The notes under the pieces were generated by a model. That model ran no database searches. It saw only the letters and a program-made list of their open reading frames with translations, and was not told where the DNA came from. From NCBI RefSeq assembly GCF_900545535.1, contig NZ_UQZN01000010.1: a stretch of DNA of 64,000 nucleotides. One strand, 5' to 3'. This document shows positions 1 through 64,000 of the stretch, one piece after another. The stretch comes from an uncultured Phascolarctobacterium sp. (GTDB lineage: Bacteria; Bacillota; Negativicutes; Acidaminococcales; Acidaminococcaceae). A program made the translations under genes and the position numbers. Position 1 is the first letter of the stretch; the number at the start of each line of letters is the position of its first letter.

Positions 1-1929
1 CAAATTATTGTTGCTCGTTCCGCCAACATTAGCAATATCCTTACGATCGAATAAATTATCGACATCAAAGGTAGCCGTCATATTTTTAGCAACCTTATAA
101 CCAAGATGTAAATTAGACACTAAAAGCGGCGAAGATATTTCTGTTACGGTAATTTTTTCACTGCTGACGCCGTTTTTAAAACGATTACCCCAATAGCTCA
201 GGTTTAAGGCCGCACTAAAATCACGATTCACATAATTTACACCGCCGTTTAGCTGATAACGTCCTAAAGTATCGCTCCAGTCCTGACCTTCTTTATACAT
301 ACGCTGCGGCTTGGCAAACACTGCGCCTACATTATAAGTAAAATGCTTATCGACATCCTGTTCATACCGCAGTTCAATACCAGTATTGCGATATTTTGAA
401 GCATTCATCGTCTTAGATCTTGTACTGCCCCAAACAGAAACAATTTGGTCTTTGATATCTGTCCTAAATGCAGTAAGGTTCAACCGCCTTCCGTTTTCGT
501 TATATTTATAACCAACTTCATAATTCCAACCATATTCCGGCTTTAAATCCGGATTAGGTTCTATCATATTACTGCCATAATAAAGATTACGGAATGTAGG
601 CATCCTGAACGATTTGCCAACGCTTGCATAAACAGAATTATGTTCATCAAATTTGGTTATAGCCTGAACCTGCGGCAAAAACTCATTATAGTCACCGGCA
701 TCAGAACGGAATAAATCCTCACGCGCACTAAAAACTATATTTGTTGCCTGACTCAGCTTACGGTCATACGATCCATATAATGAAAAGCTATTAAGCGCAT
801 AAGTACCAAAATGAGCCTGCGGCTTTAATGCACTGCTACTTGAGTTAGAATTACTAAATTTTTGATTATCATTAACATAAGTTTCTCGTTTAGCGCTGAT
901 ACCAATTAACCCTGTTGCCTTCTCACTACGCCAAACTTTTTTCGTATCCAGCCCATACTGCTTCTGGTCACTTTTCTCCCACTCTACATTCATCGGATTC
1001 ACTACAAAATAATCCGGATTTTCGATTCGTCTCTGATTGTAATAAACTTTAGACTCCCAGCCGTTTTCATCATTATATGCTATCTGTGCAAAATGCTCAC
1101 GGTCATCATACATAAAATGTTTTAACAGCATTTCATCAATATCGTTATAATTTATCGAATATTTCTTTTTATTGAACATATAACTGAATTTAAACCGGTC
1201 ATCAAATTTATAGTTAAAGGCCAGATGATCTTTTTTGCTATCGCCAAAACCAATATAATAGCCAGTCTTAGCAGGAGAATTAATTGTTAAATCACCAATT
1301 TTTTCCGTCATATTGCCGGTAGAACCAAACTCATTTCTTCCAAGAGCCAGGCTTGCTTTACCCATACCTATAGTGGCAGCGTAATCACGCTGTCCTTTGT
1401 TTCCGGCAGCTACACGCAGCGAATTTTTCATCTGAGCTTTAGTTATAATGTTAACAACTCCGCCCAATGCCTCGCTGCCGTAGAGCACTGCCCCCCCACC
1501 CTTGACAATCTCTACTCTTTCCACTTCATCCAAGTTAAGCATATCCAAATGATTGACATTATTAAAAGAAGCAGGCACACCGTTGATCAAAACCAAAGTC
1601 CCACCGTCAATACCGCGCAGATTGATCTGGCTGCTGCCGGTTATCCAGTTTTGATCATGCGGCCCCATATTGGTAAAATAAACCCCGCCCTTGTATTTCA
1701 GGGCATTTGCCACATCGCTGGCACCGGTTTCTTTTAACTGTTCACCTGTATAAACAACAGTATCAGCAGGCGTATCCAAATTACTTTTTTCATACCCCAG
1801 GGCAGTCACATTTATTCCATCCAAAACGAATTCCGATAAATTTTCTTCTGCATAAGCCGATCCTGCTAAAAAGCTCGTTCCCAAAATCACTGTACACATC
1901 AAGCGTCCCAATTCAAATTTTTTCACCAA
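1..1929 (-). CDS. TonB-dependent outer-membrane receptor (BtuB/siderophore-receptor family), C-terminus runs off the window start
   Basis: Minus-strand frame is open from an RBS (AAGGAG) plus TTG/GTG start near 1929 to position 1. Translation shows a signal peptide, the plug motif (DTPADTVVYTGEQL...IRG...VLINGVP...ERVEIVKGGGAVLYGSEALGGVVNIITK) and barrel motifs (NLFDRKD). It is missing from the M-start ORF track because it is truncated at the window edge. Confidence 0.85.
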   Translation of the reverse strand, partial: MVKKFELGRLMCTVILGTSFLAGSAYAEENLSEFVLDGINVTALGYEKSNLDTPADTVVYTGEQLKETGASDVANALKYKGGVYFTNMGPHDQNWITGSSQINLRGIDGGTLVLINGVPASFNNVNHLDMLNLDEVERVEIVKGGGAVLYGSEALGGVVNIITKAQMKNSLRVAAGNKGQRDYAATIGMGKASLALGRNEFGSTGNMTEKIGDLTINSPAKTGYYIGFGDSKKDHLAFNYKFDDRFKFSYMFNKKKYSINYNDIDEMLLKHFMYDDREHFAQIAYNDENGWESKVYYNQRRIENPDYFVVNPMNVEWEKSDQKQYGLDTKKVWRSEKATGLIGISAKRETYVNDNQKFSNSNSSSSALKPQAHFGTYALNSFSLYGSYDRKLSQATNIVFSAREDLFRSDAGDYNEFLPQVQAITKFDEHNSVYASVGKSFRMPTFRNLYYGSNMIEPNPDLKPEYGWNYEVGYKYNENGRRLNLTAFRTDIKDQIVSVWGSTRSKTMNASKYRNTGIELRYEQDVDKHFTYNVGAVFAKPQRMYKEGQDWSDTLGRYQLNGGVNYVNRDFSAALNLSYWGNRFKNGVSSEKITVTEISSPLLVSNLHLGYKVAKNMTATFDVDNLFDRKDIANVGGTSNNNL

Positions 1930-2134
1930 AATACAGCTCCTTTATCACTTACTTTGATATCATAAATCAAACCATTTATCGATGTTTATTTATTAATAAG
2001 CTCTTATTTATGATATCTATTCCCATTGAGTTTGAATTTTAACATTCATAATTTTAACAGTCAATGTTTTTGAATTTTTGCCGATAAAATATTCTTTGTG
2101 CCTACAGTCAGTAAATTGGCATAAACACGCCCTT

Positions 2135-2215
2135 CTTAATACTACTTATAAGTATTATTATCCATATCAAAAAATCTTTTTGAAGAAAATACTACTTATA
2201 AATAGAATAATAAAG
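2135..2215. repeat. Two copies of a 13-bp direct repeat (ATACTACTTATAA) about 45 bp apart in the AT-rich leader of the TBDR gene; possible operator or promoter element
   Basis: Read directly: aatactacttataagtatt ... aaatactacttataaatag, 200 to 280 nt upstream of the receptor start. Confidence 0.25.
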
Positions 2216-2255
2216 CCGTTGATGCATCAAATGTATCAACGGCTTTATTATTTGT
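2210..2255. terminator. Rho-independent terminator (bidirectional hairpin) after the 2264..2635 gene
   Basis: AAAGCCGTTGAT gcatcaaatgt ATCAACGGCTTT, followed by a T/A-rich run on either strand. Confidence 0.6.
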
Positions 2256-2263
2256 CTGTCCTT

Positions 2264-2635
2264 TTATTTCTGCTTATTCGCCTCAAAAAAAGCGTTATAA
2301 TCCTCAACTACTTTATTAGCGCTTGCGATCGCCTTGTTCCGCTGGTCAATGATCTTGTTCAAATCATTGGTAGTACCGTCAATATACTTCTGCACCGCTT
2401 TCAAATAATTATCAACAGCGGCAATATATTCAGTTACGGCCTTAGCGTCTTTTAACGACTCCGGCTTTACAGGCACTACCGGAACAGCCTCTTCAAGCAC
2501 AGGATATACCGCCGTTAAATTGGTAGCATTCGGGTCGACTGGCGTTTCAGCCTGTTTTTCTTCTGCAAAACCAACCGCTGCCAGACTAAAAGTCAATACC
2601 ACAGCCAAAAATAAAGTTGTAATTTGTTTTCTCAT
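2264..2635 (-). CDS. Small secreted or periplasmic protein of unknown function with a signal peptide
   Basis: 123-aa ORF. N-terminal MRKQITTLFLAVVLTFSLAAVGFA signal peptide. Lys/Ala/Glu-rich helical remainder. A terminator follows. Confidence 0.55.
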   Translation of the reverse strand: MRKQITTLFLAVVLTFSLAAVGFAEEKQAETPVDPNATNLTAVYPVLEEAVPVVPVKPESLKDAKAVTEYIAAVDNYLKAVQKYIDGTTNDLNKIIDQRNKAIASANKVVEDYNAFFEANKQK

Positions 2636-2665
2636 AATGCACCATCCTTAATCTATTGATGACCT

Positions 2666-2884
2666 TCAAACGTCATCAATATTTTTTTCTTTTGCTTTCA
2701 ACTTGTCAAGCTCTGCTTCCGCCTGCCTGAAACACCTATAACTGCAATAATACCTGCGCAGCTTGTTGATCGTCCTTTTATAAGTATGCAAACTTTTATT
2801 ACCAAAAAATTCTTTGCCACAGCAGGCACAATTCATCGTTCTGCTGTTTAAAGTACTATCAAGATTATCATATCGTGTCATCAT
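2666..2884 (-). CDS. Small Cys-rich (zinc-ribbon-like) protein
   Basis: Internal start MMTRYDN avoids overlap with tonB. CxxC...C..C pattern (NCACCGKEF...YYCSYRCF) and a basic C-terminus. Confidence 0.35.
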   Translation of the reverse strand: MMTRYDNLDSTLNSRTMNCACCGKEFFGNKSLHTYKRTINKLRRYYCSYRCFRQAEAELDKLKAKEKNIDDV

Positions 2885-2931
2885 CGCAGTCTCAATTCCA
2901 AATTTTTTCAAATTTACCACTCCAACAAATA

Positions 2932-3717
2932 CTAATGCAGTACAAAATTGACCGGCATCGTAATATAACAACGTACAGGACTGCCATATGTATCCTTAGC
3001 CGGGCTGAAGCTCCAATTATAGACAGCCTCAACTGCCGCGCCGTCAAGAGCCTCATTGCCGCTGCTGCGGGCCACAAAAGCATTTTCCACGCTGCCGCCG
3101 CTGCTCACCAGCATCTTTACATACACCGTACCCTCGATCTCACGATTTCTGGCCGCAGCCGGATAACGTGGATCTGTACTGGAAACCAAATAAGGAGGCG
3201 TTACCGGAACGCCGCTGCCGCTGCCCTGACCGGCTCCCTGACCACTGCCGCTCCCGGAACCGCTGCCACTACCCGAGCCGCTGCCTTCACCGCTGCCCTG
3301 ACCTGTTCCTGCCCCGGTCCCTTCACCGCCGCCAGTGCCGCTGCCGTCAGCTTCACCGCTCTTAACATTGCTTTGCGCAGCTTCACTCGCTGTATTGTTT
3401 TGCTGCGTCTGACGCTGCTGCTCCTGCTGCGGCGGCTTTTGTTTCTGATCTACGATATCATCAGCTTTAGGGCGAGCCAGCTGCGTCTTTTCCACCTGCT
3501 GCTGCGCGGCGCCTGGCTGTTGATTTTCGGCCCCTTTTACAGCGGCAGCGCTGCCTTTACCACCGCCGCCACCGCCGCCACCCAAAGTAACCTCTAAAAT
3601 CTGCGGCGGCCTTTGTGTAAAACGGTATCCCAAAACACCCAGCAGAGCAGCGGCAATAATATGCACTGCAAGCGCAATGGCAACACCCTTGCCAAAGCGT
3701 CTGCCTCTATCCGTCAT
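2932..3717 (-). CDS. tonB: TonB energy transducer with an unusual Gly/Ser-rich and Gln-rich linker
   Basis: N-terminal TM helix (VAIALAVHIIAAALLGVL). Gly/Ser-rich (G-S dipeptide) low-complexity linker. C-terminal TonB domain (PPYLVSSTDPRYPAAARNREIEGTVYVKMLV...SSGNEALDGAAVEAVYNWSFSPAKD). Translationally coupled to exbD (3714/3717 overlap). Confidence 0.85.
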   Translation of the reverse strand: MTDRGRRFGKGVAIALAVHIIAAALLGVLGYRFTQRPPQILEVTLGGGGGGGGKGSAAAVKGAENQQPGAAQQQVEKTQLARPKADDIVDQKQKPPQQEQQRQTQQNNTASEAAQSNVKSGEADGSGTGGGEGTGAGTGQGSGEGSGSGSGSGSGSGSGQGAGQGSGSGVPVTPPYLVSSTDPRYPAAARNREIEGTVYVKMLVSSGGSVENAFVARSSGNEALDGAAVEAVYNWSFSPAKDTYGSPVRCYITMPVNFVLH

Positions 3718-4127
3718 TTGCCATCACCCAGATCCGTTGCCAAGCCAAAGCGTGTTACCCCCGCGCCCTTCAATTCATCCATCAGCTTGATAACCGTTTT
3801 ATAATTAGCCTCGCCGTCAGCTCGGATAATCACCGAAAAAGCAGCATCACGTTTACTCTCAGCCGCGGCATTGGCCACCAGCTGTTTCATTTCGATCTTA
3901 TTATCCTCCAAATACAATGCGCCATCTTTTTTAACCGTCACAGCAAAATTACTTTTGCTTACAGTCTCCGAATTCTGCGCCACCGGCAGCCTGATCGGAA
4001 TAGTCTTGATCTCGCTCATATACATAGTACTGACGATAAAAAATACCAGCAGCAGAAAAATCATATCAATCATCGGACTCAGCATCAGCTGCGGCGGCAA
4101 GCTTTGTTTTCTAGGTCGTCTGCGCAT
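3714..4127 (-). CDS. exbD: ExbD/TolR biopolymer transport protein
   Basis: 137 aa with a single TM helix (MIFLLLVFFIVSTMYM). ExbD-family length and architecture. Sits between exbB and tonB. Confidence 0.85.
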   Translation of the reverse strand: MRRRPRKQSLPPQLMLSPMIDMIFLLLVFFIVSTMYMSEIKTIPIRLPVAQNSETVSKSNFAVTVKKDGALYLEDNKIEMKQLVANAAAESKRDAAFSVIIRADGEANYKTVIKLMDELKGAGVTRFGLATDLGDGK

Positions 4128-4142
4128 TTTCTACACCGCCCC

Positions 4143-4781
4143 TCAGTTTTTACTGCCGCCGTTTTTGGCCTGAACGATATCGATCAACACATTGGCAACC
4201 TCGTAAATATTCAGCGAAGCAGTTTTCACCTTACTCGACAAATACGCATAAATGCACATGCCCATGATCGCGATACACAAACCGAAAACCGTAGTGATTA
4301 AAGCCTCGCCGATACCGGCAGTTACCGCCATCGGATTCTGCGCCCGTTCATTCAAAGCGTTGAACGAACTGATCATACCCGTAATAGTACCCAAAAGACC
4401 AAGCATCGGCGCCAGACCGATAACCACACTCAGATAATCAAGATTCTGCTCCATCCCATCAATGGCCCTGTCAGCCTTAGAATAAACGATCGACTCAAGC
4501 CTTTTGCCAAGATCCTCGTTGATATCCAGCGTCTCCACTGCCAGCTCAGCCGCATCACCCTTATTCACCCCGGCAAATTCGCGTGCCCCGACGATATTGA
4601 AATCATTCATCAAATGGCAGAACTCCATAACAAAAGCCGTGCTTGAAAGCGCCTTTTTATAATACAAATACCGCTCCACACCAATAGCAATAGCGGCAAT
4701 CGAACACAGCAGCAACGGCCACATACAAGCCCCGCCCCTTTGAAAATAATCTACAGCACCGGCAAAAATACCCATTTTCAA
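4143..4781 (-). CDS. exbB: ExbB/TolQ/MotA-family proton channel
   Basis: 212 aa, three TM segments, ExbB-like C-terminal half (GLAPMLGLLGTITGMISSF...MAVTAGIGEALITTVFGL). Confidence 0.85.
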   Translation of the reverse strand: MKMGIFAGAVDYFQRGGACMWPLLLCSIAAIAIGVERYLYYKKALSSTAFVMEFCHLMNDFNIVGAREFAGVNKGDAAELAVETLDINEDLGKRLESIVYSKADRAIDGMEQNLDYLSVVIGLAPMLGLLGTITGMISSFNALNERAQNPMAVTAGIGEALITTVFGLCIAIMGMCIYAYLSSKVKTASLNIYEVANVLIDIVQAKNGGSKN

Positions 4782-4792
4782 AAACCTCCCAA

Positions 4793-5770
4793 TTATTTAA
4801 ATCTTTCCGGATAGGCCGCTTCCGCCAGATCCCTGATCGCATAAACTATATAATGAGTCGTACTATATAAATACGTATCACGCAGCTGCACAACTCTTTT
4901 ATTTTTAACAGCATTCACACTTTGATAAGCCCGGTTCTGCAAAATCTCCTCCCGCATTTTCGACGGATCCTGCTCGTTATCATACTTCCAGCTGGGAATA
5001 ACAAGTAAATCAGGATTGAGCCTGATCAGCGTCTCCTCTGAAAAAGTAGCATTAGGCGGCAAATCATACTCAGCCACCACATTCCTGACATTAGCATAAT
5101 TGCAAATATCAGCAAAAGTAGTCCCCCTGGCCCCAAACGGCCCCATATAAGAAAGCGCCATCACGCTGATGCATTCTTCTGCCGGCATATTGCCGACCCT
5201 GGCTTGTACAAACGCCAGCTCCTTCTCCATCTTTGCCACGATCTTCCCACCGGCAACACGCTCATCCACAACATTTGCCAGCTCGCAAATAGTCTGCTTG
5301 ATCTCCTTCACCGTAGTCGGAGTTTTATAAACATAAACAGGCACTTTCGCACCGCGCAAAAGCTCCACAAAATTAAGATCAGTCCAGTCCGGGACCAACA
5401 CCAGATCAGGCTGCTGCGCCAAAACAGACTCCAAACTGCCGCTTTGCACCCGCCCTTTGACCCGCTCCGCTTTAGCCGCAGCAGGCGAGATACCAGCGTC
5501 ATCTGCCAAATAAGTCAACGCCGCGATCCGCTCAGGCTCCACCATATCCAACAGTACCTCATCAGCACTCAACCCCAGCGATACTATACGCTGCGGCTTA
5601 TATGTAAAATCGATCCGTGTTTTAGTCGCATCTGCAACGCTGTAACCGCCGCGTCCTGAAGCCGGAGTCTTGCTTTCAGTGGGCTTACCACACCCTGCAG
5701 CAAACACAGCCGCAACAACGCAAAAAGCAACCAGTACCGCCCTTAATCCCAGCCTGTATTTTTTTATCAC
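4793..5770 (-). CDS. Periplasmic substrate-binding lipoprotein, class III (BtuF/FecB/HmuT-like); no cognate permease or ATPase nearby
   Basis: Lipobox FAAGC after the signal peptide. Two-lobed PBP fold signature (KPQRIVSLGLSADEVLLDM...PDLVLVPDWTD). Lies in a cobalamin-riboswitch-controlled operon. Confidence 0.8.
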   Translation of the reverse strand: MIKKYRLGLRAVLVAFCVVAAVFAAGCGKPTESKTPASGRGGYSVADATKTRIDFTYKPQRIVSLGLSADEVLLDMVEPERIAALTYLADDAGISPAAAKAERVKGRVQSGSLESVLAQQPDLVLVPDWTDLNFVELLRGAKVPVYVYKTPTTVKEIKQTICELANVVDERVAGGKIVAKMEKELAFVQARVGNMPAEECISVMALSYMGPFGARGTTFADICNYANVRNVVAEYDLPPNATFSEETLIRLNPDLLVIPSWKYDNEQDPSKMREEILQNRAYQSVNAVKNKRVVQLRDTYLYSTTHYIVYAIRDLAEAAYPERFK

Positions 5771-5773
5771 AAA

Positions 5774-6766
5774 TTAGCCTCCTTCATCACCGCCCGGTAC
5801 CACTTTACCGCAAGCGGCAAGCTGCAGCGCGATGCTCTGTTCAAAATCATTAAAGTCATTATAAGCAAGCTCATGCACCACATAATCAGGACTGATCGCC
5901 CGCAGCAGCTTCTGCACTGCCGTATCAGAAAACGGCCTGTGCTGATCTATTTTTATTACATGCTTCATCCGCTCGATATTACTGCACTTATCATCATACA
6001 CACGCTTAAAAGTTTTTACATATTCACCGGAAAGCGAACAATTTAAATGTAAACCCCTGATCAGCTTTCTATCCTGACCCAAAGCCTTAACGATCTTTAA
6101 AATATACTCGATCCCGTCCCGTTCCAACTGCAGACTCGGATCAGTATTCATCAAATGCCCCGTGTCCAGCATAATACCAACATTCTTATGTGTGATCTTT
6201 TCAAAAAAAGCCCGCACCACAGCCGGATCAGTAAGCCGCAGCCCCGGCCACCACAAATTTTCAAATAATACCAGCACATCCTCAGGGATCTCATCAGCCA
6301 CCCTGTTAAAAACGGCAGCGGCAGCGGTCACGATCTCCAGATCACTGTGCTTAAACTCAAAAGTAAAAACCTCTTCCAGCGTACACTCAGCTATATGCCA
6401 CACCAGATACTCCGGTTTTTCGACCAGAGCCGACTTGATATTGGCCCTGATACTACGCAGCCAGCCCATACAATAAGTAGTGCCGTAATACTCCTGCAAA
6501 GCCTCTTTCGACGGAAAAAACCTCTGCAGCGTTTTTTTATCATTGCGATACATCGCCAGCCACATCGGCCAGTAATTCAAATGCACCCCCACAGCCAGAT
6601 GCTCAAAAGACTCAAAATAAGGCACGTTCCTGTAAACCATCAGCTCGATCCCATCAAGGCCCAGCCCCGCAACAAACTGCTCCAAAGTTTTACCGGTTTT
6701 TAAAACAGCCTTCTCCTGCCCCGGCACCACACAATAATTAAACAGGTGCTTCACCTTGCGCCTCAT
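5774..6766 (-). CDS. Xylose-isomerase-like TIM-barrel protein (sugar phosphate isomerase/epimerase family)
   Basis: 330 aa. Motifs such as IMLDTGHLMN and GLHLN are typical of the AP-endonuclease-2/xylose-isomerase TIM-barrel fold. Coupled to the downstream binding protein by a 3-nt gap. Confidence 0.45.
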   Translation of the reverse strand: MRRKVKHLFNYCVVPGQEKAVLKTGKTLEQFVAGLGLDGIELMVYRNVPYFESFEHLAVGVHLNYWPMWLAMYRNDKKTLQRFFPSKEALQEYYGTTYCMGWLRSIRANIKSALVEKPEYLVWHIAECTLEEVFTFEFKHSDLEIVTAAAAVFNRVADEIPEDVLVLFENLWWPGLRLTDPAVVRAFFEKITHKNVGIMLDTGHLMNTDPSLQLERDGIEYILKIVKALGQDRKLIRGLHLNCSLSGEYVKTFKRVYDDKCSNIERMKHVIKIDQHRPFSDTAVQKLLRAISPDYVVHELAYNDFNDFEQSIALQLAACGKVVPGGDEGG

Positions 6767-6960
6767 ACAGTCACCGCCTCAGGTTCCTCGCTGTTATCAT
6801 TACTGCGCATTTTTTTACTGCGGGCCGCCGCTCCCCTCTGAGAACATTTAAACCTTAACCTGTTCACCTCGCGTAATAAAGCAATGTAGCTTGCTTTATC
6901 AACAGTGATCATTGTATCGTCATTTTTTTCAATCTCTTTAATGATCTTCTTTAATTTCAT
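6763..6960 (-). CDS. Small hypothetical protein, first gene after the riboswitch
   Basis: ORF overlaps the TIM-barrel gene start by 4 nt (ATGA coupling). Start uncertain (MKLKKIIKEIEK... or the upstream GTG). Confidence 0.3.
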   Translation of the reverse strand: MKLKKIIKEIEKNDDTMITVDKASYIALLREVNRLRFKCSQRGAAARSKKMRSNDNSEEPEAVTV

Positions 6961-7019
6961 ACCCGTATCAGGCTGCGCAGCAAAACAGCCCACCCTCCTT
7001 CAAATGACTTGCGCCGTGT

Positions 7020-7063
7020 ATCCCAAAAACAAAACAGGAAACTGCCAATGCGTCAGTTTCCTG
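7020..7063 (-). terminator. Riboswitch expression-platform terminator hairpin
   Basis: Minus-strand RNA CAGGAAACUG acgcauugg CAGUUUCCUG followed by UUUUGUUUUUGGG. Confidence 0.55.
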
Positions 7064-7210
7064 TCAAAATACATCATCACCACGCACCAGGATACACAGC
7101 CGCCAAGCTGCAAAACACAGCAAAACGCGACAATACCGTTTTTTTAAAACCAATAAAAACAGTACATATGTATCCACCTTGTGCATCGCAAGTCATCACG
7201 GATGTTAAAA

Positions 7211-7345
7211 CAGGCAGTTCTCCTGGCTTCGGATCATTGCTCGGCCACGCCTTCTCAGGTTTCCCCAATGGACAAATGCGGCTTCGCTCCCCGTTACAGT
7301 TGCGGGACAGCGCAGGTCTTACACCTGCTTCTCTATTAAGTCCTC
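7211..7345 (-). promoter_or_regulatory. Cobalamin (adenosylcobalamin) riboswitch
   Basis: Minus-strand RNA AAUAGAGAAGCAGGUGUAAGACCUGCGCUGUCCCGCAACUGUAACGGGGAGCG...GUCCAUUGGGGAAACCUG...GAAGCCAGGAGAACUGCCUG matches the conserved cobalamin-riboswitch core (GGUG.AA.UCC...GC.G.CCCGC.ACUGUAA, B12-box-like GYCAYUG, 3' CCAGGAGA.CUGCC). Confidence 0.8.
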
Positions 7346-7506
7346 CAAGCAATCGCTTTTGGACACCTGCTTTCTTACCATATTAAATTTTAAAATTTGA
7401 TAAAGTCAGCTTATTCATAATAAATTTTAAATAAACTATACAGTCATTATAAACTTCATGCTTTTTGTAGTCAAGCAAAAATTCTAAAATTCACTTTATT
7501 TCTTCA

Positions 7507-8427
7507 TCACGAAAAAATATTTTTAATTCTCTGCATCACAGACACAGTACCGCTTTTTGGGGCAGCTTCACTTTCCACCATCACGATCTCCTGCGCCGAC
7601 AAACCCTTTTTTACATATAAAACCGGCGTATTCTCCTCTGCAATCCCTTTTAAAAGCAACGCCGCCTTCGCCTGGTCAAAAGCCTGCTGCAAATTCTGGC
7701 CAAAACCGACGCTGGAATAAAACTGCGCCGCAAAAACTATGGCCGCCTCATCACCGATCTCAGTATTCATCCCAATAGCAGCCTCAACCTTCTCCACAAC
7801 AGCCTGCGCCTCCTTCTGCGAAAAACAGGCGTTAAAAAAAATCAGCCTCACCTTTTTAGATGCAGAAGCCACAGCGGCAGCCATCGCCTCTTTAGAAACC
7901 ATAGCCATATTACCGCTGCCGTCATCCAAAACGATCTCACCCTTTTCAGAACCATGTCCCGAAAAATGAATGATCTCCGGATCAGTTTCGTTGATCGCCT
8001 GCAAAATATCCAGCGACTGCACAGCCCATCGGCTGAAAAACTCGATCCCGTCGCGCCCCTCCGACCTGCGGATAGCATCAGTTATCGACCTGACTTCCTT
8101 ATCTAAAGCCAGCTTCTGCGTATCCTGCGGATTAGCCGCCAAAAACAAGATCGTCAGCTTATCAACAGGCTGCTGCGGCCTAATCGCCTGCTCGATCTCT
8201 TCCCCCACCTGCAAAGCGCGCTCACGCAGCAGCTGTGATTTTTGACCGCACAAAACGATAAAATCGTTTTCTTCCCCTAAAAGCTCTTTTTCCGTCCTGG
8301 CGATAGCCTGCTCGATCTCGCTCATCTTTTTGCAGGCCTCTGCCCGATCACTGCGCAGCTTCATCAGCTTCGCCTTTTTATTCATGATCGAAGCCTGAGC
8401 CTTCTCAAACTCTTTATCATTCATCAT
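7507..8427 (-). CDS. Coiled-coil plus CHAT (caspase-like) protease domain protein with an intact His/Cys dyad
   Basis: N-terminal ~90 aa is Lys/Glu-rich coiled coil. The C-terminal domain has IIHFSGHGSEKGEIVL (catalytic His) and RLIFFNACFS (catalytic Cys), the hallmark dyad spacing of CHAT/caspase-like peptidases. Start abuts the amidase stop (8427/8431). Confidence 0.55.
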   Translation of the reverse strand: MMNDKEFEKAQASIMNKKAKLMKLRSDRAEACKKMSEIEQAIARTEKELLGEENDFIVLCGQKSQLLRERALQVGEEIEQAIRPQQPVDKLTILFLAANPQDTQKLALDKEVRSITDAIRRSEGRDGIEFFSRWAVQSLDILQAINETDPEIIHFSGHGSEKGEIVLDDGSGNMAMVSKEAMAAAVASASKKVRLIFFNACFSQKEAQAVVEKVEAAIGMNTEIGDEAAIVFAAQFYSSVGFGQNLQQAFDQAKAALLLKGIAEENTPVLYVKKGLSAQEIVMVESEAAPKSGTVSVMQRIKNIFS

Positions 8428-8430
8428 TCA

Positions 8431-8958
8431 TCATGCCTCTACCTGCCTGAAATACTCGCCGATACCGGCCGCAATAGCGCCAGCAAATGCCGGCAGATCA
8501 TTTTCCAAAAGCTCCAGATCATCGTTATTATCAATAAAAGCCAGCTCCACCAAAATAGCCGGCATCACAGTCCGCCGCAGCACATACAGCCCCTGCCGCT
8601 CCTTACAGCCACGGTCTATCGTCGGCACCTTGCCCAAAATCTTCTTCTGCACAGCCTCACCCAAAAGCCGGCCCTGCCCGCTGTAATATAAAGTTTCCGT
8701 ACCACGGGCATTACGGCCCGGCGACGCATTGCAATGCAGCGAAACAAAAATATCAGCCGGCCAGTCATTGGCAGCAGCCACCACAGCAGCCAGATCATCA
8801 TTCTGCAAAAGCCTTACCTCATACCCGGCCCTTTTTAAAGCACGTTCCAACAAAGCACCAGCCTGTTTGGTAACATCCGCCTCACGCACATCATAATCAC
8901 TGTTCACCGCACCGCTGTCAACCGCCGGGTCGTGTCCCGGATTAACAAAAACCTTCAT
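8431..8958 (-). CDS. N-acetylmuramoyl-L-alanine amidase (Amidase_3 family), no signal peptide
   Basis: Amidase_3 motifs VNPGHD, DIFVSLHCNA and GTETLY with the E residue (LVELAFIDN). 175 aa and leaderless, like an endolysin-type amidase. Confidence 0.8.
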   Translation of the reverse strand: MKVFVNPGHDPAVDSGAVNSDYDVREADVTKQAGALLERALKRAGYEVRLLQNDDLAAVVAAANDWPADIFVSLHCNASPGRNARGTETLYYSGQGRLLGEAVQKKILGKVPTIDRGCKERQGLYVLRRTVMPAILVELAFIDNNDDLELLENDLPAFAGAIAAGIGEYFRQVEA

Positions 8959-9022
8959 CGCCCGCGCCCCCTTTCACCTGCATCAACTTTTATTACAATG
9001 TCATAATTCAGTATATTATTTA

Positions 9023-9577
9023 TTATTCTTCGCCTTCCAGCCGCAGCTGCGAAGCGGGAATATGCGTTAAAATCTCCAGCATGATCTCGGCAAAACTGTG
9101 CGCAGGCACAGGCTTCCACGCCGACTTTATATCGCTGCTTTGCAAAACAACGCCATTTTTACTGTAAACTGCATTGTGCAGCTCGCGGTACTGTTTGGCA
9201 CGCAGATTAAACAACAGCACCTGCGTACAATACTCAACACTGTCACCAGCTTTCAGCTTTTGGGCAAATACTTTGGTATCCAAATGTTTTTTAAGTTCCG
9301 GATTCAAAAAAACAGTTTTGACCTCAGCCTGCAGAATATTCCTGTCCTTATCGCCAAAAGCACCCCTGGTCATAAAAACGCTGTCCTTAGCCAGATAATA
9401 CCTGCCGGTCGAATTTTCCATAACCTCCGTCCAGCGGGCCGCCTCTTTTTCAGCCGCCGTCTGCTGCGGATTGACGCTGATCTGCCAGTCCATACCGCTG
9501 CCGCTTTCCTCGGCAGCGAAGCCCTGCGCTGCCATTAAAATACTTAAACTGAAAATAATTGCCGCAATAAATTTCAT
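9023..9577 (-). CDS. Secreted hypothetical protein
   Basis: SD GAGGT before MKFIAAIIFSLSILMAAQGFA (signal peptide). No recognisable domain. Confidence 0.5.
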   Translation of the reverse strand: MKFIAAIIFSLSILMAAQGFAAEESGSGMDWQISVNPQQTAAEKEAARWTEVMENSTGRYYLAKDSVFMTRGAFGDKDRNILQAEVKTVFLNPELKKHLDTKVFAQKLKAGDSVEYCTQVLLFNLRAKQYRELHNAVYSKNGVVLQSSDIKSAWKPVPAHSFAEIMLEILTHIPASQLRLEGEE

Positions 9578-9629
9578 CCTATTACCTCGCAACTTCCACT
9601 ATTTTGCAAATACTGCCGGCAGTTCAGCT

Positions 9630-10247
9630 TCAATTCAAAGCTGCTGCCTGCGGCATGGGCGCGCCGCTGCTGCGCAGACAGTATTTATCCGGGTCAATAT
9701 CATTCCTGAAGCGAAGCACCAGCTTACGCTCGCCTTCCGGCAGCGCCTGCCACACCTTGGCAAAAGCAAAACCGACAGGATTACCGAACCCCAACGCCAT
9801 ATAAAACGGCACCACAAATTTTTTACTGATTTCTGTTTCGCCACGCTGCTGCATACCGATCAAAACAGCAATTTTTCCCTGCGCCGCAGCCAGCTCACTG
9901 TCTTTAACAGCCCCGTTAAAATATACCAGCCTGATCTCATCCACAGCCTGCGCCATTTTTTTCAGCAAGCTGCTTTTACTGCACCAGTCGCTGGTCGTGC
10001 CGTCATCATCCGCAAACACAAAATCGCCTTTAGCCGTACACTCGCCGCAAAAATGCACAATGTCCGGCCGCAGGTTTTTAACAGCCTCTATCACATTATC
10101 AACCTTAACAGCACGCAAGGCAACAACTTCAAAACATCTGCCGCAGGGCTCCGCTGTCAGCTTCTGCTGCAGCAAGGCGGCCTCACCGCGCTCTGCCGGC
10201 GGCACAGCCGCCACCAGCAGTATTTTTATTTTCTGCATCGTTTCCAT
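9630..10247 (-). CDS. CHAT-like pseudo-protease; catalytically dead paralog of the 7507..8427 domain
   Basis: Aligns with the CHAT domain above (IKILLVAAVPP / LTILFLAANPQ; IVHFCGECTAKGDFVF / IIHFSGHGSEKGEIVL; RLVYFNGAVKD / RLIFFNACFSQ). The second His is E and the catalytic Cys is Ala. SD GGGAGGG before METMQKIK. Confidence 0.45.
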   Translation of the reverse strand: METMQKIKILLVAAVPPAERGEAALLQQKLTAEPCGRCFEVVALRAVKVDNVIEAVKNLRPDIVHFCGECTAKGDFVFADDDGTTSDWCSKSSLLKKMAQAVDEIRLVYFNGAVKDSELAAAQGKIAVLIGMQQRGETEISKKFVVPFYMALGFGNPVGFAFAKVWQALPEGERKLVLRFRNDIDPDKYCLRSSGAPMPQAAALN

Positions 10248-10280
10248 AACCATACACCCTCCCAAAATTTATGTTATTCA

Positions 10281-10373
10281 GCTGCCGCAGCCCTTTAGCA
10301 GGCTGCGGCACTTAAATAGCATAACTGCCGTATCAGCCGCCGCACAAGCGGCGGGTAGTGACGATACGGCAGT
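10281..10373 (-). terminator. Pair of GC-rich hairpins between the hypothetical gene and the CHAT cluster (terminator or attenuator)
   Basis: GCTGCCGCAGCC cttta GCAGGCTGCGGCA, and ACTGCCGTATC(agccgccgc acaa gcggcggg)tagtGACGATACGGCAGT. Confidence 0.45.
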
Positions 10374-10426
10374 AAAATAATGCTGAAAACTTAAGTTGGA
10401 AACAAGCTCATCACACAGCGATTTGC

Positions 10427-11752
10427 TTATTTATCCTTTCTTTCCAAATCTTCCGGACGAGCCAGACGTTTAGCGATCTTGGTAACGCTTGCTTTAGCAG
10501 CTGCCAGACCACGTGCAGCAGCAGTTCTTTCAATTACCATAGCCGCAGTATTGATGACATAACCAGTCGCAGTCCCATTTGCAAAGTCGCCTGCAGATTT
10601 AACCGTACTCAAAGCACCTGCAGCATCAATATCTAAAGAAGTATCAATGCTTTGGAACTTCACGCCGTCAACCAGATACAGGTCGTTGCCTTCGCCCGGC
10701 AGTAAAGCAAAGCATGGTGAAGCAGGAGAAACTGTAGCAGTCTTATATTTAGCGCCAGTGCCAAACCCGCCAGCCTGCAAGTCAGCCTCAGTAGTTTGAA
10801 TAACAATATAGCTATATTGAGAATACGCAGTATTATAATGAGCTGCCAACACATACGCTTTGTTATTAACAAAAGCTACATCAACAAAATCGCCACCAAA
10901 ATTATTTGGAATATCCGAAGCAGCAATAGTTTCTGTGAATAAAGGCGTTGCACCAGAAATATCAAATATTTCCAGTTTCGATGCAGGATTGCCATCGGCC
11001 TGCTGTGCGCCGCCAACAGAAGTTACGTAAGCATAATCTCCGTTAACAACTACACCGGTTACATTATTTCCAGCCAAATCCATTTCGGCAGTACCAGTGC
11101 CAGCAAGCGGGATCTTAACAATAGCGGACTCGCCAAAGGTGTATGTCCAACCACTGTTGGTAAAGCGTCCGAAAACTGCAATCAGATAAGCAGAACTGCC
11201 GCTGATTTGCAAATCAAGCCCATAGCCGGCGCCTTTCCATTGCGTAGTATCGCCAGCAATATCCGGCGTAAATTCATAAGCATAACCAGTCTCACTGAAA
11301 GCATCCGCCGCCATGTTATATTTGTAAATATAGCATTTACGGGTAGTAGGATTGCAATCGTTAGCAATCATATACATAACGCCGTCATAAACAACAATAC
11401 CATAAGGATTGGTAGTAGACCATTGCTGCACGCCGGTAACAGGCGAAGTAGCATTACATTGAGCCGTTTGCTTCTGCGACCAGTTGGAAGGATCGTAAAT
11501 ACCATACAAACCTCTGCCAGACTGCCCCAACTCGCCTACGCCGCTGTAATCATAGCTGTTGACCAAAGTACGCAAAGTACCGGTAATACTGATTGGCAAA
11601 ACACGTGGATCTGTAGTCATATTGGTACCGGAAATGATTTGAGTAACAGCTGTTTCCGTAGCCGTCACGCCAACAGTACAAGCACCTACCCAGCCGACGC
11701 TATACCCGCTGTTTACTAATCCTGCTGCTAATTTTTCACTTGCCATTTTCAC
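10427..11752 (-). CDS. Hypothetical 441-aa protein co-transcribed downstream of the autotransporter-TBDR gene
   Basis: Long ORF rich in Gly/Thr/Tyr (beta-rich). No obvious signal peptide. No terminator in the 123-nt gap to the upstream gene. Confidence 0.45.
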   Translation of the reverse strand: MKMASEKLAAGLVNSGYSVGWVGACTVGVTATETAVTQIISGTNMTTDPRVLPISITGTLRTLVNSYDYSGVGELGQSGRGLYGIYDPSNWSQKQTAQCNATSPVTGVQQWSTTNPYGIVVYDGVMYMIANDCNPTTRKCYIYKYNMAADAFSETGYAYEFTPDIAGDTTQWKGAGYGLDLQISGSSAYLIAVFGRFTNSGWTYTFGESAIVKIPLAGTGTAEMDLAGNNVTGVVVNGDYAYVTSVGGAQQADGNPASKLEIFDISGATPLFTETIAASDIPNNFGGDFVDVAFVNNKAYVLAAHYNTAYSQYSYIVIQTTEADLQAGGFGTGAKYKTATVSPASPCFALLPGEGNDLYLVDGVKFQSIDTSLDIDAAGALSTVKSAGDFANGTATGYVINTAAMVIERTAAARGLAAAKASVTKIAKRLARPEDLERKDK

Positions 11753-11875
11753 AACCTCCTTAAAGTTAACTTATCTGCGGTCTGTTCCCGCTGCCATTCA
11801 TTACTGTCTGTATTCAAACAGCATTTATATAAATCAGGTCAGTATCTCTGTACTGGCGCTGTATTATAATAAAAT

Positions 11876-14800
11876 TTAGAAACTATATTCCAGCGTTGTG
11901 TAATACATACGACCGGCAAGCGGATAGAAAGAAGCCGTCTTAGGTCCATAATACATACCGGTAGTGATGAAAACTTCCTTACCTTTATCAAAAACATCAT
12001 TGACGCCGGCGCTTAAACGCCATTTTTTATCAAATTTATATTTGACTCCCAAATCAACGATCGAATAAGAATCGCGCACGTCTATTGCATTGGCATCGCC
12101 AGAATCAGTACCACGCAAGATCTCCTGATCGGTATAACGGTATTCTCCGAAAACGTTCAGTTTGTCACCGGGGAACAGATAATCAACTCTGGCGCTGACG
12201 ACCCATTCAGGTACAAAAGATGCTCCGCCTTGCGCCCAGTTATAGTTATAACCCAAACCGTTACCCACTTCTTTACTTTTCTGCCATGTTGCTGCCAAAG
12301 CCAGGTTCAAGCGCTGCCATTTCATATTATGAGCCAGTTCAAGGCCATATGTTTCAATATTACCTGTCGGGCAATAACAACTTAATCCATCTCCGCCACG
12401 CGGTGTCCACAGTACAAGCTGGTTATTTGCTTTGCGCTGATACCAAGTAAGGATTGTATCCGTATCAGCTCCGGCCAGCTTGCCCTGCCAGTTCAGGCTG
12501 AAATCGAACTGACTGCCTGTTTCCCATAAGCCATTATCAATATTCCCGCCTTTACCGGCAACAGTAAAGACATAGTTTTGCCCAACAAAGCCGCCATCAC
12601 CAAAGATTTCGTAGAAGTTGGGATGCCTGTTATAAGTACCCCAGGTAGATTTAAAGCTCCAGTGGTCGTTGAGCTGCTTCTGCAGCGCCACGCCACCTGA
12701 ATACATCCAGCGGCTATCAGCATCGCCCAAATCACCAAGTCCTTCCATCTCTACTTTATCGGCACGCAGGATCGGTGTCAGCTTAAAATCGCCATCATCA
12801 TTGAGGGTAATAGTGTCCTGCAAGGTCAAATGATATTCACGGTTATTATATTTGGAAAGCATTTTTCTAACGGTTCTATTAACACCAGTTTGACTATCAA
12901 TTTGTTCCTGCGTAAGATCCCATCTGTTGCCATTAGCATCCATAGTTTCACGAGTATAATCCGCATTGAATTCCAGCAGATGGTTGCTGCCCAGCTTCAT
13001 CGCCGTATTCAGATTGCCGTTCCATTTTTTAGAACGCCAGGTTCCCCATAATTCACCCGGCAAATAATCGTTCTCATCCCTTTTTGCAAAAGGATCACCT
13101 GTTATTATTCCATTTTTTGTATCCTCTATTTGCCTGTAACCGCCTATATTAGTATAAGTTTTTTTGCTGTCCAGATAGGCAATATGCCACCCCAGATCAA
13201 GGTTGCCAAGCGTATCGCGACGCCCGATCAAAAATTCTTTATAATCAATATCCATATCAGCATCGAAATAGCCGGAATTTAAATAAGGAATTACATAGGT
13301 TCTATTTACTGCCCTGGCAAGCCCTTCATGCATCTTTTTCCAAACACCTTTAACTGTCCAGTGATCATCCTGCCATTTAAGCATGGCATTATTATTCTGA
13401 TAACCGTTACTTTGGCGTTTGTAAGTGCCTGCAAGTACATTATTTTGGGTATTACTGCTCTGCGGCCAAATATAATCAAAATCTCCATGCCAGATATCAC
13501 GGGCATAGGTAGCAAGCAGACTGCCGCTGCCAAGCGGCATGCTGTATTCATAGGTACTGCTGTAGCCGCCATAGGATTTGACGCCCTGGGTGATATGCCC
13601 GTGCCCTTCGTTGGGCTTTTTAGTGATGATATTGATAACACCGCCTAGTGGCGCACCGGCAAAACGAGCCGGTACATAACCGCGATAGACTTCGATGCGT
13701 TCAATATTATCAGCCGGGATCGCCGACAGATTGACTGCCGCATCACCGGTCAGGTTCATCTGCACGCCGTCCACATAGACGCTGACCTGCGCAGCCGTTG
13801 ACCCACGTACACGCGCTACAGTATAATGTCCGACGCCATTAAGCCGCTGCACGAATAAGCCAGGCACTCTGTCCAGAAGTTCCGGCAGGTTCTTCTGCTC
13901 ACCCTCGAATTGTGCCGGATAAATAACGCTGACCTGACCCGGGCTGAGATTCTTTTCCCAGTCGGGACGTTTGGCTTCAACAGTCAGCCCGCCCAGCTCA
14001 AACTCGCCCATACCGCCGGTGACTGTGCCGCTGACGCTGCCCGTATCATCACGGACAACACTGCTGCCCGCCTCGCCCATATCATAAACAGCCCGGCTGT
14101 CAGCACTTCCGCTTTCAGCAGCAACACTCTGCTGCGCCTGCTGCATCTGCGGCACCTGCACGTTGCCGACCTTGGGCGCCTGCCCCACTACCACGGTGGG
14201 CGCATTGGCTTTGGCAAAGCCGCCACCGTTTACAGACGGCTCCCCGCCTGAAGCATTTACTTTAGCCGCTTTGCTGCCGCCGCTGCCGAAACCGCCCCAG
14301 CTGAAGTCCAGCCCGCCGTTGATGCTCCATTCGTTGCCTACGTCGCTGCCGGTAGTTTTGATAAAATCAAGGTTCAAGGCAGCATTGGGTGAAAGTTTTA
14401 CTTTGCCGCCCACGTTCCATTCCCACCAGCTGTCGCTGCCGCCAACCGTTTCAACCAGTCTGTTTAAAGCCCCATAGCTTTGGTGCAGCTTTTGCCCGCC
14501 GGCAAACTCGTGTCCCCAGCTGACGCCGGCATAGATGTTGCCTTTGTCGCCGATATTTTTACCGGCTTTCAGCCCCAGCTTGCCAATGGCAGTATCATAT
14601 CCCTGTTCGTGTATGCCCAAGCCGTTAGTCAGTTTATAGCTGCTTTCATCCACATGGCCCACATACAGGGATACGGAAGGTTCCCAGAACCAATTAGAAC
14701 TAAGTTCATTGCGCTTGCCGTACTGCGCGCCGATACCGTAGGCCCAGGTACTGTTATCGCCTTTGACCTTGCCGATGCTGCCGTTGCCAGTATTACCGGT

Positions 14801-17074
14801 AAAGTGATAATCATTTTTAAGTTTAAAGGCGTTGACCCCCAGGTCGATAAAGTGCCCTTTGTCGCCCACCCAGCTGCTGTAAACGCCTACGCCATAGCTG
14901 TCCTGCTCACCTTTACCTGCAGCTGTAGTGCTTTTGCCGTCGATCTTGCTGGCATAAAAACCGGTATAGACCTTACCGCCATAGAATTTTTTGCTCAACA
15001 GCTTATCATAACCGACCTGAAAGCCGTTATAAGACTGGTTGGTGCTGCGGGCATAAGCCGCCTTGGCGTCAAATTTGCCGTGCCAGACATCGGCCCATAA
15101 ATTCTCGCGCAGCTCGCCGGCCAGTCCGCTCTCATCATGCTGGGGCCCATTGCCGCCAGCTTCCTGGCGGTTCAATCTTCCGCCGTGCAGGTTTTCGCTG
15201 CGGCGAAAGAGGCTGAGGTTATTGGCTTTGACAAAATTATTCTGCACCGTGCTGTTTTCGGAAACACTTTTACCGCTTTCCGCCATTTCACCCGTATCAG
15301 CATAAGTATAACCTTTTAAATACCACACTGTACCCTGCAAATTATCATAACCAATGATATTCCCCTTATCATCAGTTATGGCCTTGCTATCCGCAGTTTT
15401 AAAATAATTTTCATATTTGCCTACTTCCGGCGTGATTTCATAAACACTAAAAATACCGTCCGCCAAACTGGTTTGACCTGTTACTTCAAAATTATCAGCG
15501 CCATTATAAATACCGATCAAAGCATTAGGAACGATAATATTTCCAAGTTGATTCTTTACTTCATTCGGATTTTTCCATTCACCGAAAAGCGAAGTACCGT
15601 TGACTTCCGGTACATAACCGAGTTGAATATAGAGATTATTTTTAGCATCATCACTGCCATTATTTTTGGCGGCGTCTGTAATGTATACATTGTCATTATC
15701 ACGTACTGGAACGACCCCACTACCTCCAATAAGCGGTTCATAATTTTGATATACGCCAAGCCTGAAGGCAGTATTATCCGCCAGCTTCGCATCATTTACA
15801 AATAAGCTTCTGTTTATTTTGACCTTATTAGTAGCAATGGTTCCTTGTGATGTATCACTTATATATTCAACATTAATCGTATTAGCATTTCCTTCGCTGT
15901 CAGCGCCCTGCAGCACATACGGAGCTTGCCCATCAATACTGTTAGTATTAAGATAGCTCAAATCAATTACACTGCCAGATTCTGTAGTTAATTCACCAAC
16001 TGATATGACAGTCGTAGGAACATTCTCTATGGGTTTAGGACTGTCCAATTCATAATCATTATCCAGCTGCGTATTATCAGTAAAAGAAGAATCAACATCC
16101 GGATCACTCGCACCTATTGCTGTTTTACCGTCTTCAGTTACCCAATTTTTGTCACCCGGTGAATAATCGCCATTCAAATTACTGCTAATAGTTACAGCTC
16201 TGTCCAGCGGTGTCCACCTTTCACCAGCCGCTACTGACTTTTGGTCATAGGTATAACTTTTGCTGCCTCCAGAAAAAGAATCTCCCGTACCTAACTGAAA
16301 TCTTGTTTGTATACTCTCTATAATATCTGGCGAAGCAAAATTAAGACTCGAATCATTCATATAATTTAATACATTGGAGGCAGTAGTATTATTAATCGCA
16401 GCTTTTACCGTAGCTAACTCATCATCACTCAACTTAATATAACACATACTTGGCAGGTATTTTGTCATCCACTCTTGTATCTTCGCATCATCATTATTTT
16501 CAATATATCCATACAGCTCTCTTTGCGCATCAACAGTTGTCATTCCAGTATTTTCATTTAAAAAATTCATCATTTGCGTTCCGGTTATCGCTAAACAGTC
16601 CTTGCTAACATTTCCAACTCCAAGAACTTTATAATAATAAGCGCCGCTGTCAGCATCTCTTATTTTAATTGCAAATGCATTTGCACCCTCAGGAACAAAG
16701 CCTGTTCTCATCAGCGTACGCCATAAAATGCTATTCCATGAGTTTTTTGAGAAACTTGGTTTTACATTACTATTGGTCAATCCTTTATTGGCACCATCAG
16801 GATCAAGTCTAATAGTTTTATATACATTAACAATATTATTTTGCACTATACTAGAATCAGAAAAATTAATAAATGTATCTTGTCCGCCAACCTTATTAGT
16901 ATTGACAGCAGTATTATCATAGTATTGTACGGCATTTCTGCCCAGGGTTTCCGCCGCAAATGCACACTGGGGGGGGGCAAACGGTGCGATTACGCCTAAC
17001 GATAAGGCAATAGCCGCCGGTAATACTTGTAATGTTCTTTGCCTTCTCAAATTTTTCTTCATCATATCCTCCAC
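11876..17074 (-). CDS. 1732-aa fusion ORF: signal peptide, autotransporter passenger (~aa 45-620), autotransporter beta-barrel (~aa 621-926, ends FSW), Gly-rich periplasmic linker, and TonB-dependent receptor plug plus 22-strand barrel (~aa 1041-1732, ends TTLEYSF)
   Basis: Continuous frame with no stop. Extended signal peptide MKKNLRRQRTLQVLPAAIALSLGVIAPFAPPQCAFA. Translocator-like region LWADVWHGKFDAKAAYARSTNQSYNGFQVGYDKL...NLDFIKTTGSDVGNEWSINGGLDFSW. TBDR plug LPELLDRVPGLFVQRLNGVGHYTVARVRGS...VYVDGVQMNL...IERIEVYRGYVPARFAGAPLGGVINIITKKP with C-terminal aromatic F. Approximate nt split: autotransporter part 14297..17074, TBDR part 11876..14296. The start is a GTG at 17074 or the ATG pair just downstream. 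Confidence 0.7.
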   Translation of the reverse strand: MEDMMKKNLRRQRTLQVLPAAIALSLGVIAPFAPPQCAFAAETLGRNAVQYYDNTAVNTNKVGGQDTFINFSDSSIVQNNIVNVYKTIRLDPDGANKGLTNSNVKPSFSKNSWNSILWRTLMRTGFVPEGANAFAIKIRDADSGAYYYKVLGVGNVSKDCLAITGTQMMNFLNENTGMTTVDAQRELYGYIENNDDAKIQEWMTKYLPSMCYIKLSDDELATVKAAINNTTASNVLNYMNDSSLNFASPDIIESIQTRFQLGTGDSFSGGSKSYTYDQKSVAAGERWTPLDRAVTISSNLNGDYSPGDKNWVTEDGKTAIGASDPDVDSSFTDNTQLDNDYELDSPKPIENVPTTVISVGELTTESGSVIDLSYLNTNSIDGQAPYVLQGADSEGNANTINVEYISDTSQGTIATNKVKINRSLFVNDAKLADNTAFRLGVYQNYEPLIGGSGVVPVRDNDNVYITDAAKNNGSDDAKNNLYIQLGYVPEVNGTSLFGEWKNPNEVKNQLGNIIVPNALIGIYNGADNFEVTGQTSLADGIFSVYEITPEVGKYENYFKTADSKAITDDKGNIIGYDNLQGTVWYLKGYTYADTGEMAESGKSVSENSTVQNNFVKANNLSLFRRSENLHGGRLNRQEAGGNGPQHDESGLAGELRENLWADVWHGKFDAKAAYARSTNQSYNGFQVGYDKLLSKKFYGGKVYTGFYASKIDGKSTTAAGKGEQDSYGVGVYSSWVGDKGHFIDLGVNAFKLKNDYHFTGNTGNGSIGKVKGDNSTWAYGIGAQYGKRNELSSNWFWEPSVSLYVGHVDESSYKLTNGLGIHEQGYDTAIGKLGLKAGKNIGDKGNIYAGVSWGHEFAGGQKLHQSYGALNRLVETVGGSDSWWEWNVGGKVKLSPNAALNLDFIKTTGSDVGNEWSINGGLDFSWGGFGSGGSKAAKVNASGGEPSVNGGGFAKANAPTVVVGQAPKVGNVQVPQMQQAQQSVAAESGSADSRAVYDMGEAGSSVVRDDTGSVSGTVTGGMGEFELGGLTVEAKRPDWEKNLSPGQVSVIYPAQFEGEQKNLPELLDRVPGLFVQRLNGVGHYTVARVRGSTAAQVSVYVDGVQMNLTGDAAVNLSAIPADNIERIEVYRGYVPARFAGAPLGGVINIITKKPNEGHGHITQGVKSYGGYSSTYEYSMPLGSGSLLATYARDIWHGDFDYIWPQSSNTQNNVLAGTYKRQSNGYQNNNAMLKWQDDHWTVKGVWKKMHEGLARAVNRTYVIPYLNSGYFDADMDIDYKEFLIGRRDTLGNLDLGWHIAYLDSKKTYTNIGGYRQIEDTKNGIITGDPFAKRDENDYLPGELWGTWRSKKWNGNLNTAMKLGSNHLLEFNADYTRETMDANGNRWDLTQEQIDSQTGVNRTVRKMLSKYNNREYHLTLQDTITLNDDGDFKLTPILRADKVEMEGLGDLGDADSRWMYSGGVALQKQLNDHWSFKSTWGTYNRHPNFYEIFGDGGFVGQNYVFTVAGKGGNIDNGLWETGSQFDFSLNWQGKLAGADTDTILTWYQRKANNQLVLWTPRGGDGLSCYCPTGNIETYGLELAHNMKWQRLNLALAATWQKSKEVGNGLGYNYNWAQGGASFVPEWVVSARVDYLFPGDKLNVFGEYRYTDQEILRGTDSGDANAIDVRDSYSIVDLGVKYKFDKKWRLSAGVNDVFDKGKEVFITTGMYYGPKTASFYPLAGRMYYTTLEYSF

Positions 17075-17445
17075 ACCAACTTAAAAATTCCAGCATTTCT
17101 GTTTTGCCGTTTCTAAACATGATCATCGTTTAGAAACTGTCATTTTACAGCAGTATGTAAGTACGCGTCACTACTCGCATTTTTACCTGCTGCTGTAAAA
17201 TTCGGACACTTTCAGCAAAAAATAACGCCGCATTTTCTACCAGTCCATTCGGTGAAAGTGCAGCGTTTGTTTTTACCAAACAGTCTGCTCCGCTTTTCTG
17301 GTCGAAAATACTAAAATTTCCGCGCTGCTGGTTTCAGCGCATAATCATAGCGTCCGCAGAAATATTTGCCTGACAAAACGCCAAACCTAAATATCTCTGC
17401 AAAATTTTCTCCCAGTCTGTCTACGCAGGCTGTTCAAAAGATAGA

Positions 17446-17570
17446 ACCAGTCAGCACTCTGACTCAAGATCATTACTCCAGCATCCCTTAGTGAAAGGAC
17501 TGCAATGCTGAAGCTCCCTAATACAGTTGCGTGACAGCGCCGGATTCACACCGGACTTCCCTATAAAACT
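17446..17570 (-). promoter_or_regulatory. Cobalamin riboswitch (proximal copy of a tandem pair) upstream of the autotransporter-TBDR gene
   Basis: Minus RNA UAUAGGGAAGUCCGGUGUGAAUCCGGCGCUGUCACGCAACUGUAUUAGGGAGC...GCAGUCCUUUCACUAAGGGAUGC...GAGUCAGAGUGCUGACUGG contains the conserved core and B12-box-like elements. Confidence 0.7.
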
Positions 17571-17744
17571 TTGGATTTCTACATTCCAAAATACCCAGCT
17601 CTAATTTTTCATTTTTGAAATTGTCAATGGACACGTCATTTATTACTCCAGCACTTGTGACCGCAAGCATGGATGCCGCCACCCCAGCGGCACCACGCCC
17701 AAAGGTCTGAGTTGAGTGGAGTTTGCAGGCTATGACTGAACCTG

Positions 17745-17784
17745 CAGGAAATAAGAACTGCCCCCCTGCTAACGCAGAGGGGCA
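17745..17784 (-). terminator. Terminator hairpin of the distal riboswitch expression platform
   Basis: Minus RNA CUGCCCCUCUGC guuag GCAGGGGGGCAG followed by UUCUUAUUUCC. Confidence 0.5.
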
Positions 17785-17829
17785 GAAAAACTTGCATAAC
17801 AAGCGTATACCAGTTTTTCCAACTCTCTG

Positions 17830-17945
17830 TCTCTCGCAGTAGTTAGACTGTCAGGCTGATTGCTGGCTTTAGGGCTAAACCCCTTACAGCGCCGGGAGCG
17901 CAGCGGAATTGCACCGCTTCTCATTTTGTGATTACCACCTGATAA
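17830..17945 (-). promoter_or_regulatory. Cobalamin riboswitch (distal copy of the tandem pair)
   Basis: Minus RNA AUCAGGUGGUAAUCACAAAAUGAGAAGCGGUGCAAUUCCGCUGCGCUCCCGGCGCUGUAAGGGGUUUAGCCCUAAAGCCAGCAAUCAGCCUGACAGUCUAACUACUGCGAGAGACAG matches the conserved core. Confidence 0.7.
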
Positions 17946-17966
17946 ACATTACTATTTTCTTGATAT

Positions 17967-18001
17967 GTTAAATCATACAACTTACTTTTACTTATGTCAA
18001 C
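17967..18001 (-). promoter_or_regulatory. Candidate sigma-70-type promoter for the tandem riboswitch leader
   Basis: Minus strand TTGACA, 17 nt, TATGAT, ending about 10 nt before the first aptamer. Confidence 0.35.
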
Positions 18002-18156
18002 CTGTTTTTCAAGTATGTATACAATATTCTTTTTCGTTTTATTAAATATTTTCTAATGAAATTTAATTTATAAAAAACTAAATTGTATAAATCTAATATC
18101 AGTATTTTGTCAAAACTGCTTATGTACAGCCCGCTTATAACCATATCTTCCAGCGG

Positions 18157-19449
18157 CTAGTTTTTATAAAAAATTTTACCTGTCATTTTTAAATAAATAA
18201 ACTGTTTCAGCTGGCTGAATGTGCTTTGCATAAAATAAGCCCAGCCGTTGATGCCAGCATAGGTTTCCCTGTTAATATGCAGTCTGGCTGCAGGCATTGC
18301 CAAATTAAAATAAATTGTTTTTTCGATGTCGCCTATTTCTATCCGTTCTCTATCGGTGCCGCAAAAAATCTGATATTCATCGCTATCCAGTTGGGGCAAG
18401 TCGTCAGCATACTGCCACTTGTGATAATTGTTTTCATCTGCATTCCGGCAGCTGTTACTGATCCGTACAAAACATTTTTCCGGCAGCGGCAGATCATAGG
18501 CGGCAGCTTGTGCCAGGCTGCGGGCACAGCTGCTGCCAGCCGAAATAACCATCCGTTTGAGCTGCCAGTTATTATCATAGTCGCGCAGTGCTGCAAAGGT
18601 ATCAAAAATGCTGTCCTGAAAGATTTTTATTTCTGTCAGCAGGTAGTCTGCATTGCAGTCCAGATCCAGTGCTGCCGTTATTTTCCGCAGCCATTCAATA
18701 CTTTGCGAAAAGCCATAGGGTGTGTCGGCGATAATATATTTCTGCTGCAGCTTTTCCTGCAGCCATTCGGCAACGGGCAGTCCCAGTTCTTCATTTATTA
18801 CTACGTTCAGTTCTGCTTTGCCTGTCTTTTTTAAATCTTCCCAGTCTGTACCATTATCAAGCAGGCAGAGGTTTACTTTTACGCCTACACTTTTTAGCAT
18901 TCGTTTAAGTTCCAGCATATCGCCTTCCCAGTTTGGATAGCAGGTGCTGCTGCCTATCAGGTTGACTGATGAAGGTTCAGGTGCAGCAGGCTGCAGGCCG
19001 CTGCATTCAAGTAACTCTATCACAGCCCTGCTCCAGCCGTTCCAGTATTCACCGCTCAATCCTCCTGCATCCACGGCAATTATCGGGCAGCCCGGCTGCA
19101 GGTTTTTACAGACGCCTTTGATGTCGTCGCCGATCAGGCTTAATGAACAGCTTGTAAGCACTGCCAGCAAAGAATTTTGCGGGGATGCGCAGGCTTCTGC
19201 TATTGCCTGTTTAAGTTTTTCACTTACGCCGTATAGAAGGTCTGGTTCCAAAACTTCTGAGCAAAAAAGCCTTTGTTCATATTCTTTAACTGCGTTTGCC
19301 AGTTCGCGTTCGGCCAATACGGCGCACCAGCGGGGGCAGTTCATAACTACTTTACTGCCTGTAACGCTTAAAAAAGCAGAGGCCGCACCTGTCATTTGGC
19401 AATAGCCTTGGCAGGGCTGCCAGCGTTTTAATTTTTCATCTGTTTTCAT
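18157..19449 (-). CDS. Nitrogenase component-1-like oxidoreductase, NifK/NifN/BchB-like subunit (Oxidored_nitro family)
   Basis: 430 aa. N-terminal Cys cluster QPCQGYCQMTGAASAFLSVTGSKVVMNCPRWC. LTSCSLSLIGDD and CPIIAVDAGG motifs typical of NifK/NifN-type subunits. Overlaps the D-like gene by 14 nt. Confidence 0.75.
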   Translation of the reverse strand: MKTDEKLKRWQPCQGYCQMTGAASAFLSVTGSKVVMNCPRWCAVLAERELANAVKEYEQRLFCSEVLEPDLLYGVSEKLKQAIAEACASPQNSLLAVLTSCSLSLIGDDIKGVCKNLQPGCPIIAVDAGGLSGEYWNGWSRAVIELLECSGLQPAAPEPSSVNLIGSSTCYPNWEGDMLELKRMLKSVGVKVNLCLLDNGTDWEDLKKTGKAELNVVINEELGLPVAEWLQEKLQQKYIIADTPYGFSQSIEWLRKITAALDLDCNADYLLTEIKIFQDSIFDTFAALRDYDNNWQLKRMVISAGSSCARSLAQAAAYDLPLPEKCFVRISNSCRNADENNYHKWQYADDLPQLDSDEYQIFCGTDRERIEIGDIEKTIYFNLAMPAARLHINRETYAGINGWAYFMQSTFSQLKQFIYLKMTGKIFYKN

Positions 19450-20716
19450 ATACCAGTTCCCTTTGCTCAGTTAATGTTTCAGCTAATTTCAGCAAAAAGT
19501 TTTCGCTTCCTTTTCTTCCTACTCTTCTAAAGCCAATGCAGTATTGCGGACGCGAGCATTTTTTAGGTGCAGTTGTTATCACAAGATCAACAAAAGTATT
19601 TTGCAGCTTTGTTTCGTCGTAATAGTTTGTTTTTAAATTTTTTCCCAGCAGCTTTTTATGCATCAGCTGTTCGGCAGTAGTCAGTTCGTCGCAAAAAATT
19701 ATTCCCTGCAGCTTTAAGCCGGCTTCTTCCAGCATTTTTATTATCGGCAGCGGTTCAAAATATCTCTGCGGCAAACTAATAGCCAAAATATAGCTCTTGC
19801 CCTGAAGCAAGGCAGTGATGTTCTGTAAAAATTCGCTGTAGGCCAGACGTTCTTTTTCTACTGCTTTTATAGCTTCTTGCTTTCTGCCTAAAGCAGTTCC
19901 AAGGTCCAAAAGCCATTCATATGTTGCTTCAAGGCTGCTGGGGATACCTAAATTTATGTAGCTTATCTGCATGGTTTCGGCAAACTGTCTGGCAAAAACC
20001 CGCACTGCTTCAAGATTTTTGGGGATGAATCCTATAGCTGTAACTGCACTGACTGCGGCAGTTTCCTGCAGCTGCTTTAAAGTCATGCCGCCAGGAGGAT
20101 AATAGATATTTTTAAATCCGAACAATCCTAACAGTCTGTTGATTTCATCGATCTCACTTTCGCGGCTGAAAATGACGTTGATACCAAATACTGCCAGTGC
20201 CGCTGGATTTTTAGCAGTACCGCTTAAAGGATAGACGAGCTTTTGACATAAAGCTTTGGTGACTGACAGTACGCCGTCCACCGCTTTTTGATTCATAAAG
20301 CCTGAGCCTTCGACACATAAAACAGGTATACCTGTACTGGCTTCAGTTTCTCTGCAGATCGCTTCAACATCGTCGCCAATAACTCCGGCGGCACAGCCTG
20401 CCGCTACGATGATATATTCCGGTTTCCGTACTGCGGCAATGTCCAGCAGACATGCTTTTAAGAGTTTTTCGCCGCCAAAAATAGCTTCTTTATCTGCCAG
20501 CCCGGTAACAAACAGGTTGCTGCCATCACATTGGCCGTTAAAATATTTATTAGTGGTAATTTTAAGGCGCATTTCCCAAAATGCGTTGTGTGCGATGTGC
20601 GAACATGACTTGGGAGCATGAAAGACTATTGAAGCCCGAGGATTATAAGCGGCAGCCAGAAAAACACTCATCAAGTTACAGTGAATAACTTTTTTCCGTT
20701 CTGAATTTCTGATCAT
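19436..20716 (-). CDS. Nitrogenase component-1-like oxidoreductase, NifD/NifE/BchN-like subunit (Oxidored_nitro family)
   Basis: 426 aa. KVIHCNL...HAPKSCSH (HGPxGC-like P-loop Cys motif). VAAGCAAGVIGDD (the IGDD motif of NifD/E). 4-nt overlap (ATGA) with the upstream binding-protein gene. Confidence 0.75.
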   Translation of the reverse strand: MIRNSERKKVIHCNLMSVFLAAAYNPRASIVFHAPKSCSHIAHNAFWEMRLKITTNKYFNGQCDGSNLFVTGLADKEAIFGGEKLLKACLLDIAAVRKPEYIIVAAGCAAGVIGDDVEAICRETEASTGIPVLCVEGSGFMNQKAVDGVLSVTKALCQKLVYPLSGTAKNPAALAVFGINVIFSRESEIDEINRLLGLFGFKNIYYPPGGMTLKQLQETAAVSAVTAIGFIPKNLEAVRVFARQFAETMQISYINLGIPSSLEATYEWLLDLGTALGRKQEAIKAVEKERLAYSEFLQNITALLQGKSYILAISLPQRYFEPLPIIKMLEEAGLKLQGIIFCDELTTAEQLMHKKLLGKNLKTNYYDETKLQNTFVDLVITTAPKKCSRPQYCIGFRRVGRKGSENFLLKLAETLTEQRELVYENR

Positions 20717-21696
20717 TTTTTCGTCCCATTCGTATTTTCATAAACTATTGCATATAATTTTTCTATTCCTGCGGCGGCGTGGTGTGACAGGCAATTGACA
20801 TAGCTTTGCGGTATAACTACAGCCTGACGTTTTTGAATGGCGGTTATACCGGCATAGGCCGGGTCATTATATATTTCTTCCAGTTGTTCTTCGCTGTTTT
20901 TATATGCCCCGCCTTGCGACCATGAGCCAAGCAGTAGAAATTCCGGGTTGGTTTTGATAACTTCTTCTTTACTCAAAATACGGCTGGTGCCTGCATAGTC
21001 TTTGGTAACAGGGCGTGCCTGTTCATAGCAGTCGTCGATGCCGGCCGCAGTCATGATGTCGTTATAGATGCATCCTGCTCCGCCTATAGCTCCAAAGCGC
21101 AGGAAAAGCAAGGCTGAGCGGCGCTGCTGCGGTGGTATGGCTGCTACTTTGGCCTGCATTGCAGCGAGCCTTGCCTGCATATTTTTTACGATCTGCTCTG
21201 CCTGTTCGTTTTCGCCTACTGCGGCGCCCATACTGCGTACTAAGGCAGGGATTTCGTCGAGTCTGGAGATGTATTTAAAAACATATACTTTTATGCCTAC
21301 TTCTTCCAGGCTGTCTATATATTCACGCTTGGCAGTGTCCGGCACAAAAAGCAGATCAGGTTTCAATGCTACTATGGCTTCAAGGTTATTTTCTACTATG
21401 CCCTGTACGTCTGCAGCTTGTTTATAAGCCATCGACAGCCCCTGGTCGTGTACCCATTTACTGACGCCTGCTATTTTTTGATGCTCAACAAGGTCTAGCA
21501 ATATTTCATCGGCATAAACAAAGCTGCTGGCAATATGTTCAGGCTTTTTTTGAAAGCTGATTTCTTTACCGCGGAGGTCGCGTACTGTGTAACTTTGTTG
21601 CTGCTGCCCGCTAGATGGCAGCAGGTCAATATTTTTACTGCAGCCGCTTAGGCAGAAGGCCAGCGTCAATAGCAGGTACAGCAAATATTTGGGCAT
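20713..21696 (-). CDS. Periplasmic substrate-binding lipoprotein, class III (BtuF/FecB/HmuT-like)
   Basis: Lipobox LSGCS. Paralog of 4793..5770 and 31958..32947 (shared motifs LKPDLLFVPD, VYVFKY). Confidence 0.8.
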   Translation of the reverse strand: MPKYLLYLLLTLAFCLSGCSKNIDLLPSSGQQQQSYTVRDLRGKEISFQKKPEHIASSFVYADEILLDLVEHQKIAGVSKWVHDQGLSMAYKQAADVQGIVENNLEAIVALKPDLLFVPDTAKREYIDSLEEVGIKVYVFKYISRLDEIPALVRSMGAAVGENEQAEQIVKNMQARLAAMQAKVAAIPPQQRRSALLFLRFGAIGGAGCIYNDIMTAAGIDDCYEQARPVTKDYAGTSRILSKEEVIKTNPEFLLLGSWSQGGAYKNSEEQLEEIYNDPAYAGITAIQKRQAVVIPQSYVNCLSHHAAAGIEKLYAIVYENTNGTKK

Positions 21697-21734
21697 CGAC
21701 GGTCATCTCCCTTCGTTCAAAATATACTCTTTAT

Positions 21735-23552
21735 TTAAAAGGTGCGTTCATAGGTCAGCATCCAGTTGCGTTCTTCCAGCAATGCGCCGGAAGTACCGTT
21801 GCTGGAACCGGTTCTGATATCGTCTCTGTTCAGCAGATTATACACAGTCAGTCTTAAAGTGTCTTGATCTGTCAGTTTATGCGCAATGTTCATGTTAATG
21901 TCAAGCATCGGTTTGGTTCCATTTACGCGGCCTGCCATATAGTTGGCAAAAATATTGGCTGAAGTTTTTGCAAGTTTATAGCCTACGCCAGCGTTCAACC
22001 CCAGTTTAAAATCAGTGCGTTCCCATTCTCCGCTGCCAATGGTTTTCTGCTGCGGGTTGGCATAGGAAACTCCTAAATTGTAGCTGAATTTCTGGCTCAA
22101 AGCTTTTTCATAGCTCAGTTCAACGCCGGTATTACGGTATTTTTCGGCATTTTTATAAATATTAAGGCCAGTGGCACTATCTTTGGCACGATAGATCCTG
22201 TCATCGATTTCCATATGGAAAACATTTAATTTAAGCAGATCGCTGTCGGTAAATTTCTTTTTCCAGCCCAGTTCATAGTTCCAGCCGCTTTCTGCTTTCA
22301 GGTCAGGGTTCATGACCTGGGTAGATGTGCCCCATTGTTCGTTGACGTTGGGAGCGCGCATCGATTTATTGATGTTCAGGTAAAGATTTTCATTTTCTCT
22401 GAGGTTTTGCAATATTTGAAGCTGCGGGCAGAATTTACTGCCTGATTCTTCTACATATGCTTCGCGGGCGCCTAAAAACAGTTTTGTTTTGGCACCCAGC
22501 TGCGTTTCGGTCATGAAGAATACTGCACCGCTGTCACGTTTGGCGCTTTCAGCTCCGACAGTATTTTTGGTGTCTTCATTTTCATAGTTGGCGCCGGCCG
22601 TTAAAACAACCTTTCCCAGCTGCCATTTATTTTGAATATCGGCACCGATATTATGACCTTTTTGATGTGTAGTAGTATTGTATTTCCAATCTCTGCTGCG
22701 CATATATACGGCAGCGGATAAATCATTATTGTTATAGCGCATTTGCCCAAAATGATATTGGATATTGCTATGGAAACCAGGTGCATATTGCCCATTATTT
22801 AATTTGGAGCAGTCGGAAATCTTTTTGCTGTACATATATTGAAACAGCAAATTATCGGTTATATTATATTGCAGATTCAAGCTGTCTTTTTCCAGGTTAT
22901 CTCCCATATAAAAACTTGTAGGATTGGACTGATACACTTTGCCGCGCCCTTTGGATTGCTGACGGCTGTAACTGATTTGTAATTTATCGGTCGCAACATT
23001 GACTGCGCCTTTGAACTTATTTTTATCGCCCCAGCCTGCAAGGACTTTGGTTTTGCCCTGTTTTTTATTGGTTATGATATTGATGACACCGGCACTGGCG
23101 TTAGAGCCATATAATACTGCCGAGCCGCCTTTTACTACTTCGATCCTGTCAATGATGTCGGTCGAAATGGATTCAAGATCATAGTTACCGTCCTGATTGA
23201 GCGGAATGCCGTTGACTAAAATAGCAACATTATCCTTGGATACGCCTCTAAAACCAATATATGTGTTGCCCGTAGGCGAAGCAGTCAGCGTAAAGCCGGG
23301 TATATTTCTAACTACTTCCATGACATTGTTGGCACCCAAGCGTTCAATTTTTTCCTGGTCAAATATTTCCGTTGCCGCAGGGATCTCAAGGTCACGTGTT
23401 TCATAGCGCGTAGCAGTAACTAACACAGGGTCCAGTTCAAAGCGTTCTATCTCGTTTTGTTGTTTGTCAGCAAATGCTGTACCCCCCCAGATGACACTCC
23501 CGCTTATCAATGCTACCATCAGTGTACTTTTACTCAAACTTTTCTTCATCAT
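21735..23552 (-). CDS. TonB-dependent receptor (BtuB-like)
   Basis: SD AAGGAG before MMKKSLSKSTLMVALISGSVIWGGTAFA. TonB-box region LDPVLVTATR. Plug and barrel motifs. C-terminal LTYERTF. Confidence 0.85.
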   Translation of the reverse strand: MMKKSLSKSTLMVALISGSVIWGGTAFADKQQNEIERFELDPVLVTATRYETRDLEIPAATEIFDQEKIERLGANNVMEVVRNIPGFTLTASPTGNTYIGFRGVSKDNVAILVNGIPLNQDGNYDLESISTDIIDRIEVVKGGSAVLYGSNASAGVINIITNKKQGKTKVLAGWGDKNKFKGAVNVATDKLQISYSRQQSKGRGKVYQSNPTSFYMGDNLEKDSLNLQYNITDNLLFQYMYSKKISDCSKLNNGQYAPGFHSNIQYHFGQMRYNNNDLSAAVYMRSRDWKYNTTTHQKGHNIGADIQNKWQLGKVVLTAGANYENEDTKNTVGAESAKRDSGAVFFMTETQLGAKTKLFLGAREAYVEESGSKFCPQLQILQNLRENENLYLNINKSMRAPNVNEQWGTSTQVMNPDLKAESGWNYELGWKKKFTDSDLLKLNVFHMEIDDRIYRAKDSATGLNIYKNAEKYRNTGVELSYEKALSQKFSYNLGVSYANPQQKTIGSGEWERTDFKLGLNAGVGYKLAKTSANIFANYMAGRVNGTKPMLDINMNIAHKLTDQDTLRLTVYNLLNRDDIRTGSSNGTSGALLEERNWMLTYERTF

Positions 23553-23712
23553 CAGCTCTAACTCCTTGCCATTTAATGTGTAATACAGTAAAATCATATT
23601 AGTCACTATTATGCACGTTTTTTCTTTTTGATAATTTATTTAATTAGCTTTTGTTACTGTATTACTTATCTAATGATAAAGTATATAATGCTTATAGTGT
23701 CAAGGTGGTTTT

Positions 23713-24552
23713 ATGCAAAATATATCAAAAAATTATTTTACGCCCGGGGAACTTGCCAAATTAACTGGCATTTCCAAGCAGATTCTTCTTTATTATGATA
23801 AAAACAATATTTTTTCGCCTACCTTTGTCGATGACAAAGGTTATCGTTATTATTCTTTATCGCAGTATTTTTCTTTAGAAATTCTTATAACCATGCGTAA
23901 ACTGGATATTCCGCTTCAAGACATCATGGCGTATCTGCATAATAAAAATCTTCAGGACCTTAAAAAGATCTACAGTCAAAAATTAAGCGAATATCGATAT
24001 AAAATAAAGCAGCTGCAGCAATACGAAGCGGCGCTTGAAAAACGTCTGACCCGTTTGGATAAAATAGAAAACATACGCCTTGATCAGATAATGCTGTCTG
24101 AAGAGCCTGAACAGTTATATTATCAAAGCAAGGAAATTTTTTTAACCCAACCCACTAAAATACGGATTTTAAAAATTGCAGAGTATATGCTGCCGCATTT
24201 ACGTTCCCAGTTTTTAGAGGATTGTGTTATTGGTTTTTCGTTAGACCAGAATGAATTTCTTGACTGCGGCAAATTATCCAGATACAGGATCTTTGTACAG
24301 ATAGACGACTGTAATATAGATGCTGTTGCTGATATTCTCTGTAAAAAATCCGGCTTATATCTTTCGTTGTATTGTAATTGCCATTATGGGCTTATTGATG
24401 ATGACATCAAATTGAAAATTAAAAATTTCCTTGAACTGAATCATTTGAAGCCTTGCAGTGATATTTTTGTATTTCCTATCAGGAATTATTGGTCTGCCAC
24501 TACTACTAAAGAAGAAATTTCCCAGATTTGTCTGCAGGTAGAATATATTTGA
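23713..24552 (+). CDS. MerR-family transcriptional regulator with a C-terminal GyrI-like/effector-binding domain (BmrR/TipA-type)
   Basis: N-terminal HTH (YFTPGELAKLTGISKQILLYYDKNNIFSP...DDKGYRYYSLSQYFSLEILITMRKLDIPLQDI), coiled-coil dimerisation helix and a ~150-aa C-terminal ligand-binding domain. Divergent to the TBDR operon with only 106 bp between starts. Confidence 0.75.
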   Translation: MQNISKNYFTPGELAKLTGISKQILLYYDKNNIFSPTFVDDKGYRYYSLSQYFSLEILITMRKLDIPLQDIMAYLHNKNLQDLKKIYSQKLSEYRYKIKQLQQYEAALEKRLTRLDKIENIRLDQIMLSEEPEQLYYQSKEIFLTQPTKIRILKIAEYMLPHLRSQFLEDCVIGFSLDQNEFLDCGKLSRYRIFVQIDDCNIDAVADILCKKSGLYLSLYCNCHYGLIDDDIKLKIKNFLELNHLKPCSDIFVFPIRNYWSATTTKEEISQICLQVEYI

Positions 24553-24762
24553 TAAGGTGTACAATGATTGTATACTTTTTATATTTTGCTTATACTTGTT
24601 TTTAGCCGTAAAAAAAACTCTGAGTATTTTGGGACTATACCCCGAAAAACGGACAGTGAAATAAAACACCTCCTGTTGTAGAATAGAAACTACAGCCGGA
24701 GGTGTTGTTATGTCCTGAAAATATACCAGGGTTGCAAATTTTAGTGAAGAAGTGCTTAGACG

Positions 24763-24806
24763 AAAAGCAGCAGGCGGCGCCCAAGCGCTGCCTGCTGCTT
24801 TTTTTA
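24763..24806. terminator. Bidirectional Rho-independent terminator between the merR-like gene and the convergent TBDR gene
   Basis: AAAAGCAGCAGGC ggcgcccaagcgct GCCTGCTGCTTTTTTT. Confidence 0.7.
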
Positions 24807-26702
24807 AAAGGTTCTGGTATAGGTTATTTTCCAGTTAAATGGTAAATCAAGGTTACCATATCTGTTAGAATAGTTATCCCTGTCAAACAAATTATTCATC
24901 GTCAGGGTTATGTTGTCATTCTTAGTCAAATCATACGAAGTATTCCAGGTCAAACGGTTTCTTGACGGGACGTCATGCCCGCCGTAATATTCCCTGTCGC
25001 CTAAATATTTATATGTAAGGCCGCTTGTAAGCTTGCTGATAGAATAAAAAACCGAAGCTGATACATCTATCCTGCCGTCATCCTGCACCCATTTGGGGTT
25101 GGCAGCGGAAGGATCTTTTACTTCGGGGTTGCCATAGCCAATTCCCAAAGAATAGCGCCATTTATCATTTACATTATGGGTAAATTCTGCTTCGATACCG
25201 GTATTTCTAAAATCGCCTTTGTTTATGGCATACTGTTCACCGGTACCGGGATCTTTATCGCTCCAGCCTATTTTATTTTCAAAATCCATATGGAAGACTG
25301 CAAGCTTGATGCTTTTGTTATCGTAGATTTTTTTGATACCTGTTTCATAGGTCCAGCCTTCTTCGGGCTTTAATGTACCGGCCGCGGCTTTTTTGCCATA
25401 GTATGAATCTACTGTTGGCATTTGGAAAGCTTTGCCGATGTTTATGTACCACGAGGTATTGTCGTTGATTTTATACAGGGTTTGGAACTGCGGGTTCAGT
25501 ATATTTTCGCTTTTTACCGGGTCGTCGATTATTTCGCCGCGCAGCCCCAGGGTAGCACTGAATTTATCGCTGAACACGTTGTTATACGAAAGGTAGATGG
25601 CGTTACTGGTTCTGTGGGCTTTATTGGCTTTGGTAACCAGATTTTCATAGTTTTCGCGTCTTAGGCTGTAGCCGGTTATAAGGGTATTTTTTCCCAGTTT
25701 CCAGGTCTTTTGTACGTCACCGATATAGCTTGATAAATCGGCTGATGAGCTTACAGGGCCTGGTGTGGCTGCGGTAAAGTCGTAGCCTTCAGTACGGCGG
25801 TAGTTATAACCTACTATGGCTTTGATGCCGTTAGATTTGCCATCGTAGGTCAGTCCTGTAGTAATGCGTTTGTCGTCATAACGATAATTATATTTTTTAT
25901 AGACTGAGCCTACTTTTTTGGCATCGTTATTGCTGCCACGGGTAATATTGCCGTCCTGATAGATGAAAGTAAAACCGATCTCATCTGTCAGCGCGGCGGA
26001 GATCCCGGCTCTGTTTTTCTGTCCTTTGCCTACCCACCAGTCGGTAGACGAGCCTTCCGGATAAGCGTTGCTGTGGGTAAGCTTGTTGGAATATTCTTTA
26101 GATGCGGTTACGATAAGTTTTTCACCCGCATAAGTAACGCCGTAATCTTTATAATAGTTGCCGACGGTTCCTTTTACTTTGACCTGAGTTTTGCCACCTG
26201 GCTTTTTAGTAATAATATTAACTACGCCACCCATAGCTTCGCTGCCGTACAGGGTTCCAGCGGCGCCTTTTATGATTTCTATTTGCTGTACCATATCTAT
26301 GGGGATACCGTCTAAGGAGTTATAGTTTTTAAGGTTCATGGGGATACCGTCTACCATGATCAGGGTGCCACGGTCGTAGCCGCGGATAACGGTGCGGCCT
26401 GAACTGAAACCAAAATCCTGACCGGCGTCGCCGTAACCGGTACTTGTTAGGCCTACTTGATGTTCGATAGCGTCAAAAACGTTCTTATAGCCGGCTTCTT
26501 TGATATTTTGTTCAGTAATGATATTAGTGGTTGCCGGTGTATCCAGGTCTCTGGTTTCTGTTCTTTGAGCAGTTACGATCATTGGGTCGAGCGTAAAGGC
26601 CTGATTTGGTTCCTCAGCATGTACTGCAGTACCCCCCCAGATGACATTGCCAGTTATCAGTGCTACCATCAGTACACTTTTACTCAAATTCTTTTTTGAC
26701 AT
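24804..26702 (-). CDS. TonB-dependent receptor (BtuB-like), controlled by a cobalamin riboswitch
   Basis: SD AAAGGAAG before MSKKNLSKSVLMVALITGNVIWGGTAVHA. TonB box LDPMIVTAQR. Plug (IIKGAAGTLYGSEAMGGVVNIITKK). C-terminal KITYTRTF. Confidence 0.85.
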   Translation of the reverse strand: MSKKNLSKSVLMVALITGNVIWGGTAVHAEEPNQAFTLDPMIVTAQRTETRDLDTPATTNIITEQNIKEAGYKNVFDAIEHQVGLTSTGYGDAGQDFGFSSGRTVIRGYDRGTLIMVDGIPMNLKNYNSLDGIPIDMVQQIEIIKGAAGTLYGSEAMGGVVNIITKKPGGKTQVKVKGTVGNYYKDYGVTYAGEKLIVTASKEYSNKLTHSNAYPEGSSTDWWVGKGQKNRAGISAALTDEIGFTFIYQDGNITRGSNNDAKKVGSVYKKYNYRYDDKRITTGLTYDGKSNGIKAIVGYNYRRTEGYDFTAATPGPVSSSADLSSYIGDVQKTWKLGKNTLITGYSLRRENYENLVTKANKAHRTSNAIYLSYNNVFSDKFSATLGLRGEIIDDPVKSENILNPQFQTLYKINDNTSWYINIGKAFQMPTVDSYYGKKAAAGTLKPEEGWTYETGIKKIYDNKSIKLAVFHMDFENKIGWSDKDPGTGEQYAINKGDFRNTGIEAEFTHNVNDKWRYSLGIGYGNPEVKDPSAANPKWVQDDGRIDVSASVFYSISKLTSGLTYKYLGDREYYGGHDVPSRNRLTWNTSYDLTKNDNITLTMNNLFDRDNYSNRYGNLDLPFNWKITYTRTF

Positions 26703-26909
26703 ACTCAACTTCCTTTCACTACATTTTTATTATTGAAATAAAGACATTTCCTGTACTCATTCTTTATGACCGCACATTATTTGCCTTTACTTGCAATCAC
26801 CCAAAATAAAAATACCTTCTGCGCTAAGGCAAAAGGCATTGAACAGCTTAATTCAAAATAAAAGAAGCCGATAACATTACCTAACTGTCTCACGCAGCAG
26901 TAAAGTAAT

Positions 26910-27055
26910 TATCAGGCAGTTCTTCTGACTCAAGTTCATCATTCATCCAAGCCTTCCCAGATAAATTCCAGTGGCATATTTTGGATGAACTCACTTTTAC
27001 AGCGACGGGATCGTGTGGGTTTTACACCCAGCTTCTCTATTAAGACCTGTGTCAC
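26910..27055 (-). promoter_or_regulatory. Cobalamin riboswitch
   Basis: Minus RNA UUAAUAGAGAAGCUGGGUGUAAAACCCACACGAUCCCGUCGCUGUAAAAGUGAG...AUGCCACUGGAAUUUAUCUGGGAAGGCUUGG...GAGUCAGAAGAACUGCCUG, with a canonical GCCACUG B12 box. Confidence 0.8.
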
Positions 27056-27169
27056 CTGATAATATTCATATACATTTATTTTGCAAGTATACTATAAATA
27101 ATTTTACAATGCAATCTTTTATTTTTATTTGTTATTTAATTTTCTTTTTCAATAACTATTTTGTTGCAT

Positions 27170-27215
27170 AAAAAGAACCCGCGCAAGCTTGCTTGCGCGG
27201 GTTCTGAGATTATTC
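27170..27215. terminator. Rho-independent terminator after the skp/ompH-like gene (palindromic)
   Basis: GAACCCGCGCAAGC ttgc TTGCGCGGGTTC flanked by A and T runs. Confidence 0.65.
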
Positions 27216-27221
27216 TGTATT

Positions 27222-27659
27222 TTATTTCAGCAATTCAGCAATTACATCGTTGGTCAGGTCTTTGCCGCCATACAGCATTGCGCTGCTGTCAACTACGCTG
27301 CTGATGCCGGCACGTTTGGCTACTGTGGCAATAGCTTTCTGAACTTTTTTCTGGATCGGCCCCATCAGGTCCTGTTCGCGTTTGGCTACCTGCTGCGACA
27401 GTTTTTCGCCTAATGCCTGTTTACCGCTGTCATCTAAAGAGGCTGCCTTGCTTTCAAATTCCTGCTGCGCTTTTTGGCGTTCCAGGTCAACAGCGCTCAT
27501 GGTAGTTTTGATATCAGGATAGCTTTGAAATACCTGCTGGACATTAACGTAACCTACCATATTTCCGGCTTCGGCGGCTGATACAGCGCCGCAAATGCCC
27601 AGTGCCATGACAATCGTCAAAATAAAGGTCATAATTTGTTTTTTCATCGTTTCCAACAC
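27222..27659 (-). CDS. OmpH/Skp-family periplasmic chaperone
   Basis: 145 aa. Signal peptide followed by a Gln/Lys/Ala-rich helical body (VNVQQVFQSYPD...QKKVQKAIATVAKRAGI), characteristic of Skp/OmpH. Confidence 0.7.
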   Translation of the reverse strand: MLETMKKQIMTFILTIVMALGICGAVSAAEAGNMVGYVNVQQVFQSYPDIKTTMSAVDLERQKAQQEFESKAASLDDSGKQALGEKLSQQVAKREQDLMGPIQKKVQKAIATVAKRAGISSVVDSSAMLYGGKDLTNDVIAELLK

Positions 27660-27690
27660 TCCTTAATTTTTGTTTATAATAAATTTATTA

Positions 27691-28371
27691 TTACCGTTTT
27701 TTATCCCGAACTGCCGCAATAAATTTAGCCGCCGCCATATCCGTCAGGCCGTAATCAGCAAACTTCAGCAACAGCTCCTGCACCAGCTGCATTTGTTCTG
27801 CTGAGCCATGAGCTGCGATATACCTGGTAATCCGATTATTCTTTTTCTTATAATCAAGATACAGCGCTATCCCTTTGTCCAAAAGTTCATTGCCAGTCAC
27901 AAACCGCTGACGGTCAAGCAGGACTTTGGTATAGCATTTTTTATAATTTCCCAAAATCACAGGCAACGTATCAAGGACTTTAACTGTCCCATCAGCTTCC
28001 AACAGCTGAAATTTTATCTGCCCCGGATATTCTGCCTGTTCTAAAAAGGCAAGCAATGTTATTACATTTACTGCGCAGAACATATCATAGTCAAAATACA
28101 AATGTAGAGTATCATAATTCTTCAAGCAGCTTTGCAGAAAGTTACCTGGAGATTTCTGCAGATATTCCTGTAAAGGAACTTCATAGGCAGCAGCTCTTAA
28201 ACGATAAAATGCGTCTGAAAATATTTCTGCGCAGGTTTCACCTTCGCACATCGCTTCGTTAAAAGGCAATATATCGTCCTGTGGGAGTTGCTTTTTAAGC
28301 TGATTTGCAGTTATTTCCCCGCTTGTAATATGCAGGATATTTTCCGGACTGATCTGTTTATTGTTCTGCAT
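27691..28371 (-). CDS. Hypothetical cytoplasmic protein (DUF1835-like)
   Basis: 226-aa ORF, no signal peptide, no catalytic motif recognised. Confidence 0.45.
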   Translation of the reverse strand: MQNNKQISPENILHITSGEITANQLKKQLPQDDILPFNEAMCEGETCAEIFSDAFYRLRAAAYEVPLQEYLQKSPGNFLQSCLKNYDTLHLYFDYDMFCAVNVITLLAFLEQAEYPGQIKFQLLEADGTVKVLDTLPVILGNYKKCYTKVLLDRQRFVTGNELLDKGIALYLDYKKKNNRITRYIAAHGSAEQMQLVQELLLKFADYGLTDMAAAKFIAAVRDKKR

Positions 28372-28581
28372 TTGTATCGTTGCCTGTTTCCTTAAAATAT
28401 ACTACTATATTTTGTCTGCTTGCACATGTAGATTATTATAAACGGTTTGCAGTCATCAGTCAATAATCATTGCTATTTATATTATTATATTATTTGATTG
28501 ACTTTTCATCTGATTGGCAGTATTTTATAATTAGTTGTATTAGATTAAGTTTTCTATTTTTAATTAAAAGGAGGTTTGTTT

Positions 28582-29364
28582 ATGCCTGATTTTGTCAGTG
28601 ATTCTATTTTTAAAGACGCATTCTTAAGGGCTTCTCGTCATTATATAGAGGCATTAGATTTGCCTGCATTTGATTCGAGGCGTTCTTCTGATGCGAAAGA
28701 GGCTATTGATTCTGCTGCCTGTATCAACAACAGAATGCTGCAAAGCTTTGCCGCCGATTTGAACGAGCAGCAAAAAAGCGATGTTTTGAATTCAACTTTA
28801 TTGGCTCAATTAGCGGCAGATAAAGCTTATCCAAAAGATGAACACGGCCGTTATGACGTGAAAGGCTGGTACAATAAATTTTCAGAGGTTCTGCTGAATT
28901 TAGGCTGGGTAAGCCAGAATACGGCTTTCTGGCAATATAAAATACATGGTAAAAGCTTTACGGCCGACAAGGCTATTTTAGAAATCATCAACGGCCTGCT
29001 GCAAAACAACGCCTTGCTTTTAGCGCAGGCAACGATCAATGCTTTAAAAAATTTGCCCGAAAATGATTCTAAGCTCACTCTGTTTAAATTTAATACGTGT
29101 TCTGACCAAATGGGTAATATCAGTCTTGGTGTCTGCACGCAAAAGAACAGTCTGATAGAGTATGATTTTGCAGCGCTTTATCTGGAGACAAAAAAGAATT
29201 TTAAGCAGATTTTGTTTATTGATTTTTCAACTTCTGATTTTAAGCTGTTCGCAGGCACAAACACTATCACTCTTAATCCCGACGTTTACAGCATCGTTCG
29301 CGATCAGGTAGCGCAAAAGCTTCACGACAGGGTTGGCAGTTATCTTGCGGGGCTTGATATTTAA
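28582..29364 (+). CDS. Hypothetical protein
   Basis: 260-aa ORF preceded by SD AAGGAGG. Followed by a strong terminator. No recognised domain. Confidence 0.5.
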   Translation: MPDFVSDSIFKDAFLRASRHYIEALDLPAFDSRRSSDAKEAIDSAACINNRMLQSFAADLNEQQKSDVLNSTLLAQLAADKAYPKDEHGRYDVKGWYNKFSEVLLNLGWVSQNTAFWQYKIHGKSFTADKAILEIINGLLQNNALLLAQATINALKNLPENDSKLTLFKFNTCSDQMGNISLGVCTQKNSLIEYDFAALYLETKKNFKQILFIDFSTSDFKLFAGTNTITLNPDVYSIVRDQVAQKLHDRVGSYLAGLDI

Positions 29365-29380
29365 GGAGTATATATGTTAA

Positions 29381-29420
29381 TGGCAGGGCCTATAAGTGCC
29401 CTGCCATTTTTTATTTTTTG
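29381..29420. terminator. Rho-independent terminator shared by convergent genes
   Basis: GGCAGGGC ctataagt GCCCTGCC TTTTTTATTTTTTG. Confidence 0.65.
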
Positions 29421-30691
29421 TTGTTATTTATATATTCTAGCGTATTGATCTGATCGATAAGCAGCTGCATAAAATTTTGCCAGCCTCTTATACCGGCAAA
29501 AAAGATGTTTTTTGATTTTATTTTACAGGATGGCATGGAAAAGTTTAAATATAAAGTTTTGTCAAAATCGCCAATTGCCATTCGTTCTCTTTCACTGCCT
29601 AAAAACAGCTGGTAATTATCAGGTTTTAATTGCTCCAATACCATACTTTCGTCCCAATAGCGATATTTATTACTACAGCTGTCATTTTCCTGTATACTTC
29701 TTTTTAAATAAAATTCCTCAGCCAGCAAAAGTTCACATTCACTGTTTTGTATTCCCCTAAGTATACTATCGGCTATTGAGCAGGGTGCTGTTGTAATTAT
29801 GCGTTGTAATCTGTATTCTAAATAGTTATGTTTTACCAGGCAGCATTCATCAAAAATATCCTTTGCAGCTATTTCTATCTCGCTGTTAACAGCTTTTAAT
29901 TTTGGTGGCTGTTGTAATGCTTCACCTACAGCCTGCAGCCATGCAACAGTATTTGTAAAGCCATATGGCCAGGGAGCTATAATATATCGCTGCCCTGTTT
30001 GTTCATAAATACTTTCGGCGATCAAGCTGCCCATTTCTGGTGTCAGTACTATATTCAGTGCAGCTTCTGATAGTTTTTCCAGTTCTGCCAGTTCCAGCTG
30101 ATCTTCACCTAGTACAATACCTATTTCGTAACCTGCTGCTGAGAGAAGTCTTTTTATTTCTGCTAAATCTCCCTGCCAATGTGGAAAGCATGTACAGATT
30201 CCCAAAAGGTTGACTTTATTTTTTTGTCTGCTTGTAGAAACTTTAAAAGTACTTTTTTTGAGAAGCTCCAATAGCGCTTTTTGATAGCCATTTGCAAAAG
30301 CTCCTGTAAATCCACCTGTTTCTATGGCCAGAATAGGGCAAGTTACATTATTTTTTTTGCAAATCCCTTCTATATCGTCACCGATAAGGCTCATGGAACA
30401 ACTGGTTAAAACTGCAAGTAAGCTTGGATTGTTTACGTTTAATACTTCTGCCAGGCTGGCTGATAATGATTCTTCAACTCCATATAAAATATCTTTTTGC
30501 CTTGCTTCTGAACAGAAGAGCCTTGTTTCATAGTTTTTTACTGCATTTGTAAGTTCGCGTTCGCCTATTACTGCGCACCATCTGGGGCTGTTAAGGATAA
30601 CGCTTGTATTTTTAACGCTTAATATTGCTGCGGCTGCTCCAATCATTTGGCAATATCCTGTACATGGGCGAAATTTATTCAAATTATTCAT
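29411..30691 (-). CDS. Nitrogenase-like NifK/NifN/BchB-like subunit, paralog 2
   Basis: 426 aa. FRPCTGYCQMIGAAAAILSVKNTSVILNSPRWC. LTSCSMSLIGDD and CPILAIETGG motifs. Paralog of 18157..19449. 8-nt overlap with the D-like gene. Confidence 0.75.
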   Translation of the reverse strand: MNNLNKFRPCTGYCQMIGAAAAILSVKNTSVILNSPRWCAVIGERELTNAVKNYETRLFCSEARQKDILYGVEESLSASLAEVLNVNNPSLLAVLTSCSMSLIGDDIEGICKKNNVTCPILAIETGGFTGAFANGYQKALLELLKKSTFKVSTSRQKNKVNLLGICTCFPHWQGDLAEIKRLLSAAGYEIGIVLGEDQLELAELEKLSEAALNIVLTPEMGSLIAESIYEQTGQRYIIAPWPYGFTNTVAWLQAVGEALQQPPKLKAVNSEIEIAAKDIFDECCLVKHNYLEYRLQRIITTAPCSIADSILRGIQNSECELLLAEEFYLKRSIQENDSCSNKYRYWDESMVLEQLKPDNYQLFLGSERERMAIGDFDKTLYLNFSMPSCKIKSKNIFFAGIRGWQNFMQLLIDQINTLEYINNNKK

Positions 30692-31961
30692 GGATAAGAC
30701 TCCTGTTTTCCTTAAATAACAGATATAATTTTTCCAAAAATCTTATACTGCCGCCGATACCAATTCGTTTTCTTTTTATGCAATATTGATGTTTAAATGT
30801 TTCACGATAGTCACTTGTAATGATTATATCTTTTTCTGCATCTATTGGCAAAGGATAGTTTTCGTGATCTATTTTTAACTGCAAATTGTTTTTTGATATG
30901 AAATCTACGTATTCAGATTTTTCTTTTGCGGTGAGTTCGTTTAGTAAAATTACATGTTTTAGTTGTATACCAGCTTCCTGCAATAATGCAATAAATTCCA
31001 GCAGATTCCAAAATTTTATAGAGTGGCTGATAGCAAGCACGCAGCTTTTGCCATTTAAATAGCTTCGTAATTCAGTTATTTTACTCTGCCAGCGTTTTGT
31101 TTCGCATAAAATGGCTTGATCCGCAAGTTCTTTTTGATTGAGTTTAGCTCCCAGTTCTTGTAAATAAGCCAGCGTTTCCGTAATCGTCAATGGCAGACGT
31201 TTTTCAATGAACGGAATCTGCAGTTTTTGGGCAAAACCGGCAGCAAAATATTTATATTCATTTAATTTACTGTCAATAATAGAGTTCACGCCAACTACAC
31301 TGGCACTGCTAAGTTCCTGCATCTCTTTTATCGTCATCCCGCATGGCGGCAGCATAATATCATCAATGCCAAAATAATGGTACATTCTTCTTATTTCTTC
31401 TATGTCTTCTGTCATTAAATAGAACTTGTTAATACCAAAAATAACTGCACTTTTACTATTTTTAATAGCAGAAGAAGTCATAAATTTTTCCAGAAAATAC
31501 TTTGTTGTAAGCAAAAGCCCTTCCTGCTGCTGATTACTCATAAAACCGGCTCCGGGAATATGTATTACGGGTATTTTAAAATTCGCTTCTGTCTTTGCGC
31601 ATATCGCTTGAATATCATCACCTATGACACCAGCAGCACAACCTGATAAAACTACCAGGCATTCAGGGTTCTTAGCTTTGATTATCTCAGCCAAACTATT
31701 TTGCAGCAGTTTTTCTCCGCCAAAAATAGCTTCTCTATCTGTGATTCCTGTAATAAAAAGGTTATCATAATTTGGTGGTAATTTCTTTTTATATCTAAGT
31801 CTTATTCTTCGCCTGCTTTCAAGCAGAGCGTTGTACACTATGTGCGAGCACGACTTAGGTGCATGCAGTACGACTACTATTCCTTTATTAAAGGCAACCG
31901 ACATATAGATGTCACTTAAGTTACAATGAATAACTTTTTTACGATTTGTTTTCTTTATCAT
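30684..31961 (-). CDS. Nitrogenase-like NifD/NifE/BchN-like subunit, paralog 2
   Basis: 425 aa. KVIHCNL...HAPKSCSH. LSGCAAGVIGDD. Paralog of 19436..20716 (clearly homologous along the full length). 4-nt overlap with the binding-protein gene. Confidence 0.75.
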   Translation of the reverse strand: MIKKTNRKKVIHCNLSDIYMSVAFNKGIVVVLHAPKSCSHIVYNALLESRRRIRLRYKKKLPPNYDNLFITGITDREAIFGGEKLLQNSLAEIIKAKNPECLVVLSGCAAGVIGDDIQAICAKTEANFKIPVIHIPGAGFMSNQQQEGLLLTTKYFLEKFMTSSAIKNSKSAVIFGINKFYLMTEDIEEIRRMYHYFGIDDIMLPPCGMTIKEMQELSSASVVGVNSIIDSKLNEYKYFAAGFAQKLQIPFIEKRLPLTITETLAYLQELGAKLNQKELADQAILCETKRWQSKITELRSYLNGKSCVLAISHSIKFWNLLEFIALLQEAGIQLKHVILLNELTAKEKSEYVDFISKNNLQLKIDHENYPLPIDAEKDIIITSDYRETFKHQYCIKRKRIGIGGSIRFLEKLYLLFKENRSLIHE

Positions 31962-32947
31962 ATCTGTTTTGCCTGCTTTATCGATCCAATTTTTGCAAAA
32001 TATTCTGGATATGTTTTTTGAGCTATGTCTAAGATACCGTCACCTATATATTGCGAAGCCGCATATCTGTAGCGATCTTTTATGATAATGACATTATTAT
32101 TTTTGATTGCTTTGATGCTCTGCAGTGCCGGGTCTTTTAAAACTTCTTTTCTAAAAAGTACGGTATCGCCTTCCTGGGTCGAACTGTAATCTGGAAACAT
32201 CAAAACGTCAGGGTTGACTTCTACTATTTTTTCTTTGCTTAGATGTTCACCACGAACAAGGCCCGCTACGGCAGCGCCGTTGATTACGCCGGCATTGATA
32301 CAGATGTCGTTGAACAGACCTTCTGCACTTCCAAAAACCCCCAGCAGCGAATACCCCATCAATATCTTTTTTTCTTCTGCCGGTATTGCACCGATCACGT
32401 CTTTTACAAGCTTTGTTTTATGATCCAATTCGTCAATTATTCTGTTTCCCTGCTGCTGTTCATTTACAGCCACCGATAAATTAATTATTCTTTGACGTAC
32501 CATGTCCAGCGTGGTAGGCACTTTGGTTATATATACCTTTAGCCCCACATCTTTTAAGGCTTGGATAAATGCTGTGTTTGAGTTTTCCTGCACGATCACA
32601 AGGTCGGGTTTAAGGGCAAGAATTTGTTCTACGCTTACTTTTTGCGGAAGTTTCAGGGGAATCTGCGCAGCTTTATCGATAATCAATGATGTTTTAGGAT
32701 CAGCAGCTGGTTCCGAGATTGCTGCAATGCGTTTTAAAGGAACCATATCTGTGAGTATTTCTTCAAGACTGAGCGTTGTGGCATAGATTCGTTTAGGGGA
32801 TTCGCTAAAATGCAGAATATTCCCTTTGTCGTCAGTTACCTGATACTGAGTTTGAACTGCCGTGTTTTCAATAACAGTGTTTGGTTTTTCAAAGCTGCAG
32901 CCTGTTACCGCTAGTATCATGATTATTGCTAAAATAAAACTGCGCAT
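31958..32947 (-). CDS. Periplasmic substrate-binding lipoprotein, class III (BtuF/FecB-like), paralog
   Basis: Lipobox VTGCS. Motifs LKPDLVIVQE and KVYITKVP. Confidence 0.8.
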   Translation of the reverse strand: MRSFILAIIMILAVTGCSFEKPNTVIENTAVQTQYQVTDDKGNILHFSESPKRIYATTLSLEEILTDMVPLKRIAAISEPAADPKTSLIIDKAAQIPLKLPQKVSVEQILALKPDLVIVQENSNTAFIQALKDVGLKVYITKVPTTLDMVRQRIINLSVAVNEQQQGNRIIDELDHKTKLVKDVIGAIPAEEKKILMGYSLLGVFGSAEGLFNDICINAGVINGAAVAGLVRGEHLSKEKIVEVNPDVLMFPDYSSTQEGDTVLFRKEVLKDPALQSIKAIKNNNVIIIKDRYRYAASQYIGDGILDIAQKTYPEYFAKIGSIKQAKQI

Positions 32948-32979
32948 TCTGTTCTCCTGTCAAAAATTTTTATTGATTT

Positions 32980-34884
32980 TTAAAATAAAATTTTATAACC
33001 GATTTCAAAGTTTCTACCTAAAGAAATATACCTGGAAGATACATGGGAAGTAATATCTCGTCTATTTAATAAATTATCGACATTTAAGAAAATTTCATGA
33101 TTTTTTACAGGTCTATAGGCGGCATGTAAGCTTGTGTAGAAATAAGGTTTAATCTTCTCTTGATATTTTTGCAAAACACGATCTGCCATAAAACTTCCAT
33201 TTAGACTTACATTAAATTTATCCTGCTGATAATTTAGTCCGCCGTTCAACAACCATCTACCATAATTTCTTTTCCACTTACCATCATCTTCATCTGCAGA
33301 TTTATATTTAGGATTACTGTAAGATACGCCCCAATTACTACTGAATCCATTTTTACCAGTTACTTCACAATTAATTTCAATTCCCATGTTTTTTGTATCC
33401 TCATTGACTGCATATGTTTCTCCTGTTGCTGCGACAGTAGCACCAGTAATAAAATCTTTTACATCACTTTTAAACAGCGCTAACTTCCAGGAATGAATAC
33501 CAGAAATATATTTTAAACCAGTTTCATAATGCATACCAACTTCCGGTCTGATTTGTGTATTTTTTATTATCTGATCTTTACCATACATATCAGTCAATGT
33601 TGGCAGTGTAAAAGATTTACCTACACTGGCATAAGCACTTAAATCGTCTGTCATTTTATGTAAATACTGAATCTGTGGAGTAAATTCACTGTAATTAGTA
33701 CCATCTGGACTACTGCCTGTCCATGTTTCTCTCGCTCCAAGGATCAGATTATTTTTTTTATCAAATTTATGATCTACCTGTGCAAAAAAAGAATATACAT
33801 TTCTGTCATAGTCATACTCTAGTTTCGGTTGTTTTTTATAGGCAGGATCATAGAAGTTATAATAATTATAGCCTTCGTTGTACATTTTTACCCCAACAAG
33901 TACTGTATCATTTTTAGTTTCAAATTCTTTCGTTACATCTAAGCCCATTACCTTATCATCATTTCCGTAGAAATATGCATCTTTAAAAATTATATTATTT
34001 TTCCAATAATGATATTTGGTATCAGAACTGGATTTATGATAAAAAGCATTAGCATTCCAGCCGTCTTTATGATAACTTAGTACAAATTTATATTCTTCTT
34101 TATCTAAGAATCTTTTATCAGTTGGCAAGCCAGTACTTGTTTGATTATAGCTTCTTTTATAATCATAATTATTGTAATCGGCAGTAACTCTCCACGCATC
34201 ATCAAATTTATAATTCATAGACAGGATAGTTTTTTCACCGCCTAAAAAATTAAAATATTTATCACCTTCTGAAGTATGGTATATATTACCTTTTTTATTC
34301 CAGTTGGCACCAATCCCTAATTTACCTGCTTGTAAAGATGTCGCATATTTTTGTACTCCATAATTACCTACTGTTGCTGAGATACTATTAGTTCTTTTAT
34401 TTTTTGTAATAATGTTTATAACACCACCAGTTGCATCACTGCCATAAAGCACGGCACCACCACCACGTACTATTTCAATACGCTCTACATCTGCAATATT
34501 TATTCTGTCAAGATCATAATAACCGGTTCTGACATTTAATGGCACACCATCAACTAACACCATAGTTCCACGCCGTTTTCCTCTAATTAAAAATTCACCG
34601 CCGCCATCTCCTGCAGTTTCTGATTTATAGACAATACCGGCAGCATATTTTAAAGCACCTTCAACTGTTGTCGCACCTGTATCTTCCAATTGTTTACTTG
34701 TATAAACACTTGTCGTAGCAGGTACATCTAAATCTCTTTTTTCAGTTCTGGTAGCAGTTACAACCATTGGATCCAGAGTAAAAATCTGTTCCGGTTCTTC
34801 TGCATGTACTGCTGTGCCCCCCCAGATGACACTACCAGTTATCAGTGCTGCCATAAGCGCGCTTTTGTTCAAGCTTTTCTTCAT
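32980..34884 (-). CDS. TonB-dependent receptor (BtuB-like), paralog
   Basis: SD AAAGGAAG before MKKSLNKSALMAALITGSVIWGGTAVHA. TonB box LDPMVVTATR. Plug (VRGGGAVLYGSDATGGVINIITK). C-terminal IGYKILF. Confidence 0.85.
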   Translation of the reverse strand: MKKSLNKSALMAALITGSVIWGGTAVHAEEPEQIFTLDPMVVTATRTEKRDLDVPATTSVYTSKQLEDTGATTVEGALKYAAGIVYKSETAGDGGGEFLIRGKRRGTMVLVDGVPLNVRTGYYDLDRINIADVERIEIVRGGGAVLYGSDATGGVINIITKNKRTNSISATVGNYGVQKYATSLQAGKLGIGANWNKKGNIYHTSEGDKYFNFLGGEKTILSMNYKFDDAWRVTADYNNYDYKRSYNQTSTGLPTDKRFLDKEEYKFVLSYHKDGWNANAFYHKSSSDTKYHYWKNNIIFKDAYFYGNDDKVMGLDVTKEFETKNDTVLVGVKMYNEGYNYYNFYDPAYKKQPKLEYDYDRNVYSFFAQVDHKFDKKNNLILGARETWTGSSPDGTNYSEFTPQIQYLHKMTDDLSAYASVGKSFTLPTLTDMYGKDQIIKNTQIRPEVGMHYETGLKYISGIHSWKLALFKSDVKDFITGATVAATGETYAVNEDTKNMGIEINCEVTGKNGFSSNWGVSYSNPKYKSADEDDGKWKRNYGRWLLNGGLNYQQDKFNVSLNGSFMADRVLQKYQEKIKPYFYTSLHAAYRPVKNHEIFLNVDNLLNRRDITSHVSSRYISLGRNFEIGYKILF

Positions 34885-34989
34885 CAAATTCAACTTCCTT
34901 TCAATTTTCAATTTACTTTCACCTTGCTTTAAAAGTGTTAAAAAATAGAAAAGCCCCCTTTTCCAAAAAACAGATAAGGAGGAATAGAG

Positions 34990-35115
34990 GCTAAATTCGT
35001 GCCTGTTCTCCCCTATACTGTCTCTCGCAGAAATAGAGTTACTGGTAAAAGCTGACTTAAGCAGTATTTTACTGCTAATACAGCGGCGGGACCGTGTTAG
35101 ATTCTCACTAACTTT
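34990..35115 (-). promoter_or_regulatory. Divergent or possibly shortened cobalamin-riboswitch-like leader
   Basis: Minus RNA GUGAGAAUCUAACACGGUCCCGCCGCUGUAUUAGCAGUAAAAUACUGCUUAAGUCAGCUUUUACCAGUAACUCUAUUUCUGCGAGAGACAG aligns with the 17830..17945 aptamer (CCCGCCGCUGUA, hairpin, GUCAGC, identical 3' CUGCGAGAGACAG). The GGUG-containing P2/P3 segment appears reduced. Confidence 0.4.
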
Positions 35116-35220
35116 TATTTATTATACATTACCAGTATCAAATATCAAATTTATTTTTCTACTATGTGTGATATAATACTATGTATAGTCATTAGACAGT
35201 CAAGAGGTTGGTGAAAATTT

Positions 35221-36051
35221 ATGGAGAAAAATAAAAAAAAATTATTTACGACCGGTGAGCTGGCTTCTTTATGTAAAATCCACAGAAAAACTTTGCTTTT
35301 TTATGACAGGCTTGGTTTGATCACACCGGAATTTATCGATGCTAACGGTTATCGTTATTATTCGAGAAGGCAGTTTTTTTCTTTAGAAATCATTTTGGCA
35401 TTACGTAAATTAGATGTATCATTACCTGAAATAGCGGAATATCTTAAGCATAAATCCACCTCTAATTACAAAAATTTACTTACAAGACGTGCCAATATAT
35501 TAGATCAGATTTTATCTGATCTTCAAAAAATGCGTAATGAACTCAGCGAGAGAATATGTTTTTTGGAAAATACCGAAACTTTTCCTCTGGAAATAATAAC
35601 TTTGATAAATGAAGAGGAAGATTATCTTTGTCTAAGTGATCCGGTGCCACAGAATGCTGATTTAAAAATCAGAACAAAAATTTCCGCTAAACATTTATTA
35701 ACTTTATCAGATTATATAACTTTTAATAATCACGTTTCTGGTTATATACTTGATAAAAATTCTTTTCTGGCTTGTGAACGTCCGTATACTAAATATTTTT
35801 ATCAATCCTTTACACAGCCTTTTGACTTACCTTATTTTTTCCTTAAACCTGCAGGATTATATGCCACAATTTACTTTAAAGGTATTTATTGCTCGTATGG
35901 CAAACCTTATATTGATCAGTTATATAGATATCTACAGGAAAACAATTTACAGGCTGTCAGTGATATTTACATGACTTCGATCAGAAATCATTGGGTCACT
36001 GATGATAACGGCAGTTATTTAAATAAATTATCAATACAGGTAAAAAAATAA
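35221..36051 (+). CDS. MerR-family regulator with a GyrI-like effector domain, paralog of 23713..24552
   Basis: LFTTGELASLCKIHRKTLLFYDRLGLITPEF...ANGYRYYSRRQFFSLEIILALRKLDVSLPEI. Same architecture. Divergent to the TBDR operon. Confidence 0.75.
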   Translation: MEKNKKKLFTTGELASLCKIHRKTLLFYDRLGLITPEFIDANGYRYYSRRQFFSLEIILALRKLDVSLPEIAEYLKHKSTSNYKNLLTRRANILDQILSDLQKMRNELSERICFLENTETFPLEIITLINEEEDYLCLSDPVPQNADLKIRTKISAKHLLTLSDYITFNNHVSGYILDKNSFLACERPYTKYFYQSFTQPFDLPYFFLKPAGLYATIYFKGIYCSYGKPYIDQLYRYLQENNLQAVSDIYMTSIRNHWVTDDNGSYLNKLSIQVKK

Positions 36052-36087
36052 AGCAGAACTTTGAAAGTTCTGCTTTATTTTTTTACT
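36048..36087. terminator. Bidirectional Rho-independent terminator
   Basis: AAAGCAGAAC tttgaa AGTTCTGCTTTATTTTTTT. Confidence 0.7.
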
Positions 36088-36870
36088 TTATTCGGTTACG
36101 GCTACAGCACCCTGTTCGCTGAAGTTGATAACTGTATTCGCCGGCAATTCTATTTCAAGGCCATTATTTTTCCACTTTAAAGCTTCTTTAGTCGTGCAGC
36201 TGGTTACTTCACCAGCAGGTGTTAAGCTGACTGTACTCTTAGCTTTAAATTCTACAAAACCGGCATTTTCCATGTCAATGGCATTATTTTGCCAACCTAC
36301 CGGCCGCAGTTTGGTATCTTCTGCCAGTGTGCCCATCTTTACTGCGCCATTATCATAGAAATCCAGAGCTGTACCGCTTTTAAATGCTACAAAGCCATAC
36401 TCGTTCTCTCCAAGTCCAATTGTTGTTTCGTCGGCAATAGTGCCGTTGAGAACTGTGCCCTGCTCGCTGAAGGTTACAGCTGTGCCGCCTTTATAACGAA
36501 TATGTCCATAACTGGATAACGCTATGTTATAGGTGCTGTTGTTGTTCCAATAACGGTAATAACGCGGGAAAAACGGGCTGCGATTGGTATAGGCTGAAAC
36601 AAAATAGTAATCGTTAATGATACGCTGCCAGCCCTGCGGCCGCAGATATGTATCGCTTGCCAGCACACCACTGACAACGGCTCCATTATCATTCAGGCTG
36701 GCTGTCGTGCCTTTTTTAAATTTTATCTGATCGCCTACCGACCAGCCTTGAGGATAAAGTTCTTCATTCTTTGTAAGAGTTTTGGCTGCTGGGGCTGCAA
36801 ATACACTGCCGCAGAAAGCGCACAGGCTTAGGACTATTGCAGTTTTAGCCAGGATCTTTTTTGTTTGCAT
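36088..36870 (-). CDS. Secreted protein with internal repeats (GxVxxGxLAxDTxLRPxGWQ); unknown function
   Basis: Signal peptide MQTKKILAKTAIVLSLCAFCGSVFA. Three to four degenerate ~45-aa repeats. Confidence 0.5.
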   Translation of the reverse strand: MQTKKILAKTAIVLSLCAFCGSVFAAPAAKTLTKNEELYPQGWSVGDQIKFKKGTTASLNDNGAVVSGVLASDTYLRPQGWQRIINDYYFVSAYTNRSPFFPRYYRYWNNNSTYNIALSSYGHIRYKGGTAVTFSEQGTVLNGTIADETTIGLGENEYGFVAFKSGTALDFYDNGAVKMGTLAEDTKLRPVGWQNNAIDMENAGFVEFKAKSTVSLTPAGEVTSCTTKEALKWKNNGLEIELPANTVINFSEQGAVAVTE

Positions 36871-37057
36871 TGTGATCAGTCCTTTCAATATTTTATGATT
36901 CTTAATTTAGCACTTTTATTTTAGTTGTTCCATTTAGTTTAATTACAAAAGAACTAAATTATTTTTTTGTTTAATTTTTTAGTTATTGAAAGCGATGTAC
37001 TGATAGTTTTTACTATTTATATTGTAGCATGTTTTCTTCATATTGATTTCAAATTTT

Positions 37058-37097
37058 TTGCAAAAAAAATGCTCCCGACTATATTATGCGGGAGCCT
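37058..37097 (-). terminator. Rho-independent terminator after the permease gene
   Basis: Minus RNA GCUCCCGCAUAAUAUAGUCGGGAGC followed by AUUUUUUUUGC. Confidence 0.65.
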
Positions 37098-37194
37098 GGA
37101 TCAAAGCTGTTTATGCCATGTCTCAAAACATAAACGTCTGATCCAAAAAGGAGAAGGTATTATAATCTATTTTTGAAGGATAAGATTTAGTAAA

Positions 37195-38472
37195 TTATGC
37201 GCTGGCTGGGAAAAACGGCCAGACGACAGGAATAACGATAATAGACACTATAAGGCACACTGCTACCAGTCCAGTGCCTGCTTTTAAATAATCCATAAAT
37301 TTATAACCGCCGGGGCCCAGGACTAAAGTATTGGGCGGCGTTCCTACCGGAGAAGCAAATGCACAGGAGGAGGCGATCAAAATGGCCATGAGTACCGCTT
37401 TGGGCGATGCACCCATTTGCGCAGAAAGTGCAATACCTACCGGGCATAATAAGGCTTTAGAGGCTGTATTAGACATAAACTGCGTAAGTAAAACCGCAAG
37501 CGCAAACAAAACTGCAGTTACTACATACGGTGAAGGATCACCGCCCAGCATTTTTACTGTGGCTTCAGCAATCAGTTTGCCAGCGCCGCTGGTATTCATG
37601 GCCGTTGCTACAGGAATCATTCCAGCAAAAAGAAAGATCGTGACCCAGTCGATGGAATTATAGGCTTGCTTTTCTGTAAGGCAACCTGTGAGCACCGCAA
37701 CAACTGCGCCTACAACTGCAGCGATTTCCAACGGCACGACGCCTGTCGCCATACTGCCGATAACACCGATCATAATGATCCCACAGATAATCTGCTTTTT
37801 AGTGCTCGTTTCATTTTCTAAAATTTCTTCATCGATTTCAAGATTCAGGTTACTGCTTTCTTTCGGCAGCAGATATTTGCCGATAAACATCATATAAACG
37901 ATGCCGGCGATAGTAATAGGGATACCGATCCAGGCGTATTCAAAAAAGCCAAATTGCAATTCCGGCATACCTGCCGCTTTCAAAGCTACGTTAGCCAAAA
38001 TATTAGGCGGCGTACCAATAAGCGTGATCGTTCCGCCAAGTCCGGCGGCAAAAGCCAAAGGCATCAATTCGCGTGAAGCTGAAATTTTGGCATTGGCACA
38101 GATACCAATAACTACAGGTATCAGACAAGCGGTAGTACCTGTATTGGAAAGTACTGCGGACATCAGTGCGGCGATGACCATGATACCAAACATCAGGCTG
38201 TTTTCACCTTTGCCAAACATCCGGACAACGCCGCCGCCAATTTTTTGAGCCAGACCGGTATAAAACATTGCGGCCCCGACTACAAACATACCTCCGAAAA
38301 GAACCACGGTCGAATCAGCCAGTCCCAAAAAAATCTGGCTTTCAGGAACAAGCCCTAAAGCGCAGCAGGCAATCGATGCTCCAATTGCTGTCATTGCCAG
38401 AGGAATCATTTCTGTTACAAATAAAAGTGCGACGATCGCTAATAATATTAAACATTTGATTGCGGGTGTCAT
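37195..38472 (-). CDS. ArsB/NhaD/SLC13-superfamily anion permease (about 12 TM segments)
   Basis: 425-aa polytopic membrane protein. Internal two-fold repeat with GTPPN motifs (IGTPPNILAN ... VGTPPNTLVL) typical of DASS/ArsB-NhaD permeases. Confidence 0.65.
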   Translation of the reverse strand: MTPAIKCLILLAIVALLFVTEMIPLAMTAIGASIACCALGLVPESQIFLGLADSTVVLFGGMFVVGAAMFYTGLAQKIGGGVVRMFGKGENSLMFGIMVIAALMSAVLSNTGTTACLIPVVIGICANAKISASRELMPLAFAAGLGGTITLIGTPPNILANVALKAAGMPELQFGFFEYAWIGIPITIAGIVYMMFIGKYLLPKESSNLNLEIDEEILENETSTKKQIICGIIMIGVIGSMATGVVPLEIAAVVGAVVAVLTGCLTEKQAYNSIDWVTIFLFAGMIPVATAMNTSGAGKLIAEATVKMLGGDPSPYVVTAVLFALAVLLTQFMSNTASKALLCPVGIALSAQMGASPKAVLMAILIASSCAFASPVGTPPNTLVLGPGGYKFMDYLKAGTGLVAVCLIVSIIVIPVVWPFFPASA

Positions 38473-38483
38473 TCTTTTCCCTC

Positions 38484-38669
38484 CTATTTTTCTTTAAACA
38501 GATTAACATATTGAAACGTGTTTAAAAACAATCTTCCGTCTTCACCCCGATGCGGAAAAACACTACCTGCAGCCTGCCGGTTTTGAATAGCCCTGTGGTA
38601 GTATTTTTTATCAACTTGTTTGAGGAACTCTTTTATTTTAGATATTTCTTTCTTATCTTCATCCGGCAT
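38484..38669 (-). CDS. Small protein with a VFPHxGExG motif (paralog A)
   Basis: SD AAGGAGG before MPDEDKK. Shares ...AGSVFPHRGEDGRLF... with the protein at 38982..39182 (..AARVFPHCGERGYSF..). Confidence 0.4.
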   Translation of the reverse strand: MPDEDKKEISKIKEFLKQVDKKYYHRAIQNRQAAGSVFPHRGEDGRLFLNTFQYVNLFKEK

Positions 38670-38981
38670 TTTTGCTATCCTCCTTTTCGCCATTTTTAAG
38701 AGTACCTTTCACTGGAAAAGAGTATATAATAAATTCCTAAATAATAAAAATACCTATTCTTCATCAAAGTTATGCTAAATTTGCATACTGTAAAAATCCT
38801 GATAAAAAATTGAAACAGATCTGAATTTTCAGATCTGTTTCAATAAAGGAACAGCTTCCCAGTACAGTAACTATTGTTATTAAAATCCATCACAGTAAAA
38901 TAGTCTTGATATAGTTTCGATAAAAATCACTTTCAAAAATCTTGCAGTAATTCATCAGCACTCCTAAAATACTGCTGCAGC

Positions 38982-39182
38982 TCATTCTCTTTTGAGAGCC
39001 TTAAGTGCTTCAGCCGGAAGTTCACAGCCTTGTACGCGACGGATAAAGCTGTATCCGCGTTCGCCGCAGTGTGGGAAAACCCTGGCTGCCATTTGGCGTT
39101 GTTTACGCAGATGACTGAACAGGAATCCTTCTCCTTCGTTATTGATTTTTACGGAATTGTTGGCCATTGTTGCTTCTGTCAT
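38982..39182 (-). CDS. Small protein with a VFPHxGExG motif (paralog B)
   Basis: SD AAGGAG before MTEATMANN. Conserved block ARVFPHCGERGY. Confidence 0.4.
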   Translation of the reverse strand: MTEATMANNSVKINNEGEGFLFSHLRKQRQMAARVFPHCGERGYSFIRRVQGCELPAEALKALKRE

Positions 39183-39579
39183 CAAAATCACTCCTTAAAA
39201 ATTTTCTTTATAAGTACCGATAGTGTTTACTGCTTAAGACACCTAAAGTATACCCCAGAGCTTAAAATAATAAAAATATCCATTAGGAATTTAAGTTATA
39301 ACATTTAGGAAAAACTAACAATTATTTTTATGATCAAATAATATTTTATATTGACACAGAATAAAGGAGTGATTAAAATAAGAGACAGTTACAAGTGAAC
39401 ATTGCTGAAACAATCCGGCCAAAGTCATTTGATGACACGGTCCCGCCGCTGTAAAGTCAGCATAGCCAGATTGTTTGTCTTTTGCTGCGAGCGACAGTAA
39501 AAAAGATCATAACCATTAACTTTGTTTATTTTCTTTACGTCCGCGCAGGACGTTTTTTTATTATTGGGAGGTTATTGAA

Positions 39580-40512
39580 ATGGAATTGGAAAGCTATAGA
39601 AATTTTTTGGCTATTATTGAAGCGGGAAGCTTTACCGGAGCAGCAGAATGTGTACACGTTGCACAGCCTGCACTTAGCAAACAGTTAAAGACATTGGAAA
39701 ATTTTTTTGGGGCCAAGCTTATTCTTACGACTCGTGGCAGCCGCCAGCTTATTTTGACGGAAGCAGGACGGATCCTTTATCAAAAAGCTAAATATATCTG
39801 CTCTTTGGAAGATCTGGCGCGCAATGAAATAGATAATATTATAGGCGGCGCCGTTGGTACGCTGCGTATCAGCGCTGCTAATTCCAGATCTGCCCTGTTT
39901 ATCAGCACATCATTAAAAGATTTCTGTCAATTATATCCAAAGGTGACTTACGAAATCTATGAAGGCGGTATTGCCGAGCAGGCGCAGCAGCTTTTAAATG
40001 GTATTACTGAACTTGGGATTTTAAGTGTTCCCATTACTCATGAGGACAGTTTTGAAGTGCTTTTCCAACGTCGTGAAGAATTATCGGCTGTTTTCCACAA
40101 AGAAGCCGTATGGCTTGATCATTCTAAAGCTGATATTACTCTGAAAGAACTGGCAGAAATGCCGCTGAGTGTTTCTGCCGGTTGCTGTGACCTGCTGAAA
40201 AAATGCTGTGCTGAAGCTTCTCTCTCTCCGCAAATACTAAGTATCAACACCACTCGCAACACCACTTTACAGTGGGCTTACGAAAGAACCGCTGTTGCTG
40301 TAGTGCCTATCGAACCCGGAGAGTTTTTGGGACCTGATCTGGTAACAAAAAAAATATCTGATACCAACATTGATCTTTTTAAAACCATTGTCAAGGTTAA
40401 AGACCGTCCGTTATCGGTTATTGCTCAAAAGTTTTTAAAATTTTATTCTCAAAAACGCAACTCTCAGCAGGTATGTGATTTGCAGAAGCTGCTTGGTAAT
40501 CTACATTCATAA
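39580..40512 (+). CDS. LysR-family transcriptional regulator
   Basis: SD GGGAGG. N-terminal HTH LESYRNFLAIIEAGSFTGAAECVHVAQPALSKQLKTLENFFGAKL. LysR substrate-binding domain. Confidence 0.85.
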   Translation: MELESYRNFLAIIEAGSFTGAAECVHVAQPALSKQLKTLENFFGAKLILTTRGSRQLILTEAGRILYQKAKYICSLEDLARNEIDNIIGGAVGTLRISAANSRSALFISTSLKDFCQLYPKVTYEIYEGGIAEQAQQLLNGITELGILSVPITHEDSFEVLFQRREELSAVFHKEAVWLDHSKADITLKELAEMPLSVSAGCCDLLKKCCAEASLSPQILSINTTRNTTLQWAYERTAVAVVPIEPGEFLGPDLVTKKISDTNIDLFKTIVKVKDRPLSVIAQKFLKFYSQKRNSQQVCDLQKLLGNLHS

Positions 40513-40544
40513 CAAAAAAACAGACCGTATAAACGGTCTGTTTT

Positions 40545-41183
40545 TTATTTTGCTTTTTTATTTTGTTCCTTAAATGCGGCTTCCTGCCACAAATACCAGA
40601 CGCCTAAAGAACGCCAGGGTCGCCATGTTTCTGTAAGCGTGCTTATTTGCCCGCGTTTTGGAATATCACTTAATCCCTTAAGTTCTTTCAATTCTTTCTT
40701 AAAGATAAAATCTGCTGATGGCACTACGTCTGTACGGCATAAGGCAAGTAACAGAAACATTTCAATAGTCCACTGCCCCAAACCGCGAATCTGGACAAGC
40801 TGTTTGGTGATTTCAGCATCAGTCATTTCAGAAAATTTTTCTATAGTTACCTTTCCTGCGACAACTGCCTCAGCAAAGCTTTTCAGGTACTCGGCTTTTT
40901 GTTTTACCAGTCCCTGTTCGCATAAGTCTTCAATAGAAACATCCAATACGGCCTGCGCTTGCAGCGGCGTGCCCAAAAACTTTCCTAATTTTTCCAGTAA
41001 TTGCATACTTACATCCGGCGGCAGCTGCTGCGAAACGATACCTGTGACCAAGGTCCCGAAATATTTCTCCTGCGGCTCCGGCTTCAATACACATACAGGA
41101 AACCTATCGATCAACGGGATCAGCTCAGGCGCATGTTCACGCAGATATTTGGCTCCTTCAGCCCAATCTGGGGTTTTGAGCAT
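40545..41183 (-). CDS. DNA-3-methyladenine glycosylase II-like (HhH-GPD superfamily, AlkA-type)
   Basis: HhH-GPD motif LVQIRGLGQWTIEMFLLLAL..D and the C-terminal WRPWRS...YLW typical of AlkA-like glycosylases. Confidence 0.7.
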   Translation of the reverse strand: MLKTPDWAEGAKYLREHAPELIPLIDRFPVCVLKPEPQEKYFGTLVTGIVSQQLPPDVSMQLLEKLGKFLGTPLQAQAVLDVSIEDLCEQGLVKQKAEYLKSFAEAVVAGKVTIEKFSEMTDAEITKQLVQIRGLGQWTIEMFLLLALCRTDVVPSADFIFKKELKELKGLSDIPKRGQISTLTETWRPWRSLGVWYLWQEAAFKEQNKKAK

Positions 41184-41372
41184 GATACATCCTCCTTATT
41201 ACTTTTGATTATTATTCAGCGAAACAGTACTATCGCTGATGTTACTTATGATTATACGCTAAAACGGTTATTTTGCAAAGCCGCTAAAAGTAATTTAGTA
41301 AATTTGCAGAAAAGCCTTGCATCATTCATGGTTTTATGGTATTATTTATATCTGTCAGGACTACTGACAAAT

Positions 41373-41449
41373 GGCCCGGTGGTTCAGTTGGTTAGAATGC
41401 CGCCCTGTCACGGCGGAGGTCGTGGGTTCGAGTCCCATCCGGGTCGCCA
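41373..41449 (+). tRNA. tRNA-Asp (GUC)
   Basis: Cloverleaf: acceptor GGCCCGG/CCGGGTC, anticodon arm CCGCC-CUGUCAC-GGCGG, T-arm GTGGG TTCGAGT CCCAT, CCA encoded. Confidence 0.9.
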
Positions 41450-41452
41450 TTT

Positions 41453-41527
<75 letters not shown>

Positions 41528-41531
41528 TTTT

Positions 41532-41607
41532 AGGGGTATAGCTCAACTGGTAGAGTAGCGGTCTCCAAAACCGTTGGTTGTGGGTTCGATTCCTACTGCC
41601 CCTGCCA
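41532..41607 (+). tRNA. tRNA-Trp (CCA)
   Basis: Acceptor AGGGGTA/TGCCCCT. Anticodon arm GCGGT-CTCCAAA-ACCGT. TTCGATT T-loop. CCA encoded. Confidence 0.85.
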
Positions 41608-41614
41608 CGCAAAC

Positions 41615-41655
41615 GTAAGCTGCAGACTATGTCTGCAGCTTTTTTATTTTTATTC
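41615..41655 (+). terminator. Rho-independent terminator after the tRNA cluster
   Basis: AGCTGCAGAC tatg TCTGCAGCT TTTTTATTTTTATT. Confidence 0.75.
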
Positions 41656-41709
41656 ATATATGAGGTAACACAAAAGGCAGCCGGTAATTTGACCTGGCTG
41701 CCTTTTATT

Positions 41710-41949
41710 TTATCCTTCCAAAAAAGGACTGTCCTTACTTTGATAATCTATTTTATATTTCTCCGGGTCGCCTTTAATAACGGCGACTAAAGCCTTCCCT
41801 TCACTGCCATGCTCACCTGCCTGCGCTTTTACTTCGTTTTGCAGGTCAAGCATCCACGGCACTAAAGGCGGCATCCATCTCAGCAAACAGGCTGCCAGTT
41901 CCTCGATATTCTCTCCTTCTAAAATATGATCTCTGATCACGACATGCAT
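41710..41949 (-). CDS. Small hypothetical protein (79 aa)
   Basis: ORF with SD GGGGTGGG before MHVVIRDHILEGEN. No recognised domain. Confidence 0.4.
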   Translation of the reverse strand: MHVVIRDHILEGENIEELAACLLRWMPPLVPWMLDLQNEVKAQAGEHGSEGKALVAVIKGDPEKYKIDYQSKDSPFLEG

Positions 41950-42057
41950 TTTCCCACCCCTTTCACACAATCTTTATTATAACAAAAATCACATAAAAAG
42001 AAAGACCGATCGCCTGATCAGCAATCGGCCCTGATAATCAATCCGTCAACGCTTCTG

Positions 42058-42633
42058 TTATTTACCGGTACGCCCGCGTTTAGTGAAAGGCTTACCTTCT
42101 TTGCAAAGAGGACATTCCTCTTCTTTGAACGTCGGTACGTCAAGATGCAGCAAAGCTTCAGTACGAATACCGAAATCCACCTTGCCGCCGCTGCGGTCGA
42201 CCAGAAGGCCGATGCCTACCGGTACCCCGCCGTGTTCCTTAACAACGTCCAATACTTCCATTACACTGCCGCCTGTCGTAACAATATCTTCGACGATCAG
42301 CACGCGCGTGCCTTTGGGAATCTCAAAACCGCGTTTCAAAGTCATTTTACCGTTTTCACGTTCAGTAAAAATAGCGCGGGTATCCAGTGCTTTACCTACT
42401 TCATGCGCCAGCAAAATGCCGCCTGTCATCGGTCCGATAACCAGCTCTACATTGTCGGCAGCATAACGTTCTGCCAGTTCCTGACAAAGCTTTTCCGTAT
42501 ATTTAGGATGCTGCAGCACGTTGAATTTTTCTACATACATGGGGCTGTGCAGCCCGCTGGTCAGTAAAAAATGTCCGTGCAGTACGGCTTCGGTTTCTTC
42601 TAAAAGCTGCATTACTTCTTTTTCCTGCAACAT
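42058..42633 (-). CDS. pyrE: Orotate phosphoribosyltransferase
   Basis: PRPP-binding motif VLIVEDIVTTGGS. Last gene of the pyr operon. Start adjusted to MLQEKEV to abut the pyrF stop. Confidence 0.85.
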   Translation of the reverse strand: MLQEKEVMQLLEETEAVLHGHFLLTSGLHSPMYVEKFNVLQHPKYTEKLCQELAERYAADNVELVIGPMTGGILLAHEVGKALDTRAIFTERENGKMTLKRGFEIPKGTRVLIVEDIVTTGGSVMEVLDVVKEHGGVPVGIGLLVDRSGGKVDFGIRTEALLHLDVPTFKEEECPLCKEGKPFTKRGRTGK

Positions 42634-42634
42634 G

Positions 42635-43351
42635 TCAAACACCTCTGATTTCTGCCGCGATACTTTGAGCCGCAGCAATTTTATCTTCCGCTTTCGTAAT
42701 CGGCCGCCCCACTACGATATGGCTGGAACCATTTTTAAACGCACCGGCCGGAGTAGCAATACGGCTTTGATCGTCGATAGAAGCACCCGCCGGACGAACG
42801 CCCGGGGTAACGATCAAAAATTCCGGTCCGCAGGCTTTGCGGATCGCGGCAGCTTCCTGCGGCGAAGCAACAACGCCGTCCATGCCGGCTTCCTGAGCCA
42901 GTTTTGCCAAAGCAATGACCTGCTCGGCAATAGTATTTTTATAGTTGAGATCGCCAAACTGTTCATCGTCCATACTGGTCAAAATAGTAACGGCGATGAG
43001 TTTGGGAGCCGGACGGCCAAGTTTTTCCGCAGCTTCATGCACAGCTTTTACTGCCGCCTGCATCATTTTTTTGCCGCCTACGGCGTGCACGTTCATCATA
43101 TCAGCACCCAAGCCTGTAAGCACTGCTAGAGCGCCGGCAACAGTATTGGGGATATCCTGCAATTTCAAGTCAAGAAACACCTGCTTGTTGTGTCCCTTTA
43201 AAAAGCGGATCATTTCGCTTCCTGCTGCATAATAAAGCTCCATCCCTACTTTGTAGTGGCTGACACTGTCACCAAGCTCTAAAACAAGGGCCTTAGCCTG
43301 CTCCATCGTGGGGAAATCCAAAGCTACGATCAAACGATCATCGTGGTTCAT
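42635..43351 (-). CDS. pyrF: Orotidine 5'-phosphate decarboxylase
   Basis: LIVALDFPT...KVGMELYY...DLKLQDIPNTV motifs. Confidence 0.9.
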   Translation of the reverse strand: MNHDDRLIVALDFPTMEQAKALVLELGDSVSHYKVGMELYYAAGSEMIRFLKGHNKQVFLDLKLQDIPNTVAGALAVLTGLGADMMNVHAVGGKKMMQAAVKAVHEAAEKLGRPAPKLIAVTILTSMDDEQFGDLNYKNTIAEQVIALAKLAQEAGMDGVVASPQEAAAIRKACGPEFLIVTPGVRPAGASIDDQSRIATPAGAFKNGSSHIVVGRPITKAEDKIAAAQSIAAEIRGV

Positions 43352-43362
43352 CCTGCACCCCC

Positions 43363-44325
43363 TTAACGTTTTACGGCGCGTTTCAAGTTGATCTTACCTT
43401 CCGGCAGCGCCAGGCCGATCATATCTTTAAGTTTTTTGATACCATGTCTGTCCATGTATTCCAAAATTCCATGCGCAATAGTTTCTGCAATACAGGGATC
43501 AGTAAAATTGGCTGTACCGACAGCGACGGCACTGGCACCAGCCAGGAAAAATTCTATCGCATCTTCCGCCGTCATAATGCCGCCCATGCCGATGATTGGC
43601 ACACGCACGTTCTGCGCCACCTGATAGCACATCCGCACTGCGACAGGACGTACTGCCGGGCCGCTGAGACCGCCGATAACATTGCCCAAGACAGGTTTCT
43701 GCCTGTCAATATCGATCTTCATCCCTATCAGGGTATTGATCAGGGAAATGGCATCAGTTCCAGCCGCTTCGACAGCCTGCGCCATAGCCACGATATCGGT
43801 AACATTTGGCGAAAGCTTGGTGATCACCATTTTGGAAGTGTTGCCTTTTACCGCTTGCACGACTTCGGCAGCACTGTCGGGACAGGTACCGAAAACAAGG
43901 CCGCCTTCTTTGACGTTAGGGCAGGAAATATTGATTTCCAAAGCGTCAACGCCGTCTACGTCCAGTTTTTTGGCAACTTTGCCGTAATCCTCATAGGAGT
44001 GGGCATAAATATTCACGATCACCGGTACGTCATACTGGCGCAGCTGCGGTAAGGTCGTTTCCAGAAAATAATCAACGCCGGGATTTTCGAGCCCGATACT
44101 GTTGAGCATTCCCGAAGGAGTTTCGACAGCACGCTGACCTTTATTACCGGGCTGTGGTTCCAGAGAGGTACCCTTGACCGTGACGGCGCCCACTTTTTCC
44201 AGATCAAGAAAATCAGTAAATTCAAGGCCGAAACCAAAAGTACCGGAAGCAGTCGTGATCGGCGTTTTCATTTTTAAACCAGCGATATTAGTCGCCAAAC
44301 GGCCGTCATACAATGCTTTTACCAT
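43363..44325 (-). CDS. pyrD: Dihydroorotate dehydrogenase 1B catalytic subunit
   Basis: [17 protein letters not shown]...NSIGLENPG...IIGMGGI. Start taken as MVKALYD, 3 nt after the pyrK stop. Confidence 0.85.
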
Positions 44326-45092
44326 TCGCCCACCTCCTCGGCCCAAAATACCGGGCCGTCGGTACAAACCTTGAGCCGCTTGCCAATACCGCTGCACGAG
44401 CAGGACAGGCAGGCCCCCAGGCCGCAGGCCATATATTTTTCCAGTGATACCTGGCATTTGATCTTTTTAGCGGCAGCCACTTCAGCCACAGCTTTCATCA
44501 TGGGTACAGGGCCGCAGACATAGATGCAGTCATATTTGCCGCTGTCTAAAAGCTGCGGCAGCAGCGCAATGACTGTCCCTTTAGTACCGCAGCTGCCATC
44601 ATCCGTTGTAATATGGATATTCTGGCAGATGTCTTCATATAGCTCCGTCCAGAACAGTTCTTCTTCACAGCGTCCGCCGATCAAGATTTCTATGGGCTTT
44701 TGCTGCGCGCAGAAGCCTTCTGCCAAATACAGCAGCGGCGCCAGTCCCAGACCGCCGCCAACCAGCAGCGGGCGTTCAGCCTCCATGGCAAAGCCATGCC
44801 CCAAGGGGCCTACGATACTCAGCTTGTCACCGCTGCATACTTCGGCCAGAATATGCGTAGCTTCACCAATAATGCGGTAAATCATCGTAAAAGTGCCGTT
44901 GTCAGCATTTACTCCGGCCACACCAAAAGGACGGCGCAGCAGCGGCGCAGTATTTTTGCAGACCTGCACGTTCACAAATTGCCCCGGGACCGCCGTTTGG
45001 GCGATCGCAGGAGCATAAACTTCTATCAATTTCGTAGTAGCGTTCAAAACACGCTGACCAATAACAGTGGCGTTCGTAATAGTTTTTGGCAC
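44319..45092 (-). CDS. pyrK: Dihydroorotate dehydrogenase electron-transfer subunit (FAD/2Fe-2S)
   Basis: C-terminal [11 protein letters not shown] 2Fe-2S motif. Ferredoxin-NADP-reductase-like fold. Confidence 0.85.
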
Positions 45093-45096
45093 GGGC

Positions 45097-48000
45097 TTAT
45101 CCCTCCCAGGCTAAATCCTGCAGCGCAACGATACTGACCACGCGGCGACGGCGCATAGCCGACATAACATGCTGCAATTCGCGTGCTGTATCCATGGAAG
45201 TCAGGCAGGCAATAGCATGCTCGACTGTAGAACGTCTGATTTTAAAGCCGTCACGTTCGGCATCGCGACCGTGATTAGTAGTGTTGATAACCATGCTGAT
45301 GCGGCCTTCTTTGATGTCGTCAAGGATATTGGGGCTGCCTTCGCTGACTTTGGTGGCTACAGTCACCTTAACGCCTTTTTCCTGCAGATATTCAGCCGTA
45401 CCGCCGGTAGCCATGATCTCATAACCCAGGTCGGCAAACCCGGCTGCGATCTCTGCCGCTTCAGGTTTATCCATATCGGCAACAGTGATCAGGATCGCGC
45501 CTTCATGCGGCACATTGATGCCGGAAGCGATGCAGGCTTTATACAAAGCGCGGGAATACTGATAGTCAACGCACATTACTTCGCCTGTCGATTTCATCTC
45601 AGGCCCTAAAGTAATATCGACGTTGCTCATCTTGTTGAAAGAGAACACCGGCGCTTTGACTGCATAATAATCAGGGAAGAAGCCCAGTCCCGGCTTGTAG
45701 CCCTGTTCACGCAGTGAATGGCCCATAGCGGCCTTCGTAGCCACGTTGATCATCGGGATATTCGTAACTTTACTGAGGAAAGGCACGGTACGGGAAGAAC
45801 GAGGATTTACCTCGATAACATAAACCTCGTTATTGCGCACGATATACTGGATATTGATCATGCCCTTTACTTCCAGGCCCAGAGCCATTTTATTTGTATA
45901 CTCAATGATCGTTTTGATAACAGACTCGGACAGATTGCGCGGCGGATAGACGGCAATAGAGTCGCCTGAATGTACGCCGGCACGTTCGATATGCTCCATA
46001 ATGCCGGGGATCAGAACTTCGGTACCATCGCAGATAGCGTCGACTTCGACCTCTGTACCCTGCAGGTAATGATCGACCAGGACAGGATGCTCGCGGGAAG
46101 CTTTAACAGCGCTGGACATATAGTGTTTCAGTTCTTCATCGTTATAAACGATTTCCATTGCCCGGCCGCCTAAAACATAAGACGGACGCACCATGACCGG
46201 ATAGCCTACATCAGCGGCAGCTTTTAAAGCGCCTGGCGTATCAAAAACGGTATGTCCTTTCGGGCGCGGGATGTTGCAGTCTGTCAGCAGCTGCTCAAAG
46301 CGTTCTCTGTCTTCCGCCCGATCGATACTGTCGACACTGGAGCCAAGTATTTTAACGCCGGCTTCAGCCAAAGGACCTGCCAGATTGATAGCTGTCTGGC
46401 CGCCGAACTGCACGATAACGCCTTCCGGCTGCTCTTTATCAAGGATATTCAAAACATCTTCTACTGTCAGCGGTTCAAAATACAGACGGTCAGAAGTATC
46501 AAAGTCGGTACTTACCGTTTCCGGGTTATTGTTGATGATGATAGTTTCATAACCCAATTCTTTCAGCGCCCAGACGGAATGTACTGAACAATAGTCAAAT
46601 TCTACGCCCTGCCCGATACGGATCGGGCCGCTGCCCAAAACGGCAACCTTCTTTTTGTCGCTGACCCGTACTTCATCTTCCACAGCGTAGGTGGAATAGT
46701 AGTATGGAGTTTCCGCTTCAAACTCGGCGGCACAGGTATCAACCATTTTATAGGTCGGGATAATGCCCCACTCTTTACGCATAGCGCGTACTTCCATCAT
46801 CGGTTTGCCAATGTATTCGCCAATAACCACGTCAGCAAAGCCCATGCGTTTAGCTTTGCGCATGATCTCCTGCGTCATCGGCTCAGTTTTCAAAACAGTT
46901 TCCATCTTGACGATGTTCAGTATTTTCTGCAGGAACCATCTGTCGATCATGGTTATCGTATGGATCTCTTCCAGAGTAATACCACGGCGCAGCGCTTCGG
47001 CAAGTACAAAGATACGTTCGTCATCTATTTTGGAGATACGCGCACGGATCTCTTCGTCATTCAGGGCTTTCAACTCCGGCATTTCCAGATGAGTCAGGCC
47101 TATTTCCAGAGACCGGATCGCTTTGAGCATTGCGGCTTCCAGATTGCGTTCAATAGCCATAACCTCGCCTGTAGCCTTCATTTGGGTACCCAAAGTACGG
47201 TCGGCAGTAACAAATTTATCGAAAGGCCAGCGCGGGAATTTCAGTACGACATAGTCGATAGAAGGTTCAAAGCAGGCTGTTGTCTTTTTAGTTACAGCGT
47301 TCTGGATCTCATCCAGATTGTAGCCGATCGCGATCTTACTGGAAACCTTGGCGATCGGATAACCGGTCGCTTTGGAGGCCAGCGCCGAAGAACGGCTGAC
47401 ACGCGGATTCACTTCGATAACATAATAGCGTTCGGAATTAGGGTCCAGCGCCAGCTGTACGTTACAACCGCCGCGCACTCCCAGTTCGCGGACGATATCA
47501 ATGGAAGCCTGACGCAGCAGCTGTACTTCACGATCGCTCAGAGTCTGTGCCGGAGCGACAACGATGGAATCGCCGGTATGTACGCCTACAGGATCAAGGT
47601 TTTCCATTGAGCAGACAGTGATGCAGTTATCGGCGGCATCACGCAGAACTTCAAATTCGATCTCTTTCCAGCCTGCTACGCTGCGTTCGATCAACGCCTG
47701 ACCGATCAGACTATATTTCAGGCCTTTATTAACGATTTCATCCAGCTCATCTTCGCTTTCAGCGATACCGCCGCCGGTACCGCCCAAAGTATATGCCGGG
47801 CGGACGATCAGCGGGAAGCCGACCTTACGGGCAAATTCTTTGGCAGCCGCCATGGTCTCAACGATAGCGCTTTCCGGAATCGGCTGATTGATTTTTTCCA
47901 TAGTTTCTTTAAACAGCTCACGGTCTTCCGCTCTCTTGATGCTGTAGATCTGAGTACCCAAAAGCTGCACATTATATTCGCGCAGGATACCTTTTTCTTC

Positions 48001-48306
48001 CAGATCGATAGCGAGGTTCAAACCGACCTGCCCGCCCAGAGTGGCCAGCAGGGAATCAGGACGCTCGCGTTTGATAACGCTTTCCAAAAATTCAACATTA
48101 ACAGGCTCGATATAAACACGGTCGGCAATATGCACGTCCGTCATGATCGTAGCCGGGTTGCTGTTGACAAGTACTACTTCCAGTCCTTCTTCTTTCAAAG
48201 AACGGCAGGCCTGTGTACCGGCATAGTCAAACTCGGCAGCCTGGCCGATAATGATCGGGCCGGAACCGATAACAAGAACTTTTTTGATATTTTGCAGCTT
48301 CGGCAT
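45097..48306 (-). CDS. carB: Carbamoyl-phosphate synthase large subunit
   Basis: 1069 aa. Duplicated ATP-grasp domains ([30 protein letters not shown]... and [22 protein letters not shown]...). MGS-like C-terminus. Confidence 0.95.
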
Positions 48307-49385
48307 CAGTTTTGGCCTCCCATCATTTTTACAAAACGCTTAAATAAATATTCATGGCCGCCTGGTCCGGGGCTTGCCTCCGGGTGATACTGCACGGCGA
48401 AAGAAGGATGATCGAGATAACGCAGGCCTTCGATCGTGCCGTCATTCAGCGAAACATTGGTTATTTCTACATTCAATCCTGCCAAAGATTTTTCATCAAC
48501 GGCATAGCCGTGGTTTTGCGAGCTGATCAGCACTTTATTTTCCAGCAGGTCTTTGACCGGATGGTTGACGCCGCGATGACCAAATTTCATTTTAAAGGTA
48601 TCGGCGCCGCAGGCTAAAGCCAGAATCTGATGCCCCAGGCAGATACCGAAAATAGGTTTCTTGCCGATCAGCTTCTTAACTTCTGCTATGATCGGCTGCA
48701 GATCCTTCGGGTCGCCAGGGCCATTGGCCAGGAAAATACCGTCCGGGCGCACTGCTAAGATCTCCTCCGCAGTTGTATAAGCGGGGAAAACTGTTAAATG
48801 GCAGTCGAAGCTGGCCAGATATTCAAGAATATTTTGTTTGATGCCAAAATCCATGACAGCCACATGGAATTTACCATTGCCCAGCGTATAAATTTCAGGT
48901 GTTGTTACTGTCGCCACCTGATCATGCACTTCCGGCGTAGCCAGCAGCTTTTCAACTTCTGCCTGCGGCATTTCTGCCGGCACGATAACGCCCTGCAGAA
49001 CACCATAATTACGCAGTTTGCGGGTGATTGCCCGTGTATCTACGCCTGTCAGTACAGGCACATCCTGCTCATCTAAAAACTGTTCCAGTGTTTTTTCACA
49101 GCGCCAGTTGCTGGGATGATCGCACAGCTCACTGATCACATAACCCTGGAAAAAGGACTTGCGGCCCTGGTTAAAAAGCTCGCTGGTACCATAATTACCT
49201 ACCAGAGGATAAGTCATAACAACGATCTGCCCGCAAAAGGACGGGTCGGTAAGAGTTTCCTGATAACCGCTCATGCCGGTAGTAAAAACAACCTCGCCTA
49301 CCGCATTGCGTTTACCATACAGATCGCCTTCATAAACGCTGCCGTCTTTTAATACCAATTTACCTTTTCTTGCTACCGTTTGCAT
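48306..49385 (-). CDS. carA: Carbamoyl-phosphate synthase small (glutamine amidotransferase) subunit
   Basis: 359 aa. GATase triad region GICLGHQ. Coupled with carB. Confidence 0.9.
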
Positions 49386-50665
49386 ACTTCACCATCTCTC
49401 ATCACGAATTTACCTGCTACCATCGTAGCTACGGCTTTGCCTTTACAATGTTTTCCCTGGAAAGGAGTTACCTTGCCGCGTGTATAAAATTTCGTATTAT
49501 CAACAGTCCATTCTTTCTCAAGGTCGATAATAGTTACATCTGCCGGATAGCCAACTTTTAAACTTCCAGCTTTTAATGCAAAAATATTCGCAGGTTCTGT
49601 ACTCATTTTACCAATAATTTCGTTAATTGTGAAGATGTTTGTATGATAAAGATCAGTTAAAACTACACCAACTGATGTTTCCAGACCTGTAAAGCCACAG
49701 GGGGCATAGCGGAATTCAACGTCTTTTTCTTCCGGCGCATGCGGAGCGTGGTCGGTGACGATAGCATCTACAGTGCCGTCTTTAACTGCGGCACGCAGAG
49801 CCTCCACATGGTCCTTGCTGCGCAGCGGCGGTGAAACCCTGGTAGCACTGCTGTAAGTAGCGCAGGCCTCATCGGTCAGGGTAAGATGATGTACCGTAAC
49901 TTCACAGGTCACATTGACGCCTTTTTTCTTGAATTCGCGAATAATATCGATCGCGCCTTTGCTGGCAACATGCGCAATATGTACATGCGCGCCGGTATAT
50001 TCAGCGATCAGGCAGTCGCGGGCTACGGCAATATCTTCTGCCACAGCGGGGATACCAGGCACACCGATCCGTGCGGAAACAGCGCCCTCATGCATATAGC
50101 CTTCATGGTCTAGCTCCGGTTCGATCGCATGGGAGATCAGAACTTTATCGAAAGCGCCGATATATTTGGCGGCAAGCGTAAACAGACGCGGGCTGTTGAC
50201 AAAGTGGCCGTCATCAGAAAATGCCATCGCGCCTTTTTCCGACATATCGATCATTTCGGCCAGCTCTTTGCCTTCTTCACCTTTGCTGATCGCGCCGATA
50301 ACTTCCACATTGACATAACCTTCACGGGCAGCACGCTCTTTAATACCCGAAACAACGATCGAATTATCAATGACAGGCTTGGTATTAGGCATACAGGCGA
50401 TAGTCGTAACACCGCCGGCCGCAGCAGCCATAGTACCGGTCACGATATCTTCCTTAGCTTCCAGTCCGGGCTCGCGCAGATGCGTATGCACGTCCACCAG
50501 ACCGGGCGCCACTACAAGGCCTTTTGCGTCATATACTTCATCGGCAGCCGTTTTAATCCCTGCCGCAACTTCTTTGATAACGCCGTCTTCCACAAGTACG
50601 TCCATAACGGCGTCAATATTTTGGCTGGGGTCGATGACACGACCATTTTTAATCAATGTTTTCAA
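49373..50665 (-). CDS. pyrC: Dihydroorotase
   Basis: Amidohydrolase metal ligands: GLVDVHTHLREPG, ISHAIEPELDHEG, IVTDHAPH. Confidence 0.9.
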   Translation of the reverse strand: MKTLIKNGRVIDPSQNIDAVMDVLVEDGVIKEVAAGIKTAADEVYDAKGLVVAPGLVDVHTHLREPGLEAKEDIVTGTMAAAAGGVTTIACMPNTKPVIDNSIVVSGIKERAAREGYVNVEVIGAISKGEEGKELAEMIDMSEKGAMAFSDDGHFVNSPRLFTLAAKYIGAFDKVLISHAIEPELDHEGYMHEGAVSARIGVPGIPAVAEDIAVARDCLIAEYTGAHVHIAHVASKGAIDIIREFKKKGVNVTCEVTVHHLTLTDEACATYSSATRVSPPLRSKDHVEALRAAVKDGTVDAIVTDHAPHAPEEKDVEFRYAPCGFTGLETSVGVVLTDLYHTNIFTINEIIGKMSTEPANIFALKAGSLKVGYPADVTIIDLEKEWTVDNTKFYTRGKVTPFQGKHCKGKAVATMVAGKFVMRDGEVCKR

Positions 50666-51605
50666 TTTGCTTACCCCCTGTCAAAGTCAAGAATAAGAGT
50701 GCCATACGTACTGCTACGCCGTTTTGCACTTCGTCACGAATAGCGGCATTATCGCAGTAACCGACCTCCCAGGAAATTTCCAGGCCGCGGTTCATCGGGC
50801 CGGGATGCAGGACAGTAACATCGGGTTTGGCCAGCGCCAGACGCTTCTCATTCAGACCGAAGATCCGCGCATACTCACGCGGAGAGGGGAACAGGCCTTT
50901 TTTCTGACGTTCCAGCTGAATACGCAGCACATCGATAACATCCGCACCTTCGATAGCGTCTTCAACACGTTTATGCACGGTCACGCCCAGACTTTCGATA
51001 TCGTGCGGCAGCAGTGTCATCGGACCTGCCACATGTACGTCCGCGCCCATTTTTGTCCAGGCTGCGATATTAGTACGGGCAACGCGGCTGTACAGCACAT
51101 CGCCTAAAATCGCCATTTTTAAACCTTTCAGGTCTTTGCCCTGCTCACGAATAGTGAACATATCCAGCAAGCCCTGCGAAGGATGCGCATGCGCTCCGTC
51201 ACCGGCGTTGATGATAACAGGATCAGCAACCTCCGCAGCATAAGCGGCAGCGCCTTCGATAGGATGGCGCATAACGATCGCGTCACAGGCCATAGATTGT
51301 ACGGTAAGAATAGTATCGCGCAGGCATTCGCCTTTAACGACGCTGGAGCTGGCAGTCGTGATATTGACTACGTCAGCGCCAAGATATTTGCCGGCCAGTT
51401 CAAAAGAAGTTCTTGTTCTGGTACTGGGCTCATAAAAAAGGTTGATAATGGATTTGCCCCGCAGTGACGGCACCTTTTTGATATCACGTTTCATGATTTT
51501 CTTCATTTCTGCTGCAGTCTGCAGAATCAGTTCATATTCCTCGATGGAAAGTGAATCCAGATCAAGGATATCTCTGCCACCCAGAGATACGTTTGCTTTT
51601 GCCAT
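50649..51605 (-). CDS. pyrB: Aspartate carbamoyltransferase catalytic subunit
   Basis: SD AGGAGG before MAKANVSLGGRDIL. STRTR and HPxQ/LHPGP motifs (FYEPSTRTRTSFE; VLHPGPMNRG). Confidence 0.9.
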   Translation of the reverse strand: MAKANVSLGGRDILDLDSLSIEEYELILQTAAEMKKIMKRDIKKVPSLRGKSIINLFYEPSTRTRTSFELAGKYLGADVVNITTASSSVVKGECLRDTILTVQSMACDAIVMRHPIEGAAAYAAEVADPVIINAGDGAHAHPSQGLLDMFTIREQGKDLKGLKMAILGDVLYSRVARTNIAAWTKMGADVHVAGPMTLLPHDIESLGVTVHKRVEDAIEGADVIDVLRIQLERQKKGLFPSPREYARIFGLNEKRLALAKPDVTVLHPGPMNRGLEISWEVGYCDNAAIRDEVQNGVAVRMALLFLTLTGGKQIENID

Positions 51606-51619
51606 TGTCCTACCTCCTA

Positions 51620-51725
51620 TTTGATCACATAAAAAAGCCTTCTGTGCCTGCAAGATGGCAAAGAAGGCTTGTAGTACAAGTTACCTAAAAGTCTACCTTA
51701 CAGTCTCACAGGACCGCTTTAAAGG
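51620..51725 (-). promoter_or_regulatory. pyr operon leader: PyrR-binding loop plus attenuator terminator
   Basis: Minus RNA contains GGUCCUGUGAGACUG (a PyrR box UCCNGNGAGG-like). Then the hairpin AAGCCUUCU uugccaucuugcaggcac AGAAGGCUU followed by UUUUUUAUG, immediately before the pyrB SD. Confidence 0.6.
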
Positions 51726-51817
51726 TAATATTCTATTGGTAATATTCTACCATTCATTGGTTCGTACGTCAAACCAAAATAAAAATTTTTACCGGGATTT
51801 TTCCTTAAATTTTCTAA

Positions 51818-51852
51818 CAGCAAAAATCCCATTGCCCTTACGGACAATGGGA
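51818..51852 (-). terminator. Rho-independent terminator after ppsA
   Basis: Minus RNA CCCAUUGUCCGUAAGGGCAAUGGG AUUUUUGCUG. Confidence 0.65.
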
Positions 51853-51863
51853 TCTGTTATTAC

Positions 51864-54251
51864 TTATTTCCAGTCAAGATCTTCGACTTCTTTGCGGCCG
51901 CGGCCAGTTAAAGCGTCGAGCATAACGCGCTGTTCCACCTGGGCAACCAGTTTCTTGGTAAATTTAACAGTATCAGGATTGACGGAGATACTGTCGATAC
52001 CGCTCTTAATAAGGAACTCGCAGAATTCAGGATAAACGCTGGGAGCCTGACCGCAGATAGAAACGGTTTTGCCTTCGCTGTGGGCAACCTCGATAAGGTG
52101 ACGCACTGCGCGGCGTACTGCCAGATTACGTTCATCATAGATATGGGAAACGGTATCGTTATCACGGTCGCAGCCCAATACCAGCATGGTCAGGTCGTTG
52201 GAACCGATGGAATAACCGTCTACATATTTATTGAACTGGTCAGCCAGAATGATATTGGAAGGAATTTCAGCCATCAGCCAGACTTTGAAATCTTTACCGC
52301 GCTGCAAACCTTCACCTGCCATAATAGCAACAACTTTTTCACATTCTTCCACATTGCGGCAGAAGGGGATCATTACGTTGAGGTTTTTCAGGCCGAACTC
52401 TTCACGAACTTTACGAACAGCCTGACATTCCAGTTTGAAAGCTTCGATGTATTTAGGATCGTAGTAACGGGAAGCGCCGCGCCAGCCTAAAAGTGCGGAA
52501 GGCTCATAGGGCTCAAACTCGTCGCCGCCTTTCAGATCGCGATATTCGCTGGATTTGAAATCGCTGAAACGCAGGGTGACCGGTCTGGGTGCCATAGCCT
52601 GGCAAACCTGACGCATACCTTCTGCCAGCTGATTGACAACTTTTTCCGGATGGCCGGTTTTAATGAGATACAGAGGATGTTCATGGATATAAGTAGTCCA
52701 GATGAACTCTTCACGCATCAAACCGATACCATCGCATGGCAGTACGGAATATTTTTCAGCCAGTTCCGGGTCGCCCAGATTCATATAAACCTTAGTTCCT
52801 GTCGGCGGGAAGTATTCGGCAACTGCTACAGCAGCGCCGGCCTGATTTTCTTTTTTAGCTTCTTCGATAATGCCTTCATAAACTACGCCATGAGTAGCAT
52901 CGATAGTTACGTCGATACCGTCAGGAATAGTAGTGGTAGCAGCCTCACCGCGGCTCTTGGTGCCAACGATACAGGGAATGCCCAATTCGCGGCTGACGAT
53001 GGAAGCGTGGCAGGTCATACCGCCGCTGTCAGTAACGATAGCTTTGGCTTTTTTCATTGCAGGCACCCAGTCAGGAGCAGTCATCTCGGTAACCAGGATC
53101 TCGCCTTCTTTGAATTCGTCGATACGGGAAGGATCAAGGATAACGTGCACGCGGCCGGAAACTTTACCAGGGCTGGCCGGCAAACCTTTCACGATAACTT
53201 TATGATCAGTAGTAGTCATAGATTTGCTTTCCTGCACTTTTGCTCCTCCTTCTTTATTGCGGCGGCTCCATACGGTTTCCGGACGGGCCTGCAGAATCCA
53301 GATTTTATTAGTGCGTTCATCAACGCCCCATTCCATATCCATATAGCAGCCATAATGTTTTTCAATCTTTTTAGCATAATCAGCCAGTTCCAGAATCTGC
53401 TCGTCAGTCAAAGTCTGCACTTTGCGCAGTTCTTCAGGAACCTGCACTTCTTCGCAGTCGCCGCCTTTTTTACGTACCAGCATAACATCCTGCTCATTTA
53501 CGCAGCGGTCGATGATTTTATGGTCATGTTTGGAAACAGTATAATTATCGGGAGTGACAGTACCCTGAACAACATATTCGCCCAGTCCAAAGGCTGCCTC
53601 GATCAAAATGTTATTATCGTCGCCGGTAGCAACATTAACGGTGAACATGACACCGGCAGATTTAGAGAATACCATCATTTGCACAACAGCGCTCAAAGCA
53701 ACTTCGATATGATCGAAGCCCTGTTTTTCACGGTAATAAACGGCACGGTCAGTAAAGCAGGAAGCGTAGCATTCCTTTACTTTGGCAATGATAGTCTCCG
53801 CACCCTGTACGTTCAGATAGGTATCCTGCTGGCCGGCGAAGCTGGCATCAGGTAAATCTTCAGCAGTAGCACTGGAGCGAACGGCAACGTACGGATTTTC
53901 TTCGCCTACTCTTTTGCCCAATTCCACATAAGCGGCGCCAATAGCGTCCTGCAGGTCCTGCGGCATTTTTTCTGCCATGATCGCTTCACGCAGACGAGCG
54001 CTGACATCACGCAGCAAAGCGCTGTTTTCAACGTCAGTCAGTTCATACAGAATCGTGCGCATCTTTTCTTCAAGACCGCTTTCTTTAATAAAGTATCTAT
54101 AAGCGTAAGCCGTGGTAGCAAAACCATAGGGAACCGGAACATCCGTCTTAGCAGTCATTTCACCAAGGGAAGAGGATTTACCGCCAACGATGTCAACGTC
54201 TTTTCTTTCTAATTGCTCAAACCAGAGAAGAAACTGTTCTTCTTTTTTCAT
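51864..54251 (-). CDS. ppsA: Phosphoenolpyruvate synthase (pyruvate, water dikinase)
   Basis: 795 aa. N-terminal LLWFEQLERKDVDIVGGKSSSLGEM closely matches the PpsA N-terminus. Phospho-histidine domain (TDSGGMTCHASIVSRELGIPCIVG). PEP-utilising TIM-barrel C-terminus. Confidence 0.85.
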   Translation of the reverse strand: MKKEEQFLLWFEQLERKDVDIVGGKSSSLGEMTAKTDVPVPYGFATTAYAYRYFIKESGLEEKMRTILYELTDVENSALLRDVSARLREAIMAEKMPQDLQDAIGAAYVELGKRVGEENPYVAVRSSATAEDLPDASFAGQQDTYLNVQGAETIIAKVKECYASCFTDRAVYYREKQGFDHIEVALSAVVQMMVFSKSAGVMFTVNVATGDDNNILIEAAFGLGEYVVQGTVTPDNYTVSKHDHKIIDRCVNEQDVMLVRKKGGDCEEVQVPEELRKVQTLTDEQILELADYAKKIEKHYGCYMDMEWGVDERTNKIWILQARPETVWSRRNKEGGAKVQESKSMTTTDHKVIVKGLPASPGKVSGRVHVILDPSRIDEFKEGEILVTEMTAPDWVPAMKKAKAIVTDSGGMTCHASIVSRELGIPCIVGTKSRGEAATTTIPDGIDVTIDATHGVVYEGIIEEAKKENQAGAAVAVAEYFPPTGTKVYMNLGDPELAEKYSVLPCDGIGLMREEFIWTTYIHEHPLYLIKTGHPEKVVNQLAEGMRQVCQAMAPRPVTLRFSDFKSSEYRDLKGGDEFEPYEPSALLGWRGASRYYDPKYIEAFKLECQAVRKVREEFGLKNLNVMIPFCRNVEECEKVVAIMAGEGLQRGKDFKVWLMAEIPSNIILADQFNKYVDGYSIGSNDLTMLVLGCDRDNDTVSHIYDERNLAVRRAVRHLIEVAHSEGKTVSICGQAPSVYPEFCEFLIKSGIDSISVNPDTVKFTKKLVAQVEQRVMLDALTGRGRKEVEDLDWK

Positions 54252-54561
54252 GATCGTAGCACTCCTTTATATTATACTTTTTGGGCCGCGCCCTTAATAT
54301 AGTGTATACTATATCATATTTGTACACCACATTCAAGGACTTTTTTCAGCGTTTTTTAACTTTTTGTGTTAAATTTTACAAAACCGGCTTATTTTAAGCG
54401 CTTCCCTCCTCTGCTGTTCAAATACTATCTTCGCCATCGAAAAACAAAGTATATATATTAGTATACACTAAATAATGTCCAGAAAAAAGTAAAATCAACA
54501 TCACCGACCTAAAAAGCAGCAAAACAAAAACAAAATCGTGCAGTTTGCCGCAGCTACGCGA

Positions 54562-54628
54562 AAGGCCCCCGATTACAGACACACCGCGTACTAAGTGTAC
54601 GCAAGTGTTTGTAATCGGGGGCCTGACA
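54562..54628 (-). terminator. Long GC-rich stem-loop downstream of glyS (candidate terminator)
   Basis: AGGCCCCCGATTACAGACAC ...loop... GTGTTTGTAATCGGGGGCCT, a ~20-bp stem. The U tract is weak. Confidence 0.4.
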
Positions 54629-54652
54629 AAGTAGATGCCGTAAAATGCGCGA

Positions 54653-56800
54653 TTATAGAACGATGCAGCTCAAATCGCCCACAGCATTAGCAACCTCTTT
54701 CGCCTGCTCAAGAAGCGCCAGACGGTTATTTTTAACAGCAACATTTTCATCCATGACCATAACGCTGTCAAAGAATTTATTGACAGGTTCAACTACCTGC
54801 TCGGCAAGCTTCAAAGCCGCAGCGTAGTTGTAAGTCACAATGTCGGGGATCAGCTCTTTGTTAAGACGGATCAGCACGTCATGCAGCTCCTGCTCTGCCG
54901 GATCGGCAAACAGCGCGCTGCTGATAGCAACCTCCGTATCGATTTTTTTGCAGAGATTGCAGACACGGATCGAAGCCTGAATAACAGCTTCGGCTTCCGG
55001 TAAAGCCACATATGCGTTCAGAGCCTGGCAGCGGGCATAAATATCAACCAGATCATCGTTACGTTCATCGGCAAAAACAGCGTCAACAACATCATAACGG
55101 ATACCCTGCTCGATCATCAGATTCTTCAAACGTAATTTAAAGAACTCCAAAATCTGCGGGATCAGTTTACCGGTATCTTCCGGTTTGATATTGAGCAGAT
55201 AGAGAGCGCCTGCCAGAATTTTGATCAGTGGCAGATGATAGTTACTGCTGATCAAAATATTGATGATGCCAAGAGCCTGACGGCGCAGGGCATAGGGGTC
55301 CTGCGATCCGGTCGGCGCAAGTCCGCGGCTGAAGGTAGCAACGATATTATCCAGTTTATCACTGATACCGACGATACGGCCGATAGTCCCCTGCGGCAGC
55401 TCGTCGCCGGCAAAACGCGGCAGATAGTGTTCGTAGATACCTGCTGCAACCTCGGCAGGCTCGCCGTCCAATTTGGCATATTCACGCCCCATAACGCCCT
55501 GCAGCTCGGTAAACTCAACAACCATTCCGGCCACAAGGTCGGTTTTGGCAAGCAGCGCAGTACGTTTGAGATTAGCGTCGTCAACTTTGACATTGATGGC
55601 AAACTTGACCATTTCAGCCAGTTTGGTCAAACGCTCGCTCTTATCATACATATTGCCCAGGCCTTCCTGGAAGGAAACTGTTTTAAGTTTTTCCAGACGG
55701 TCTTCCAGTTTGATTTTACGGTCTTCATTAAAGAAAAATTCAGCATCGCTGAGACGGGCACGCAAAACACGTTCGTTGCCGTGGGCAACCACATCCAAAA
55801 ATTCTTTGCCGCCATTGCGGACAGTAATAAATTTATTCAGCAGTCTGCCTTCGGCATCGACTACCGGGAAATAGCGTTGATGTTCACGCATGGGGGTAAT
55901 AATGGCTTCCTTCGGCAAGGACAGGAATTTTTCTTCAAACTTTCCGCACAGAGCCGTCGGATATTCAACAAGGTAATTGACCTCTTCCAGCAGATCCTCA
56001 TCGATTTCAGCAATACCGCCTTCGGCGGCTGCCAGCTCGGTCACCTGCTGGCGAATCAATTCACGGCGGGCATCCTGATCGACCAGTACGAAGTTATCAG
56101 CCAGTGCCTGCACATAAGCATCAGCATTGGGTATTTCCACAGCGCCCTGCATCCCCATAACGGCGGAATGCACGACATTGCCGACTTTATTGAGAGCCGC
56201 ACTCAGCAGACCTTTGTTCTCTACAGCTTCTTTCATCGACTGCTGCATAAAACGGTGGCCCATTGAATACCTGCCGGATTTCACGCCGGTGATCTCCACC
56301 GGTACGACCTTATCGCCAAACAACGCTACCAGCCAGCGGATCGGACGTACGAAACGAAAATCATAATCGGCCCAGCGCATATTTTTCGGGAAAGACAACG
56401 ACTCCAGAATATCAAGCAGCAAAGCCGGCAGCAAATCGGCAACAGGCTGACCTGCCAAATGTTTTACGGCATAGACATATTCGCCGCGTACTTCCAGCTC
56501 GTTGACGTCTACGCCCTGTCCGCGGGCAAAGCCTATAGCTGCTTTGGAAGGAGCGCCGCTGACGAAAGCGATCTTGACAGAAGGTCCTTTAGCTTCGATA
56601 GTACTGTCAGCCTGTGTCTCTGCCACACCTGCGGCAATAAAAGTCATACGGCGGGGGGTGCCATAAACCGTGATGTTCTCAAACGGAATCCGCAGCTCCT
56701 GCATTTTGCCTGCCGCCAGTTCCTGTAATTGTTTGAGAATGCCCGGCATAAATTTTGCGGGGATCTCTTCAGTACCGATTTCAAATAATAATTTTTCCAT
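54653..56800 (-). CDS. glyS: Glycine--tRNA ligase beta subunit
   Basis: 715 aa. [20 protein letters not shown]-terminus typical of GlyS. Overlaps the glyQ stop. Confidence 0.9.
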   Translation of the reverse strand: MEKLLFEIGTEEIPAKFMPGILKQLQELAAGKMQELRIPFENITVYGTPRRMTFIAAGVAETQADSTIEAKGPSVKIAFVSGAPSKAAIGFARGQGVDVNELEVRGEYVYAVKHLAGQPVADLLPALLLDILESLSFPKNMRWADYDFRFVRPIRWLVALFGDKVVPVEITGVKSGRYSMGHRFMQQSMKEAVENKGLLSAALNKVGNVVHSAVMGMQGAVEIPNADAYVQALADNFVLVDQDARRELIRQQVTELAAAEGGIAEIDEDLLEEVNYLVEYPTALCGKFEEKFLSLPKEAIITPMREHQRYFPVVDAEGRLLNKFITVRNGGKEFLDVVAHGNERVLRARLSDAEFFFNEDRKIKLEDRLEKLKTVSFQEGLGNMYDKSERLTKLAEMVKFAINVKVDDANLKRTALLAKTDLVAGMVVEFTELQGVMGREYAKLDGEPAEVAAGIYEHYLPRFAGDELPQGTIGRIVGISDKLDNIVATFSRGLAPTGSQDPYALRRQALGIINILISSNYHLPLIKILAGALYLLNIKPEDTGKLIPQILEFFKLRLKNLMIEQGIRYDVVDAVFADERNDDLVDIYARCQALNAYVALPEAEAVIQASIRVCNLCKKIDTEVAISSALFADPAEQELHDVLIRLNKELIPDIVTYNYAAALKLAEQVVEPVNKFFDSVMVMDENVAVKNNRLALLEQAKEVANAVGDLSCIVL

Positions 56801-57678
56801 TATTTATTCTCCCCTTTCAATAACGGGAAGCCAAGTTTTTCCCTTTGTTCAACATAGGCAGCGGCGCATAAACGGGCCATAGCGCGCACACGGCCGATGA
56901 AAGCGGTTCTTTCGCTGACGCTGATAGCGCCGCGGGAATCTAAAAGGTTGAAGGTATGCGAGCATTTCAGCACATAATCGTAGGCCGGACGGATATAACC
57001 GGCTTCGATAACGCGTTTGGCCTCTGCCTCATATTTATCGAACAGATCAAACAACAGTGCTGTATCCGCTATCTGGAAATTATAAAAAGACTGCTCTACT
57101 TCGTTAGTATGGAAGACGTCGCCATAAGTTACTCCGTCCACCCATTCGATATCAAAAACATTTTCGACGCCCTGGATATACATAGCCAGACGTTCCAGAC
57201 CATACGTGATCTCAACCGTGACCGGTTTCACGTCGATACTGCCAACCTGCTGGAAATAGGTGAACTGCGTGATCTCCATACCATCCAGCCAGACCTCCCA
57301 GCCCAGTCCCCAGGCTCCCAAAGTCGGAGATTCCCAGTTATCCTCAACAAAACGGATATCGTGTTCTTCCTGCCGGATGCCCAGCTCAGCCAGGCTCTGC
57401 AGATACAGCTCCTGGATATTATCAGGAGACGGCTTGATAATGACCTGATATTGATGATGCTGGAATAACCGGTTGGGGTTATCACCATAACGTCCGTCAG
57501 CCGGACGGCGGGACGGCTCTACATAAGCCACACGCCAGGGTTCCGGTCCTAAAACGCGCAGAAAGGTAGAGGGGTTCATAGTACCCGCACCTTTTTCAAC
57601 GTCATAGGGCTGGCCCATGATGCAGTTCTGGTCTGCCCAGAATTTCTGGAGCTTCAAAATAATTGTTTGAAAATTCAT
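56800..57678 (-). CDS. glyQ: Glycine--tRNA ligase alpha subunit
   Basis: 292 aa. [26 protein letters not shown]...[27 protein letters not shown] conserved GlyQ motifs. Confidence 0.9.
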
Positions 57679-57694
57679 GTTCTGCCTCCTATTT

Positions 57695-57950
57695 TATTCG
57701 TTACAACGACAAAAACAAAAAGTCTCCGTCCCTGTAACAATTAAGTTACAGGGACGGAGACATCAATCACTCCGCGGTTCCACCCTGCTTGACCGCTGCC
57801 GCGGCCCGCCTCGATGTTTATAAAGTTTCCGCTCCCGGGTGCCTTTTGTTTTCTTATCTGCCGGCTTGCACCATCCCGGCTCGCTAAAACAGAAAACTAC
57901 TTATCCCTTTCATCGCTTAAAAGAAAATATATCAAATCAGGCGTCCTTTG
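57695..57950 (-). promoter_or_regulatory. T-box riboswitch leader (tRNA-Gly-responsive) upstream of glyQS
   Basis: Minus RNA contains the T-box sequence AGGGUGGAACCGCGG. It is followed by the terminator hairpin GUCUCCGUCCCUGUAAC uuaauu GUUACAGGGACGGAGAC plus a U run. Candidate GGC specifier in ...AAAGGCA.... Confidence 0.75.
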
Positions 57951-57959
57951 TCAATGCTT

Positions 57960-58694
57960 TTACAGCCCTAATTGCGCTAAAAAGCTTAAACTTTTTAAAG
58001 GCCGATCGATCTGATAGACGATAAAACGGTACAGGATCTGTTCCAGCTGCATCAGATCACCGCCGCGTACAGTAAAAGGCTGCGGTTTGTCAAAGTTCAA
58101 AGCCACCAGCTCATGCATCAATTTCTGAGCGCCGCTGCCAAACGGCAATTCCTCGCCGCCGTGACAGGCTTCACAAACCAGTCCGCCCTGCACGACACTG
58201 AAAAAAGCATCGCCCTCAGACGCTTTCCCACAGTTGACGCAGGCATCATAAACAGGCGCAAAACCAGTCAATACAAGCAGCTTGCAGATAGCCGACAGCG
58301 CGACCAGCCGCGGATTATTACTGGAAAGTATCCGAACGCCCCCTACCAGCAATTCGTAGATTTCTTCCTGCGGTTCATGTGCTTCGGTCAGCGCTTCCGT
58401 CACTTCAGCTATCACCGAGGCATAAGCCATCTGCTTAATGTCCATTTGCTGCGGCAGCGCGATAAGCTCGCAGCTTTTCATGCTGTCCAGACGCTTGCCT
58501 GAATATAGCTGCATATCAAGCCGTGCAAAAGGCTGGATCAAGCGGCCCCCGGTAGTGCGCGCATAACGGGCGCCATAAGCCAGAAAGGGTATTTTGCCAT
58601 GGGTACGCGAAAAACAGACTGCGTATTTATCCGCAGTCTGCCAGTCTTTCACTTTCAAAATAATTACTTCATCCTGATACGCAGTACTACTCAT
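57960..58694 (-). CDS. recO: DNA repair protein RecO
   Basis: OB-fold N-terminus (VIILKVKDWQTADKYAVCFSRTHGKIPF). C-terminal zinc finger CVNCGK...CEAC. Confidence 0.8.
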   Translation of the reverse strand: MSSTAYQDEVIILKVKDWQTADKYAVCFSRTHGKIPFLAYGARYARTTGGRLIQPFARLDMQLYSGKRLDSMKSCELIALPQQMDIKQMAYASVIAEVTEALTEAHEPQEEIYELLVGGVRILSSNNPRLVALSAICKLLVLTGFAPVYDACVNCGKASEGDAFFSVVQGGLVCEACHGGEELPFGSGAQKLMHELVALNFDKPQPFTVRGGDLMQLEQILYRFIVYQIDRPLKSLSFLAQLGL

Positions 58695-60009
58695 CAGTTT
58701 CTGCTGCAGCACCATCCTCAGTCAGTCTGGTCGCTTTCACTCTCGTCACCCTGAAGCCCTCTGCTTCAGTGACCTCAAAACGCCAGCCATCTGTGACGAC
58801 CCTGTCACCTTCTTCAGGCTTACGCCCTAAAAGTCCAAAGACAAAACCGCCGATGGTGTCTTCCTCCGGTTCGTCAAATTCAATATTTAAAAGTTCAGAA
58901 ATCTCGTCCAGCAGGACCAGACCGTCAAATTCATAACTGTCGTCACCTAAACGCAGAATATCTGCTGTTTCTTCCTCATCATGCTCGTCCTGAATATCGC
59001 CGACGATCTCTTCCAAAAGGTCTTCCATTGTCACAAGTCCGGCCGTGCCGCCGTATTCATCGGCAACTACCGCGATCTGGATCCTTTTGTGCTGCATCAT
59101 CTGCAGTACTTTAGCTGTCGACATACCTTCGGGGACCACAACGATATTGCGCATGATCGTCCGCAGATCAAAGGCAGGATCGTACCCGTCATCCAGGTCC
59201 ATCAGATCACGCACGTGAATAACGCCTAAAACATGATCTTTGTCTTCCATACACAAAGGATAACGCGTGTGCCTGCTTTCGCGCACAGCCTGCAGATTCT
59301 CCTGCAGCGTATCATCAGTATACAGGCAAATCATATCCTGCCGCGGCACCATTACTTCACGCGCTACACGGTCAGCAAAATCGAAAACATTATCGATCAG
59401 GCGGCTTTCCATATGGTCAAGCTTACCGCCGCGTTCGCTGGCGCTGACGATCATTCGCAGTTCGTCTTCACTGCGTGAAATATCTTCGTCAGGAACAGGA
59501 TCAACTCCCAACAGGCACAATACCGCATGGGCTATACGGTTAAACAGCACTACCAGCGGATATAAAAGATAATGGAAAAAGACCAACGGATAAGCAACCG
59601 CCATCGCCACCTGCTCGACCTTGCCCAAAGCGATAGTGCGCGGCACCAGTTCGCCGAAAACAACATGCAGGAAAACGATGATCAGAAAAGCACAGGCAAA
59701 AACCAGCGAATGATCATACCAGCTTCCGGTACTGATACCAAAAAAGCCACGGAACATTCCCGCCAGAAGCGGGCCGCCAAACCAGCCCAAAAGCAGCGAT
59801 GAAGCAGTGATACCAAGCTGAGTCGCACTCAGATAAGTATCAAGCTTTTCACTCATTTTCAAAACTGTGCCGGCTCTGCTTTTGCCCTGCTGAATCAATT
59901 CCTCCAGCCTGCTTTTTCTGATTCTGACCAGAGAATATTCAGCCATAACAAAAAAGCCGTTCAACAAAGTGATCAATAATGCGATAGACAGCTCCAGTAA
60001 GCATGTCAA
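58687..60009 (-). CDS. HlyC/CorC-family transporter (DUF21 TM domain plus CBS pair plus CorC_HlyC)
   Basis: N-terminal DUF21 TM region (LLITLLNGFFVMAEYSLVRIRKSRLEEL). CBS domains. C-terminal transporter-associated domain. Confidence 0.8.
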   Translation of the reverse strand: MTCLLELSIALLITLLNGFFVMAEYSLVRIRKSRLEELIQQGKSRAGTVLKMSEKLDTYLSATQLGITASSLLLGWFGGPLLAGMFRGFFGISTGSWYDHSLVFACAFLIIVFLHVVFGELVPRTIALGKVEQVAMAVAYPLVFFHYLLYPLVVLFNRIAHAVLCLLGVDPVPDEDISRSEDELRMIVSASERGGKLDHMESRLIDNVFDFADRVAREVMVPRQDMICLYTDDTLQENLQAVRESRHTRYPLCMEDKDHVLGVIHVRDLMDLDDGYDPAFDLRTIMRNIVVVPEGMSTAKVLQMMQHKRIQIAVVADEYGGTAGLVTMEDLLEEIVGDIQDEHDEEETADILRLGDDSYEFDGLVLLDEISELLNIEFDEPEEDTIGGFVFGLLGRKPEEGDRVVTDGWRFEVTEAEGFRVTRVKATRLTEDGAAAETDE

Positions 60010-60111
60010 AGCGGGGTCGCCGTCGATAGGTCATCTCTCCTTACTTTTCATAAACTTAATAAATTGATATTGGCATAAGCATACCATATCACTGCAAACT
60101 GCGTCAACAAA

Positions 60112-61017
60112 TCAGCCTTCGTAGCCAAATTGCTTCAAGGCCTTGTCTTTATTGCGCCAGTCAGGTTTTACTTTTACCCATAGATCAAGAAACACTTTAT
60201 TGCCAAGCAGCGATTCAATATCTCTGCGGGCCTGTTCCCCGATTTTTTTCAGCAGACTGCCTTTGGCGCCGATAACGATCCCCTTTTGGGATTCACGTTC
60301 TACAAAAATATTGGCGCGAATATAAATATCGTCATTATCGCGCACCTTGAATTCATCGATCTCCACCGCAATGGAATGCGGCACCTCGTCACGCGTCAGG
60401 CGCAGTACCTTTTCACGAATCATTTCCGCAGCGATCACCCGTTCCGGCTGGTCAGTGATCATATCCTCAGGGAAATAAGCCGGCCCCTCCGGCAAATACC
60501 TGGTGATCTCAGTTACCAGTCCCGGGAACTCCGTGTCCTGCAACGCAGATACCGGCACTACTGCCGCAAAAGTAAAATCTTTGGTATAGCTTTCGATAAT
60601 ACTGAAAAGCTTGCCTTTATCAGCCAGTTTATCGATCTTATTCGCGACCAGAATAACCGGAGTTTTCACTTTGCGCAGCTGCTCAAGGATATAATCCTCG
60701 CCGGCGCCGCGCTTTTCTGAAACATCCACGACAAACAGGATCACATCTACCTCGTGCAGCGTGCTTTCAGCAGCACGCACCATATACTGTCCCAGCTTAT
60801 GCTGAGGCTTATGGATACCCGGCGTATCTAAAAACATGATCTGGGCATTGTCAGTATTCATAATGCACATGATCTTATTGCGCGTCGTCTGCGGGCGGTC
60901 GCTCATGATCGCGATCTTCTCACCGATCAGGCCATTCGTCAGCGTTGATTTTCCTACGTTCGGGCGGCCAACAATAGCCGCAAAACCAGAATAGTGTTTG
61001 TTTTCCTGCTTATTTAT
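60112..61017 (-). CDS. era: GTPase Era; the full-length frame, including the G1 P-loop, has no canonical start codon
   Basis: KH domain at the C-terminus. G motifs DTPG, NKID. The G1 motif GRPNVGKST lies upstream of the first ATG. The open frame extends to an in-frame TGA with only ATA/ATT candidates, after SD AAAGGAG. Confidence 0.65.
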   Translation of the reverse strand: MNKQENKHYSGFAAIVGRPNVGKSTLTNGLIGEKIAIMSDRPQTTRNKIMCIMNTDNAQIMFLDTPGIHKPQHKLGQYMVRAAESTLHEVDVILFVVDVSEKRGAGEDYILEQLRKVKTPVILVANKIDKLADKGKLFSIIESYTKDFTFAAVVPVSALQDTEFPGLVTEITRYLPEGPAYFPEDMITDQPERVIAAEMIREKVLRLTRDEVPHSIAVEIDEFKVRDNDDIYIRANIFVERESQKGIVIGAKGSLLKKIGEQARRDIESLLGNKVFLDLWVKVKPDWRNKDKALKQFGYEG

Positions 61018-61046
61018 ACTAATCGCTCCTTTATTTATACTTAACT

Positions 61047-61442
61047 TTATTTTTCAAGCTCCAAAGCTTCCGGGCCAAAACCATACGGCAGCAGCTCTGC
61101 CACTGTCATGATCTTTGTCAGACCCTTACAATTTGCCAGAATTATTTTTTCAAACGGAAACTCTGCCAGTACCTGACGACAGGCACCGCAGGGAGCCACC
61201 GGCTCCTCCGTATCCGCAACCACGCACAGGGCTTTGAAGCTACGGGCGCCGCTGCCGATAGCGGCAAAGACCGCATTACGTTCTGCGCAGCAAGTCAGGC
61301 CATAGGAAGCATTTTCAACATTACAGCCCGTAAAGATATGGCCATCAGCAGTTTCTACTGCCGCTCCGACTTTAAATTTAGAATAAGGCGCATAGGCATT
61401 TTCACGCGCAGCCAGCGCCGCTGCTAACAACTTCTTGTCCAT
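61047..61442 (-). CDS. cdd: Cytidine deaminase
   Basis: Zinc-binding CAERNA ... PCGACRQ motifs. 131 aa. Confidence 0.9.
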   Translation of the reverse strand: MDKKLLAAALAARENAYAPYSKFKVGAAVETADGHIFTGCNVENASYGLTCCAERNAVFAAIGSGARSFKALCVVADTEEPVAPCGACRQVLAEFPFEKIILANCKGLTKIMTVAELLPYGFGPEALELEK

Positions 61443-61453
61443 AGCCGCTCCTT

Positions 61454-61939
61454 TTACTGCCCCAGAAATTCTTCCGAAAGCCTGATCTCCCTTAAAGCTT
61501 CTTCTTCTTTAGCACGCATCACTGCTTTATCCTCGTCAGTCATATGGTCATAGCCCAGAAGATGCAGCAGGCCGTGTACGGCTAAATAAACGATTTCGCG
61601 TTCCAATCCATGTCCAAATTCTTCCGCCTGTCTGGCGGCCGTTTCGGCGCTGATAATGATATCTCCTAAAAGATGCTCTTCCGGCCCTCCTAAAAGCTCC
61701 GGTTCATCTTCGCCTGCTTCGTCAAGCGCAAAGGACAGCACGTCCGTCGGCCTGTCAACATTACGGTAATCACGGTTCAGCATATGTATTTCTTCATCAT
61801 CAACGATAGTGATATCCACTTCGGTCTGACCGGACAGCCTGTGCAGCCTCGCTACTACATTCAGTCCATCAGTCAGCAGCTGCTCCAGTTCAGCACTGAT
61901 CCGCAGCTTCTCCTGGTCATTTTCCAGCGTTATTATCAT
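61454..61939 (-). CDS. ybeY: Endoribonuclease YbeY (rRNA maturation factor)
   Basis: HGLLHLLGYDH metal-binding motif. SD GGGAGG before MIITLEND. Confidence 0.85.
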   Translation of the reverse strand: MIITLENDQEKLRISAELEQLLTDGLNVVARLHRLSGQTEVDITIVDDEEIHMLNRDYRNVDRPTDVLSFALDEAGEDEPELLGGPEEHLLGDIIISAETAARQAEEFGHGLEREIVYLAVHGLLHLLGYDHMTDEDKAVMRAKEEEALREIRLSEEFLGQ

Positions 61940-62927
61940 TGTCTGCCTCCCGCTGTTTCTGCCGCCGGCTGTCATAATTTTCATAGGCCCTGATAATAGC
62001 CGCTACGATCTCATGACGCACGACATCAGCCTCACCAAAACGAATAATACCTACCCCCGGCGTTTTCTGCAAGACGTAAGCGGCCTGTTTTAAGCCGCTG
62101 TTTTTACCGCTTGGTAAGTCTATCTGCGTAATATCGCCGGTGATCACCATTTTCGAACCAAAGCCAAAACGCGTCAAAAACATCTTCATTTGTTCCGGCG
62201 TCGTATTCTGCGCCTCATCAAGAATAATAAAGGAATCGTTCAAAGTACGTCCGCGCATATAAGCTAAAGGCGCAACCTCGATCGTCCCTCTGGCAACATA
62301 CTTCTGAAAAGTTTCGCTGCCCAGCATATCGTATAACGCATCATACAGCGGACGCAGATAAGGATCGACCTTGTCCTGCATATCCCCCGGCAAAAAGCCG
62401 AGTTTTTCTCCCGCTTCAACAGCAGGGCGCGTCAAAACGATTCGTTCAACCTCTTTATTTTTCAGCGCTTTCACCGCTAAAGCGACCGCCAGATAGGTTT
62501 TGCCCGTACCGGCAGGACCGATACCGATAGTAACATTACTGCGCTTGATGGTTTCGACATATTCCCACTGGCCCAGAGTCTTCGCTTTGACCTGGCGGCC
62601 TCGGTTCGTAACGATTATCGTATCGGCATACATACGGTGCAGACTTTCCAGACGCCCTTCCGCGATCATGCGTATACTGTATCTGACATCGTGCGTCGTC
62701 AGCGGCATTCCCTGGCGGTACAAAAAGAGCAGTTCCTTGAACAGCGTTTCGATCTGCCCCACTTCGTTATCTTCGCCGCTGAAAACGATCACATTGCCGC
62801 GCGCAACGATAACGCTGTCATAATGCTCCTTGATAACACGCAGCAGCTCGTCGTTACGGCCTAAAATGCCCACCATTTCCTGTTGGTCCTGTACTTCAAT
62901 GATCCGTTCACTCTGTAAAAAGGACAA
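61917..62927 (-). CDS. PhoH-like ATPase (PhoH/YbeZ family)
   Basis: Walker A GPAGTGKTYLAVALAV. Conserved PhoH body. In the phoH-ybeY-(cdd)-era neighbourhood typical of Firmicutes. Confidence 0.85.
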   Translation of the reverse strand: MSFLQSERIIEVQDQQEMVGILGRNDELLRVIKEHYDSVIVARGNVIVFSGEDNEVGQIETLFKELLFLYRQGMPLTTHDVRYSIRMIAEGRLESLHRMYADTIIVTNRGRQVKAKTLGQWEYVETIKRSNVTIGIGPAGTGKTYLAVALAVKALKNKEVERIVLTRPAVEAGEKLGFLPGDMQDKVDPYLRPLYDALYDMLGSETFQKYVARGTIEVAPLAYMRGRTLNDSFIILDEAQNTTPEQMKMFLTRFGFGSKMVITGDITQIDLPSGKNSGLKQAAYVLQKTPGVGIIRFGEADVVRHEIVAAIIRAYENYDSRRQKQREADNDNNAGK

Positions 62928-62947
62928 ATTCGTGCTCCTTTCCTGCG

Positions 62948-63520
62948 TTACCCCTCTTTAATAATAATAGTTTTGATCGTTACCGGCTCAAGCGGCTTAT
63001 CATTGCCGTCAGTCTGTACTTTGCCGATTTTATAAACAACATTCATGCCTTTAATGACTTTGCCAAACACAGCGTGCTTACCGTCCAGCCAGGGACAGGC
63101 ACGCAGAGTGATAAAAAACTGACTGCCGCCCGTATTCGGCCCGGCATTGGCCATCGAAAGAATACCTGCGCCTTCATGCGTCAGCTTACTGCTGAATTCG
63201 TCTTTGATAGTATAACCCGGGCCGCCTGTACCTGTTCCGGTAGGATCACCGCCCTGGATCATAAAATTATCAATGACACGATGAAAAGTAACGCCATTAT
63301 AAAAACCTTTTTTAGCCAGCTCAATAAAATTCTCACAGGTTTTAGGCGCCAGCTCAGTTGCCAATTTAACTTCAAAAGTGCCCATAGAGGTTTCAAAAAC
63401 AGCAGTTGCCGGCTTCAGCGGTACCGCAGCAGGCTCATTTTTAGTTTCACTGCCGCAGGCAATCACACTGAAGCTGCAGAAAATCACTAAGCATAATATC
63501 AATAATTTTTTCAAAATCAT
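62948..63520 (-). CDS. Cyclophilin-type peptidyl-prolyl cis-trans isomerase, lipoprotein
   Basis: Lipobox VIACGS. Cyclophilin core [25 protein letters not shown]...[17 protein letters not shown]. Confidence 0.85.
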
Positions 63521-63656
63521 ATCCTCCTGTTTATAGCTATTAATATTATACCACAAGGGTATGTATGTGTGCTAAATTCGTAAAGACCTCATTAAGCACC
63601 CAAACGATACCACAAGGGCATGTATTCTCACTAGGCTCGAAAATATGCCAGTATTT

Positions 63657-64000
63657 TCATCCCAGCCTGTCTTTCAGCCAAGCGACCACCTCTGCCGCAG
63701 CTTTATTCCCATGATTAGTAAAGCTGTGGTCGCCGCCGTTGATAAGCACCAGCTTTTTGGGGACTCCAGCCAGTGCAAAGGACAACCGCGCCTGCTCTAC
63801 AGTTACAGTTTCGTCTTTTTCCCCATGCAGAATCAGCAAAGGCCGCTTCCGCCAGTTACGCAAAAGAACCTGCAGATCATACCTGGCAAAATCTGTCAGA
63901 AAATCAGGCGTTAAAGCCAGCTCTCCCCGTTCATCGTTTAAATACAGCGTCTGTCCTGCAAGTAAAGCATCGTAGTTTTCATCACCAAGAGCCTTTCTAA
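63657..64000 (-). CDS. Alpha/beta-hydrolase (dienelactone-hydrolase/peptidase S9-like), N-terminus beyond the window end
   Basis: Minus-strand frame is open from 64000 to the stop at 63657. C-terminal motifs PLLILHGEKDETV and GGDHSF (catalytic Asp/His region). Confidence 0.6.
   Translation of the reverse strand, partial: RKALGDENYDALLAGQTLYLNDERGELALTPDFLTDFARYDLQVLLRNWRKRPLLILHGEKDETVTVEQARLSFALAGVPKKLVLINGGDHSFTNHGNKAAAEVVAWLKDRLG

Follow-up and report, generated by a model that had tools for sequence, protein, structure and literature searches.

Why is a pair of nitrogenase-like proteins encoded inside a TonB-dependent uptake operon, and on which molecule could it act? The question is raised by locus A, a module of the window, i.e., the whole 64-kb stretch of DNA that we analysed, and by its divergent regulator. 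The features are the following:

23606..18157, minus strand: locus A module (TonB-dependent receptor, class III binding lipoprotein, two PF00148 proteins)
21735..23606, minus strand: TonB-dependent outer-membrane receptor (TBDR), longest open reading frame 623 aa, Plug and TonB_dep_Rec barrel by Pfam
20713..21696, minus strand: class III (BtuF/FhuD-type) substrate-binding lipoprotein, 327 aa, Peripla_BP_2 at 2e-25
19436..20716, minus strand: NifD-like (alpha-type) subunit, 426 aa, PF00148 at 1.4e-40
18157..19449, minus strand: NifK-like (beta-type) subunit, 430 aa, PF00148 at 1.5e-50
23673..23703, minus strand: candidate operon promoter, TTGACA, 19 nt, TATCAT, 10 nt from the regulator start codon (direct sequence reading)
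23713..24552, plus strand: divergent BmrR-type MerR regulator, MerR_1/MerR by Pfam, with HTH, coiled coil and GyrI-like effector domain

The order receptor, binding lipoprotein, D-like, K-like, given in a preliminary description of this DNA, is confirmed by the open reading frames and by Pfam, and so are the overlaps of 4 nt (binding protein/D-like) and 14 nt (D-like/K-like). Of the 24 metagenome contigs read in which the identical protein is encoded, 23 repeat this order. The receptor probably starts at the ATG 23552, after an AAGGAG site, giving 605 aa, which is the gene-caller length on other contigs. The translated binding protein has an LSGC lipobox. The identity of the receptor as a TBDR stands, with its Plug and barrel, while the label "BtuB-like" that it had been given is marginal: TonB-B12 TIGR01779 is its best NCBIfam match, with 138 bits for a cutoff of 599.7, a score level with those of siderophore and hemin receptor models. 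The specificity of the binding protein is likewise left ambiguous, because its PDB matches are iron-complex binders at 50 bits and BtuF at about 30 bits; on the BtuF model, it reaches 40 bits, below the equivalog cutoff of 234. By sequence, the receptor and the binding protein cannot be assigned to the BtuB/BtuF type over the haem or siderophore types.

Sequence comparisons place the D/K pair in a clade of the nitrogenase-like (NFL) superfamily that is uncharacterised and mostly found in Negativicutes. Both locus A proteins match the PF00148 profile suggested for their verification (140 and 173 bits, gathering score 28.6), and those of locus B, a second module of the window, score 156 and 165 bits. 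All four are far below every NCBIfam equivalog cutoff tried (NifDK, NifEN, BchNB, BchYZ, CfbD), so that the pair is not claimed by the known clades that the preliminary description had named as possible; for the locus A D-like subunit, no equivalog exceeds 83 bits, with cutoffs of 268 to 1229. We could rule out NifDK (NifD 49–64 bits vs 653, NifK 21–38 vs 427), NifEN (NifE 83–99 vs 505, NifN 18–35 vs 327), DPOR BchNB/ChlNB (BchB at most 88 vs 490, BchN at most 37 vs 420), COR BchYZ (BchZ at most 55 vs 529, BchY at most 21 vs 425), and CfbD (about 33 bits vs 268, and a distinct K-like partner always following D). The nearest solved relatives, by sequence and fold, are MarDK, NifDK, and NifEN, and not DPOR or CfbD. 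Indeed, the AF2 model of the D-like subunit (pLDDT 88) matches the MarD, NifD, and NifE folds, i.e., nitrogenase component 1, with MarD as best match, and the best PDB match of the K-like subunit is MarK (9d9u_C, 68 bits). Several NFL groups still count as uncharacterised in a July 2026 review, whose text names no Negativicutes or B12-linked clade; Groups IV-D and IV-E are such uncharacterised groups.

The pair carries the three plus three P-cluster-type cysteines of nitrogenase. In the D-like subunit, C13, C38, and C108 are conserved in 97–100% of 80 homologues; the K-like subunit has C17, C42, and C101, which do not vary among 82 homologues. In the alignment to the NifEN fusion 9i0g_A, the NifE cluster cysteines line up with these positions. 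The Cys and IGDD motifs quoted earlier for the two proteins are all found in the translations, and conservation upholds C17, C42, and C101 of the K-like subunit as cluster cysteines, but not C13 and C38, the first cysteine of each CxxxC, which only 27% and 5% of members retain. In the Group VI NFL proteins (Elusimicrobia type), no more than four of the six P-cluster cysteine positions are filled, and isethionate reductase (Group IV-F) diverges from the P-cluster cysteine pattern (PMC13474568). Compared with these descriptions, the pair is neither a Group VI member, since all six positions are occupied and conserved, nor an isethionate reductase, since the six cysteines are kept. On the alignment, no cysteine is found at the NifD-Cys275/MarD L-cluster column, in the window proteins or across the family, and none of the residues conserved at 90% or more in the C-terminal third of the D-like subunit is a histidine (cf. 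NifD His442).

Membership in MarDK is ruled out by this missing L-cluster cysteine and by an identity of 17–19%. The same two observations weigh on the idea that the pair is a reductase of a non-tetrapyrrole substrate, e.g., cleaving C–S bonds as in MAR or isethionate reductase, and stands beside transport genes by chance. Both in sequence and in fold, the best matches are MarD and MarK, and sulfur metabolism is often tied to Group IV NFL enzymes; however, sulfur-metabolism genes occur in none of the related loci examined, whereas a corrinoid and chelatase context recurs across genera. We hold such a non-tetrapyrrole reductase to be highly improbable.

Does the pair work alone? The absence of NifH and of nif accessory genes from the window, claimed from the first, is a point on which tblastn, profile search, and neighbourhood annotation agree: nifH, nifB, and nifEN are missing from the 64-kb neighbourhood, three family NifH proteins give no tblastn match below E = 7 in the window, and the NifH profile gives none at E ≤ 10 in its six-frame translation. 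A NifH remnant was also sought between the locus A K-like gene and the tandem riboswitches, where the gap is only 200 bp and shows no similarity. Among the 82 related loci, 65 have a NifH/CfbC-like Fe protein gene adjacent, the closest relative (L005) included. This protein scores 384 bits against the NifH and CfbC models alike, and its cysteines equivalent to NifH C97 and C132 are 100% conserved. Since members of the family normally come with an Fe protein of their own, the D/K pair is very unlikely to work without one.

Within clade 1, to which locus A belongs, NifH directly abuts the D/K pair in L005 only and lies elsewhere within the locus in L001–L003, L014, and L017. This arrangement, together with the lack of an Fe protein in the window, would suit NifH-less clade-1 pairs that are not reductases but Fe-S-containing proteins of the cytoplasm which bind the imported ligand or act as its scaffold or chaperone, as NifEN holds a cofactor precursor; the PF00148 fold is moreover related to the fold of class III binding proteins. 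Yet both clades strictly conserve all six of the cluster cysteines, NifH ends the closest orthologous operon, and clade-1 loci share genomes with NifH-bearing clade-2 loci. Indeed, a NifH-less clade-1 pair and a NifH-D-K operon come from one MAG (L010 and L039), and both stand on one contig in L014. Such a non-catalytic role is thus, to us, very improbable.

The genomic neighbourhood of the family indicates what the substrate may be. The family is almost entirely restricted to Negativicutes, with 156 relatives in species genomes; at E ≤ 1e-30, 1.84 billion representatives yield only 106 clusters of it (50% identity). Its culturable carriers are Veillonella, Sporomusa, Selenomonas, P. succinatutens, and Selenobaculum. 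Around the 82 related loci, we counted NifH (65), periplasmic binding protein (56), CobN (37), MerR (36), TBDR (33), CbiZ (23), and ChlI (14) genes, and the clusters also hold genes for ChlD, CbiK, BtuF/FecCD-type transport, an ABC ATPase, and a radical SAM/SPASM protein. Their CobN is above the CobN equivalog cutoff (985 vs 822). The MerR genes of the tally are homologous to the locus A regulator, whose AF2 model (pLDDT 85) matches BmrR over its full length in Foldseek (TM 0.66, E 5e-16). The 19-nt spacer of its candidate target promoter is a hallmark of MerR-family control, and a similar promoter, TTGACT-19-TATTAT, abuts the regulator gene of locus B. Because the standard promoter scan covers spacers of 16–18 nt, and the locus A promoter is not listed there, both MerR-type promoters rest on direct reading; a search for an inverted-repeat (dyad) operator in the two promoter regions, with a seed of 6, found none.

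A second source of evidence is locus B, together with the receptor gene lying between the two modules:

34911..29411, minus strand: locus B, complete paralogous module, behind an AdoCbl riboswitch
35006..35130, minus strand: AdoCbl riboswitch in the locus B operon leader (RF01482, 50.2 bits, E 2e-8, local scan)
32980..34911, minus strand: TonB-dependent receptor, 31% identity to that of locus A
31958..32947, minus strand: class III binding lipoprotein, 27% identity to its locus A counterpart
30684..31961, minus strand: NifD-like subunit, PF00148 at 2.2e-45, 38% identity to its counterpart
29411..30691, minus strand: NifK-like subunit, PF00148 at 3.3e-48, 41% identity to its counterpart
35221..36051, plus strand: divergent MerR/BmrR-type regulator, 31% identity to that of locus A
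26708..24804, minus strand: third TonB-dependent receptor, between modules A and B, with its own cobalamin riboswitch
27074..26898, minus strand: cobalamin riboswitch of the third receptor (109 bits)

All five parts of modules A and B are similarly diverged (27–41% identity), which fits a duplication of the whole module with co-specialisation. The locus B riboswitch is barely at its gathering score (50.2 vs 50), with the conserved core aligned. The third receptor and its riboswitch are syntenic in L005, the closest relative (67% identity for D, 88% for the TBDR), which has the order TBDR-PBP-D-K-NifH and the same flanking riboswitches. In total, the window holds five cobalamin riboswitches, four receptors, TonB-ExbBD, and a CbiR-like PF01261 gene behind a riboswitch: it is a corrinoid island. 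CobN, ChlI, ChlD, and CbiZ are absent from it. Elsewhere in the family, the NifH-D-K genes of Sporomusa ovata, Anaerospora hongkongensis, and Phascolarctobacterium UMGS706 are immediately preceded by a cobalamin riboswitch. Among the related NifH-D-K operons scanned, L040, L041, and L050 have such a riboswitch, and L024, L046, and L066 lack it. Another lies inside the Selenobaculum-type cluster L001. On the contrary, no riboswitch was found in the locus A leader, even in a permissive scan (E ≤ 1), or in seven other clade-1 loci by Rfam scan, so that the direct B12 link of clade 1 rests on locus B and L001.

This gap, and the near-equal scores of the receptor on hemin, siderophore, and B12 models, leave room for an imported haem or other metalloporphyrin, from which the metal would be harvested anaerobically as by the Hmu system of Bacteroidota, the NFL protein reducing the macrocycle to aid metal release or porphyrin reuse. 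In that system, the CobN-like HmuS strips iron from haem. CobN homologues can be de-chelatases according to PMC12583661. CobN-ChlI-ChlD is recurrent with the family. Planar aromatic ligands would also suit the GyrI-like sensor domain. However, the riboswitches are cobalamin-specific and stand directly before NifH-D-K or a receptor, CbiZ and CbiK are corrinoid and cobalt enzymes, CobN passes its cobaltochelatase equivalog cutoff, and no haem-specific genes were seen. Haem or another metalloporphyrin as the imported ligand is therefore unlikely.

The co-occurrence of a class I chelatase, an NFL reductase, and a radical SAM/SPASM enzyme in one cluster recalls, for its part, the synthesis of reduced tetrapyrrole cofactors, as by BchHID and BchLNB for chlorophyll or CfbA and CfbCD for F430. 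A new cofactor might be made here, with the uptake genes only supplying the precursor or the metal, and the same reasoning has earlier been applied to the Group VI NFL proteins. Two observations make this improbable: the D/K genes of the window overlap the binding-protein gene within an uptake operon, with no biosynthetic genes near them, and repression through an AdoCbl riboswitch indicates the cobamide pool and not a new cofactor.

Riboswitch control and the neighbours CbiZ, CobN-ChlI-ChlD, CbiK, and BtuF/FecCD point to an imported corrinoid or a close tetrapyrrole as the likeliest substrate. We thus lean, modestly, towards an ATP-driven, Fe-protein-dependent reductase whose substrate would be a corrinoid-type tetrapyrrole brought in by uptake and whose Fe protein would be encoded elsewhere. 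Two further points count against this reading: tetrapyrroles are not the substrates of the nearest solved relatives MarDK, NifDK, and NifEN, and we know of no corrinoid-salvage step that needs so strong a reductant. A reductase of imported corrinoids or porphyrins had been proposed on the argument that, Mar apart, all characterised non-nitrogenase members reduce a tetrapyrrole. This argument is outdated, isethionate reductase and Nfa being further exceptions; the proposal itself gains comparative genomic support from the locus B riboswitch, the NifH-D-K riboswitches of three genera, and the corrinoid-gene neighbours. It was also said to be undescribed, and the literature searched indeed holds no description of a nitrogenase-like D/K pair linked to TonB uptake, CobN, CbiZ, or cobalamin riboswitches.

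If this corrinoid reductase exists, loci A and B would be substrate-specific uptake-and-processing modules of a human-gut Phascolarctobacterium (Negativicutes). Each would join a TBDR to a class III binding lipoprotein in the periplasm and a D/K pair in the cytoplasm, and its divergent BmrR-type MerR activator would probably respond to a small organic ligand; AdoCbl would additionally shut off locus B via its riboswitch. The six cysteines would occupy the P-cluster positions at the D/K interface. Since these are kept and ligands for an M- or L-type cluster are missing, the FeMo-co cavity probably serves, as in DPOR, COR, and CfbCD, as a pocket for an organic substrate. A NifH/CfbC-like Fe protein, presumably encoded elsewhere in the genome, would donate electrons with ATP hydrolysis. 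The low-potential reduction would make the scavenged molecule usable, upstream of or alongside CbiZ tail removal and metal insertion or removal by CobN-ChlID/CbiK. More tentatively, and with less confidence than in the reductase as such, we suggest that this could be the first nitrogenase-like enzyme of vitamin B12 metabolism: a NifH/D/K-type ATP-driven reductase, under the control of B12 riboswitches and a ligand-sensing MerR protein, turning scavenged corrinoids, or otherwise unusable corrinoid-like tetrapyrroles, into usable cobamide precursors, and diversified in gut Negativicutes into receptor/binding-protein/regulator/enzyme modules of differing ligand specificity.

Corrinoids are a limiting and traded cofactor in the gut, and Phascolarctobacterium and its relatives convert succinate to propionate via the B12-dependent methylmalonyl-CoA mutase. 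Known corrinoid-salvage chemistry is hydrolytic or of the transferase type (CbiZ, CbiR, CobS); an ATP-dependent, low-potential reductive step, if true, would add a new class of reaction to cofactor scavenging. A function and a testable substrate class would also be given to an orphan branch of the nitrogenase superfamily, and assigning functions to such orphan NFL branches is the main challenge of the field according to the 2026 review. With receptor, binding protein, sensor, and enzyme laid out as a module, and with carriers that can be cultured, the question can be tested directly.

How does the family compare with known systems? Both subunits match MarDK (NFL Group IV-C, PDB 9D9U/9FMG) best (profile 111 bits, Foldseek E 1e-18, TM about 0.6); MarDK is a D2K2-type pair that works with a NifH-like Fe protein, and it has the same six P-cluster-type cysteines. 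The two differ in that "GFCY" of MarD, which holds the L-cluster cysteine, aligns with "GFIP" (GFIPKN) of the D-like subunit at 17–19% identity, in that the window proteins are about 90 residues shorter, and in context, i.e., sulfur salvage for MAR and corrinoid uptake plus chelatase genes for the window family. DPOR (BchLNB/ChlLNB) and COR (BchXYZ), both of NFL Group V, lack FeMo-co and reduce a tetrapyrrole in the former cofactor pocket, and their pairing with the class I chelatase BchHID parallels that of NifH-D-K with CobN-ChlI-ChlD. However, the similarity is weak (BchB 88 bits vs 490, about 22 bits in the D-profile search), DPOR holds a single [4Fe-4S] cluster via three Cys and one Asp whereas the window family keeps six cysteines, and both are biosynthetic enzymes encoded outside uptake operons. 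CfbCD also reduces a tetrapyrrole, and the family Fe protein scores as well on the CfbC model as on NifH (384 bits), but CfbD is a homodimer with no K partner, archaeal and biosynthetic, and its model gives about 33 bits vs 268. The hmuYRSTUV system of Bacteroidota processes an imported tetrapyrrole in a gut anaerobe with a TBDR, CobN-like, and ChlI/ChlD-like proteins; it has no nitrogenase-like proteins, cobalamin riboswitch, or CbiZ, whereas the window itself has no CobN and ChlID. Finally, to our knowledge, no cobamide remodelling or salvage pathway has a nitrogenase-type ATP-dependent Fe-S reductase. With the BtuBFCD/CbiZ/CbiR cobamide systems, the family nevertheless shares receptors and binding proteins under riboswitch control, 23 related loci have an adjacent CbiZ gene, and a CbiR-like gene follows a riboswitch in the window.

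Locus A (23606..18157, minus strand) reads as four co-directional genes:

minus strand, TonB-dependent receptor (TBDR), Plug and barrel
minus strand, lipoprotein, Peripla_BP_2
minus strand, D-like protein, 426 aa, PF00148 ("nitrogenase component 1"), E 1.4e-40
minus strand, K-like protein, 430 aa, PF00148 ("nitrogenase component 1"), E 1.5e-50

The PF00148 search agrees with the preliminary description, whose hallmark motifs are indeed present in the D-like and K-like translations; the overlaps it reported are also found, 4 nt at the binding protein/D junction and 14 nt at the D/K junction. For the receptor, ATG 23552, 3' of an AAGGAG site, is the most probable start; it matches the 605 aa called for this receptor on other contigs. 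The D-like protein, named at NCBI only [quoted passage not shown], occurs identically in 112 blocks of public assemblies, and the gene order is kept on 23 of the 24 longest contigs examined that carry it, the sole one shown with a source name being from a human gut metagenome. A second complete module, locus B (34911..29411, minus strand), has the same gene order, with overlaps of 4 and 8 nt. Identity between the two ranges from 27 to 41% over five parts (receptor 31%, binding protein 27%, D 38%, K 41%, regulator 31%), a pattern suggestive of duplication of the whole module and later co-divergence of its parts.

We compared the four nitrogenase-like proteins of both loci with the NifD, NifK, NifE, NifN, BchN, BchB, BchY, BchZ and CfbD equivalog models. 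They score 15-99 bits, far below the cutoffs of these models (268-1229 bits), and therefore lie outside all nine families; these identities are rejected, and no membership of a known clade with an assigned function was found in this way. Against solved structures, the D-like family profile is best matched by R. rubrum MarD (111 bits), followed by 9p1x_A (106 bits; chain label "nitrogenase protein alpha chain"), with a NifEN fusion at 104 bits, Clostridium NifD at 92 bits and the BchB of DPOR at only about 22 bits. The D-like AlphaFold model (pLDDT 88) ranks the structures in the same way, with identities of 14-19% and TM around 0.6, and the closest solved structure of the K-like protein is MarK; 9D9U and 9FMG are structures of the methylthio-alkane reductase, MAR (2026 review, PMC13474568). 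That the pair is a MAR-like reductase acting on a non-tetrapyrrole substrate is, in our estimation, the least probable of the readings weighed here.

The pattern of cluster ligands was established on about 80 homologues per subunit, extracted from related loci. C13, C38 and C108 of the D-like protein are 97-100% conserved, and C17, C42 and C101 of the K-like protein 100%. The two extra cysteines of the K-like window protein, C13 and C38, are not conserved. The three conserved K-like cysteines align with cluster cysteines in the NifE part of the NifEN fusion 9i0g_A. At the position of NifD Cys275, or of the L-cluster cysteine of MarD, the window proteins carry Gly, Phe or Ile, and the alignment shows no cysteine there throughout the close family. 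As judged from this conservation and this absence, the family signature is six P-cluster-type cysteines without an M- or L-cluster ligand. On the review's description only, Group VI is rejected, as it retains no more than four of these positions versus six here, and the signature does not fit isethionate reductase either.

Among distant relatives of 480-510 aa, most have a cysteine at the NifD-Cys275 position. A sub-clade of about 415 aa (P0076, P0077, P0079, P0084, P0085, P0086 and P0091; 192-242 bits) carries the motif LCSRY, with its cysteine one alignment column before that position, so that a second cluster may still be bound in some members of the wider family. Many of the next-nearest relatives are single-chain fusions of 700-770 aa (P0038, P0101, P0112, P0116 and others), with about 300 residues N-terminal to the D-like domain; P0038 (742 aa), the only one with a domain annotation, has a NifH-like N-terminal domain.

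Scanning a single genome for each species gave 156 relatives. Nearly all of the 78 best loci are from Negativicutes (Phascolarctobacterium, Dialister, Selenomonas, Sporomusa, Veillonella, Succiniclasticum, Megamonas, Pelosinus, Anaerospora), the few oddly named bins among them being probably mis-binned. The family yields only 106 clusters at E<=1e-30 among 1.84 billion representatives. A neighbour-joining tree of the D-like proteins separates two clades. NifH lies directly upstream in 58/64 cases in clade 2; in clade 1, to which both window pairs belong, D usually follows the binding protein or CobN, with no adjacent NifH. Within the 64-kb window, tblastn gave no NifH-like sequence below E=7 and the family NifH profile nothing at E<=10 in the six-frame translation, which bears out the earlier statement that a NifH-like ATPase is absent there; CobN, ChlI, ChlD and CbiZ are likewise missing from it. 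A purely binding or scaffold role of the D/K pair, without catalysis, is to our mind very unlikely. The closest relative of locus A, L005 (identity: D 67%, K 66%, receptor 88%), resembles it in synteny and flanking riboswitches but ends TBDR-binding protein-D-K-NifH, with NifH as an extra gene. The Fe protein of the family keeps its two cluster cysteines in 58/58 sequences and reaches 384 bits with the NifH model and equally with the CfbC model. As clade-1 pairs coexist with NifH-bearing clade-2 operons in one MAG (L010, L039) and on one contig (L014), the most economical reading is that the window pairs would be served by a shared Fe protein encoded elsewhere.

A tblastn tally over 82 related loci gave the following neighbours:

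NifH-like Fe protein, 65/82 loci
class III binding protein, 56/82 loci
CobN, 37/82 loci
MerR regulator, the same as that of the window, 36/82 loci
TBDR, 33/82 loci
CbiZ, 23/82 loci
conserved 106-aa His-rich protein, 23/82 loci
ChlI, 14/82 loci

CobN scores 985 against a cobaltochelatase equivalog cutoff of 822, and also passes the BchH cutoff. FecCD permease, ABC ATPase, CbiK and a radical SAM/SPASM enzyme are annotated in related loci as well, together with an HgdB-like protein with a BcrAD-type activase in the Sporomusa locus. The His-rich protein (4670..4990 in L001) adjoins CbiZ or the MerR regulator in its 23 loci; it has no family match, is absent from the window, and could serve as a chaperone for a metal or a corrinoid. 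Two loci have, next to the nitrogenase-like genes, a second ATP-dependent electron-injection system: at 12627..16451 of L041 (Sporomusa ovata), with a polyferredoxin, an HGD-D-like protein and a BcrAD/HgdC-type activase, and at 5153..9391 of L004, where a 1412-aa BcrAD_BadFG/DUF2229 protein is just upstream of a clade-1 D/K pair without NifH.

A cobalamin riboswitch lies directly upstream of NifH-D-K in three genomes, Sporomusa ovata (L041, riboswitch 8825-9008, NifH start 9169), Anaerospora hongkongensis (L040) and Phascolarctobacterium UMGS706 (L050), and between K and the receptor in the Selenobaculum-type cluster L001. Together with the CbiZ, CbiK, CobN and BtuF/FecCD-type transport genes, these riboswitches tie the family to cobamide or tetrapyrrole acquisition, not to nitrogen or sulfur metabolism. 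No riboswitch was found in seven clade-1 loci scanned.

In the window, the leader of locus B carries an AdoCbl riboswitch (RF01482, 50.2 bits for a gathering score of 50, E 2e-8) whose conserved core is aligned; the leader of locus A has none, even at E<=1. The roughly 35 kb around the modules are a corrinoid island, with four or five TBDRs and five B12 riboswitches, four of them besides that of locus B (at the third receptor, as a tandem pair 3' of the locus A K gene, and at a PF01261 gene):

24804..27074, minus strand, third receptor with its own cobalamin riboswitch (109 bits), between the two modules
28..1896, fourth receptor, partial
17433..17613 and 17837..17957, minus strand, tandem cobalamin riboswitches, 42.6 and 43.8 bits
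7196..7385, minus strand, strong cobalamin riboswitch (103 bits), PF01261 gene directly behind
5774..6766, minus strand, PF01261 protein (AP endonuclease 2/xylose-isomerase TIM barrel), 330 aa
2932..5770, minus strand, genes downstream of the PF01261 gene: class III binding protein, ExbB, ExbD, TonB

The tandem pair, also present in L005, immediately follows the locus A K gene and lies between a TTGACA-17-TATGAT promoter (5') and a 1732-aa ORF (3'); a strong terminator-like hairpin follows the first riboswitch and weaker ones the second. CbiR, the cobamide-remodelling phosphodiesterase of Akkermansia, is a PF01261 member and a frequent neighbour of transport genes, which makes the PF01261 gene a candidate CbiR.

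The 1732-aa ORF (11876..17074, minus strand) combines an autotransporter beta-domain (aa 659-903) with a complete TBDR (plug and barrel, aa 1044-1692), connected by a Gly/Ser/Gln-rich linker; it is also one gene (1728 aa) on another metagenome contig, and could be a surface corrinoid-capture device. Three adjacent tRNA genes are found at 41373..41604 (plus strand), and 42-64 kb is housekeeping (pyr operon with PyrK-type DHOD, carAB, ppdK, glyQS, recO, era, ybeY, phoH).

A divergently transcribed regulator with a MerR HTH accompanies each module (279 aa at locus A, 276 aa at locus B). An AlphaFold model (pLDDT 85) matches full-length BmrR (TM 0.66, E 5e-16) over the MerR domain, the coiled coil and the GyrI-like effector domain; on this model, the regulators are predicted to be small-molecule sensors, unlike metal-sensing MerRs. 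Direct reading of the sequence gives TTGACA-19 nt-TATCAT, 10 nt from the locus A regulator start codon, and TTGACT-19 nt-TATTAT at locus B. A 19-base spacer is a hallmark of MerR-activated promoters; no operator dyad was found at these promoters. At locus B, a further promoter abuts the riboswitch:

35121..35148, minus strand, TTGATA-16-TATAAT, near-consensus sigma-70 (11/12)

As this promoter and the upstream 19-nt-spacer one are both present, the locus B operon may have two promoters under different control. Loci with the MerR regulator are generally without a riboswitch (L024, L046, L066, locus A), so that the two look like largely alternative controls, locus B having both.

Alongside the gene content, cluster-ligand pattern, fold, regulators, riboswitches and family context documented here, we propose a mechanism. 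A NifH/CfbC-like ATPase would pass electrons through an interface Fe-S cluster to a D2K2 core, and there an organic substrate, bound in the counterpart of the nitrogenase FeMo-co pocket, would be reduced. This substrate would be what the cognate receptor and binding protein import, and the cognate BmrR-type regulator may sense it too. The imported molecule is most probably a corrinoid or else a tetrapyrrole closely related to one; harvesting of haem or metalloporphyrin by a system of the Hmu type is an unlikely alternative, and synthesis of a novel cofactor seems to us quite improbable. The reaction product would feed the cobamide pool, which would explain repression by AdoCbl.

Of the nitrogenase-like groups, the 2026 review (July) assigns a function, whether verified or proposed, only to IV-A, IV-B, IV-C, IV-F and V. 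The words TonB, corrinoid and Veillonella do not occur in it; cobalamin/B12 and chelatases come up only under tetrapyrrole biosynthesis, not as neighbours of nitrogenase-like groups, and Negativicutes only as likely MAR carriers. The searchable literature, outside which most subscription journals lie, yielded nothing relevant on such a system. Compared with the systems described, this nitrogenase-like enzyme represents what may be a new clade, in a new genomic setting and probably with a new class of substrate.

Follow-up and report, generated by a model that had tools for sequence, protein, structure and literature searches.

Locus B, at positions 29411-36051 of the 64,000-nucleotide stretch of DNA analyzed here (the window), is best explained as one of a pair of ancient paralogous modules that combine uptake with processing and serve corrinoid scavenging in a Phascolarctobacterium-like diderm Firmicute of the gut. 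Its nitrogenase-like D and K proteins would form the catalytic core of an uncharacterized nitrogenase-like reductase acting on an imported corrinoid or other tetrapyrrole in B12 salvage, with the NifH donor and the permease encoded elsewhere. We give each of these two statements a probability of about 0.55. Two old, intact modules in a B12-scavenging island point to an undescribed nitrogenase-type reductase for imported B12-like molecules. All of the functional evidence comes from gene context; we infer which class of ligand is imported, that a NifH and a permease act in trans, and that any reduction takes place.

Organization of locus B

The ORFs of locus B were found at the coordinates given in a first-pass annotation of this DNA, and the peptides quoted there are the N termini of the D proteins of locus B and of its paralog, locus A. 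A BmrR-like MerR regulator on the plus strand is followed, divergently, by genes for a TonB-dependent receptor (TBDR), a lipoprotein periplasmic binding protein (PBP), and the D-like and K-like proteins, all on the minus strand.

29379-29408, no strand assigned: G+C-rich palindromic hairpin, 3 nt beyond the K stop codon, terminator-like in the scan
29411-30691, minus: K-like gene, nitrogenase-like beta-type subunit, 426 aa (PF00148 Oxidored_nitro, E 3e-48)
30684-31961, minus: D-like gene, nitrogenase-like alpha-type subunit, 425 aa (PF00148 Oxidored_nitro, E 2e-45)
31958-32947, minus: PBP, periplasmic binding lipoprotein, 329 aa (Peripla_BP_2 PF01497, E 2.5e-22)
32980-34911, minus: TBDR, BtuB-like TonB-dependent outer-membrane receptor (Pfam Plug and TonB_dep_Rec barrel)
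35006-35130, minus: cobalamin (AdoCbl) riboswitch aptamer in the leader (Rfam RF01482)
35121-35148, minus: candidate second sigma-70-like promoter, TTGATA, 16 nt, TATAAT, 11/12 (pattern match in a consensus scan)
35173-35203, minus: putative MerR-type promoter, TTGACT, 19-bp spacer with a short dyad, TATTAT (read from the sequence)
35221-36051, plus: BmrR-like MerR-family regulator, 276 aa (Pfam MerR_1, MerR, MerR-DNA-bind)

The operon is tightly packed, with a 4-nt overlap between the PBP and D genes and an 8-nt overlap between D and K. The TBDR, which probably starts at the ATG at 34884, carries the TonB box LDPMVVTA, and the PBP has the lipobox AVTGC. The hairpin beyond K, whose T-run was scored on the plus strand only, likely marks the end of the operon and is likely common to the convergent ORF at 28576-29364.

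Two old and intact paralogous modules

Pairwise BLASTP bore out the proposal that locus B repeats locus A gene for gene, with paralogs that are homologous yet diverged (27 to 41% identity): TBDR, 31% (E 7e-71); PBP, 27% (E 5e-39); D, 38% (E 9e-104); K, 41% (E 2e-120); and MerR, 31% (E 1e-39). This resemblance is far above chance level; within one locus, D and K share just 22 to 26% identity. The suggestion that the two modules differ in ligand specificity is plausible, with PBPs 27% and TBDRs 31% identical.

18157-24552, no strand assigned: locus A, paralogous module with the gene order of locus B
18157-19449: K
19436-20716: D
20713-21696: PBP
21735-23606: TBDR (probable ATG at 23552)
23673-23703: putative MerR-type promoter
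23713-24552, plus: MerR regulator

Neither D/K pair is a pseudogene, a possibility raised earlier: the frames are full length, every family-invariant residue is kept, and dN/dS is 0.12 to 0.14 (D, 0.12, and K, 0.14, against the orthologues in locus L006, at a dS of ∼2, near saturation). D and K are under strong purifying selection.

Locus B is also AT-richer, as described, with GC3 values of 0.22 to 0.38 versus 0.34 to 0.47 in locus A (0.40 to 0.47 in the four operon genes, 0.34 in MerR); sampled core genes range from 0.44 to 0.55. The separate horizontal acquisition read from this difference gained no specific support. The A-type and B-type clades are neighbors inside one Phascolarctobacterium-like clade of family 1 (NJ tree, no bootstrap). 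The closest relative, L006 (uncultured Phascolarctobacterium UMGS1431), has both loci in the same order and place, collinear with window positions 41424-20639 at 75 to 83% nucleotide identity. Both loci are AT-rich in L006 (GC3, 0.22 to 0.30), so that low GC is a long-standing property of these loci and not a sign of recent import of B alone. That the duplication is not recent agrees with the 38 to 41% identity of D and K and with the occurrence of A-type and B-type clades each in several species; the A/B split is ancient and internal to the lineage. Window and L006 are mosaic, with a dS of 0.24 for the locus B TBDR and ∼2 for PBP-D-K, and with a shift in the GC3 of locus A.

Conserved neighborhoods of D and K

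Relatives of D and K are almost all from Negativicutes. A TBDR and/or a PBP adjoins D-K in about 13 of the 15 readable family-1 loci, and TBDR/PBP type follows D/K type, A-type with A-type and B-type with B-type. The NJ trees of D and K are congruent, and each D/K type is inherited together with its own TBDR/PBP type. The four genes are thus a conserved unit, as had been argued, and their linkage is not coincidental. The accompanying idea of a transporter plus its dedicated enzyme is incomplete: the module also needs an Fe protein of the NifH type and a permease of the FecCD/ABC type. The window encodes neither, which weakens our explanation, as both the source of electrons and the passage through the inner membrane have to be assumed.

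The sister family (family 2) is organized as NifH-D-K-PBP-FecCD-(ABC)-CobN-radical SAM. A cobalamin riboswitch lies directly upstream of NifH in two of its loci (L044, 90.9 bits; L032, 62.3 bits), and its CobN matches cobaltochelatase CobN (7c6o, 724 bits) better than ChlH (549) or the heme dechelatase HmuS (396). On one contig, a family-1 D-K pair (L007) and a family-2 NifH operon (L038) are about 18 to 20 kb apart. A Succiniclasticum ruminis operon reads CbiZ, AP_endonuc_2, ChlI, ChlD, TBDR, PBP, PBP, D, K, CN_hydrolase, NifH, CN_hydrolase. CbiZ is found within 10 kb in L005, L007, L010, L013, L020, and L021 and also in L023, L024, L029, L036, and L038; amidases likewise recur near the D/K relatives.

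B12 context, regulation, and uptake genes

The first 36 kb of the window form a corrinoid-uptake island with five cobalamin riboswitches (the locus B leader and four more), five TBDRs, three PBPs, and TonB-ExbBD. An AP_endonuc_2 gene behind a riboswitch also favors the B12 reading. The energizing genes lie in an operon controlled by a riboswitch at 7196-7385.

2932-3717, minus: TonB (Pfam TonB_C)
3714-4127, minus: ExbD (Pfam ExbD)
4143-4781, minus: ExbB (Pfam MotA_ExbB)

TonB-ExbBD (2932-4781) likely energizes the island TBDRs in trans, that of locus B presumably included. The first-pass annotation had overlooked the cobalamin riboswitch and the B12-salvage context, which narrow the probable ligand class to corrinoids or tetrapyrroles. 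That a salvage step of this kind is needed at all is unproven, given that de novo B12 synthesis has been predicted for Phascolarctobacterium species (PMC7568257).

The locus B riboswitch is borderline: it scores 50.2 bits (E 3e-6 to 9e-7), barely at the gathering score of 50, some of its outer helix is deleted, and its RNA fold z is -3.0. A hairpin with a U-run after the aptamer, at about 35040-34955, could be a terminator. The candidate sigma-70-like promoter sits just upstream of the riboswitch. The L006 leader scores 32.2 bits with RF00174; being near-identical to that of locus B, it is not independent evidence, and the riboswitch is "conserved" only there, which counts against our explanation. 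Other B-type loci (L001, L007-L009) have no riboswitch at the gathering threshold, and the Rfam search found none in the locus A leader even at E ≤ 1. The marginal score and incomplete helix at locus B and the missing riboswitches at these other loci count against our explanation as well. The TTGAC-N19-TAnnnT architecture recurs at locus A and in L006, L001, L011, and L028, as well as in family-2 loci L017, L018, L023, L028, and L038; its function as a MerR-type promoter is suggested by known MerR-family promoter design, and its presence in both families favors our explanation. Of the "MerR/GyrI" regulator described earlier, the MerR part was confirmed by its Pfam helix-turn-helix. Pfam found no match and no GyrI-like domain in the C-terminal half alone, and the GyrI assignment is supported only indirectly, by a full-length alignment of residues 5-274 with the BmrR structures 3iao and 1exi (E about 5e-8).

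The locus B TBDR scores best with the NCBIfam TonB-B12 model TIGR01779 (138 bits, cut-off 599.7), and among solved structures it matches E. coli BtuB best (E 1e-18, over plug and barrel); this closeness to BtuB favors our explanation. The PBP is class III, of the BtuF/heme/siderophore type. Two points count against a corrinoid ligand: the TBDR is far under the curated BtuB cut-off, and heme- and siderophore-binding proteins resemble the PBP more than BtuF does (E 0.003). The TBDR and PBP might instead import heme or a ferric chelate that D/K reduces, with reductive iron release or porphyrin/vinyl reduction, in parallel with HmuS/BtuS of gut Bacteroidota. Both families are of the generic iron-complex type, hemin and siderophore models score the TBDR close to the B12 model, and the best solved PBP relatives include heme-binding 2r7a (ShuT-type), 3nu1/3md9 (HmuT), and 2q8p (IsdE), besides the top match 5gj3, which we take to be a heme-binding PBP as well. 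CobN-like proteins, moreover, can act as heme dechelatases (PMC6460266, PMC12583661). We nevertheless regard an iron or heme function as unlikely: locus B and two family-2 operons are under cobalamin riboswitches, CbiZ and AP_endonuc_2 (CbiR-like) are B12-specific neighbors, the associated CobN is much nearer true CobN than HmuS, and neither leader has a Fur-box-like site (up to 3 mismatches).

D and K retain P-cluster cysteines and lack cofactor ligands

All six NifD/NifK P-cluster cysteines are retained and invariant across the family: D C13, C38, and C108 align with NifD Cys62/88/154, and K C14, C39, and C98 align with NifK Cys70/95/153. K has an additional C10, specific to family 1. In the alignment, D has no Cys at the NifD Cys275/NifE L-cluster position, and a deletion removes the His442 region; D/K are without the Cys/His residues that ligate FeMo-co or the L-cluster. 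The AF2 model of D (pLDDT 88.5) matches MarD (9d9u_A, TM ∼0.6) best, then NifEN and NifDK, and the best solved relative of K is MarK (9d9u_C, E 9e-19). In both sequence and fold, the nearest relatives of D/K are Mar, NifEN, and NifDK rather than the known tetrapyrrole reductases DPOR, COR, and CfbD, which counts against a tetrapyrrole substrate.

D/K might convert an imported precursor into a new tetrapyrrole-type cofactor, as CfbCD- or Group VI-like biosynthetic NFL enzymes, instead of serving B12 salvage. The NifH partner in relatives scores nearly equally with nifH and CfbC models, genes for radical SAM/SPASM proteins and amidases lie alongside the system, and Group VI NFL have been proposed as tetrapyrrole modifiers from context (PMC13474568). 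This we judge distinctly unlikely, since a riboswitch that is off at high AdoCbl suits B12 supply and not an unrelated cofactor, the system is set among btuB-like uptake genes, CbiZ, and CobN, and Group VI D/K lack some of the P-cluster cysteines that the window family retains.

D/K might also be noncatalytic: with no NifH and no reduction, it would act as a scaffold in the manner of NifEN, or would sense redox state or hold the imported ligand. This would fit the lack of NifH within 10 kb in most family-1 loci, both window loci included. Both subunits score best with the NCBIfam model of NifE (85 to 99 bits, cut-off 505), and the D/K fold presumably shares a Pfam clan with periplasmic binding proteins and chelatases. 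The invariance of the six cysteines, the strong purifying selection, the NifH within the S. ruminis operon and throughout the sister family, and the pairing of both families on one contig make such a role improbable. A Mar/Isr-type reductase for C-S bond cleavage in sulfur assimilation, linked to transporter genes by chance, is very improbable, even with MarDK as the closest solved relative (E 1e-17 to 9e-19; TM ∼0.6) and Mar-like systems suggested for Negativicutes in a 2026 review (PMC13474568), as D lacks the Cys where Mar binds its L-like cluster and Nif its M-cluster, no neighborhood read holds NifB/MarB or sulfur-metabolism genes, and the TBDR and PBP linkage is conserved.

Proposed mechanism

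In the corrinoid-salvage reading, transcription would start at the MerR-type promoter, activated across its 19-bp spacer by the divergent regulator on binding a probably planar ligand, and the transcript would pass the AdoCbl riboswitch, turning the operon off when B12 is plentiful. The BtuB-like TBDR, powered by TonB-ExbBD, would bring a corrinoid-like tetrapyrrole through the outer membrane, and the PBP would hand it to a permease of the BtuCD type, encoded at another locus. Within the cytoplasm, D and K would assemble into a heterotetramer resembling NifDK, with a [8Fe-7S] site of the P-cluster type where the two subunits meet. The electron source would be an ATPase resembling NifH or CfbC from another locus, probably an operon with the NifH-D-K-PBP-FecCD-CobN layout of the relatives. 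Because D lacks FeMo-co and L-cluster ligands, the electrons would pass directly to a large organic substrate bound in its cavity, as they do in DPOR, COR, and CfbCD. Candidate reactions are reduction of the ring, reduction of Co, or a step that readies the substrate for (de)metalation by CobN; the reduced product would then enter B12 salvage or remodelling (CbiZ, CbiR-like, CobN, amidases). To our knowledge, no NFL enzyme sends P-cluster electrons directly to a tetrapyrrole, which counts against this scheme.

Comparison with known systems

MarDK (NFL Group IV-C; PDB 9d9u, 9fmg), the closest solved relative of both subunits in sequence and fold, shares the D/K heteromer architecture, the six P-cluster cysteine positions, and the need for a NifH-like Fe protein, which may serve several D/K pairs. 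In the window D, the Cys anchoring the L-like cluster is missing, the window proteins are about 100 residues shorter and only about 16 to 25% identical, and TonB-dependent uptake and B12 salvage take the place of MarB/NifB and sulfur genes. NifEN, the FeMo-co maturase scaffold, is the top NCBIfam model and among the best fold matches; the scores are far under its cut-off, the NifE L-cluster Cys is missing from D, and the window has no nif genes.

DPOR (BchLNB), COR (BchXYZ), and CfbCD, NFL catalytic components that bind a tetrapyrrole directly without an M-cluster, are the working analogy for D/K and similar in size (about 420 to 430 aa); the NifH-like protein of the relatives is as CfbC-like as NifH-like. 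DPOR has a [4Fe-4S] cluster with three Cys and one Asp, and CfbD is homomeric (PMC13474568), whereas the window family retains 3+3 Cys, as in the P-cluster. The D/K NCBIfam scores are far under every cut-off, DPOR is missing from the top 50 matches to the predicted fold, and the known enzymes are biosynthetic, without importer linkage. The Group VI NFL of Elusimicrobia are, like D/K, orphans whose sole functional clue is tetrapyrrole-related gene context. Some of their P-cluster cysteines are missing, many radical SAM genes surround them, and they are found in Elusimicrobia, Myxococcales, and Gracilibacteria, whereas the window family, almost all Negativicutes, has six Cys and is linked with uptake genes, CobN, and CbiZ.

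Locus B resembles BtuB-BtuF(-BtuCD) in its TonB-dependent receptor, closest to E. coli BtuB, its class III binding protein, a cobalamin riboswitch in front, and TonB-ExbBD nearby. Its TBDR and PBP are under the curated BtuB and BtuF thresholds, and it has no permease or ATPase; two cytoplasmic nitrogenase-like genes are instead translationally coupled to the binding-protein gene, and a BmrR-like activator adds a layer of control. That regulator aligns over its full length with BmrR, a MerR-family protein with a GyrI-like effector domain, and likewise has a divergent target with a 19-bp promoter spacer. Identity is low and its C-terminal domain is not recognized by Pfam, and its target is an uptake and enzyme operon rather than an efflux pump.

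Organization of loci A and B

All five open reading frames (ORFs) of locus B were found where the first-pass annotation had placed them. They encode nitrogenase-like α-type (D) and β-type (K) subunits, a periplasmic binding protein (PBP), a TonB-dependent receptor (TBDR), and a divergent MerR-family regulator.

29411-30691, minus strand: K-like protein, 426 aa; Pfam PF00148 (Oxidored_nitro), E = 3e-48
30684-31961, minus strand: D-like protein, 425 aa; Pfam PF00148 (Oxidored_nitro), E = 2e-45
31958-32947, minus strand: PBP, 329 aa; Peripla_BP_2 (PF01497), E = 2.5e-22; lipobox AVTGC
32980-34911, minus strand: TBDR; Pfam Plug and barrel domains
35221-36051, plus strand: MerR-family regulator; Pfam MerR helix-turn-helix domains

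The likelier TBDR start is the ATG at 34884, which is preceded by GAAAGGAAG. The PBP is a class III (Peripla_BP_2) lipoprotein, with the PF01497 domain and a signal peptide carrying the lipobox, MRSFILAIIMILAVTGC. The PBP and D genes overlap by 4 nt and the D and K genes by 8 nt, a packing that is suited to translational coupling. Locus A (18157-24552) contains the same five genes in identical order, and pairwise BLASTP, with identities of 27 to 41%, bore out the view that locus B repeats it gene for gene (TBDR, 31%; PBP, 27%; D, 38%, E = 9e-104; K, 41%, E = 2e-120; MerR, 31%); D and K within one locus are 22 to 26% identical. Locus B is also AT-richer than locus A and the core genes, as first described: GC3 is 0.22 to 0.38, against 0.40 to 0.47 for locus A (0.34 for its MerR gene) and 0.44 to 0.55 for sampled core genes. 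Three consecutive tRNA genes (41373-41604, plus strand) lie where the AT-richer island (GC content, about 0.34 to 0.46) gives way to the GC-richer core (about 0.49).

Riboswitches and MerR-type regulation

The first-pass annotation overlooked the B12 context of locus B, which is apparent from the following elements.

35006-35130, minus strand: AdoCbl riboswitch (RF01482), Rfam score 50.2 bits against a gathering threshold of 50
26898-27074: cobalamin riboswitch, Rfam score 109 bits, preceding a solo TBDR gene
17433-17613 and 17837-17957, minus strand: cobalamin riboswitches in tandem, 42.6 and 43.8 bits
7196-7385, minus strand: cobalamin riboswitch, 102.6 bits, heading the 2932-7385 operon
2932-7385, minus strand: operon with genes for an AP_endonuc_2 protein (5774-6766, 330 aa), a PBP (4793-5770), ExbB, ExbD, and TonB
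35203-35173: MerR-type promoter of locus B, TTGACT-N19-TATTAT, within a few bases of the divergent MerR gene
23703-23673: MerR-type promoter of locus A, TTGACA-N19-TATCAT, within a few bases of the divergent MerR gene

The 35006-35130 riboswitch lies in the operon leader of locus B, downstream of the promoter and ahead of the TBDR start. The match is borderline, with a portion of the outer helix absent; the conserved core (GGUCCCGCCGCUGU...AAGUCAG) is clearly recognizable, and a hairpin with a U-run comes after it. Five TBDRs, three PBPs, and TonB-ExbBD lie in the window's first 36 kb, and together with the five cobalamin riboswitches these uptake genes identify the region as a corrinoid-acquisition island. 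The product of 5774-6766 is an AP_endonuc_2/xylose-isomerase-like TIM-barrel protein; the cobamide-remodeling enzyme CbiR is a member of the AP_endonuc_2 superfamily, and the gene is possibly CbiR-like. An AP_endonuc_2-like gene also adjoins CbiZ in Succiniclasticum ruminis (1264-2220 of its locus, L013).

The tandem aptamers follow the stop codon of K in locus A and precede the next ORF (11876-17074, minus strand), an arrangement unusual for one leader. This ORF is uninterrupted over 1,732 aa and encodes a signal peptide and passenger-like region, an Autotransporter β-domain (residues 659-903), a Gly/Ser-rich linker, and a full TBDR with Plug (residues 1044-1146) and barrel (residues 1269-1692). 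A product with two outer-membrane barrels reflects either a peculiar fusion or an artifact of assembly or frameshifting.

The locus B regulator matches Pfam MerR_1, MerR, and MerR-DNA-bind, and with the adjacent 19-bp-spacer promoter it has the features of a MerR/BmrR-type activator. Its earlier description as MerR/GyrI held in part: the protein aligns with BmrR over its whole length, but in a search for a GyrI-like domain neither MerR protein gave a Pfam match with its C-terminal half. Control of locus B seems to pair an inducer-dependent activator with a riboswitch that B12 represses. Locus A has the activator only, and its leader contains no riboswitch, even at E ≤ 1 (Rfam).

Transporter components

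The locus B TBDR has the Plug, the barrel, and a TonB box. E. coli BtuB is its best solved structure, and TonB-B12 is its best NCBIfam model, at 138 bits far below the cutoff of 599.7; transporter families by themselves do not fix the ligand. Neither a six-frame P-loop motif scan nor BLASTP with every ORF of 60 aa or longer revealed a NifH, FecCD permease, or ABC ATPase in the 64-kb window, which accordingly holds D and K of a nitrogenase-like (NFL) system (H, D, and K) and lacks H. Since five TBDRs and three PBPs are accompanied by no FecCD or ABC gene, the inner-membrane step must be encoded elsewhere.

Predicted cofactor sites and fold of D and K

Both proteins match Oxidored_nitro across most of their length, which places them in the nitrogenase component 1 superfamily. 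The first gene encodes an α-type subunit (best solved relative, MarD, 9d9u_A; best NCBIfam models, nifE and nitrogenase α) and the second a β-type subunit (best solved relative, MarK, 9d9u_C); Foldseek confirmed 9d9u as the methylthio-alkane reductase of R. rubrum. The best fold neighbors of an AF2 model of locus B D (pLDDT, 88.5) were MarD, NifEN, and NifDK, with TM of about 0.6, and DPOR was not among the top 50 structural matches.

Cysteine positions were aligned to canonical NifD, NifE, and NifK from nif clusters. C13, C38, and C108 are invariant in an alignment of 24 D-type homologues, and C14, C39, and C98 are invariant in the K-type family; an extra C10 is specific to family 1, which comprises the window-type proteins. 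The six invariant cysteines coincide with NifD Cys62, Cys88, and Cys154 and NifK Cys70, Cys95, and Cys153. At the position of NifD Cys275 and the NifE L-cluster ligand, Cys is absent from the D family, and alignment to NifD showed that the segment carrying His442 is deleted. Retention of the six P-type cysteines and loss of Cys275 and His442 argue that the D/K interface can hold a predicted P-cluster-type site, without M- or L-cluster ligands, a cofactor set unusual for the superfamily. Values of dN/dS of 0.12 to 0.14 place D and K under purifying selection, although dS is close to saturated. The suggestion that one pair might be a pseudogene was rejected on these values and on the presence of the family-invariant cysteines.

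Related loci and their neighborhoods

Only about 47 strong cluster-level homologues of the D protein were present among 5.8 billion proteins, those with names coming from Phascolarctobacterium and Dialister. A scan of species-representative genomes located loci in Phascolarctobacterium, S. ruminis, Dialister, Selenomonadales, Schwartzia, and Veillonellaceae, and the ORFs of all related loci (L001 to L045) were classified by BLASTP. Six loci (L009, L014, L017, L019, L027, and L032) have Phascolarctobacterium- or Dialister-type gene content in metagenome-assembled genomes labeled Lachnospiraceae, Paludibacteraceae, Bacteroides sp., Duodenibacillus, Segatella copri, and Acholeplasmataceae; these labels probably reflect binning errors rather than transfer.

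Family 1 consists of A-type and B-type clades, and the order TBDR-PBP-D-K, with a divergent MerR gene, is found in both (L006 and L011 for the A type; L001 to L003 and L006 to L009 for the B type). Variants are TBDR-PBP-PBP-D-K (L010 and L013), TBDR-amidase-D-K (L012), and CobN upstream of D-K (L014); in L004, TBDR and PBP are both absent. A TBDR, a PBP, or both lie in the cluster at about 13 of the 15 family-1 loci, a survey result that supports the proposal of a four-gene functional unit. NifH occurs within 10 kb of family-1 D-K in S. ruminis alone, where the operon reads CbiZ, AP_endonuc_2, ChlI, ChlD, TBDR, PBP, PBP, D, K, CN_hydrolase, NifH, CN_hydrolase.

The sister family, family 2, shares 22 to 30% identity with the window D and K and occurs commonly in Phascolarctobacterium, P. 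succinatutens CAG:287 among them. All of its loci encode NifH in cis; the usual order is a MerR gene and then, divergently, NifH-D-K-PBP-FecCD-(ABC)-CobN-radical SAM (SPASM). This operon is represented by L017 to L045 (for example, L023 8194-19457 of P. succinatutens CAG:287) and appears to be undescribed. Its NifH scores near equally with the nifH model and the model for the F430 reductase CfbC. CbiZ is frequently nearby, and in L044 a CN_hydrolase gene follows the radical SAM gene. A cobalamin riboswitch lies immediately upstream of NifH in L044 (90.9 bits) and L032 (62.3 bits); no upstream MerR gene was seen in either locus, the L032 contig beginning just upstream of the riboswitch. Most family-2 loci, and the B-type loci L001 and L007 to L009, have no riboswitch at the gathering threshold. 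The 19-bp-spacer promoter architecture recurs in L006, L001, L011, L028, and five family-2 loci. On one contig, L007 (family 1) and L038 (family 2) are about 18 to 20 kb apart, which makes supply of NifH in trans realistic.

Other genes also recur. In L004 (5144-12884) and L011 (1941-12871), A-type D-K is flanked upstream by genes for a 1,412-aa BcrAD_BadFG/DUF2229 activase-like ATPase and a TM1506-family protein and downstream by one for a small Cys-rich zf-like (PF04071) protein; as an alternative donor, this ATPase might deliver electrons at the expense of ATP. A CGGC-domain protein is encoded after K in the B-type loci L001 to L003. No specific NCBIfam family was found for the AP_endonuc_2, CGGC, zf-like, and TM1506 neighbors. 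Nitrilase-superfamily amidase genes stand beside D-K or CobN in L005, L010, L012, L013, L014, and L044, sometimes in two copies, and in L012 one lies between TBDR and D. Recurrence of these amidase genes may point to a substrate whose amide side chains are hydrolyzed.

History of the two loci

L006, from uncultured Phascolarctobacterium UMGS1431, is the nearest relative and is collinear with window positions 41424-20639, at 83 and 75% nucleotide identity. It carries loci A and B in the same places as the window, and the duplication is therefore older than the split of these species; the first-pass annotation was right that this is not a recent tandem duplication. Its further suggestion, separate horizontal acquisition, received no specific support: the A-type and B-type clades are neighbors inside family 1 in neighbor-joining trees (no bootstrap), with D and K trees in agreement, and both L006 loci are AT-rich (GC3, 0.22 to 0.30). 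The AT-richness of both L006 loci also led us to reject the reading of locus B as a recent horizontal import; low GC is an old property of the loci, not a sign of recent import of B alone. It is locus A of the window, not locus B, that departs in composition from its L006 counterpart (GC3, 0.40 to 0.47 versus 0.24 to 0.29, a gap too large for a dS estimate).

Comparison of window 29411-34911 with L006 6433-12009 showed that the locus B TBDR is 96% identical, with a dS of 0.24, whereas PBP, D, and K are 75, 68, and 63% identical, with a dS of about 2. This difference indicates recombination inside the operon, with a breakpoint between TBDR and PBP. Old duplication within the lineage and later recombination fit these data better than separate acquisition does.

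A possible role in corrinoid salvage

From gene context, the best-supported reading is that D and K form the catalytic core of an uncharacterized NFL reductase in the B12 regulon. The substrate would be a corrinoid or tetrapyrrole delivered by the TBDR and PBP of the module itself; a NifH/CfbC-like ATPase would donate electrons, and a BtuCD-type permease would provide inner-membrane transport, both encoded elsewhere. Without M- or L-cluster ligands, the pair is more likely to reduce a large organic substrate directly, in the manner of DPOR, COR, and CfbCD, and a six-Cys site in such an enzyme would be new. The partners that recur are the CobN-type chelatase with ChlI/ChlD, nitrilase-superfamily amidases, CbiZ, the AP_endonuc_2 protein, and the SPASM radical SAM enzyme; they suggest that the enzyme acts on the corrin macrocycle, on its metal, or on its amide side chains.

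More specifically, we propose, with a probability of roughly 0.3, that D/K and a NifH/CfbC-like ATPase constitute the first NFL enzyme to act on imported corrinoids, a new B12-salvage step in gut and rumen Negativicutes. Such an enzyme might carry out ATP-driven, low-potential reduction of the corrin ring or cobalt, or a step enabling CobN-type metalation or demetalation, with the P-cluster handing electrons directly to the organic macrocycle. The B12 riboswitch and the ligand-sensing BmrR-like activator would together control expression, and the two paralogous modules may serve different corrinoid classes.

Several other roles were considered. The locus B PBP is somewhat nearer to heme-type binding proteins than to BtuF, and the module might act in heme or iron acquisition, which we regard as unlikely; a Fur-box search gave no match to the 19-mer and matches to the 15-mer confined to coding regions, neither leader has a Fur-box-like site, and the family-2 chelatase scores higher with cobaltochelatase CobN (724 bits) than with ChlH (549 bits) or the heme dechelatase HmuS (396 bits). 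Somewhat less probable still is an NFL protein of cofactor biosynthesis. A noncatalytic or scaffold role is doubtful, given the conserved six-Cys site. The poorest candidate, a sulfur enzyme like Mar, was rejected because D lacks the L-cluster cysteine; no NifB-like gene was found among the neighborhoods read.

For the corrinoid reading, the context is unusually explicit: the D and K genes share translational coupling with those of a BtuB/BtuF-like importer and come under both a cobalamin riboswitch and a ligand-responsive activator, and in relatives they adjoin CobN, CbiZ, amidases, and a NifH/CfbC-like protein, so that an orphan NFL clade becomes a directly testable hypothesis. It points to an unrecognized step in the acquisition or recycling of B12-family cofactors by abundant succinate-to-propionate bacteria of the gut and rumen, including Phascolarctobacterium, Dialister, and Succiniclasticum, all of which need the B12-requiring methylmalonyl-CoA mutase. 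Phascolarctobacterium species are dependent on this enzyme and are predicted to make B12 de novo (PMC7568257).

Comparison with known nitrogenase-like systems

To our knowledge, the majority of NFL clades have no known function. NCBI names D/K-type proteins only "nitrogenase component 1," and no curated NCBIfam model reaches its cutoff for D or K. Literature searches found no description of NFL genes linked to TBDRs, cobalamin riboswitches, or CobN in Negativicutes; a search on the CobN-like chelatase BtuS likewise brought up no account of such a system, and PMC7160235, PMC10846266, and PMC6460266 proved irrelevant to it. A 2026 review (PMC13474568) divides Group IV into IV-A (Nfa), IV-B (CfbD), IV-C (Mar), and IV-D and IV-E, both of unknown function and given without organism or accession details; according to the same review, gene context has so far been of little help beyond hints of sulfur (Group IV) and tetrapyrrole (Group VI) roles.

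The window family differs from several NFL systems. True nitrogenases (Groups I to III) and Mar are set apart by a Cys at the Cys275 position, and true nitrogenases by His442 as well; equivalents of both are absent from D. Most Group IV sequences combine P-cluster cysteines with a predicted L-cluster (PMC13474568), a rule from which the window D/K family departs. Group VI, from Elusimicrobia and with a proposed tetrapyrrole role (PMC13474568), lacks some P-cluster cysteines, and membership was rejected on that basis; it differs also in taxonomy and gene context. The known tetrapyrrole NFL reductases are DPOR, COR, and CfbD; NCBIfam scores fall well short of the curated cutoffs (BchB, 51 to 80 bits versus 490; BchN, 28 to 36 versus 420; CfbD, 32 to 33 versus 268). 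The DPOR site consists of three Cys and an Asp, whereas the window β-type subunit has Cys in place of Asp, and CfbD is homomeric, whereas the window D and K form a heteromeric pair. We conclude that the D/K system is a real, intact, and conserved NFL variant, apparently undescribed.
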